Assembly (NCBI GenBank): GCA_000388065.2
Contig: KB932201.1
Reading direction: 5' to 3' (one strand)
From: Fonticula alba ATCC 38817
Taxonomy: Eukaryota > Protista > Nucleariida
DNA length: 34,861 nucleotides
Position numbers and translations under genes: made by a program
Shown: positions 1 through 34,861 of the stretch, piece after piece
Numbering within the stretch: position 1 is the first letter of the stretch
Layout: every line of letters starts with the position of its first letter
Notes under the pieces: model-generated
Told to the model about the DNA's origin: nothing
The model's input: the letters and a program-made list of their open reading frames with translations, nothing else
The model's database searches: none

Positions 1-166
1 CGGCGATCACGCCCTGTCTCCTCCCCCTCCCCTGATGTGACCCTCTACGATGTCGTTTTTTTCCTGCTGTCATTTATTCCTGACCTTCCCCACCCCCCTC
101 TCTCCCTCCTGTCGCTTTCCCCCCCCCCCCTCCAGCGGAACCCCCCCTTTTTTCTGACCAAGAAAA

Positions 167-1110
167 ATGAGGCTTGAAAAGTGCTTTTTCTGCTCGTCGA
201 CCATCTACCCCGGGCACGGGACGATGTTCGTGCGCAACGACTCCAAGGTACGCGCATCTCCCCTCTCGGGGGTTCTCCCTTTGTGCTTGCCCACCCGCGC
301 ATGCTCGCTCACCCCTTGCCCGTCGTCTCCTCCTCTCTTTCTCCCCCGCCCCTTGTCCCCTGCCTCGCACAGGTGTTCCGTTTCTGCCGCTCGAAGTGCC
401 ACCGCAACTTCAAGATGAAGCGCAACCCCCGTAAGGTTCGCTGGACCAAGGCCTTCCGTAAGGCCGCTGGCAAGGAGCTCGCCATGGTACGTCCACCTTG
501 GGGCTATGCTGTCTCCCCGTCCTCCGTCCTCCGCCCTCCGCCCTCCGCCCTCCGCCCTCCCCTTCGACTGGCCTTGTGCCTGCTCTCCTCCTAACACCTG
601 CTCTCCTTCCTTGTCCCCCCTCCTCCTCTCAGGACACCACCTTCGAGTTCGAGAAGCGCCGCAACGTCCCGGTCCGCTACGATCGCGACCTCATGCAGAC
701 CACTCTGCTGGCCATGAAGCGCATCCGCGAGATCCGCGAGCGCCGCGAGACCCAGTTCTACAAGAACCGGTGCGCAATTTCCTCCCGTCCCCTTCCACTC
801 TCGCCCCCCCCCCTCTCTCTCTCTCTCTCTCTCCCCCCCCCTGTTTCCGCTGTTCCCACCTTTCGCCTACTGACAGCGGCAATGGGCCACCTTCACCCCT
901 TGCTTTCCCCTCCGACTTCGCCCCCTCCACCACTTCAGCATGAAGGCCGCCAAGGAGAAGCAGATCAAGGAGATCGAGACCGAGATCGAGCGCAACATCA
1001 GCCTGGTCAGCCTGCCGGCCGCCCGGAAGATTGCCCGCGAGCAGGCCGAGAAGCTTGCCCCTGTCAAGGCCATCAAGGAGGACCAGGACGCCAAGATCGC
1101 CGACGAGTAA
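167..1110 (+). CDS. RLP24: Ribosome biogenesis protein Rlp24 (RSL24D1), 4 exons
   Basis: Exons 167-247, 373-486, 633-769 and 939-1110 join across GT-AG introns in phase. Product: [27 protein letters not shown]|[38 protein letters not shown]|[18 protein letters not shown]...[24 protein letters not shown] and FEFE..RNVPV.Y.R are characteristic of Rlp24 rather than eL24. Confidence 0.95.
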
Positions 1111-2146
1111 TTCTTCTATACTCGCCCTTTTCTTTCACCCCTCCCTTCGGTCGGCGCGCCGGCCGTGTGCTCCCTCTCCCACTGTATGCCGGCGCGTGCT
1201 CCTCCCCCTCCCTTTCGCGTGTGGCGGTGGCGGTGGCCCCGGCAATGGCCCTCGTGCATGTGTGCCCTCGCCCGTGCTGCCCTCTCCCCTGTCCCTCCCC
1301 CCCCCCCCACTCAATCCCGCCGCGCAGTCCGGCAGTTCTCCGGCACACTCCGTTTGTCCTGTGCGCCGTTCGGTTCTCGTCATCTCCATTGGTTCCCCCC
1401 TCTCTCGACCCGCCGACTTCTCTTCCTCCCTCCCCCCCTCCAAATATCCCCCTCCCATGACGGCCGTATGCGCCGCGCGCGCGCGCGTGCGTCCACGCGT
1501 CGTGTGTACCGCGGCGGTGCGCGCGCACCCATGAGAGGACGAGGGGAATCGCTCAGCACCTGGGACGGAAAGCGGGGAACGGATGTGTGGGGCAGCGGCC
1601 CGGACAGGCTGAATCTCTAGAACCTTTGTACTTGTACCCGATTCCCTCCTCCTTCTCCCCCCCCCCTCTCTATATCTCCCCTCCCCCCTGCGTATGCTCT
1701 CTCCGTCTCTCCGTTGTGGGGGGATGTGCGTGGCGTGCCCTTTCTCCCTGTTATATTAGCCCAAAATACAATGCCCTTCAAATGTGCGAGAGAATGCGCC
1801 CCCCATCGGGAGACGCTGTGCTGCTTTTGCGCCCTCCTGGCAGGGGGGGAGCAGCGTGTGGGCACGCGGTCTGCTCCTGCCTTGGTGTCCTGCTTTTGCG
1901 CCCTACTGCCTGCCGCCATGGCGTGTGTCTCTGGCGGCCCTGGGGGAAAGCATCACGGCGGGAGGACCAGCGCCGCTCCGAAAAAGGGCTCCATGTTTTG
2001 CGCATGTGTGGGAGGGTAGTTGTATTTGGGTTTTTACTTTTTTCTTCACTTGGCACGCCTGGCGCATGCGCCTGTGCTGTGCATGGTACACGGGCCGCCA
2101 TTATTTGCCCGGCAGCAAGAGGGGCAATCCAGGCGAGGGCCCAGCC

Positions 2147-2791
2147 TCAATACTTGTACTTGGTGGAGTAGTCCTTCGGCGAGACAACCAGACCGTGCCC
2201 CTTGCGGGCGCCACGATATACCACCTCAATGAGGTCGATCATTTCCTGTTTGTCCTCGATGGCCCAATTGACCTTGTTGTTGTTACCAGTGCCGAGATCC
2301 ACCATCATGTGCTTGTTGCGGAAGAAAAACATCACCGCACATGGGTCATACAACTCATACATCTTGTTGAAATCCGGCACCTGGTCAATGTCCACGCGGT
2401 AGATGACGGCAAAGTTCTTGACTTTCTCTGGATGGTGCGGAGGCCGAGGCGCAGAGAGGGGCGAAGCCGCGAGTTAGAGGCCCGTCGGAATTGTGTGTAT
2501 GCAGAAGGGAGAGGAGGGTAGGAGGGCGGGAGGACGAGAGAGAGAGAGAGAGAAGGAGAGGGAAAGCGAAGAAACAAACAACAAATGCTCCGCCTCCCGG
2601 GGATTCCTGTGTTGGTCCAGCAGCGGCACAGAGAGGTACGCACCGGCGATTTTGAACAGAGTTTCATCCATCTTGATGCACACCGGGTCGCCGTCACGAC
2701 CAAAACGGACGACCACAACGCGGTCCTCCTCAAGGTAGATTGACCGGTCCACGTCCCAGGCGGTGGTCAATTGGGGCAGCATAAACGACAT
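2147..2791 (-). CDS. DIM1: U5 snRNP thioredoxin-like protein Dim1/Dib1 (TXNL4A), 2 exons
   Basis: Exons 2791-2644 and 2427-2147, phase-1 intron GTGCGT...CAG. Product: MSFMLPQLTTAWDVDRSIYLEEDRVVVVRFGRD...KMDETLFKIAEKVKNFAVIYRVDIDQVPDFNKMYELYDP...FFFRNKHMMVDLGTGNNNKVNW...GARKGHGLVVSPKDYSTKYKY*. This is close to the canonical Dim1 sequence. Confidence 0.97.
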
Positions 2792-4512
2792 GGTTGACGA
2801 GGGCTAAAAGTAGGGCGAGAGCACTCCCGTTGCGGGCAGCTGTGGCGGGGAAAAAATGACGGAAGGGCGCGAAGGCGGATGGAGATGGCTGGCCGGGCCG
2901 AAGGGGGGGGGCCCCGGGCACCATGGTGACTGGAAAAGAGGAGGCATTTCCAGATTCTCGTCTTGCCGGCCCCTGCGGCCCTCTTCGCGGGCGCACAGCC
3001 CCCCCCCCCCCTGGCTTCCAGTTCCTTGGGTGCTGGCGGCAAAGAGGCTGGGAGCGCCTCGCCTGGTCACGGTACACCGGCATCAAGTATCACGACCCCT
3101 GCAGACTGCCCGGCCCCGCGCTCCACGATGGGGCTCTCCCAGTGGGTTGGTACTTGGGCATGGGAACAGGGCGCGATGCACCGGGACCCGGTCCCGAGGC
3201 CTCCGGCCCGTGGCCGGTCCGCCGCCCGGCCGTGGCTTCTGCCGGGATGCGGTCGCTGGGGTGGGGGGGGGGGGGGGGGGGGGGGGGAGGGGGGCTGGCT
3301 GCGACATTATGTGTATACCAGAACATATGTGTTAGTGGGCAGGCTCGGGGGCCCCGTGCGAGGGTCCTTGCGCTGGTGCGGGGCGGGGCGGTGCCCGGCG
3401 GGGGACTCTTGCCTTGGCACGTCCACATGCCTCGCGCTGTGTTGCTTGGGTCGCCCGGGTCCCCGGCCGCAGGGCGGGGGGGGGGGGGGGGCGGGGGATT
3501 GGAGCTTGTAGGGCCGCGCATGACGCCGGACGGGGCCACGTCGGGACCGATGGAGCCCGCGTCCCCCGCCCCCCCGCCGCCCCCCGTCTGCCCCATCGTC
3601 CTCGGGCTGAGGAGCCGAGTGTAGGACGCCGATTGCCTTGGCGTTGCCGCCGATGGGGAGCCGCGCGACGTTCTGCACCCTGGGGTGGGCCGTTTGCTGG
3701 GCGAGAGTCGGGGCCGTCCCCTTGCGATGGTGCGCAACTAGAGCGCCTGTTTTTTCTTCACCCTCTCGGACGGCGACGGGCCCCGCTACTAGTCGGCCCC
3801 CCTTCGTGGGCGCCGGCGTCCCTGGCACATGCAGTGCCATGCCACTGTGCATCTTGCCTGGCTGGCGCAGGGAGGCGGTTGTCCATCTTTCCCCCTGCTC
3901 CCCCCCCCCCCGCCCCCTGCTGGGCCGCCGGCGGCACCCGTGCGTGTGTTCCTTGGTGCGTGTAAGTGTGCCGTGGTGCAATCTTTGCTCCACAGATTCC
4001 GCGGAGCGTGCCCCAATCGAGCCGTATTTAAGGAGATCGTGGCCGCGGCCTTCGCCAGCCGCCTGCCGGGCGAGAAGGTCACACTGTGCCGAATAGCCAC
4101 AGAGCTGGTGCTCCTCCCTCCCTCCCCCCCCCTCCGATCTACCTTCTTCTCTCGCCGTCTCGACCGTCCCGGCTGCCACTGTCCCGCTGCGCCACCGGCC
4201 GGCTTCTGTCTCGCCCTTCCCTCGTCCCGAGGCGGCCCATCCTCCTTCCTCCCGTGCTAGCAGTGCGCTTCCTCTTTATCCGGCGGGGAGTTGCCCTCCC
4301 CCCTGTTCCAGCGCATTTCAGTGCCCCCGCCCCCTCTCCCCCGGCCCTGGCTCTCATTCCTCCCATCGCTCACCCCCCAGGGCATACCTCCCCAGCACAG
4401 CCTCGCGCTATGGGATCCTGATCACCAGCGCCCCCCCCCCCCCCCGCTTGCTGTCCTCGCCTGCTTTCTCTTCTCCCGCCCCGCTTGTTGCCGCCTTTTC
4501 CGACCACAGAAA

Positions 4513-6467
4513 ATGTCCTTCTGCCCGCATCTCCTCACTGTGCCGGCCAACCTGGAGATCTCGGTCTCCGATGCGGCGCGGGCCACCGCCCTGAGCTTGC
4601 GAGTTGGCGTGCGTGCTTCTCCTCTCCCCGCACTTGGGCCCGCTCTCCTGCCTTGCACCATGGCGTCCTAATCTCCCGTTGGTCCTCGGCTCCGTCTGCC
4701 TCTTTCCCCGCCTCCTGTCAACAGTCTACCCGTTTTCTATGCCAAAGCAGCAGTCATCCAGCCCGGCTCGGAGGCATGCCCCATGTGTGTCTCTTCTGCC
4801 CCACTCCGGGCTGCATCCATTTTGATGCGCACCAGGCCACCACAGCCGACGCGCTCTGTCCCTGCCTCCGGGATCACAACCAACGCAAGCCCGACCACTT
4901 TCTTTGTGCGACCGGCCGCCCTTGGCCCTTCCCTCGCAAGCNNNNNNNNNNCTATGCTTGCCGGCTGCCAGTCTTGGACATCCGCCGGCGAATTGTCTTC
5001 TGCTTCAAGTGCCAAGACTACCTACACTCGCCACATCAGTATGCCCTATCGGCGGCCATCCAGCAGCCACTGTCTCCGGCGGCGCGGTCAGCCCTGCAAA
5101 TCCTTTGCAAGATCGAGAAGGCCATCTTCATGGCTGACCAGTTGGTCCGGCGCCAGGGGCTGGATCTCTGTGCGTCCATCCCCCGCTCGATCGAGAGGGT
5201 GATCCAGCTTTTGCCAGTAACGCGTGGTTGTTGTTGACACTCGAGCGCGCAGCCTGTCGCGCATCCCCTCCTGCCGGCATGTCGACTGCACTGCCGGCCA
5301 AGCCCCCGGCCTCGGAGTTGCTTCTCCTGTCGCGATATGTCCGGCCATTGGGGCTGCTGCCGGTTTGCTCGACCGGGACCCGGCGCGCGGGTGTGAATCG
5401 CGGCCGATCGACCGCCGGCCCCCCTTCACAGCTTCGAGTGGTGCTGCCACGGCCGTCCGCCGGAAAGGCCGAATCCGGTGGCGGTGGCGGTGGTGGTAGC
5501 GGTGGCGGTGCCACCAGCGGCGGTCGGGTGTTTGTCTCGACCCAGGCCGCCCCGTATGGGGTATACCCCCCGCGGCCGCGTGGGCTGAAGAACCACGGGG
5601 CTACGTGCTATCTGAATTCGGTCCTCCAGGCGGCGGTCATTCACAATCCAGTCATCCGGGAGTTTTTCCTTCAAGATCGACACTCCTGCGGGTTTCGCCG
5701 GGACCGCGCCCCCGGCCGCCCGGCCGACCTGTCCCAACTCACTCGGGTCAAGGGGTTGCCACCGCCCACGGTGGAAGACCAGCGCCAGTGTGCGGCCTGT
5801 GCGTTGGATTGGCTGATCTCACGGGCACATGCGCCGGTTCCCCAGGTGGAGTGTTTTGTGTCGGCGTCCGACATGGCCGCCGGGCGGGGCGGCTTGGGCG
5901 CCGCGGCGGCCGCCATCGGGGGGACGTCCTCCTCCGGCGGCGGCGGCACCAGTGGCGGTGGCGGCCCGAGTGCGGCGCACCCTGGGACCGGGCCCGGCCC
6001 GGCCGGTGAGCGTCTTCTCCCTTCGGGCATCGAGTTAAACACCCTCACTTCGCAGCTTCGGCTGAGTTCGGCCTCTGGCGGCGGGGGCGATGACACCAGT
6101 CGTGTGTTTGCGCTCGACCCGTCCCTGCCGAAGATCGAGTCCCCTCCTGGGGTTTCCATCAAGCGGGAGCAATCTTCGCCGGCTGGTGGTCCGGACTTTC
6201 CGCATCCCCAACGTCCGCGCCCGGCTGAGGGGCTCACCTCGCCGTTGACGCTACCGAGAAACCTGACCGTGTCGCCGGCCTCTTCGGCTTTGTCCACCAA
6301 TTCGCTGGTCTATGTTTTGTGGAAGGCGGCCCCGGCGTTGGCCGGGCACTCGCAGCGCGATGCTCACGAGGCATTCCTGTCTCTCGTGGCCGCGGCGCAC
6401 CGGCACTGCCCGGGATCCTGTATGTAATCTGGTCATCCTCCTCCTGGGGTGGGCCCACACCTGCCTG

Positions 6468-6508
<41 letters not shown>

Positions 6509-7282
6509 ACTGCCAAGCGCTGTTTGTGCCCCGATTGACTTACATCCGGCCCTTGTTTGTGTGTGTGTGTATGTGTGTGTGTGTGTGTGTGTGCGCGCGC
6601 GCGCGGATGTGCATGCGCATGCGCACCTGCACACGCCCGCATTCGTGTCTGTCTCCCCGGCCGACGGTGCCTCTGCGCCGGATCACCGATCACAGCGGTG
6701 TCCTTCCAGCTGACTCCCTCGCAGTGCAATTGCGGCCTCTACCAGTCCTTCAGTGGCATTACCAGCTCCAAGATTACATGTCTTTCATGTGGATCGTCCT
6801 CGACAAGTGCGCATGCCTGCCGTCCTCGCCGGGGTTGCCTGCTCATTCCCGGTTCTAACACCCCTCATCATGTCCATCCTGTTCATCATCACCCAGCTCT
6901 GGAGCCCTTCCTTGACATCAGCGTCGATTTGGCGTCCCCCTCCAGTCCCTCCGGGCATCCCTCCAACGGGGGTTCCCCTCGGTCAGAGCCTTTCCTGTCC
7001 CTGGAGGACTGTCTCAGGGCATACACCGAGCCGGAGGCGCTCGGCCGACCGCGGTGTGGGCACTGTCCAGAACCCTCCACTCGGACGGGCAGCCGCACAG
7101 CCGATGACACCATCCACGGGGGTGGCAGTCTCGGTGCCACCAAGCGCCTCTCCATTCAGACCCTTCCCCAGGTGCTGGCCATCCACCTGAAGGTACACAA
7201 TGTGGATACCCTGTGGGGGCGTGCCTGGTTGTGTGTCCTCTCACCTTCTCATGCTGACCGTCATCCTGGCCCCTTTGCCGGC

Positions 7283-7374
<92 letters not shown>

Positions 7375-8358
7375 TGCACAGCGCTTCTCGCATCCGGCGC
7401 TGCAGCAATTTTCGGCACCCACCAAAGCAGCCAATAAGGTGGCCAACCACTCTGGCAGCGCAAGCTCCTCCCTGGCCCAGGCCGGCGATGGCATGCACTC
7501 TGCCCCCGCTGGGCATTCCCCCTCGTCGGCCTCCTCATCGGCGCCGAGTTCGACTTCCTCATCGGCAGTCACGTCGGCTTCCTCATCGACGGCCTCATTG
7601 CACTCGACGGCCAGCGGATCGCCCGGGACCCACCTGGGGGCCTCGGCCAGTTCCCTTTTCCACGCAGCCAGCATTTCCGGCGGGGGCTCCCCTTCGGATG
7701 CATCGTCGGCCCTGTCGATGCTTGGCCAGTCCATCTCATCGGCCTTCTCGGCGCAGGGAGTCTTTCCACTGCCGAGCTCCGACGGCACCCCCCGCAGGGA
7801 TTGGCCCACGCATGCCAGCCGGCCGTTGGAGGTGTTGCAGGGGATCCCGAAGCAGGAGCTGACGGTCAAGTTCCCCCTGGAGCTCGATACGTCGCCATAC
7901 CTCGACGAGTCGGCCTTTGTCGGTTGCCCGGGCAGCCGGTACGTGGCCTTCTGGCCGTGGGTTTCCTCCTCCCCCTCCCCCCCTGTTGTGTGCTTGCATT
8001 CCCACTGACTCTCTGTTTGCCCTCACTCGGTCGGATGGACATAGGCTGCCGCTTGACCTACGGTCCGAGTCGCTGTATGTTTTGACCGGGGTTGTTGTAC
8101 ATAGCGGGACCTCTGAGAACGGGCATTATGTCTCCTTCTTCCCCTACAGAGGAAAGGTATGCTCCCTCGCGCTGTGCGACGTGTGATCCGTCGGGAAGCC
8201 TTCTTCCGTCGCTGACCTCCCCCCCCCCTCCCCCCATGCCTGCGTGGATGCGCTAGTGGTACAAGGCCAGCGATGTCGATATCGAGCAGGCCTCCATCCA
8301 AGAGGTCCTCGCCGCCAAGGCATACATGCTTTTCTACACCAAAAAGTCCCTCATGTAG
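4513..8358 (+). CDS. Ubiquitin-specific protease, Ubp8/USP22-like (ZnF-UBP + USP domain), multi-exon
   Basis: Starts MSFCPHL (cf. yeast Ubp8 MSICPHI). ZnF-UBP motifs CLFCPTPGC, H..H and FCFKCQDY. Cys box GLKNHGATCYLNSVLQ (Cys codon 5606-5608), then QRDAHEAF, CLSCG, EPFLDISVDL, LEDCLRAYT, LPQVLAIHLK|RF and VKFPLELD. His box YVLTGVVVHSGTSENGHY (His 8124-8126). Last exon WYKASD...AYMLFYTKKSLM* with TAG at 8356-8358. Some 5' exon boundaries are approximate. Confidence 0.88.
6469..6625. repeat. (TG)n microsatellites and a (TG)n(CG)n alternating purine-pyrimidine tract in a USP intron
   Basis: About 19 TG units at 6469-6506, then a second TG run grading into CG repeats at about 6556-6625. Confidence 0.85.
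7316..7374. repeat. 59-nt C homopolymer preceded by (CT)n in a USP intron
   Basis: Counted directly. It ends just before the TGCACAG acceptor. Confidence 0.85.
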
Positions 8359-8669
8359 GGCGTTGGACTCCCCCTCTGCCCCCACCTTCCTCGGCCCCCT
8401 TGGGCTGGAATAAAAGCGTAAGGCATTTTCTTTTCTACACACCCCGCCATGTGCCGTACATCTCATCAGGCGAGGGGAGCGTGTCAGAGGAGAAGGCGGA
8501 TTGTGTCTTTCTGTCCCCGCAATCTCTCACTGTCTTTTTTTCCATACACGGAAGGGCGATATATTCTCAAGGACAAGACGAAGGAGTGGAAGGGGAGGAG
8601 TCATGTGTGTCTGACTTGCTCCCTCAATTCCCATGCAAATGGACTACTGGGCCAGGGGGACTGGGTGCC

Positions 8670-10185
8670 TCAGCAGCCGCAGGCATCCGAGTCCTCGTCG
8701 GCCTGCTCGGTGATGTTGACTACATGCGTGAAAGGGGGGAGTCCGGGGGAGGGGAGACGAAAGTTAATCACTCGCCGGGCGGAGGCCGACAGGCTGGGCG
8801 CAAGGTATGTGGATAGGCGCCACATACCTGTGGTGTTGTTCGCAGCCTGAGCCGGCAGAGGGGCCTGTTCCTGTTCGACATCTGCTGTCTGTGCGCCACC
8901 GGCCGGCTGGCTGACGGCATTGTAGATGGACACAATCAGCTGGTGAAAAGTGAGGTTGATACCAACTCCGGTGCAAGCGCTGGTTTCATGGAAGAGAAGC
9001 CCATGGGCCTTGGCGAAGTCCGACCCACTCTGCGTCGGGACCTGGAGACGTTGGGGAGGGGGGGGGGGAGGGGGGAGATGAAGGGTGAGATGAGGCGTGT
9101 GCAAGTCGGCGGGGCCGTCCCACTCCTGGCACAGGATGGGGCATGCATGCGTCCCAAGATGTACCTTGCGATTGGCCTCAAGATCGATCTTATTCCCGAC
9201 CAGACAAACCACCGTCGCGGGATGGGCATGGGAGCGAAGTAAGGACAGCCACCGGGGAACGCTGTTGAAGGACTCGACCGAGGTGATGTCATAGACGATC
9301 AGGGCTCCACTGAGTGGCAAAAACGTCAGGTGTCTGGGGCTTGTGACTGGGGGAGGGGGGATGGGGGGGGGGGGGGGGGGCAAATGGCAGGAGGAGCGGC
9401 AGAAGGACGCACACGGCGCCGCGGAAGTAGTTACGCGTCAGGGCGGTGAAGCGCTCCTGACCGGCTGGGAGGAGAGCGGGGAGGGGAGAGGGGGGATTGC
9501 GGTCAGACGATGGGAGAGAATGGCAGGCCCGAGGGAGGCGATGCGCGAGCAAAAGCCACACACCTGTGTCCCAGATGTGCACAGTCAGGCGTTTGCCTTC
9601 ATGAAGGATGACCTGCATCGGTGGTGGGGTGGTTAGTATGGTGTTGGATGACCGCGAAGCGGGAGGCCCATCTAACGAGCAGGCGAGGGCACCTTTGTGG
9701 AGAACTCGATGGCCAGTGTGGCCTTGGAGCTTGGGTTAAACTCATCGCGGGAAAACCGGCCGAGGATATTCGACTGCCAGCCGAGGGGACACCGAGGCAA
9801 GGGGCATTGGGTTAGATGTGGCGGCGAGACAGACCGTGCGTCTGAACCGATGGCGCAGTGCATGTGTGTGTGTGTGTGTGTGCGCGCGCGCGCGCATGCA
9901 AGCATCTCCTTCTCCGCTCGCCATTCTCGCTGTCACTTTCTCTCGATCTATAAGTTTGGGTGTGTTTGCATGTACCTTGCCCACATCCGAGTCCCCGCAG
10001 AGAATCACTGGGAGGAAGAATCCCAGCGGAGCAGGGAACGGTTGGTGGCCGGTGGGGGAGACGTTGGGGGAGCAGGGAAGGGATGATGATCGGTGAGGAG
10101 AGGAGCCACAAAAGAGCGGGAGGCATTCACCACAAAACACACCTTTAAACTGGTAGTCATGCGCCACAAAGCCCGAAGACATCAT
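8670..10185 (-). CDS. Rab-family small GTPase, divergent Rab11-like, about 8 coding exons
   Basis: Spliced product MMSSGFVAHDYQFK|VILCGDSDVGK|SNILGRFSRDEFNPSSKATLAIEFSTK|VILHEGKRLTVHIWDT|AGQERFTALTRNYFRGAV|GALIVYDIT...LVGNKIDL...|...FHETSA...|VNITEQADEDSDACGC*. All five G boxes are present and the C-terminus is a CXC prenylation motif. Confidence 0.92.
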
Positions 10186-10216
10186 GATCTCTCAACGAAG
10201 GCTGGCGTGTGCTCGT

Positions 10217-10331
10217 CTGCAAAGGTGATCAGGGCAGGAGGGCAGAATGTCAGTGGCGGGGGGATAGATAGGGGAGATGCAGCAGGCGCAGGGGAATGGC
10301 GCCGGAAGAGCAAGGAGGCGCATATACTTAC
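10217..10331 (-). other. Probable 5'-UTR intron of the Rab gene
   Basis: Donor CTG|GTAAGTAT at 10331, pyrimidine-rich body, acceptor TTTGCAG ending at 10217. An in-frame TGA lies just upstream of the Rab ATG, so this intron is non-coding. Confidence 0.6.
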
Positions 10332-11112
10332 CAGGGGACGATCGTCTGAGAGAATACGCGGATAGAAGGGGATGGGGCGGGGGGGAGGAGGAGAAACGGG
10401 GGAGACAGGGGTGGCGGTGTGGAGGAAGGATTCAACGAGGAGGGAGGGTGGGACAATGAGAGGTGCTGTCTGCCAGGTGGGATTACTGCCGGCGGTCTGG
10501 CGGCCTTTCTTCTGGCGGATCCTCCAGCCAGGGGGGGGGGGGGGTGTCGGCACTGCCTCCCCCCAGCCCCTCCCGTGCGGGGCATTTCGTGGAGCGCCGG
10601 TGCTCGGAACATTCACCCACCGACGAAGAGGCCATCAGTCTCACTGCCAGGGAGCATGAGCTCCGATGGAATCTTCCGCCAAGGCGAGGGGGGAGGGGGA
10701 GCGCATATCGGGGCCGATCACATCGGAACTGCCTGCTGTTCCCCCCTGGGGCCCTGGGGTGCTGGTTTTCCTGTTGTCCGGGGTGCAATGACTCCGGGGG
10801 CGGCGGCGGCGGTGTTCGTACCCAAGGCAATGGGGGTCGAGGGGCGGGCGGGGGCCAGGGGGGGGGGCGGGGGGGCATGCCTGGCCGGGTCGCCGGGCCG
10901 CAGGGGGGAGAAAACAGGCCCAGGGCGCCGGGCGGGGCAGCAGTACTTCCCGTGCATGGATGCGTCGGGGTCCGACGAGACAGACGGCCAGTGTGCCCCC
11001 GGGGGGTCCCTCCTGCAGACCGTTGGACAGGGGGCGGCGGGGCGCGCGCGCGCGCGCGCGCGCGCCCACGCGCGCGGCCGGGGGGGAACGGGCGGGGGGC
11101 GCGGGGGGGGGG

Positions 11113-11154
<42 letters not shown>

Positions 11155-11966
11155 AGACTGCGGATGAAATGGCTCTGCATGTGCCCGAGCCCTGGCGAGC
11201 CCCCCCTACTCGCCGCCCCCTCCCCCCCCCCTTCCTGCGGGGCAGGGTGGGGCTCGGAGCGAACTTGGAGACTCCCAATGGCTGCCGGGGCGCGGCCAAT
11301 TTCCCCCGGACACACAAGACGCCAGGCGTACGTGTCACGGCGCAAGATGGGCGGGAAAACCCCGGCCTTTCGTTGGAGGGCTCGCCGGAGGGAAAGGCAC
11401 ACGGGCACACCGGAACATAGGGCACACGCGCGGTCGAGTCGGGGGTGGGGGGGGGGGGGGGGGGGGGGGGGGGCGAATGGCCCAAACTCGCGCGTTCGCT
11501 CATCAGCCTCTCGTGAGAGACAGGCAGTCTCGACCGAGCGCCGTTACGCCCTGCCCCGGCGGGTTTCTCCCATCCGCCGAAATAGCCCCGAATTGGGAGC
11601 CTGGCCGACCTGGCCCTTCCGGGCTCCGGGCGTTTCTCCGCGTCACCCCTGGGGCTGTCCGAGCGTGCGTGACCCCCCCCCCCCCCCCCCGGCCGGGAAG
11701 GCGGTCCCCGTCCCCGCTGCGGGGTGCCGCCGGGCCTTGGGAGGGGCCGCCGGGACGGACGGGCCCTTGCGCCGGCAGTTCCCCTTGGTGTAGGGCGGAT
11801 CTTTTTTCTCACAAATACAGGGGCGCCCATTCCTCTCGGATGAGGCTCTCTGTGAACTGCTCTGCACATTCCTCCGGATGTGAGATCTTCTTCCTCGGGC
11901 CACTGCTCCCAATTCACCTTCCTTCTTCCGGTCTTTCTTTGCCTCTCTCTGCCTCTCTCCATCTCT

Positions 11967-11970
<4 letters not shown>

Positions 11971-12003
<33 letters not shown>
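11971..12003. repeat. (CT)n microsatellite
   Basis: Seen directly, within a pyrimidine-rich tract at about 11890-12118. Confidence 0.85.
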
Positions 12004-12006
<3 letters not shown>

Positions 12007-12248
12007 TTCCCAGCTTCTCAGCTTCTCTCCCTCCCCCTCTCTCTCTGTCTATCGCATTGTCTATCCTAGCTCCTGTCTTTGCCTCGCGCTACCTCGCCCT
12101 GTGTCCCATGCCCTTCCAGAGAAAGAGAGCAGGATAAGACAAGACCCACATGGTCGAATATGCATGAACCCTGATGTTGCCATTGCTCGGTAGGGTGCCC
12201 CACCGGAGTGTATTCCTTGAATGTGTGTGCCGACAAAGGCCAGGACAG

Positions 12249-13911
12249 CTACCGACAAGCGTCAGACGACGCGGGCACTGTTTGAACAAGACGCCGGCGC
12301 AAGGCAGCAATGGCCTCGGCTGGCAGGCCGCAGTGCTCTCGAAGGTAGACCTCGGCTCCGCCGAGCTCAGCCAGCGGACCCGACACGAACATGGCCATGG
12401 CCTCCCAGCGGCTGCTACTGAGGGTGAACGCCTCGTGTGGCGAGAGCCCCGAAGACTCCAGCCCGCCATCGGGATTCGGGAGCAGGCGCTCAATGAACGG
12501 CCGACGATCTGACCAGGCGAGGGGCGATGTAGGACAGCCAAAGAGGCCGCCGCCGCGGCCACAGCAGGGCGTCGAGTGAGTGACATATTCCCGGCAGCAT
12601 GCCTGCTGGCATCGGTGTAAAGAGGTATGTGCACATATATATATATATGTATATGTGGTGGGCATGTGCTGCAGGAGCAAGGCGCCAAAGAGGATGATCA
12701 TGCACGCACCCAGGCACACCTCCGTGCGCTGATAGTCACGGCAAATGGCTGCCGGGGAGGCGCCAAGCAGATCCAGCAACAGAGCCGAGGCAACGCCCGT
12801 GCGATCCTTGCCCGCCGTGCAGTGGAAGACCACGGCATAGTGATCGGCCTCCTCCACTGGGAGACCCGCCCGGAGGAGGCCCTGGTCGATGTAGGCATCG
12901 GAGAAGGGTGGCCCAGCGAGGAGGGAGAACAACGCCCGAAAGGCAGCCACGCCATGGCTGAGAATGTCCATATAGCCTGAGGCCACAAAAGAGGCAGCGG
13001 CGGGGAGGGGGGGGGAACATTAGAAGGAAGGGGGAGGGTAAAAGAGGGGAAGGGGAGGGGGGGGGGCCAGTGCGGATGCATGGGTATGTGTGTCCCAGCA
13101 TGGGGGCGCACCGGAAACCATGGAGTTCGTGCACTTGGAATGGGACGCCCAGCGCCGGGAGAAAGATTCAGTAGGATTGCGATCGATGCTCGGATCGGCG
13201 AAGACCGGCGCGTGGAAGTGCACAATGCCCCTGAGGAGACCGTGGCCACACCGTGTGTCGCATGTACCAAGGACAAAAGCAAGAGAGAGAGAGAGAGAGA
13301 CAGGGCCGAACATGAGCAAAGACCCGGGGAACCAAGGACGCAGGGGGAGACAAAGACACGCACGTCCTGGCGAACAGAGGCCCGAGATGGGCATGGTCGC
13401 GATCGAATTCGTACTGACTACGGAGGTCCACAACAGCCCGGACGCGTAGAGCATCATGCAAGTGCTGCAGGGCCTCGGGGCGGACGTCCGAAAAGCCGGC
13501 CGCCCGGAAGACGCGGCCAAATGCAGACACCGTGGCCCGGCGGATGGGCGAGCAATGGATGGTGGGCTGCCGGGCAGACGGGTCGGCACCCGCCAGGGGG
13601 TACCCCCCGAGGTCGCGGAAGTTGTCGACCCCCGACCAGTGGACATGGAACTGGGCCTCATGCCGACTGAGTCCCGGCGGGGGTTCCGGCGTGTTGGACG
13701 CCAGCGTCACCGACAGGGTCGGCACTGGCGACCGGGAAGAGCGGCAGCTGTCCAGCGGGTGAGCGATGCTGGCACGCGCGGCACGCAAAGCCGGCGAAAG
13801 CCAGCCCAGGATCGTGCTGACAACCAGGGGATCTAAGGTGGCCGAGGGGGCAAGGCACAGGAAGGGAGTCAGTGCTGGAGCCGAGGCCGGGAGAATGGGC
13901 CAAACCAAGGG

Positions 13912-14002
<91 letters not shown>

Positions 14003-15904
14003 GCAGCACAGGAGGGACGCCCCGGGCCTCGGTGCGTACCAAAGCCCCGGAAGAGGTGGTCCGCATCGGGGATCAGCCGGAGCGTGTGGACGCCCATCTT
14101 GGCCGGGTGGCCCCGAGCCAGCAGGGCATTGGTGTAGTGCATGGCCTCGGTGGGCAAGACCACCGTGTCTCCAAGCCCGTGCATGGTCAGCGTGTCGACC
14201 CCCGAGGGGATGGCCGAGACTGGGGAACAGACGCCCCGGCGGCGGCGGCGGCGGCGGCGGCGAGGGGGAGGCATGCGCCAGAGGGACCCCGGCGATGGGT
14301 GGTGAGGAGCGAGCAAGCGTATGGCGAGCGAGGGGGAAGCATCCAAAGGGGGCCCGACAAAGCCGGGAAAGCGCACCAGCACGCAAGTTGACATCGGTGG
14401 CGATCAAATCAATTTGGGAGGGGGAGACGATGACAGCCCCCTCGCCACGGATGCGTGAGCGATAGCGCCAGCCGAACCAGCCGCGCCCTTCGGGAGCCGG
14501 GCGCATCCGCGCAACCTCGGCTGCCGTGTGCTTGATGGTGATGTCCCGGTGGTTGAAGCGGCTCCCGAGTGACGCGACAAAGCGCAGCGAGTGCGGTGGC
14601 TTGCGTGCTGCCTGGCGCATGACACACACCCCGCCTGTCGGGTGGCGTCGAGGGATCGAGGGTTGCAACATGGCCGAGGCCAGGCAGGGTCAGAGAGGGA
14701 GAGGCGATGCATGGGAAAGGACAAGGGGTGTCCACAAACACACCTCGAGAGTGGCCAATCAAGCCGACAACGCGCCAGCCATGCCGCTCGGCCGCAGCGA
14801 TCGCGGCCGAGATGTCAATAAAGTCGCCCTAAGAGAGTGGCAGAGGGGCATCGGAGAGGGGGCGAGGCCCGAATGGTGTCAGTTCCCGAAGGTGATCACT
14901 CTTCCCGGCGCAAAGGAGGGAGGCAGGGGATGAAGGCCGACCTCATAGTCTGAGTAGGATGGCAGGCCCGGACTGCGACCGTGTCCGCGAAGGTCGACGC
15001 GCAGGCTGGCCGTCGGGGCGGGCAGCAGACCTGTGAGCAGGTTTCCTGCACCCGCGCACAGCTGCTCGCGCAGCTCGTCCAGTTCCCTGTGAGGAGCGGT
15101 CAAAGCCTCGACCGAGGCGGACACCACCGCCTCGGCCAGGGGCCCGGAGTGGGTGCGGCCAAAGCCGGCCGGGTCGGCCAGGGCCTGCGACAGGAGGGGG
15201 AAAAACAAGTTGTCCCGGTGGCCTGGATGGCGTTTGGGCGGTCAGACAGGAGGGTGGCAGGCGCTCGGAAGGAGAAGGGTCTTGGGCTGCTCCTCCAGGG
15301 GGGGGGGGGGGGAGCAAGCACCCAACATACCGAGCACCCCGTGAACGATGACCACAAGGTCGCGCCCGTGGCCAGCCGGCCAGACATTTGGACTCTGGCC
15401 GATGGAGGCCACGATGTCCGTCAGGTAGGAGGAGGAGGAGGAGGATGAGGAGGGCGAAGCGGAGGGAGAAGGGTCACCGGTGCTCGGGATGCAGAGGGTG
15501 CACGCGAGCTCGTGTGTGGGGACCATGTTGTCGGAGGCGGTCCGCAAATGGTCCGGAATGGCAGTCAAGAGCGAGGCTCGACGAATGGCGGCCCGAACGA
15601 GCGTCGCATCCTCCGAGCTGTCGCCAGATTCAATGTCATCCAGCAGGGCCGCTTCCCCCTGGGGGAGCGACAGAAAGGACACCTCCCGAAGGGAGAGCAC
15701 CGGCCGGTCGGTGGGAGTCCCACCCTCGCCGGCAGCAGCAGAGGGAGTGGCTTCATTCGAGGTAGCGAAGGCGTCGCGTTCAAATTGATCCAGTTCTTCG
15801 GCCGAGGCTCCCGGATACCGAGCAAAGAGAGGTCGCCGGCCCAGGAAGCGCGGGTCGCGCACTGGCACCGTGAGAACCACCTCGGAGCAGCTCGAGACCA
15901 CCAT
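12249..15904 (-). CDS. Fusion protein: N-terminal alpha/beta-fold serine hydrolase + C-terminal PtpB/LipA-type (Y_phosphatase3) cysteine phosphatase
   Basis: Hydrolase motifs in order: LVVIVHG, RVDLRGHGRSPG, nucleophile elbow GHSR|GG (14756-14744, intron after the first base of Gly), MHGLGDTVV (acid) and DADHLF (His). Phosphatase motifs: VDNFRDLGGY, GRVFRAA, VVDLRS, HAPVF, P-loop HCTAGKDRTG (12824-12795) and DYQRT. Stop at 12249-12251. Start codon and some internal boundaries are less certain. Confidence 0.8.
13916..14001. repeat. 86-nt G homopolymer (poly-C on the sense strand) in an intron of the hydrolase-phosphatase gene
   Basis: Counted directly. It lies inside intron 14039-13833. Confidence 0.85.
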
Positions 15905-16573
15905 GATTCAACAGGAGGAGAGAGAGAGAGAGAGAGAGAAGGAGAGGGCGGAGTAGAAGTAGATGGGAGGGGGGAAAGAGGGAGAGACAGAATATATGTG
16001 TGTGGGCGGAGGAGAGAGAGGGGGGGCGGGGGGGGGGGGGGGGGGGGGGAGCGAAGAACGGCCGTACACGTGTGAGGGGTCGGGCGTTTTGGGTGCAATC
16101 TGATGAGCCGGCTCGGTGCATGTGTGTGTGCCACCTCGGCCGAAGGCGTCGACTGCCCGAGGCTCTTCCTCCGGCCAGCCAGTTGTGACACAGGGGGCAG
16201 GGGGGGGGGGGGGGGCGACCGGAGAACGGGGACAAACACGCTCTCGCGTAAGCCCGCTCGGCCCCCGTCCCGCGCCCCCCGCCATCCATTTGGCCAACGA
16301 TCGGGCCGATCACAACGATCCCGTGCCTGTGTGGTAAGTTTTTGTCAGATGACGCGCCCGGCGCTCCGCATCCGCCCGAGAATCCCCCGGTCGCCGGGCG
16401 ACTTCCATTTGTGTGTGTGTGTGTGTGTCCCTGCCCTGGCCCCCCGCCCCCGTTCCCCCGTCCCCCCCCCCCTCCCCATTGGACTTTGCCCGGGCTTCCT
16501 GCTGGGTCCGTTCAAGCACCTTCCGGTGCGCATCCACACTTTCCGAGTATCCCTGCACACATCCACCCAGGAC

Positions 16574-17656
16574 ATGGAGGAGGAGCGAGCGGCTGGTTGT
16601 TTGCTTTCCCGCGAGGCTGACGTCGCCCCTCCGGGGCAGAGTGCCTCGGCCGGCCCGGGAGCGCGAAGAAAACACCCGCCGCTGTCCGGTACTAGTTGCC
16701 GGCAACACCTCCACCCATAGATCCCTTGCCTCCTCGTCACGCGCCGCCCCTCCCCCCCCTTCCCCCCTCCCTTCGAAAGTCNNNNNNNNNNNNNNNNNNN
16801 NNNNNNNNNNNNNNNNNNNNNNNNNNNNNNNNNNNNNNNNNNNNNNNCCCCCCCGGCCTCTTTTGCTGACCTCGCTTCGCAGCCCCTCGTCGTTTCCGCC
16901 TGATGGATGAGCTTGAGCGCGGCGAGAAGGCCGCCTCTTTCCAGTCCTATAGCTATGGCCTCAGTGACGCTGAGGACATCACCCTGACCAACTGGCACGC
17001 CACCATCATCGGCCCGAACGGCGTACGTCGTATCGTGCCTTCCCTGCCTCCCTGTGCCGGGTCCCCGGCTGACTGATCTCCGCCCCTCTGCCTCTGCCTC
17101 CCCCTCCGCCGCACCCAGACCACCTTCGACAACCGCATCTACTCGCTGTCGATTGTCTGCGGCCCGGAGTATCCGAACAGCGCCCCGGTGGTTTCCTTCT
17201 CCACCATGATCAATGCTTCCTTCGTTGGGCCTCGCGGCGAGGTGCGACCTTTTTCCCGCCTGGTTGGCCGGGACCGTCTTTTTTTTTTTTGCCCCCCTTG
17301 AAACCCCGCCTCTCCCTCCCCCTTCTAACACTCCTCTCCTTCTTGTTCTGGCGAGCCAGGTTGATCTGTCCAAGCTGCCTGCCCTGGGCAAGTGGGCCCC
17401 CGAGCACACCATCGAGTCTGTGCTGAAGGCCATCATCGAGTGCGTCTTCTTGCCTCTGCCCCTGGCGCGAGTGTCCCCTCCTCCTTGCCTTCCCCCTCGC
17501 TCATTTGCCCCTCCTCCCCCCCCCCCCCTGCAGTGCCCCTTTTCACCACTCACCTCTGATATCTCGCTTTTTCCCCCCACTTCCACCTTCGGCAGGGAGA
17601 TGAAGAGCCGCAGCAACCGCTCGAACAAGCAGCCCGCCGAGTCGGCCGTCTATTAG
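16574..17656 (+). CDS. MMS2: Ubiquitin-conjugating enzyme variant Mms2/Uev1 (UBE2V)
   Basis: Firm exons: 16883-17022 (PRRFRLMDELERGEK...SYGLSDAEDITLTNWHATIIGP), 17119-17241 (FDNRIYSLSIVCGPEYPNSAP), 17360 to about 17439, and about 17596-17656. No catalytic Cys, as expected for a UEV. First exon 16574-16688 is tentative: phase-compatible, but its intron contains an N-gap. Confidence 0.9.
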
Positions 17657-18092
17657 AGGGCTCATCCTTTTGGCCTGCCCGCTGCGCCCCCCGTTTCCCG
17701 ATTTCCGACTCCGTGGCTGGCTCCGCTCTCTCGCCCTCTCCCCGGGTCGGATCAGTCGGGGAGCATATCAATATACATCAGATCCTTTGTCAATGGGAAA
17801 TGTCGCACGACACCTTAAGTCCCTCGCCAACGTCCACACCCCCTTCCAGCCATTTACCCCGCCCTATATACATGGGGAGCCCCCCCCCCCCCCCCCCGGG
17901 AGAGTGGCGGGGGAAGCAAGCGAAGAAAAAAAAAGAGAAACAAACACGCAGACAAGCCAACACCAAGGGGAATGCAAAGGCCCCACCCCCAGGCAGGGAG
18001 ACTACATTGGGCACGAGGCCATCTAAGGTGACGGGAAAAGGGCAGGAGAGTGGCGCCGTGCATGGCAGCAGACGCTGGCCGGTTTCCGGGGT

Positions 18093-21000
18093 TTACTTCT
18101 GGCGGTTGGTGCGCTGCTTTTCGCCGCTCTCAACCACGCGAATGTCGGTCAGCAGACCCTGGAGGGGAGTGGATCGCCAAGGAAGTCAGCTATAGTGCAC
18201 CAGGAAAGGAGCTGGCACTGGGGCGGAAAAAAAGAAAAAGAAAAAAGAAGAAGGCCGGGCGGCAGGGGGATGGAGATAAAGAGAGAGAGAGAGAGAGAGA
18301 GAGAGACATGATGGGGTACCTTGCGCCGGCGCACGCGCTGCATGTGAACCAGGGCCTGGTTCTCGGTGTCGGCCTTCTCGCCAAAGTGCTCGTATTCTTC
18401 CTGGGTGGTGGGCTTCCAGAAGGGGTCCGTGTCGAGCAGCTCGAAGCCACTGAACACCAACATCGGGTTGGCCACGCCACTGGTACGCGACCGGATCTCC
18501 GAGGCGAAGCCGAAACTCTCGGCCACCGGCAGGATGGCCCGGATGATGAAGGAGTCGGTGCCAGGGCGCATCTGCTCGGAGAGAATACGCCCGTGGCAGC
18601 GGCCGATGACACTGTAAACACGGCCGAGGACCTCAGCTGGGCACGGGCAAAAGGACCCGACACAATCGGGGGGGGGGGGGGGGGGAATTGTCCGAGCCAA
18701 AACGCACAGGTGGCCTGAATGACGCAAGAGTAAATGGCCAACATCAGGCGCGGCCCGCAGGAGAGGAAGGCCTCACGACAGGCCTCCCGGACGGTGGAGA
18801 TCAACTGGCCACTGGTGAAGTTCGACGCCCGGACAGCCGGCGCGTCACTTCCACCGACGGCCGAGATGCCGTTGGCATCCTCTTCACCACCGGCGGCATC
18901 CGTGTTCATGATGACCTCATCCAGGATGAAGGCCACGCCATAGAGCGGTTCCTCGCAGAGGGGCCCACTGGCGCAGGTCATCTGGAAGCCGCTGATGATC
19001 GAGGGATCAAACTGGCCGTGGTAGGCCCCGGAGGGGGTGGCAGCAGCCGAGGGCGCCGGGGCGGCATTGGCGCCGGCCCAAGCACAGGTCACCTTGTGAC
19101 CGGGGACCGTGGAAATCAGCAAGTTGGTTCCAGTCCGCGAGGGGCCGATGCACATGACACTGCAGAGGGGGGTCAGAGCGAGCGAGGCACCGAAGGGGAA
19201 AAGGAGGACGAGCGGACCGAGAGCAGGCCACGCCGGCCGTCGAGCCCCAAGTCAAGGTAAGAGCACGCACCGGTCGAAGTAGTCCGCCCACGGACCACCG
19301 GCAGCCTTGAAGGCACCGCGGATCTTCTCCTCAATCGGCGTGCTGAGGTCCTCGCCGTCTGTTGGTTCGGTGCCAGGGGGGCGGGGAAGAAAAAAAAAAG
19401 TTGTCAGAAGGGCAAGGGACAAATGGATGGGCGGGGATCCGCCAACAGGCAGGGGGGCAGACCAGCGACGCACCCGCCGCCCCGTCCAGGCCTTCGGCAT
19501 GGCGACTGCGTGCATTCAGGGCCCGGGTAATGTCCTCCGGCAGCGGGACCGCCCGCAGGACGACGGTTACCTGGCCGTCGTTGGTGCTGTACCGGACGAC
19601 ATTCGACCGCCGGACCATGACCGAGCAGGTGTGGATCCGGCTGGCAGCCGGCTCATGCTCCGGGTCATCCATGTCCGTAATGTGCGCGGCCGCCTCGCCG
19701 GCAGGGTAGAAGTCATTCGGCGCCTGACGGCCGATGACCGTCTCACGGTATGGCACCAGCGGCGGGGACTGGTCGATGTTGATGCCGCGAGCAAACTGCT
19801 CGCGCAGGTCCACCATGCACCGCTCCAGATGCAATTCGCCGGTCGTGGCAAGCACATGCTCGCCGGTGTCCTGGACATACACCTCGATGGCAGGATCCGC
19901 ACGGGCCAACATCCGCAGGCCCTCAATGAGCTTGGGCATGTCGGCTGCAGGGCCGACAGCGGGGACCATGTGAAACCGGCAGGTCACCACACCGGCAGTC
20001 GGAAGGAGGGGCGCGTGGGGATACAAAGAGAGGGGGGCCAGGAGAGAGAGGGAGAGAGTCAGAAAAGGCGGGGAAAGCGCGTGGGGGTACAAAGAGAGGG
20101 GGACCAGGAGAGAGAGAGAGAGAGAGTCAGAAAAGACGGGGAAAGGGGGCGCCCGGTGTCCGGCGGGACGCACGCAGGTAGGATGGCTCCAGGGCCACGC
20201 GAACAATCGGGCTCACTTGCATATGCAGGGCCGCCAGCGAGGGACAGGCACGGGAGGAACTCAAGGTAGCCGACTTGAGCACTTGCCCGGCGATGCCGAT
20301 GATGCCCACCAAGTTGCCGGCCGGGGCCTCGTCCAGCTCCTCCAATTCCCGGCCCATGACCAGGAAGAGTCGGGAGATGACTACCCGCTCGGCCTGGTGG
20401 TGGCCATCAGGCGAGCTGTCGGCGGCATTGTCACCATCCGCCGCCAGGGCCACGCGCGGGTCGTACTTCGGGCCGAGGACATAAATCTCCTGCCCAGCAC
20501 GAAGAGTCCCGCTGAATACGCGGCCAAAGCCCACGAGGACGTCGCCATTCGGGCCACACTGGCCGACAAGCTTCTCCTCGGCTTCTTGCAAGCGTCGAGC
20601 CTCGGCCTCCTGCTGCTGGGCCTTGATGTCATCCAGGCTGACGGTCTGCTCGTTCTCGGCCTGCGGCAGTATCGGGACGGCAGGGGGTCAGTGGTGAGCA
20701 CAGCACGCGGTGGCAAAGTACAGGGAGCAGGACCGGCAGGGAGGAGGAGGAGGAGGGGGAGGGGGGGGGGGACAGAGAGCCCGCATGAATGTCACGCACC
20801 CCGGGGTTATCGGCAGCGGCAGCGGCCAGGAGCGCCGCGCGCTGGCGATTGCGCTCACGCAACTGAGCCGCCGTGAGGATGACCCGCCGGCGATCTGGCA
20901 GTGACGACCGCGGCAGCGACAGGACCTTGGCAATGTACACAACGCAAGGGGCATCGGGCGATTGGGTGCATGCCTCGATCGAGGAAATGACCTCGAGCGA

Positions 21001-23178
21001 CTCGGCGGGCAGCTGCATGGCCACCATGTGAGTGAGCGTGTCTCGGTGGCCCAAAGGAAGCCGGAGGAGGGAGGGGGAAAGTGGATGGAAAAAAGGGGAA
21101 GAAGGAGACACGACTGCCCCGGCCAGATGACGTACGGTCTTCTTCATGCGGTTGAAGGCACTCTGCGAGCCGGAGACAATGACCGGGGTCCGGTCATTCT
21201 GCGAACTGGCCGGAGAGGGGAGGCTCTGCACGACCATGCCTGCGTGGGATCCGATGCCCAAACGACATCCAGGAGGGCATTCGTGTCAGTACTTGAAGGC
21301 GTGCCCTCTCTCTCTCTCTCTCTCTCTCAAGATCAGGAGACCGTGGGGGGGGGGGGGGAGGGGAGAAAAGCAACGCGCAAATGCGGCAGTCGGGGGAGAC
21401 ACCACGGACCAAGCACAGCACGCGACAGGGGCAGCCACTGGCCCATGATGCTCTGCAGCACAAAGCGCGTGTCCTTGGAGGCCAAGTCCGCCGGGTTCAC
21501 TCGCAGCGAGAGGGCCTTGACGATCTTCTCCAGCTTCGGCTGATCATAGGACACGATGGAGGCATTGTACACGGCCCAAAGGTTCTCCAGGACAAAGTTG
21601 ACGAACATGGGCTTCAGGCGGTTGCCGGCCTGGCTGCGACCCACCACGCGCTTCTTCTTCGAGTCGAGGTACCAGTCGCCCCAGAGGGTGCGTCGCAGGA
21701 GGTCCACATTGATACCAAGCATGCCGGAATAGATCCGTGCAAAGTCATCAATGCTACAAGGGGGAAGGGGGAGGCGCGAGTCGGCGGCGGGGGNNNNNNN
21801 NNNNNNNNNNNNNNNNNNNNNNNNNNNNNNNNNNNNNNNNNNNNNNNNNNNNNNNNNNNNNNNNNNNNNNNNNNNNNNNNNNNNNNNNNNNNNNNNNNNN
21901 NNNNNNNNNNNNNNNNNNNNNNNNNNNNNNNNNNNNNNNNNNNNNNNNNNNNNNNNNNNNNNNNNNNNNNNNNNNNNNNNNNNNNNNNNNNNNNNNNNNN
22001 NNNNNNNNNNNNNNNNNNNNNNNNNNNNNNNNNNNNNNNNNNNNNNNNNNNNNNNNNNNNNNNNNNNNNNNNNNNNNNNNNNNNNNNNNNNNNNNNNNNN
22101 NNNNNNNNNNNNNNNNNNNNNNNNNNNNNNNNNNNNNNNNNNNNNNNNNNNNNNNNNNNNNNNNNNNNNNNNNNNNNNNNNNNNNNNNNNNNNNNNNNNN
22201 NNNNNNNNNNNNNNNNNNNNNNNNNNNNNNNNNNNNNNNNNNNTGTATGTATGTATGTGTGTGTGCGTGTGCGTGTGCGTGTGCGTGTGCGTGTGAGAAA
22301 GAGAGCAGGGAGCAAAAAGTGCGCGCCAGGGCTCGGCGAGGTCGCGAGTGGGGCCCCCGGCTAGAGAGGGAGCGCACCTCCACATCGGCCATGCTCTCCT
22401 CGTCGGACGCGGCGAGATCGCCACGGAAAAGCATGCCCATCACGGCATTAGCCTGCTCGACGAGGCGCTGGAGGTGGTAGTGCGCCTCATCGGGGGTCAT
22501 CTGGAGCTCGAGGATCAGCCGATCGATCTTGTTGAGAACCAAGATCGGCTTGACCTGCTCGACCCAAGCCTGTCGGAGGACGGTGAAAGTCTGTCCAAAG
22601 AAGAAGGGGGCGAGAGGGGGGCGGGGGGGGGGGGAAGCAGAGCCGAAGGGCGTAAGCCACACTGAGAGAGAGAAAGAGAGGGGGCCTGCCGCGCGAGATT
22701 GCGACGGGGAGGGGCGGACAAAAGCAAGGAAGGGCGGAGCGAGGGGAGGCGAGGCGAGGCGACTGAGGGGAAGACGGATGTGCGTGCAAGGGCGCACCTG
22801 CGTGGAGACCCCCTCCACGGCGTCGATCAGCACCAGACCGCCGTCGCACAGGCGCACGGCGGTCGACACCTCGCTGTTGAAGTCCACGTGCCCCGGCGAA
22901 TCGACCAGATTGATCAGGTACTCGTCCTCCGGAGCCCGGCGGAAGAGCAGCGAAATGGCCGACGACATCATGGTAATGCCGCGCTGCTGTTCGTCCGGGC
23001 GGTCGTCCAGGAAGCGCAGCTTGCCGGCCATGCGGGCCGAGATGATGCCATTCGAGGCCAGCAGGGAGTCTGAGAGGGTGGTCTTGCCGTGATCGATGTG
23101 GGCCAGGATGCAGATGTTTCGGATGCGGTCCGGCTGCGCCTGCAGGCCGGCCAGCTGATCCTTGGTAACCATGGACAT
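18093..23178 (-). CDS. EFL1: Elongation factor-like GTPase 1 (Efl1/Ria1), multi-exon
   Basis: MSMVTKDQL...[129 protein letters not shown] and [25 protein letters not shown]. Last exon 18158-18093 is [21 protein letters not shown]. These motifs fit EFL1 better than eEF2. Confidence 0.95.
20011..20145. repeat. Imperfect tandem duplication (2 copies of about 67 nt) in an EFL1 intron
   Basis: gcgcgtgggg(a/g)tacaaagagaggggg...ccaggagagagag...agagtcagaaaag(g/a)cggggaaa starts at 20011 and again at 20077. Confidence 0.85.
21794..22243. other. Assembly gap (N-run) inside EFL1
   Basis: N characters. The other gaps are 4942-4951, 16782-16847, 25011-25080, 32062-32761 and 33805-34259. Most abut poly-G/C or microsatellite runs. 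Confidence 0.99.
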
Positions 23179-24802
23179 GTTGGCACGCGTGCAACGGAGG
23201 AAGAGGGGGGGGGGGGCGAGATGGAGGGAAAGCGGAGAGGGAGCAGGAGGGGGAAGGGCAGAGAACAAGAGAGAGAGGGAGAGGGATAGGTTGGGTAGGG
23301 GGGCCCAGAGAGCTGATCAGAGGGGGAGAGAAGAGGGCTGGCCAGGGCCAGACGGACTCGCCTGCGAAAATGCCGCTCAAATAGCCCTCCTCCAGCCGAG
23401 CGATCTGGGTCTGGCTGGCGGCCGGCATCGCCAGTGTGCCCCGCGACCTGGAGGGGGGGGGGGGGGGAGGCCAGGCTCGACTGGCCGCCTGCCCTCGCCC
23501 CCGGTCCCCCCTCCGCCCTCCTGGTGTTGGTATTTTGGCCACCGCCTCGGCCGGTCCCCTGTCTGGGGGGAAGGAAGATCGACGCGGAGCCCTGGATGGC
23601 GTCTGGGCATCTCGCCAGCCCTTGGGTGTTTCCCACTGGCCGACCATGCAGGCTGTGGTGGCGGTGGCCAATCTAGGGGTCGGGCGGCCCTTGCGCTGGC
23701 GGCTGCGGGTCATGCGGTGATGCAATCGGCGGGGAGATGTAGCGTGATCCCGGGCGCATGTGATTGCATAAGGGTATTCCACGCAGCATTCAGGCACGCA
23801 GGCTTCGCGAGCTGACAACCTACCTCGGGGCATTCCCGCGTTCCGGGGTGCGGTGGTGGTCGTCTGTCAGTCCAGGCCACGCCGGGGGGGGGGGGGGGGG
23901 CAGGCGCGGGCAGAAAAACAAGGCCCATCAACCAGGGCGCGGGGCTCTGGCCTGCGCCGGGCCAGGACCCGTTTCTTGTGCCTGGAAAAAAATGTGAGAC
24001 AACGGCACGGCCGGCGGGGCGGGGGTGCCCCGCCGCGAGGCCCTGTGAAAAAGGGTCGTTTAGGGCGCCCCAGCGTCCGGGGATTGGGATAGGCCAATCT
24101 TCCCATGGAGCCGGCCGGCGCGTGGGGCCTGCCCTTCCTAAACTCTCGTGCTACTTTTCGTGGCGGTTCTGAGCAGATATGCCGGCCACCGGGCTATTTC
24201 GGCGTGTGAACAGTTGTTGCACTAGATCCCCGATGCCCTGGCCCCCGCGCCGCCCGCTGGTCCGGGGAAATTCACCAAGCGACGGCCGGTTCACCGGTAG
24301 CCCGGGCCGGTGCCGCGGCCTGGGGGGCATTTTTTTCCTCCGGCGCCCACACTACGCTGGCCCGCAGGGGCCGGGTGGGGTGAGGAGGATCTAGCACCCG
24401 GGTCCCTTAGGTCTCCGGTCCCGGGTCGCCACTTCCTCCGGCCGGAGGCCTCCGGGGGAAGGGGGGGAGTATGCGGGCTGAAAGAGCCATGGTTGCCGAG
24501 GATGGGGCCGTGTCCCGAGCGGCATGCGCAAGTCCGACTGCCCATGCGCCTGCCCTTGTTCGTGGTTGTGCCAGGGCCGGGCACAATCTCATTCCATTGG
24601 CGGGCGAGTTTTTTCCCGTGAGTTTGTGTGCTGCTGCTACACGGCAACGTTCCTGCCTCTAGCGCGAGAGTCCCGCCACACCGAAGCGAGGCCAGCCAGC
24701 CAGGGGGCCCATGTTGCTTGGGGGCCACTGCTCCCTGCCGAGCACAGGGTCCCTGGCTGAGAAGAAGATCTCTCATTTTCAGGCGTCTCTCGGCTCCTCA
24801 CC

Positions 24803-24845
<43 letters not shown>

Positions 24846-25202
24846 CATGTGTGTATGCGTGTGTGCGTGTGTGTGGGCACGTACAGAACACCGGGATAGC
24901 CTGGCTGTGAGCCGGCAGCCTCGCAGCACATGTTTGCCTGTCGTTCGAAGAGATATGGGTCCCAGCTTCTAGCTGGTAGAGATTCTTACCACTGGAAGGG
25001 AGCGGGGGGGNNNNNNNNNNNNNNNNNNNNNNNNNNNNNNNNNNNNNNNNNNNNNNNNNNNNNNNNNNNNNNNNNNNNNNCCCCCCCACTCTCCCCCGCC
25101 CGTTCCCTTCCCCCGCCTTCATCTTTGCTTGTTCATTCTCTCGCTTTTCTCTGTCAAGAGCCAAGCGCCATCTCGATTTCCGTCTCGATCACATCCCCGG
25201 AG

Positions 25203-28155
25203 ATGACCTCGAGCTCCGACTACGATCCCGCAACCTCGGCTGTCGAGGTTGCCGCCGCTTCTGAGAGCCTCCCTGTCGCTGAGGCTCCGACTGTCCCCAA
25301 GATGTCTGAGGAGGTTGCCGAGACCATCGAGGCCACTGCTGAGGAGACCGCCGAGGAGGTTGCTGAGACCGCCGAGGAGGTTGCCGAGACTGCCGAGGAG
25401 GTTGCCGAGACCACTGAGGAGACCACTGAGGAGGCCACTGAGGAGGCCATCGAGGAGGTCACTGAGGAGGCTACTGAGGAGGCTACTGAGGAGGCCACCG
25501 AGGAGGCCACCGAGGAGGCCACCGAGGAGGCCACCGAGGAGGTCACTGAGGAGGCCACTGAGGAGACCGCCGAGGCTGCTGCCGAGGAGACCGCCGAGGC
25601 TGCTGCCGAGGAGACCGCCGAGGCTGCTGCCGAGGAGACCGCCGAGGCTGCTGCCGAGGAGGCTGCCGAGGAGGTTGCCGAGGAGGTTGCTGAGACCACC
25701 GAGGAGGCCACCGAGGAGACCCCCGAGGCTGCTACTGAGGAGATCACCGAGGAGGTTGCTGAGACCACCGAGGAGGCCACTGAGGAGGCCACTGAGGAGG
25801 TTGCCGAGACCACCGAGGAGGCCACTGAGGAGGTTTCCGAGACCACCGAGGCTGTTGCCGAGGAGGTTGCCGAGACCACCGAGGAGGTTGCCGAGACTAC
25901 CGAGGAGACCACCGAGACCACTGAGCCTGCTGCTGAGGAGACCACCGAGGAGACCGCCCAGACCACCGAGGAGACCACCGAGGAGACCACCGAGGCTGCC
26001 CCGCTTGCCCACTCGGCTGATGATATTGAGGAGGACGAGGAGGCCACTGAGCCAGCCACCGACGCGATCGAGGCCGCTGCCGGCGAGATCGCCGCTGCCG
26101 TTGTCAAGGCCGCCGTCGAGGCTGCCGTTGAGGAGGCCACCGCCGCCGAGTCGACCACCACCTCCATTGCCACGGCCGACATCGGCCACGACGCCGTCGA
26201 GGAGGCGGCCACCGAGACCGGGTCCTTCGAGAAGGGCACCTCCCGCCCGGCCACCGCCCTCATCAACCAGTTCCTGGTTGCCTTTGCCGAGAAGCTCAAC
26301 AAGCACCTTACTCCTGTCATGCCGGAGGAGCCGGTGGCCGGTGGCGATGCCGGTGCCGCCGTTGAGAAGAAGCCCACCGCCTCGGACGAGGAGCCCATTT
26401 CCACCAGCCCTTCGGAGGTGGTCGTCGAGGCCAAGGACGCCGATGAGACGACTGCCGAGTCGGCGGCCGCCGTCGAGCCGGCTGCCACCGAGGCCCCGGC
26501 CCCCCTGGCCTCGTCTCTGTGGGGCGTGGACATGTCGACCCTGACCGAGGCGCGTGAGACCCCGGCCACCGCGGCCCAGCTGACCTCGGCGCAGCGCCTG
26601 CTGGTGATCAAGTACCTGCGCGCGCGGCAGGGCGACGCCTCCGCGGCCGCCGATGCCCTGCTGGCGACCCTCGTCTGGCGCCATGCCTTCGGCGTCGAGA
26701 GCCTGATGGCCTCTCCGACGGCGGAGGACATCGCCGTGGCCGCGGCCGATGGCGTGCTGAACCCCCATGTGGGCCGCATTGCCGGCATCGATCGCGAGGG
26801 TCACCCGGTTTGCTGGAGCCATTACGGCTCGCGCCTGGACACCGGGAAGCTGCTGGAGACCCCGGGCTTCGAGGGGCTCTTCCTCCGCTGGCGCATCTCC
26901 CTCATCGAGCGTGCTATGCTGATGCTGGACTTCCAGGGCGATTGGAGCCTGGTCGGGGCGGACACCTGCCCTCATGGTCTCGGCACCCATGACACTCTGA
27001 TGCTGACCCAGGTCCATGATTACGAGGGTGTCGGTCTCTTCTCGTCCATGGGCCGCGATGCTCGTATCAAGGCCCTCACCAAGGAGGTCATCTCCCTGAT
27101 GAGCGACCACTACCCGGAGACCCTGCGTCGGAAGTGTGCGTCCCCCTGTTTTGCCCGATGTCTCGTTTTCTGCTCTTCTCTCTCTCTCTCTCTGGCGCGT
27201 GCGCGCGCGCGCGCGCGCCCTCCCTCATGTGCTCACCCGCTCCTCCCTCGCCCTGCCAGTCTTCATCAATGTCCCTCGGCTGATGGCCGGTCTGATGTCC
27301 GTCTTCTCGGCCTTCACTCCGGCCGCCACGAAGTCCAAGTTCATTGTGGCCTCGGCCGGGTCGGCCCAGTCGGCCCTCTTCGAGCACATTGACCCGACCA
27401 ATGTCCCCGTGGAGTATGGCGGCTTCTTCGATGACTCGGAGCAGGCCCTTTCTCGGAGCAGCTTCGATTTGACCGCCCCCGCCCGGCAGGTGGCCCAGAC
27501 CTCGGTCTCGGTGCCTGCCGGCGCGCGCATCCGCGTCAGCTACCATGTCCTTTCCGGCAGTGACATCGGCCTGAAGGTGGCCCTGCTGCCTGCGGTCGCT
27601 GAGAAGGAGGAGGACACCACGTCCTCCGGCGGCGAGTCCGACTCGGCGTCCGAGCCGACCGCTGCCCCGACCGAGGTTGGCCGGGAATTTGTGGTCCCGG
27701 CCGCGGCCCCCGGTGAGGCCGCCTCGCGCAACATCACTGTCACTCTGGACAACCGGTCGGCCATGTTCCTTGGCTGCCGCTACTTCGCTTGCGTCTCGGT
27801 CTTTGAGGCCCCGGCCGTTGAGGAGGCCACTGCCGAGGTTGTCGCCGAGGAGGCCGCCGAGACCACCGAGGAGGTTGTCGCCGAGGAGGCCGCCGAGACC
27901 GCCGAGGAGGTTGTCGCTGAGGAGGTCGCCGAGACCGCCGAGGAGGTTGTCGCTGAGGAGGCCGCCGAGACCACCGAGGAGGCTGTCACTGAGGAGGTCG
28001 CCGAGGCGGCCGCGGAGGCTGTCGCTGAGGAGGTTGCCGAGACCACCGAGGAGGCTGTCGCTGAGGAGGTTGCCGAGACCGCTGAGGAGACTGCCAAGAC
28101 CGCCGAGGAGGTCGTCGCGGAGACCGCTGAGGAGGCTGCTGAGGCCACCGAGTAA
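25203..28155 (+). CDS. Sec14-like (CRAL-TRIO) lipid-binding protein, Sfh5/patellin-like, with C-terminal GOLD-like domain and acidic Glu/Ala/Thr repeat arms
   Basis: Exons 25203-27135 and 27260-28155. Motifs: IKYLRAR...LVWRHAF (CRAL-TRIO N), IDREGHPVCW, FLRWRISLIE, QVHDY, DHYPETL, FINVP and VPVEYGG, then a beta-rich segment with DIGLKV...ITVTLDN (GOLD-like). A phase-compatible upstream exon (about 24930-24975, MFACRSKRYGSQLLA) is possible. Confidence 0.88.
25305..26000 (+). repeat. Coding minisatellite: nested 4-, 7- and 8-codon Glu/Ala/Thr repeats
   Basis: EEVAETA x3, runs of EEAT (gaggaggccacc/gaggaggctact) and EETAEAAA x4 (gaggagaccgccgaggctgctgcc). Confidence 0.9.
27832..28085 (+). repeat. 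Coding minisatellite: 36-nt (12-aa) unit, about 7 copies
   Basis: EEVVAEEAAETT-like unit repeated with substitutions at the C-terminus of the Sec14 protein. Confidence 0.85.
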
Positions 28156-28426
28156 AGGGCCCAACCTTTTTCTCCCACAAGAATACAAAATGTGCCGTCT
28201 TTTTTCTTTTTTTTTTGCGTCACTTGCTGCTACTCATTCCTGCCAACTGTGGTGCACGCGCATGGGCATGTGCTAGCGTGGCATGTGTGCTTCCTTTCTC
28301 TCCCCTCCTTCTCTCCCTTTTCCCCCAACAAAGATGACCGGGGAATTGTATGATATATTTTGATATGCTATTTTTTCCGCTTCCTTCACAGCACGCCTGA
28401 GCGACAGGCACTTCACAATCGTGCAC

Positions 28427-30172
28427 TCAGAGGGACGGCGGCAGTTGCGGGGGATGGTGCTGCTGGGGGGTCGGATAGTGCCCAGCCAGGGGGGGCGGCA
28501 AGACAGGGGGAGGCGCGCCCGGCCCGCCGGGCCCCATGTCACCCACTCCAGGGGGCAACTTCGGCGGCAGCGACCCATACTGGTGCTCGGGGCCCATGTG
28601 CCACGAGGCCAGATGCGGGGGCATGGCAGTCGCCTGGTGGGGCGGCTGCGATTGTGAATACATCGACGGATGCTGGGGATGCGGGTGCTGGCCGATCCCA
28701 TGCTGTGGAAATCCTTGCCACGTCCCGCTGGACCCGGGCAGATTCCCGAGAGCCGCCGGGTGTTGTGACTGCGGGAGGGCATACATGTGAGATGCCGTTC
28801 GACCGCTGTAAGTGTGTGAAGAGTGGCCGGCTGCCGCCGCCGAAGCTGCCGCCGCCACCGACAGGGGGCGGTGCGTCGTGGCGAAGGAATGCGGCGTTGG
28901 GGCCGGCGGTGGGGGCTGGCCGGCGGCCGGCGCCAGAGAGGCAGGCAAACTCACCGGGGCAGGGGTGGCGCCCGGGGCCGCGGCGGCCGCGGCGACGGGA
29001 GGGGCAGGGGTGGCGGCGGCGGCGGTGGCGGCGGCGGCCGCGGTAGCGGCACCCCCAGATGCCCGAGTATTCGGGCTGGCCACATAGCTGGGCGTCACTG
29101 GCGGGGGCACCACCGGAGGGGGCTGCGAGATGAAGCAGTACGAAGGGAAGGTCTGCTCATTGGGGCTGACCGTGGCACACCAGTGTTGCAGCCACTGGGG
29201 AAGGATGCCCGAGGCAATTTGCCGGCCGATGAGCGACCGCAGTGACCGGGCCAGGAGGGAGTTGGTGTTGTGTGGCCGGAGGCAGGGCAGGCCAAAGTGC
29301 TGGCCGTCGGTGGATGCCATGGTGAAGAGCACCGCACCGGTGATCCACTCATTTGTGCGCGGGCTGGCGGCCGATCCGGAGCCGGTGGCGGACCCGCCGC
29401 TGCTCCTTGCCGAGCTGCTCCCCGGGAGACGCATGTACGCTCCATCGTAGAGGCCCTCGGCGCGCAGCCAATCGACCACCCGCTGGGCCGACCAGTAGAG
29501 AAGGCACTCATTGCGCAAGTCGGGCGAGTCTCCGACGGCCGGGGCCGGGAGCCCGAAGAGGACCATCGTCGCCCGAAGGTGGAGGATGATGGCCTGAAGC
29601 GGGGTCAAGCCGCAGGTGCCGGGATCCGCGAGGAAGGAGAGGGTCCCGTTGGCGGCGAACACCGTGCCGTTGATGCTGTGCGCACGTAGCCGAGCCAGGG
29701 CCGATGGAGCCAAGCCGCAATCGGCCGCCCAGAGGACAAATTCCGCCGGACGCAAGGCACGAAAGCTCTCGGCCCGGGCCGACGGGTCACACTGCCCTGG
29801 CGGGCCTCCGGCAAGCGATGGTACCGATGCGGCCAGGGTCCGCTGCTCCTGGAGGGCCAGCTCCAGCGATGAGCGGACCTGCACCAGGGCATCGATGGCC
29901 GCGGCGCCGGAGACGTCGACCTGCGTGGCGGTGCCGGCCACCATGGCCTCGAAGGAGGCGCTGCGCGAGGAGCGTTCCCGCTTGGCGGCCTCGTCGAAGG
30001 ATTGCAAGTCAGCCGAGAAGGTGTCCATCTGCTGGAGGAGGCGCTGGCGATCGACGAAGATCTCCTCCACTGGAGGTTGGAGAGGAGGACGGGGTGGGAG
30101 GGGGGGGGGGAGGGGATATGCGGTGAGCATGGCGCGACGCCGATGGGATAGTGGTAGATCAGTCAATGGACC

Positions 30173-30207
<35 letters not shown>

Positions 30208-31328
30208 ACGAGCAGGGGGACGCAGACAACAAAGTGCAAGCGAGGCAGACGCCGCGTCACACGCACGGCGCTTCTTCAGGCGGATCTCCTCCTCCTCGAG
30301 GGTTGTCAGCTCCAGGTAGCAGGTGGCCTTCTGGTCGACCAGGCGCTGGCGCTCGGCCACCGCCTCGCGTGACTGTGCCTCCAGCGTCTGCTGAGCCGCC
30401 CGTAGGTTGCTGATCTTGGAGGCCAGGTGCGAGGTGCACAGGAGGGGAACCGGCTCGGCGACAAGGGCAGAAGCCGAAACTGGGGCCGGGGCGGGGGCCG
30501 GGGCTGGGGCTGGGGAATCGGCCCCACCGCTGGCCAAAGATGCCAGAGACAAGGAGGACATGGAGCTGGCCCGCAATTCGGCCGGATTCGGCCGCGAACC
30601 GACCGACAGGACGCTGACCACGGTTTGTTCGCTGGACTCGCTGGCGCGCGAGGCAAAGTCCCCAGCCGACCGGCCGAGGATCTCGCGGACCGAGGGGGCG
30701 TGCTGAAGCCGAGACAGCCGATCCTTGACCGCCTTGTAGGCCAGGTCCACCGAAGCCGCACGACCCTCGAGGCAATCCTCGACCGACCCGTACACCGGTG
30801 GACTGACGCTGGTGTCTGTGGGCAGGGGGGGGGGAAGGACCGGTTAGTCCGGCTATGGGGGTTGCCGGCCGGGAACACACGTCCCACAGCCGGTCGCAGA
30901 GGACCCGCGGAAGCAGGAGGGCCGGGAGGGGTGGGCGGGGGGAGGGGGGGGGGGGCGAGACCAAGCCCTGTCAAGTCGGGGAAAATGCACACGCACCTCG
31001 AAGAGACAAGGTAATGAGGGTTTTGTTGATACGGAGGGCCTCGATCAGAAAGGCAGCTCCTTCATCACTGATGCCACAACCTTTCATTGGGGGCCGGGAG
31101 AGAGAGAGAGAGAGAGGAGGGGAAGGAAGATTAGCAGGCGAGTGTGGACAGTTGAAAGCCCTGGGGCAAAAGTACCCAGATGCAAGGGGAGGAAGAGAGA
31201 GGGGACGGGGCCGGAGAGAAGACCATGTACCATCGAGGGAGAGAACGAGGAGGGTCTGATTTTGCTTCAGCGAGGTGGAAAAGACGAGCGCCGCGCCATC
31301 GGTGATATTCTGGTTGTCTGGGTCGGAT

Positions 31329-31391
<63 letters not shown>

Positions 31392-32048
31392 GGGGTCAGC
31401 AGGGGGGGGGGGGGTGTGGGGATGTGTGTGTGTGCGGGGGGGGGGCGGGGGGGGGGGAGGGGTCAGCAGCGTGGATGGCAGTCACCGGAGCACGGCGAGC
31501 GGCGAGCGAGGAGGGAGGCGCACGGCGGAGGTGGAGCTCGAAGAGCTTGGAATTGGTGCGCAGTGCCGTGGCCAGAACCATGGAGACCTGATCATTCATG
31601 GAGTCGCAGCCGCTGATCTCCACAATGCGAAGGTGGCTGTTTTTCTTCAGCTCATTGGCAAAGAGAACGAGCGAGTTGATGGAGATGGCATTCTGGTCTG
31701 GAGCGGGCCAGGGCGAGTCAGTGCCGGGTGGAGCCCGGGCCAGCGCGGTTGGAGGCAGCGACGTGGCCCGGCGGGGACGTACTGATGAGCCGGATGTCAA
31801 TGAGGTCGGTGTTGGCCTTGAGCGTGGACAACAGCGTCGGGACGGTTTCCTCGGTGATGGTAAGGCGCTCGTATCTCCCAGTGAAATCCGGGATCACAAA
31901 GTCGGCTGGTCAAGCGGAGGGGCAATCGTGTGGTGAGCGACGGCACAGGAGCAGGGCCCGATGGCGGAGCAGGTAAATCGGTACCCTCCGTGTCCTCTGG
32001 GAGGATGGCTACGCTTTGGTACTGGAGGATGTTCGTCCAGACGCTCAT
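28427..32048 (-). CDS. Hypothetical protein: ribonuclease-inhibitor-type LRRs, coiled coil, two SAM-like domains, Ala/Pro/His/Gln-rich tail
   Basis: ATG at 32048 in ccgccATG context. Short GT-AG exons each encode about one LRR: LLSTLKANTDLIDIRL, LFANELKKNSHLRIVEISG, VLATALRTNSKLFELHLR, NITDGAALVFSTSLKQNQTLLVLSLDG and GISDEGAAFLIEALRINKTLITLSLR. Helical segment LASKISNLRAAQQTLEAQSREAVAERQRL. SAM-like FVLWAADCGL...HSINGTVF and WSAQRVVDWLRAEGL...ITGAVLFTM. TGA at 28427-28429. Confidence 0.72.
31343..31390. repeat. 48-nt G homopolymer next to (GT)n in an intron of the LRR gene
   Basis: Counted directly. Confidence 0.85.
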
Positions 32049-34861
32049 GGCGGGCGGGAGGNNNNNNNNNNNNNNNNNNNNNNNNNNNNNNNNNNNNNNN
32101 NNNNNNNNNNNNNNNNNNNNNNNNNNNNNNNNNNNNNNNNNNNNNNNNNNNNNNNNNNNNNNNNNNNNNNNNNNNNNNNNNNNNNNNNNNNNNNNNNNNN
32201 NNNNNNNNNNNNNNNNNNNNNNNNNNNNNNNNNNNNNNNNNNNNNNNNNNNNNNNNNNNNNNNNNNNNNNNNNNNNNNNNNNNNNNNNNNNNNNNNNNNN
32301 NNNNNNNNNNNNNNNNNNNNNNNNNNNNNNNNNNNNNNNNNNNNNNNNNNNNNNNNNNNNNNNNNNNNNNNNNNNNNNNNNNNNNNNNNNNNNNNNNNNN
32401 NNNNNNNNNNNNNNNNNNNNNNNNNNNNNNNNNNNNNNNNNNNNNNNNNNNNNNNNNNNNNNNNNNNNNNNNNNNNNNNNNNNNNNNNNNNNNNNNNNNN
32501 NNNNNNNNNNNNNNNNNNNNNNNNNNNNNNNNNNNNNNNNNNNNNNNNNNNNNNNNNNNNNNNNNNNNNNNNNNNNNNNNNNNNNNNNNNNNNNNNNNNN
32601 NNNNNNNNNNNNNNNNNNNNNNNNNNNNNNNNNNNNNNNNNNNNNNNNNNNNNNNNNNNNNNNNNNNNNNNNNNNNNNNNNNNNNNNNNNNNNNNNNNNN
32701 NNNNNNNNNNNNNNNNNNNNNNNNNNNNNNNNNNNNNNNNNNNNNNNNNNNNNNNNNNNNNNGGGGGGGGGAGACAGGCCAGGGAGGGGTAGGCGAGAGA
32801 AGAGCGCTGCCGCCGTCGGTCAGGCCGTCCCCTCCGGGGGCATGGCTCCTCTTGGTGCGACGCCCCGGTGATGCGACCGACTCCGGGATAGGGGCGCCTC
32901 TGGCGTCTGTGGGCTCGCGTTCCCCGGGCGCGCGAGTACAAAATCGTCAGATCGGGCGGGGGGGAATTCCAGCGCGCGTGCATCGGGTCCTCCTCGGGCA
33001 GAAGCTGGTCGCCCCAAGCGTCGGAGGCGGCGCGTTTCATGCCACCTCCGGCCCACCTGTGCGACCGGGCCGCCGGACAACCAACTGGGGCGCCCCACCT
33101 GGCGCGGAACTGAAACACCGAGGGAAATTGGCCAATTCACCAGGCGCAGGGGGGGGGAGCGGGGGCCGGCGTCGGATGAGGCCCCTGCGGCTGAGGGTAC
33201 ATCCTCCGTGGGGGCGGAATTGTCGGCCGGGGCATGCAGCCGGGCGAGAACATGCGCTCACCCCCGGGCTCTCCGGTGTGCTCCCTCATGTGCACATGGC
33301 CCGAAAGCGGGTGTGTGCGCGCGCGTATGCGCATGAGTACATGCCACCACAATGCACTCGGTCCCCACGGCAGCCCTACCCAGAGAGAGAGAGAGAGAGA
33401 GAATCATTTACAACCACGCAGCGCTGGCAGGGAACATCGGCGGGGGGAAGCCACCGGCCGGCGGCCGTGCGGCGCGCATAGCAACACCCAGGCCAGTGCG
33501 GGAGGGCATGCTCGCCGGATTTACCGCGAGGTAACATCACCAACGAGGGCAGGGGGAAAAAAAGGGGGTCCGCAAACGGTCTGCTTTCCCGGCGGCGCCT
33601 CTCGGAGGCAGGTATACCGGAGGGGCTGGCCCCGATCGCGCGCATCGCACCACTCGCCCACCCCCGTTGGACAGCGAAAGGGGCGAGCCGAGTTCGCGCG
33701 CCAGCCCACCGAGCCGACCCGCGGCTTGCCCTTTGGGGCTGACCGCGTCGATTGGCCACCGGAGGCGCGAGCCCTCCCCCCGGGGGGGGGGGGGGGGGGG
33801 GGGGNNNNNNNNNNNNNNNNNNNNNNNNNNNNNNNNNNNNNNNNNNNNNNNNNNNNNNNNNNNNNNNNNNNNNNNNNNNNNNNNNNNNNNNNNNNNNNNN
33901 NNNNNNNNNNNNNNNNNNNNNNNNNNNNNNNNNNNNNNNNNNNNNNNNNNNNNNNNNNNNNNNNNNNNNNNNNNNNNNNNNNNNNNNNNNNNNNNNNNNN
34001 NNNNNNNNNNNNNNNNNNNNNNNNNNNNNNNNNNNNNNNNNNNNNNNNNNNNNNNNNNNNNNNNNNNNNNNNNNNNNNNNNNNNNNNNNNNNNNNNNNNN
34101 NNNNNNNNNNNNNNNNNNNNNNNNNNNNNNNNNNNNNNNNNNNNNNNNNNNNNNNNNNNNNNNNNNNNNNNNNNNNNNNNNNNNNNNNNNNNNNNNNNNN
34201 NNNNNNNNNNNNNNNNNNNNNNNNNNNNNNNNNNNNNNNNNNNNNNNNNNNNNNNNNNNCTCTCTCTCTCTCTCTCTCTCTCGAGGCAGCACCTTCACGG
34301 CAACGCGTTCGCACGGAGGGCACCGCGCCCCGCCCCCCCATTGGCTCGCCGCTCGAGGCTTCCGGTCCCGGATCCAGCGGCATTTCCCAAGCTACCACCG
34401 GATGCCGGGCCAGAGCCCTTCCTTTGACCGGCGCTCGACGGGAACCCAGAGTGGCCCCCCCCCCCCCCCCTGCCTCGCCGGGGCGATATTGCTCGCGGAG
34501 GGGAGGCCGAGGGAGGTTGGTGTAGATCCGCCTGCCACTGCCAAGGCATGCGCCGGCCACCGGCCATCATAACACTCCCCACATCCTCCTCGGGCCCCGG
34601 CGGCCCAACCGATGGTGGGGGACATTGGCGATGTAGCTTCCGTGGTCCGCCCCGCCCCCCGACTCGGCGCCTCAAAGAGGGGCGAAAAAATAAAGAAAAA
34701 AGACCAGGACGCCAGGCGGAAAATGTCCGGAGAATGCCCTCGGGCGTTGTCATGTGCCTCTGGAAAGATGTCCCGTGAGGCAGGTGTGACCAGACACCCG
34801 CGGGGCGCCCTTTGTCCGGACCCCTCCTTTGCATTTGGCTGCGCCGGCGCCGGCTGGCCCC

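What the first reader, a model, noticed from the sequence alone, without database searches (positions are those of the whole stretch)
12249..15904. Alpha/beta-hydrolase fused in one reading frame to a PtpB/LipA-type phosphatase
Seen in sequence: one exon starting at 13832 runs without a stop from the last hydrolase helix (DPLVVSTILGWL) through a short linker into the phosphatase signature VDNFRDLGGY, so the fusion does not depend on my splice model. Both active sites look intact: Ser in GHSRG, Asp in HGLGDTVV, His in DADHLF, and the P-loop HCTAGKDRTG. Established knowledge: HCxxGKDR(T/A)G is the signature of the Mycobacterium MptpB / Listeria LipA group of atypical protein and phosphoinositide phosphatases, which are normally single-domain. 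Inference: this may be a bifunctional deacylase/lipase plus lipid phosphatase acting on one substrate class, such as phosphoinositides or prey-derived bacterial lipids. I do not recall this architecture being characterised.
Basis: partly seen in the sequence, partly recalled or inferred. Interest (0 to 1): 0.75.

Follow-up and report, generated by a model that had tools for sequence, protein, structure and literature searches.

The report
Esterase–lipid-phosphatase fusion gene, conserved in fungi
This is a real, expressed Fonticula alba gene that joins a serine esterase to an MptpB-type cysteine phosphatase in one protein; the same fusion is widespread in fungi, and I found no study of it, so it is an old uncharacterised enzyme family rather than a one-off.

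Summary
The minus-strand gene at 15904..12249 has nine exons and encodes 830 aa. It is Fonticula alba H696_00330 (XP_009492452.1), annotated as hypothetical. Intron-free cDNA contigs from four runs cross all eight GT..AG introns. One 2556-nt contig spans the whole gene. Exon 6 (13832..13364) runs without a stop from the last hydrolase helix into the phosphatase.

On the database protein, Pfam gives Y_phosphatase3 (4e-40), Abhydrolase_1 and Hydrolase_4, all above cut-off. The residues HG, Ser312 (GHSRG), Asp417, His454, NFRD and HCTAGKDRTG are invariant across seven fused homologues.

The architecture is not unique. It occurs in Ogataea, Brettanomyces, Dipodascopsis and Calcarisporiella, and in at least three Atlas clusters of 52 to 72 members from Ascomycota and Mucoromycota. 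In two yeast-like contigs it is a single intron-less ORF.

The phosphatase half branches at the base of a fungal clade, apart from bacterial relatives. This points to vertical descent from a fusion older than the Fonticula/fungi split, not to recent bacterial import. The best 80 bacterial loci carry the phosphatase half only.

I found no paper describing the fusion, and the founding paper on this phosphatase family calls its members single-domain. Substrates are inferred, not shown. Interest is moderate.

The parts
12249..15904 (-). Whole coding region of Fonticula alba H696_00330: 9 exons, 2493 nt, 830 aa plus stop. Exons in window coordinates: 15331-15904, 14942-15222, 14744-14828, 14377-14634, 14040-14219, 13364-13832, 13112-13230, 12710-12976, 12249-12508.
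   Evidence: Spliced cDNA contigs with GT..AG introns on the minus strand. Database protein P0001 (830 aa) is collinear with these exons.
12170..12248 (-). 3' untranslated region covered by cDNA contigs.
   Evidence: Contigs reach 12170-12179 (table 8).
15398..15904 (-). N-terminal extension of about 169 aa. It is low-complexity and Ser/Pro-rich, has no Pfam match, and is absent from the fungal homologues.
   Evidence: alignment A1.
13786..15397 (-). Alpha/beta-hydrolase domain, about aa 170-475, spread over exons 1 to 6. It includes a Fonticula-specific insertion at about aa 205-262.
   Evidence: Abhydrolase_1 and Hydrolase_4 score above cut-off on P0001. Profile A2 hits cinnamoyl esterases and an MHETase-like enzyme at 1e-22 to 1e-25. 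The fold matches feruloyl and chlorogenic acid esterases and monoacylglycerol lipases.
15338..15343 (-). His188-Gly189, the oxyanion-hole HG motif.
   Evidence: Read directly from the sequence. Invariant in alignment A1.
14748..14750 (-). Ser312 codon, the nucleophile in GHSRG.
   Evidence: invariant H311 S312 R313 G314.
14167..14169 (-). Asp417 codon, the triad acid in HGLGDTVV.
   Evidence: invariant.
14056..14058 (-). His454 codon, the triad base in DADHLF.
   Evidence: invariant.
13833..14039 (-). Intron 5: 207 nt, holds a poly-C run of about 100 nt, is stop-free and in frame.
   Evidence: Skipped in the contigs of all four runs. ORF 13168..14394 reads through it.
13364..13832 (-). Exon 6, the fusion exon: last hydrolase helix, linker and the first ~95 aa of the phosphatase in one open frame.
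   Evidence: PF13350 at 3.8e-10 on this exon alone.
13642..13785 (-). Inter-domain linker, about aa 476-523. The motif WLSP...R...R is shared with the fungal fusions. It carries a 28-aa Fonticula insertion and is predicted to be partly disordered.
   Evidence: Alignment A1, R479 and R493 invariant. pLDDT below 50 for model residues 321-350.
12285..13641 (-). Y_phosphatase3 (ALP, MptpB-like) domain, aa 524-819, spread over exons 6 to 9.
   Evidence: PF13350 at 4.3e-40. Sequence matches to PDB 8dhi and 1ywf. Foldseek matches to 2oz5 and 8dhj with target TM-scores of 0.71-0.78.
13612..13623 (-). NFRD motif, aa 530-533.
   Evidence: invariant.
12795..12824 (-). P-loop HCTAGKDRTG, aa 707-716: catalytic Cys708, Lys712, Asp713 and Arg714.
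   Evidence: H, C, G, K, D, R, T, G invariant. Residue roles are taken from PMC3091653.

Best explanation
The gene encodes a single soluble 830-aa protein. It is the Fonticula member of an old family, shared with fungi, of two-enzyme fusion proteins. The N-terminal half is a Ser312-Asp417-His454 carboxylesterase of the Hydrolase_4, cinnamoyl-esterase/monoacylglycerol-lipase-like group. The C-terminal half is a Cys708-based atypical lipid phosphatase of the MptpB/LipA group. Its P-loop has the same composition as the Thr-at-position-2 loops of Listeria Lmo1800 and Leishmania LM1. Both active sites have stayed intact since before Fonticula and fungi diverged, so both activities are probably used. 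The most likely mode of action is inferred, not shown. The phosphatase would remove a monoester phosphate from mono-phosphorylated phosphoinositides, PI(3,5)P2 or related phospho-substrates. The fused esterase would either cleave an acyl ester on the same class of lipid-like molecule or provide the hydrophobic-substrate or membrane-binding module that stand-alone ALPs lack. Shown: the gene structure, the transcript, the domain identities, the residue conservation, and the taxonomic spread and branching order. Inferred: substrates, coupling between the domains and cellular location.
For: Spliced contigs from 4 runs (2 samples, 1 study) cross all 8 introns, and one 2556-nt contig spans 12177-15895. 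P0001 is H696_00330, 830 aa, and is collinear with the exons. Both domains score above the Pfam cut-offs. The same architecture occurs in Brettanomyces, Dipodascopsis, Ogataea and Calcarisporiella proteins and in two unnamed proteins. It is an intron-less single ORF in two yeast-like contigs with shared neighbours. A metagenomic relative that had been called as separate ORFs aligns over both halves in one stretch. Three Atlas clusters of 52, 72 and 57 members, 98-100% eukaryotic, carry PF13350 plus hydrolase families. All catalytic residues of both halves, and two linker arginines, are invariant in 7 sequences that are only 27-32% identical. In the rooted tree Fonticula is basal to a fungal clade, followed by a chytrid fragment, then the Mucoromycota fusion, then Dikarya (taxa). 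The gene is single-copy in the genome. In the AF2 model both domains fold (pLDDT 74, pTM 0.71) and match MptpB and feruloyl or chlorogenic acid esterases. ALP biochemistry and P-loop residue roles come from PMC3091653.
Against: There is no biochemical or genetic data for any member of the fused family. The esterase's nearest solved relatives act on aromatic esters and monoacylglycerols, not phospholipids. Characterised ALPs are promiscuous and also act on pTyr, pNPP and even phytate, so the lipid reading is not forced. The linker is long and predicted to be disordered in Fonticula, so the domains may not pack together. I could not inspect inter-domain geometry, and the domain-pair prediction was not run. 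The RNA evidence is assembled contigs from one study, and the 5' end is not covered.
Confidence: 0.55

Rival explanations
1. The two enzymes act on different, chemically unrelated substrates. One example would be small aromatic or short-chain esters for one domain and inositol phosphates or other soluble phosphoesters for the other. On this view the fusion serves only co-expression or co-localisation.
For: The closest solved esterases are cinnamoyl, feruloyl or chlorogenic acid esterases and an MHETase-like enzyme. An ALP from soil, Pho16B, is a promiscuous phytase. The linker is predicted to be flexible.
Against: Linker residues (WLSP, two invariant Arg) are conserved across the family, which suggests more than a passive tether. 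No signal peptide or membrane segment is visible in any member, which argues against an extracellular scavenging role. The fusion has been kept across very long divergence.
Confidence: 0.27
2. The protein acts on proteins. The phosphatase would work as a pTyr/pSer phosphatase, and the hydrolase as a thioesterase or esterase on the same protein targets, for example in deacylation.
For: Characterised ALPs dephosphorylate pTyr peptides well. Alpha/beta-hydrolases include protein thioesterases; this is general knowledge and was not tested here.
Against: The P-loop Lys and Asp tied to phosphoinositide activity are conserved. The hydrolase profile hits small-molecule and lipid esterases, and no acyl-protein thioesterase is among its listed matches.
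Confidence: 0.1
3. The fusion is a recent acquisition from bacteria, such as prey, or an independent fusion event in Fonticula.
For: ALPs are mostly bacterial. Fonticula eats bacteria; this is general knowledge.
Against: The gene has eight spliceosomal introns and host-like GC content. The phosphatase half groups with fungal sequences, apart from Paenibacillus and Pseudoroseicyclus relatives. Fungal fusions share the junction motif. The 80 best bacterial loci match the phosphatase half only.
Confidence: 0.04
4. The fusion is an artefact of gene modelling or assembly, with two neighbouring genes wrongly merged.
For: None beyond the general risk in intron-rich, GC-rich genomes.
Against: One exon carries both domain ends in an open frame. 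Spliced contigs cross it in four runs. Yeast orthologues are uninterrupted ORFs.
Confidence: 0.02

Closest known systems
Mycobacterium tuberculosis MptpB (Rv0153c; PDB 1YWF, 2OZ5)
   Same: Same Pfam family, PF13350. Same fold (Foldseek E 4.7e-10, target TM-score 0.71). Same extended P-loop HCxxGKDRTG with the catalytic Cys, Lys, Asp and Arg.
   Different: MptpB is a single-domain secreted bacterial effector with Phe at P-loop position 2 and mycobacterial insertions. The Fonticula protein has Thr at that position, is intracellular by appearance, and carries an N-terminal esterase domain. Sequence similarity is low (23.5 bits on the P-loop exon).
Listeria monocytogenes Lmo1800 (LipA) and Leishmania major LM1, the characterised ALPs
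   Same: The P-loop composition is the same, with Thr at position 2. These enzymes hydrolyse PI3P, PI4P and PI5P and pTyr; Lmo1800 also hydrolyses PI(3,5)P2. None acts on PI(4,5)P2 or PIP3. That is the profile I would predict here.
   Different: They are described as phosphatase domain only. No esterase partner is known for them.
Clostridioides difficile protein tyrosine phosphatase (PDB 8DHI, 8DHJ)
   Same: It is the best sequence match among solved structures (2.4e-7 on exon 8 alone) and has the best target TM-score, 0.78.
   Different: It is a single-domain bacterial protein of 249 aa.
Cinnamoyl, feruloyl and chlorogenic acid esterases (LJ0536 3PF8, Est1E 2WTM, 8SKM, 7XRH), the MHETase-like 9PJB, and bacterial monoacylglycerol lipases
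   Same: The hydrolase-half profile matches them at 5e-25 to 1e-10. The matches share HGxxGxK...RFDFRGxGxS, a GxSxG nucleophile elbow, and the order Ser, Asp, His. The fold matches with target TM-scores up to 0.73.
   Different: They are stand-alone enzymes of 250-280 aa. The Fonticula domain has GHSRG, a 58-aa insertion and a C-terminal phosphatase. Substrate-pocket residues were not compared.
Uncharacterised fungal orthologues: Ogataea parapolymorpha HPODL_04782, Brettanomyces bruxellensis BRETT_000889, and proteins of Dipodascopsis tothii and Calcarisporiella thermophila
   Same: Same two-domain order, same junction motif and all catalytic residues, at 27-32% identity over the full length.
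   Different: They are compact, 543-614 aa. At least two unnamed yeast-like homologues have no introns. They lack the Fonticula N-terminal extension and its insertions. All are annotated as hypothetical or by domain name only.

Membership tests
Atypical lipid phosphatases (ALP; Beresford et al. 2010) / Pfam Y_phosphatase3 | Extended P-loop signature HCxxGKDR[TA]G | tested here: met
   HCTAGKDRTG at aa 707-716 (window 12795-12824). It is invariant in 7 fused homologues. The signature definition comes from PMC6409689 and PMC3091653.
Atypical lipid phosphatases (ALP; Beresford et al. 2010) / Pfam Y_phosphatase3 | PF13350 profile match above the curated cut-off over the whole domain | tested here: met
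   138.6 bits against a cut-off of 22.2, covering profile positions 2-239 of 240.
Atypical lipid phosphatases (ALP; Beresford et al. 2010) / Pfam Y_phosphatase3 | MptpB-like fold | tested here: met
   The AF2 model (phosphatase half mostly pLDDT 80-98) matches 2oz5, 1ywf and 8dhj as the top Foldseek hits.
Atypical lipid phosphatases (ALP; Beresford et al. 2010) / Pfam Y_phosphatase3 | Domain organisation: phosphatase domain only, as the family was described | tested here: not met
   An N-terminal alpha/beta-hydrolase is fused in the same polypeptide. This departs from the published description. That is a descriptive trait rather than a catalytic criterion.
Atypical lipid phosphatases (ALP; Beresford et al. 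2010) / Pfam Y_phosphatase3 | Phosphatase activity on phosphoinositides and pTyr | not testable with these tools
   This needs recombinant enzyme assays.
Alpha/beta-hydrolase fold, Hydrolase_4/Abhydrolase_1 (S33-like esterases) | Profile match above the curated cut-off | tested here: met
   Abhydrolase_1 scores 35.2 bits (cut-off 25.8) and Hydrolase_4 scores 30.9 bits (cut-off 27) on P0001. Single exons alone were below threshold.
Alpha/beta-hydrolase fold, Hydrolase_4/Abhydrolase_1 (S33-like esterases) | Catalytic triad in canonical order (GxSxG nucleophile, Asp, His) plus the HG oxyanion motif | tested here: met
   HG188-189, GHS312RG, D417 and H454 are all invariant in A1 and A2. They align with the corresponding motifs of 9pjb and 3pf8.
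Alpha/beta-hydrolase fold, Hydrolase_4/Abhydrolase_1 (S33-like esterases) | Alpha/beta-hydrolase fold | tested here: met
   Foldseek hits to 8skm, 7xrh, 2wtm, 3pfb and monoacylglycerol lipases, with target TM-scores of 0.54-0.73.
Cinnamoyl/feruloyl esterase subgroup (LJ0536, Est1E) | Hydroxycinnamate-binding pocket and cap insertion specific for aromatic esters | not tested
   Only overall profile and fold similarity were shown. I therefore do not file the domain as a feruloyl esterase.

The most novel reading that the evidence does not exclude
The esterase and the ALP phosphatase work in sequence on one lipid molecule. For example, they could deacylate and dephosphorylate PI-monophosphates or lyso-phosphoinositides. 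This would define an undescribed phosphoinositide-disposal route conserved from Fonticula to yeasts, and would reveal the physiological substrate class of eukaryotic ALPs.
Probability: 0.17. Interest if true: 0.7.

Novelty: new variant of a known kind. Interest (0 to 1): 0.42.

Why it matters
ALPs are studied almost only as bacterial and Leishmania virulence factors. What they do in free-living eukaryotes is unknown, and the founding paper describes them as lacking any partner domain. A fusion to a catalytically intact esterase, kept since before fungi and Fonticula diverged, gives a concrete and testable clue to the native substrate: something that carries both an ester and a phosphomonoester, most simply a lipid. 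It also provides tractable test organisms, since Ogataea and Brettanomyces have compact orthologues. The value is as a functional lead for an uncharacterised fungal enzyme family, not as a new kind of system.

Tried and rejected
1. Word-index protein searches found nothing useful. The first used the fusion exon region and the second the hydrolase cap exon. The third used alignment A1 and returned only the gene's own protein, because low-complexity words swamped the candidate list. These blanks say nothing about relatives.

2. An Atlas feature search with the 408-aa genomic ORF gave no usable hit. The same tool with the compact homologue P0108 worked.

3. Single hydrolase exons against Pfam and PDB were below threshold. 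The domain became significant only on the database protein and on the family profile.

4. Complex prediction on the two halves was NOT FOLDED for policy reasons. It gives no evidence either way on whether the domains pack together.

5. The AU test on the 106-row tree did not finish. I replaced it with a 45-row careful tree.

6. The second PF13350-like hit in the genome (C3, locus L003) is a PFA-DSP/Siw14-type phosphatase, not a second ALP.

Exons were searched singly by reference, and the full-length analyses used the database protein P0001 returned.

8. A peroxisomal -SKL ending is present only in the Calcarisporiella protein, so I rejected it as a family feature.

9. NCBIfam gave only sub-threshold hits.

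10. The search of earlier findings returned only notes on neighbouring genes, so none is used here.
Full report
**What is in the sequence**

The window is GC-rich eukaryotic DNA, about 61-72% GC around the gene. It lies on contig C1 of a 31.3-Mb assembly. On the minus strand an ATG at 15904 follows an in-frame TGA two codons upstream. It opens a reading frame that continues, exon by exon, to a stop codon ending at 12249.

These are VVIVHG, LRVDLRGHGRS, GHSRG, HGLGDTVV, DADHLF, DPLVVSTILGWL, VDNFRDLGGY, DLRS and HCTAGKDRTG. ORF 13168..14394 is open from the HGLGD strand to well past NFRD, even through the poly-C intron. Pfam finds a Peptidase_S9-like hydrolase C-terminus and the start of Y_phosphatase3 in that one ORF. 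The in-frame junction is therefore a direct property of the DNA.

**Transcript evidence**

Four small 2012 runs (two samples, one study) hold 50-60% of the sampled words of 12200-16000. That is close to the exonic share of the stretch. Their assembled contigs were laid on 12100-16050. They skip eight segments, each bounded by CT..AC on the plus strand, which is GT..AG on the minus strand. Intron-free contigs with such boundaries can only come from spliced RNA, although the runs are not labelled as RNA.

One contig of 2556 nt covers 12177-15895 with all introns removed. The coding exons are:
- 15904..15331
- 15222..14942
- 14828..14744
- 14634..14377
- 14219..14040
- 13832..13364
- 13230..13112
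- 12976..12710
- 12508..12249

Together they make 2493 nt, or 830 codons plus the stop. There are two caveats. These are contigs from one study, and the 5' UTR is not covered.

Exons were searched one at a time by reference.

**Identity**

An exhaustive HMMER search with ORF 12249..12986 returned an 830-aa protein, P0001, at 4.8e-102. It is Fonticula alba H696_00330, also XP_009492452.1 and A0A058ZFM1, annotated as 'hypothetical protein'. It is collinear with the exons above.

On P0001, Pfam gives three matches, all above the curated cut-offs:
- Y_phosphatase3 at aa 524-819, 4.3e-40
- Abhydrolase_1 at aa 267-341, 1.4e-8
- Hydrolase_4 at aa 264-331, 2.2e-7

The gene is single-copy. The only other PF13350-like hit in the genome is a PFA-DSP/Siw14-type phosphatase. 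The neighbouring genes look unrelated to it. They are a UCH protease, a Ras-family GTPase, an EF-2-like GTPase and a Sec14-like protein.

**The fusion is not unique**

Among the 150 best phosphatase relatives, six other proteins of 543-614 aa have the same order, hydrolase followed by Y_phosphatase3. Four are named:
- Brettanomyces bruxellensis
- Dipodascopsis tothii
- Ogataea species
- Calcarisporiella thermophila (the matching Atlas cluster is mainly Mucoromycota)

The two unnamed ones are uninterrupted ORFs of 561 and 549 codons on yeast-like contigs. Both sit between a Nab6-like gene and an AMPK1_CBM gene.

A seventh relative, P0149, had been called as a 278-aa phosphatase. It lies directly downstream of hydrolase fragments on the same strand. 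The Calcarisporiella protein aligns to that locus from residue 48 to 535 in one stretch. It is therefore a fusion that a prokaryotic gene caller split.

The chytrid sequence P0109 starts 8 nt from a contig end, so its architecture is unknown.

The ESM Atlas holds at least three clusters in which PF13350 co-occurs with Abhydrolase_1 or Hydrolase_4. They have 52, 72 and 57 members, are 98-100% eukaryotic, and come mostly from Ascomycota and Mucoromycota.

In contrast, the 80 best of at least 580 bacterial and archaeal loci match only the phosphatase half. Other long bacterial relatives are tandem duplicates or are fused to SLH, Metallophos or SAM_HAT_C domains.

**Conservation**

The seven fused proteins are only 27-32% identical to the Fonticula protein. 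Even so, the following are invariant:
- Hydrolase half: H188-G189, H193, R266/D268/R270/G273/S275 (the RxDxRGxGxS motif), H311-S312-R313-G314, G414/D417 and H454.
- Linker: R479 and R493.
- Phosphatase half: N530-F531-R532-D533, D595/R597/E601, and H707-C708 with G711 to G716.

So the full Ser-Asp-His triad with its oxyanion motif, and the full ALP P-loop, have been kept in every lineage. The junction itself carries conserved residues (WLSP...R...R). This argues for one fusion event rather than several.

Fonticula adds three things: a 169-aa low-complexity N-terminus, a ~58-aa insertion after the HG strand and a 28-aa insertion in the linker. All three are exonic in the cDNA contigs.

**Phylogeny**

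I built a careful IQ-TREE of 45 phosphatase domains, rooted on sequences that include Paenibacillus and Pseudoroseicyclus proteins. It separates a 35-member clade with 95/71 support. The named members of that clade are all fungal, apart from Fonticula.

Within the clade the branching order is as follows:
- Fonticula comes first.
- The chytrid fragment comes next.
- The Calcarisporiella fusion with P0149 follows.
- Last is a starred clade (97/96) with the remaining members, among them the named Basidiomycota and Ascomycota single-domain forms. It also contains a 98/94 clade of yeast fusions.

This order resembles the species tree. Every early branch whose architecture can be read is fused. The simplest reading is therefore a fusion present before Fonticula and fungi split, followed by loss of the hydrolase half in some Dikarya lineages. 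This is an inference.

**What each half resembles**

A profile of the seven hydrolase halves hits several solved enzymes:
- MHETase-like 9PJB at 4.9e-25
- Lactobacillus cinnamoyl esterase LJ0536 at 5.6e-22
- chlorogenic acid esterases
- Est1E
- bacterial monoacylglycerol lipases at about 1e-10

I made an AlphaFold2 model of aa 165-830 with 38 aligned sequences. It has mean pLDDT 74.4 and pTM 0.71. The insertions and the linker are below 50. Foldseek's best matches for the phosphatase half are MptpB (2OZ5, 1YWF) and the C. difficile PTP (8DHJ). For the hydrolase half they are feruloyl and chlorogenic acid esterases, Est1E, PET46 and monoacylglycerol lipases.

No member shows a signal-peptide-like N-terminus. 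The only strongly hydrophobic 19-mer is the buried helix after the P-loop. The proteins therefore look soluble and intracellular. This rests on inspection, not on a dedicated predictor.

**How it probably works**

Beresford et al. 2010 (PMC3091653) showed several things about ALPs:
- ALPs with HCxxGKDR use the Cys as nucleophile.
- The P-loop Asp is needed for catalysis.
- The P-loop Lys is needed for PI(3,5)P2 activity.
- Loops without a Lys at position 2 act on PI3P, PI4P, PI5P and pTyr. MptpB and Lmo1800 also act on PI(3,5)P2.
- Such loops do not act on PI(4,5)P2 or PIP3.
- The tested enzymes with this kind of loop are MptpB (Phe at position 2) and Lmo1800, Lmo1935 and LM1 (Thr at position 2).

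The Fonticula loop, HCTAGKDRTG, has the Thr-at-position-2 form. I therefore predict a phosphatase of that profile, joined to a working carboxylesterase.

The same paper notes that ALPs lack lipid-binding modules. A fused lipid or aryl esterase could supply the hydrophobic-substrate binding, or it could process the acyl part of the same molecule.

My rough odds are:
- a real single polypeptide with two competent sites: 0.95
- one ancient fusion: 0.8
- lipid or phosphoinositide-related substrates: about 0.4
- both sites acting on one molecule: about 0.17

The main rival is two unrelated activities that are merely co-expressed (0.27). A protein-directed role is less likely (0.1). Recent bacterial origin (0.04) and artefact (0.02) are disfavoured by the evidence above.

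**Comparison and novelty**

The phosphatase half passes every sequence and fold test for ALP/Y_phosphatase3 membership. It departs from the published 'phosphatase domain only' description. The hydrolase half is a bona fide Hydrolase_4-type alpha/beta-hydrolase. I do not file it as a feruloyl esterase, because the substrate pocket was not examined.

Full-text searches found no description of the fusion. The terms were the Pfam name and accession, locus tags of five members, 'atypical lipid phosphatase', and MptpB with fungal terms. The library lacks many subscription papers, so absence is not proven.

The architecture is visible in public databases under automatic names. What is new is the recognition of it as a conserved, catalytically intact bifunctional family. 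I rate it a new variant of a known kind, of moderate interest.

Noticed in passing
window 13833-14039 and 12509-12709: Introns 5 (207 nt, with a poly-C run of about 100 nt) and 8 (201 nt, with a TA-rich microsatellite) are both multiples of three and stop-free in frame. Retaining either one would keep the reading frame. In intron 5 it would add a long poly-proline stretch. No retained-intron contig was seen, but repeats were skipped by the read tool.
   Followed up: partly
L003 (G000:C3:3263332-3266460): The only other PF13350-like hit in the genome is a PFA-DSP (Siw14/Oca-type, Y_phosphatase2-like) gene with the motif NFALVTPGVYRSGFP. It is not a second ALP.
   Followed up: partly
window 5228-8008 (+), 8670-9383 (-), 18190-23268 (-), 24930-27392 (+): The neighbouring genes are a UCH-type ubiquitin hydrolase, a Ras-family GTPase, an EF-2/EF-G-like GTPase and a CRAL/TRIO (Sec14-like) protein. 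I saw no link to the fusion gene.
   Followed up: no
window 4942-4951, 16782-16847, 21794-22243, 25011-25080, 32062-32762, 33805-34259: Runs of N, 1752 bases in all. These are assembly gaps or withheld stretches. The low GC value for 32001-33000 in the composition table is due to one of them.
   Followed up: yes
L092:2269-3837: This is a eukaryotic contig from a bioreactor metagenome. It carries a hydrolase-ALP fusion that was called as three separate ORFs in two frames. That suggests small introns or frameshifts. It shows that 'single-domain' relatives in metagenome-derived protein sets can be split fusions.
   Followed up: partly
P0002, P0003, P0006, P0012, P0017, P0021, P0045, P0126 (no window coordinates): Many of the closest non-fungal relatives are tandem double Y_phosphatase3 proteins. 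Others are joined to SLH, Metallophos or SAM_HAT_C domains. Domain duplication and fusion are therefore common in this family outside fungi.
   Followed up: partly
P0115 C-terminus: The Calcarisporiella orthologue ends in -SKL, a canonical peroxisomal targeting tripeptide. None of the other six fused proteins does.
   Followed up: no
window 12562 and 12868: All four runs show loose ends at 12562 and 12868. They come from a contig that fits only short pieces of this stretch and continues into unrelated sequence. It is probably a chance or repeat match, but this remains unexplained.
   Followed up: no

Follow-up and report, generated by a model that had tools for sequence, protein, structure and literature searches.

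A Sec14-GOLD protein of Fonticula alba with the haem-barcode residues of yeast Sfh5

The gene and its product

The window analysed here, a 34,861-nt stretch of Fonticula alba contig KB932201.1, contains a two-exon gene on its plus strand (25203-27135 and 27260-28155) whose product is identical (100%) to the annotated protein XP_009492456.1, labelled in the database merely as hypothetical or CRAL-TRIO. The window DNA was searched one exon at a time, and the database protein (P0001), whose residue numbers are used throughout, served as the spliced sequence for later work. The junction YPETLRRK-F-FINVP agrees with P0001, and the CRAL_TRIO profile runs on across the splice. The N-terminal region (25203-26498) is strongly acidic (E+D 33%, K+R 2%, pI 4.05). 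The features of the locus are collected in Table 1.

Table 1. Features of the Fonticula alba gene; positions are those of the window.
Feature	Position	Strand	Description and evidence
Exon 1	25203..27135	+	From start codon (MTSSSD…); acidic N region, CTN helices, first two thirds of CRAL-TRIO; ends in phase 1; ORF/translation
Acidic repeat array, N-terminal	25308..25995	+	TEEA/TEEV units of 12-45 nt; Tandem Repeats Finder
CRAL_TRIO_N-like helix, weak match	26595..26660	+	P0001 310-331; Pfam PF03765, E 0.035-0.065, below cut-off
CRAL-TRIO, exon 1 part	26778..27135	+	Profile positions 8-98; Pfam PF00650, E 4.6e-8, exon alone
Tyr386	26823..26825	+	Sfh5 Y128 (haem propionate contact); 6w32 alignment; Y91 nearly invariant in HxY-GOLD alignment
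Arg409	26892..26894	+	Sfh5 R148 (haem propionate contact); R114 nearly invariant in HxY-GOLD alignment
Loop insertion WSLVGADTCPHGLGTH	26943..26990	+	Fonticula-specific, 16 residues; directly before ligand strand; includes Cys-Pro-His
QVHDY	27009..27023	+	Sequence/translation; phmmer alignment to 6w32
His450	27015-27017	+	Sfh5 H173 (co-axial)
Tyr452	27021-27023	+	Sfh5 Y175 (axial Fe ligand)
K468, T471, K472	27069..27083	+	Sfh5 K188, S191, K192 (substrate-channel lysines, distal Ser)
Lys489	27132..27134	+	Presumed Sfh5 K209 (haem propionate contact); last full codon of exon 1; alignment column
Intron	27136..27259	+	124 nt, GTGCGT…CAG; contains (CT)n and (GC)n runs
CRAL-TRIO, exon 2 part	27260..27423	+	FFINVP…VEYGG; profile 101-153; PF00650, E 1.9e-7, exon alone
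GOLD domain	27448..27819	+	P0001 553-676; seven beta strands; family profile, hhalign, fold search
Disordered acidic or Ser-rich insert within GOLD domain	27607-27663	+	
Acidic repeat tail, C-terminal	27832..28152	+	AEEV/AETT units; E+D 40%, pI 4.05
Stop codon	28153-28155	+	

An Sfh5-like CRAL-TRIO domain

In the spliced protein the CRAL-TRIO (Sec14) match covers residues 371-544 and profile positions 8-153 of 153 (Pfam PF00650, E 8e-23), and the predicted structure (pLDDT 85, pTM 0.84) forms helices at the CRAL_TRIO_N-like region (pLDDT 89-96). Among solved structures, yeast Sfh5 (6w32) is the top sequence match (phmmer, E 1.3e-6); the exon 2 part has a SEC14L2 sequence match (residues 193-249). 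VIA fold comparison of the model gave Z 20.6 with yeast Sec14 and Z 17.4 with Sfh5 chain 6w32_B (rmsd 3.2 Å over 219 residues), the latter at 28% identity, the highest among all VIA matches. A protein atlas search returned generic Sec14 and GOLD clusters and nothing more specific. The Fonticula CRAL-TRIO domain is Sfh5-like.

The sequence-only reading had placed an Sfh5-type HxY motif in this domain, and the alignments bear it out: LTQVHDYEGVG pairs residue for residue with MTQVHDYKGVS of the yeast protein (6w32, phmmer), and QVHDY is present in both sequence and translation. The other strings it had quoted, IKALTKEVISLMSDHYPETL and FINVP, were found as well, FINVP lying in exon 2, past the intron. 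In Sfh5 the haem barcode comprises invariant Y128, R148, H173, Y175 and K209 and conserved K188, S191 and K192 (Khan et al. 2020, PMC7462610). All eight of these published positions are kept in Fonticula, with a single conservative change, S191 to T471. We take Lys489 to be the counterpart of yeast K209 from its alignment column and the yeast sequence, the 6w32 alignment stopping two residues short of it. As read from sequence, the haem barcode of the Sfh5 type is whole in Fonticula, beyond HxY alone.

Of the 149 closest cluster representatives, 105 have H and Y in these columns, and this, together with the alignment to yeast Sfh5, indicates that the HxY motif is not a matter of chance. The combination YRHYK occurs in 87 of the 149, one of them an annotated Pleurotus SFH5, and K stands at site 489 in 87 of the 105 HxY relatives. 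Among 41 HxY-GOLD proteins, H155, D156 and Y157 (alignment numbering) are invariant. The HDY residues fall on or just after model beta strand 151-156, and homology and strand register suggest that H450 and Y452 face the pocket. The loop inserted directly before the ligand strand is peculiar to Fonticula: at least 144 of the 149 relatives have no residue in its columns 429-434, and for four of these six columns the figure is at least 148. Model confidence is low there (pLDDT <50, model residues 138-144), and this loop beside the ligand strand could alter the pocket.

A divergent GOLD domain and its distribution

A GOLD-like beta domain had been proposed to follow the Sec14 domain, with support from HMM or structure searches expected at about 27470-27790. 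Such support was found where the domain had been placed, despite the lack of a direct Pfam match. Alone, the Fonticula C-terminal domain matches no Pfam GOLD family at E up to 10; this includes GOLD_PATL1_C (PF25099), whose gathering score it does not reach, and a purpose-built patellin-GOLD HMM gave E 8. That same HMM matches 29 of 60 C-terminal pieces of its relatives, and Pfam assigned GOLD_2 to 20, GOLD_PATL1_C to 20 and EMP24 to 15 of 61 such pieces. A profile built solely from relatives matching the patellin GOLD model, with Fonticula left out, recovers the Fonticula domain at E 9e-5, then 5e-8 (14.7, then 25.2 bits; shuffles, n=500, reached at most 7.6). Profile-profile comparison with patellin GOLD by hhalign gave 98.9% (E 2e-17).

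The fold agrees with these comparisons. In a search of 48,161 chains, ranks 1 to 3 were all p24 GOLD domains: p24gamma1 (Z 11.2, rmsd 2.1 Å, 94 of 99 residues), p24gamma2 (Z 10.8) and p24beta1 (Z 9.5), the three matches spanning 91-96 of 93-108 residues at rmsd 2.1-2.5 Å. The GOLD domains of SPF (Z 8.4) and ACBD3 (Z 8.2) were further matches; another fold search gave p24 GOLD at Z 10.4, and the best two Foldseek matches were again p24 GOLD domains. The DN.S and trailing-strand motifs of GOLD can be aligned in the Fonticula domain. By profile-profile comparison and fold, the C-terminal domain of the Fonticula protein is a GOLD domain.

The HxY family was supplied by exhaustive search. Word-index searches score the 8000 candidates sharing most words and were consequently swamped by plant patellins, so that they badly under-report this family. 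A C-terminal extension of at least 90 residues is present in 59 of the 105 HxY representatives. Proteins combining HxY and GOLD occur in chytrids, Blastocladiomycota, Monoblepharidomycetes, dictyostelids, chlorophytes, red algae and marine protists, and dictyostelid and Chlamydomonas relatives show the same architecture as Fonticula. The HxY-GOLD family profile also retrieves patellins, at E about 1e-83. The suggestion that the protein bridges the Sfh5 and patellin families thus holds in part: barcode and GOLD do stand together, but Fonticula is not singular in this, many lineages sharing both. Since HxY-GOLD proteins are widespread, Fonticula is better seen as belonging to an old Sec14-GOLD family with the Sfh5 barcode. 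It does lie outside the yeasts, as had been suggested, Fonticula alba belonging to Holomycota outside Fungi proper.

Trees were computed with FastTree and then under LG+G4 in quick and careful runs (69 rows). The sampled land-plant patellins form their own clade (100/100) with Fonticula outside it, and the maximum likelihood tree groups Fonticula with a marine-protist HxY-GOLD clade (95/83 in what is effectively an unrooted tree). A tree with Fonticula on the patellin stem, as sister to the patellin clan, was not rejected (p-AU 0.40). The intended outgroups (P0071, P0118, P0147, P0179, P0184 and P0191) proved to be tandem multi-CRAL-TRIO models. The tree being effectively unrooted, no claim is made as to whether HxY or its absence is ancestral.

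Predicted function and its alternatives

Yeast Sfh5 (6w32) shares with the Fonticula protein the Sec14 fold, the barcode, the QVHDY.GV context and the YPE…K.F.NVP stretch. It is a single-domain protein of 294 aa, whereas Fonticula adds a 430-aa acidic N region, the GOLD domain, the acidic tail and the 16-residue loop; the single-domain architecture of described Dikarya orthologues is thus not found in Fonticula, with its GOLD domain and two acidic regions. Demonstrated haem binders of this kind are limited to Sfh5 and two Candida orthologues (PMC7462610). Plant patellins PATL1-6 (PF03765, PF00650, PF25099), which bind phosphoinositides (PMC7674337), resemble Fonticula in having an acidic disordered N region, CTN (a match below the Pfam cut-off in Fonticula), Sec14 and a homologous GOLD domain. 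They had been said to be without HxY, which is true of all those sampled, where the two columns hold T, N or I and then L or F; at the K489 column they usually have N or Q where Fonticula has K, and the lysine patch (SKKKK) of patellin GOLD is absent from Fonticula.

The animal proteins SEC14L2/3/4 (SPF/TAP; 1olm, 4tlg, 4uyb), whose ligands are tocopherol and squalene derivatives, are likewise two-domain Sec14-GOLD proteins. They are the top Foldseek matches of the whole model (about 390-426 columns, E 7.5e-19, identity 17-19%); their relative domain orientation differs from that of the Fonticula model (rmsd about 20 Å overall), and they are not among its 150 best relatives. The TcCRAL/TRIO hemoprotein of T. 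cruzi (183 aa, Soret band at 407 nm, 27.6% identity to Sfh5; PMC12834515) shows that haem binding by the CRAL-TRIO fold is not confined to yeasts. By its published description it is, like the Fonticula protein, a CRAL-TRIO protein outside yeasts and fungi, but it lacks a GOLD domain, and Met46 has been proposed as its axial ligand in place of Tyr/His (PMC12834515).

We consider it probable that the Fonticula protein is a modular cytosolic member of the Sfh5 clade of the Sec14 family, with a predicted haem pocket and a GOLD docking module. A long disordered acidic N region would be followed by the CTN helices, CRAL-TRIO, GOLD and the acidic repeat tail. The Sec14 pocket would hold one non-covalent haem b in place of lipid, with Tyr452 as the axial iron ligand and His450, two residues before it on the same beta strand, hydrogen-bonded to Tyr452. 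Tyr386, Arg409 and Lys489 would hold the propionates, and Lys468 and Lys472 would lie along a channel to an open sixth coordination site. The GOLD beta-sandwich may be a docking module for proteins or membranes, the part it plays in other Sec14-GOLD proteins. The bound haem, the geometry of its binding and a redox or sensing function, if there is one, are predictions.

A lipid ligand may still be considered for Fonticula, because positions of the PtdIns site are partly kept and Sfh5 mutants without haem gain PtdIns transfer (PMC7462610). The protein would then be a patellin- or SEC14L-like lipid or phosphoinositide transfer protein in which HxY is a relic of the ancestor and has ceased to ligate haem. 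The succession of acidic N region, CTN, Sec14 and GOLD is indeed the plant patellin architecture, patellins dominate the word-search matches (E to 2.4e-27), in the alignments the Sec14 PtdIns site keeps its T..K and YPE positions, and the tree test does not reject the patellin stem. We nevertheless find this reading unlikely: the sampled patellins have lost H, Y and usually K489 where Fonticula keeps 8/8 barcode positions, it would be difficult to account for joint conservation in 87 divergent representatives unless selection had acted for the same ligand, and the patellin lysine patch is missing.

That the protein is an Sfh5 orthologue with an unrelated tail, its C-terminal domain being a generic beta-sandwich resembling GOLD, is very unlikely. 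Jelly-roll-like sandwiches do reach Z 7-8.8 against many unrelated folds, and the domain alone has no Pfam GOLD match, but the best three of 48,161 chains are p24 GOLD, with SPF and ACBD3 GOLD also listed, and the scores of the GOLD-matching relatives' profile over shuffles, the hhalign result and the alignable motifs all argue against it. Finally, the domain combination could be an artefact of a misassembled or non-functional gene model, with gaps and collapsed repeats. Upstream of the start codon, at a distance of 123 nt, there is a run of N, and the annotated model leaves out 25422-25886 within the N-terminal repeat array, without GT..AG, and 27874-28053 within the C-terminal repeat tail. 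An artefact of this kind is extremely improbable, since CTN, Sec14 and GOLD read gap-free across a single canonical intron and dozens of independent genomes and transcriptomes show the same architecture; repeat length alone is uncertain.

Coming back to the predicted haem-binding Sec14-GOLD protein, the spread of HxY with GOLD across early fungi, slime moulds and algae suggests that yeast Sfh5 is the reduced remainder of an old family. We tentatively propose, as a scenario that is possible rather than probable, that an ancient Sec14-GOLD protein with the Tyr/His barcode is older than the divergence of Amorphea from Archaeplastida. The Sfh5 of Dikarya would then be what was left of it once GOLD was lost, land-plant patellins would have lost the haem ligands and taken up phosphoinositides, and Fonticula, chytrids, dictyostelids and algae would keep the ancestral form. 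If true, this would go against the literature, according to which the Sec14 proteins of unicellular eukaryotes are all single-domain and Sec14-GOLD evolved separately in plants and in animals (PMC10225987, PMC7674337). The HxY-GOLD distribution revises the origin of Sec14-GOLD proteins, and standard domain scans miss the divergent GOLD domains of unicellular eukaryotes.

To our knowledge, no Sec14-fold protein other than Sfh5 has had its complex with haem solved. Dikarya sequences were the basis for describing it as a fungal class of hemoproteins (PMC7462610); if the barcode predicts haem binding, this class would reach Holomycota outside Fungi, Amoebozoa, green and red algae and marine protists. 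The dictyostelid and Chlamydomonas groups would make the haem question testable. Both include genetically tractable species. An older form tethered to a GOLD docking domain may also help to reveal what Sfh5 does, for instance by way of its GOLD partners or its localisation.

Gene model and repeats

The Sec14-GOLD gene lies in GC-rich eukaryotic DNA with assembly gaps and is split between two exons, which were queried one by one; the database protein P0001 (Fonticula alba XP_009492456.1 / KCV72755.1, 727 aa) served as the spliced sequence in all later work. A word search with exon 1 retrieved P0001 at 100% identity, and the splice junction deduced from the DNA, …YPETLRRK-F-FINVP…, is that present in this protein, which is labelled 'hypothetical protein, variant' (UniRef name: 'CRAL-TRIO domain-containing protein'). 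P0001 omits two segments inside acidic repeats. The first lacks GT..AG and so looks more like a collapsed repeat or an artefact of alignment than a spliced-out segment. Since a continuous genomic reading yields ~942 aa versus 727 aa for P0001, the repeat length is uncertain and the domain part certain. Both the N region (E+D 33%, pI 4.05) and the tail (E+D 40%) are acidic, built of repeats and probably disordered. The 5' end of the gene is only partly checkable because an N run lies upstream, 123 nt from the start codon. The intron carries microsatellite runs, and the convergent ORF downstream has no Pfam family at E <=0.01.

Features of the Sec14-GOLD locus
Feature	Position	Strand	Details
N run (assembly gap)	25011-25080		one of six in the window
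Exon 1, reading frame	25203-27135	+	starts MTSSSD…
Segment omitted from P0001	25422-25886		155 residues
Loop insertion WSLVGADTCPHGLGTH	26943-26990		P0001 426-441
QVHDY motif	27009-27023
Intron	27136-27259	+	124 nt, GTGCGT…CAG, between exons
Microsatellite runs	27160-27225		(CT)n and (GC)n
Exon 2, reading frame	from 27260; stop 28153-28155	+	different frame
Segment omitted from P0001	27874-28053		60 residues
Convergent ORF	28427-30232	-	601 aa, Pro/Ala-rich

The Sec14 domain and its haem barcode

The QVHDY motif recognized by the sequence-only reading as an Sfh5-type HxY (His-x-Tyr haem-ligand) motif is indeed present. Pfam CRAL_TRIO spans both exons (profile positions 8-98 in exon 1 and 101-153 in exon 2, searched separately) and matches P0001 with E 8e-23. 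Among all solved structures, the closest by sequence is yeast Sfh5 (6w32, E 1.3e-6), in whose alignment LTQVHDYEGVG of Fonticula pairs with MTQVHDYKGVS. In Sfh5, Fe is axially ligated by Y175, to which H173 is hydrogen-bonded, and Y128, R148 and K209 hold the haem propionates; these five residues are invariant, and K188, S191 and K192 conserved, in an alignment claimed by Khan et al. to reflect conservation 'across the fungal kingdom' but drawn from Dikarya only (PMC7462610). Once the 6w32 chain numbering (native + 10) was corrected for, the alignment and column table revealed that Fonticula retains all eight positions, as Y386, R409, H450, Y452 and K489 plus K468, T471 and K472, with Ser to Thr (T471 for S191) the sole change. 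The alignment as printed ends two residues before K209; the pairing of K489 was taken from the column table and rests also on the yeast sequence.

The AF2 model of P0001 residues 296-676 is of high confidence (pLDDT 85, pTM 0.84). Superposing its Sec14 part on Sfh5 gives Z 17.4 and an rmsd of 3.2 A over 219 residues; at 28%, Sfh5 has the top identity among the matches. H450 lies on model strand 151-156 and Y452 directly after it; homology and strand register predict that both side chains face the pocket. The likely pocket ligand would be haem b, bound via Tyr452 and His450. Haem binding by the CRAL-TRIO fold outside yeasts has precedent, since a 2026 paper describes a CRAL/TRIO hemoprotein of T. 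cruzi for which Met is the proposed ligand (PMC12834515).

Directly before the haem-ligand strand lies the Fonticula-specific loop WSLVGADTCPHGLGTH, missing from nearly all 149 relatives and modelled with low confidence. It includes Cys-Pro-His, the Cys-Pro of which presumably resembles a haem-regulatory motif.

The C-terminal GOLD domain

The GOLD-like domain put forward by the sequence-only reading holds by relatives, family profile and fold, but not, at face value, by Pfam HMM, which gave no direct match to the Fonticula C-terminal domain even at E 10. Among the C-terminal pieces of the HxY relatives, GOLD_2 was found in 20/61, GOLD_PATL1_C in 20/61 and EMP24/GOLD in 15/61, and 29 of 60 pieces match a patellin-GOLD HMM made for this analysis. 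A family profile of those 29, with Fonticula and the CRAL-TRIO anchor left out, scored the Fonticula domain at 14.7 bits (E 9e-5), then 25.2 bits (E 5e-8) after one iteration, the top scores of 500 shuffles being 6.1 and 7.6 bits respectively. Profile-profile comparison aligned the family with patellin GOLD (98.9%, E 2e-17, 125 columns).

Foldseek with the whole model returned full-length Sec14-GOLD proteins as top matches (SEC14L2, SEC14L4 and SEC14L3, ~390-426 columns). The isolated domain, modelled at pLDDT 77 with seven strands and one disordered insert, was aligned without prefilter to 48,161 PDB representatives. p24 GOLD domains take the first three places (Z 11.2, with rmsd 2.1 A over 94/99 residues; Z 10.8; Z 9.5), with SPF GOLD (Z 8.4) and ACBD3 GOLD (Z 8.2) further down, and Foldseek on the isolated domain agrees with the p24 result. 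We are highly confident that this Sec14 protein belongs to the Sfh5 clade and that its GOLD domain is genuine. The lysine patch of patellin GOLD is missing from it.

Distribution and phylogeny of the family

Exhaustive phmmer against 1.84 billion cluster representatives identified 1345 relatives at E <=1e-3. Among the best 149 non-self relatives, 105 have both H and Y in the ligand columns and 87 all five invariant barcode residues; at least 90 residues follow the CRAL-TRIO domain in 59, all of them HxY carriers, and fewer than 40 in 35 of the 149.

Named members that combine the barcode with at least 100 residues of C-terminal extension
Group	Members
Chytrids	Borealophlyctis, Quaeritorhiza, Gaertneriomyces
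Monoblepharidomycetes	Gonapodya
Blastocladiomycota	Blastocladiella, Allomyces
Dictyostelids	Heterostelium, Polysphondylium
Chlorophytes	Chlamydomonas incerta, Edaphochlamys
Red alga	Porphyridium
Marine protists	MMETSP transcript; transcripts in four ERR1719… runs

Every member in the table entered the GOLD profile, the two chlorophytes not until its second iteration; Acytostelium is a close match by profile alone. GOLD-less members include Pleurotus and Coemansia proteins annotated SFH5 or 'non-classical PITP', the Coemansia entry being flagged as partial. The sequence-only reading had proposed that the protein bridges Sfh5 and patellins; as a singular bridge it is not supported: HxY and GOLD occur together in chytrids, dictyostelids, algae and marine protists. 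Given this spread of barcode and GOLD, the Fonticula protein is no unique chimera but a typical representative of a large family, most of which is unannotated and whose GOLD domains appear cryptic to standard domain scans.

Members of a marine-protist clade (P0010, P0113, P0121, P0133, P0165, P0195, P0176 and P0140) keep HxY and GOLD. Propionate binding would differ there because Thr or Gly occupies the K209 position and, in 4/8, Phe the Y128 position. P0010 comes from short transcript-length contigs (L001-L004) in four ERR1719… runs, which we take to be Tara Oceans. In P0173 (401 aa, barcode YRHHKTKK), His replaces the axial Tyr, which makes it the natural equivalent of Y175H; this Sfh5 mutant retains haem and shows raised pseudo-peroxidase activity (PMC7462610). 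Chlorophyte proteins P0049, P0050 and P0052 bear C-terminal extensions of 220-290 residues, absent according to the literature (SEC14-only); two of the three needed a second iteration to enter the GOLD profile.

In Montag et al. 2020, Chlamydomonas and Volvox had only single-domain Sec14 proteins, Sec14-GOLD being confined to land plants, and a 2023 review assigned single-domain Sec14 to unicellular eukaryotes, Sec14-GOLD having arisen independently in animals and plants (PMC10225987, PMC7674337). Our literature search found Sfh5 tied to a GOLD domain or patellins nowhere beyond citation. The tree (CTN and CRAL-TRIO columns only; IQ-TREE careful run, LG+G4, 69 rows) is unrooted because the intended outgroups are tandem CRAL-TRIO models. 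Land-plant patellins form one clan (100/100), and Fonticula groups with the marine-protist HxY-GOLD clade (95/83) on a long branch (0.79). Constraining Fonticula to join the patellins lowers the log-likelihood by only 4.07 units (p-AU 0.40), so a patellin-stem position is compatible with the AU test. GOLD-less proteins are scattered over several places in the tree. Since homologous GOLD domains flank its deepest split on both sides, loss of GOLD in higher fungi would be the more economical reading.
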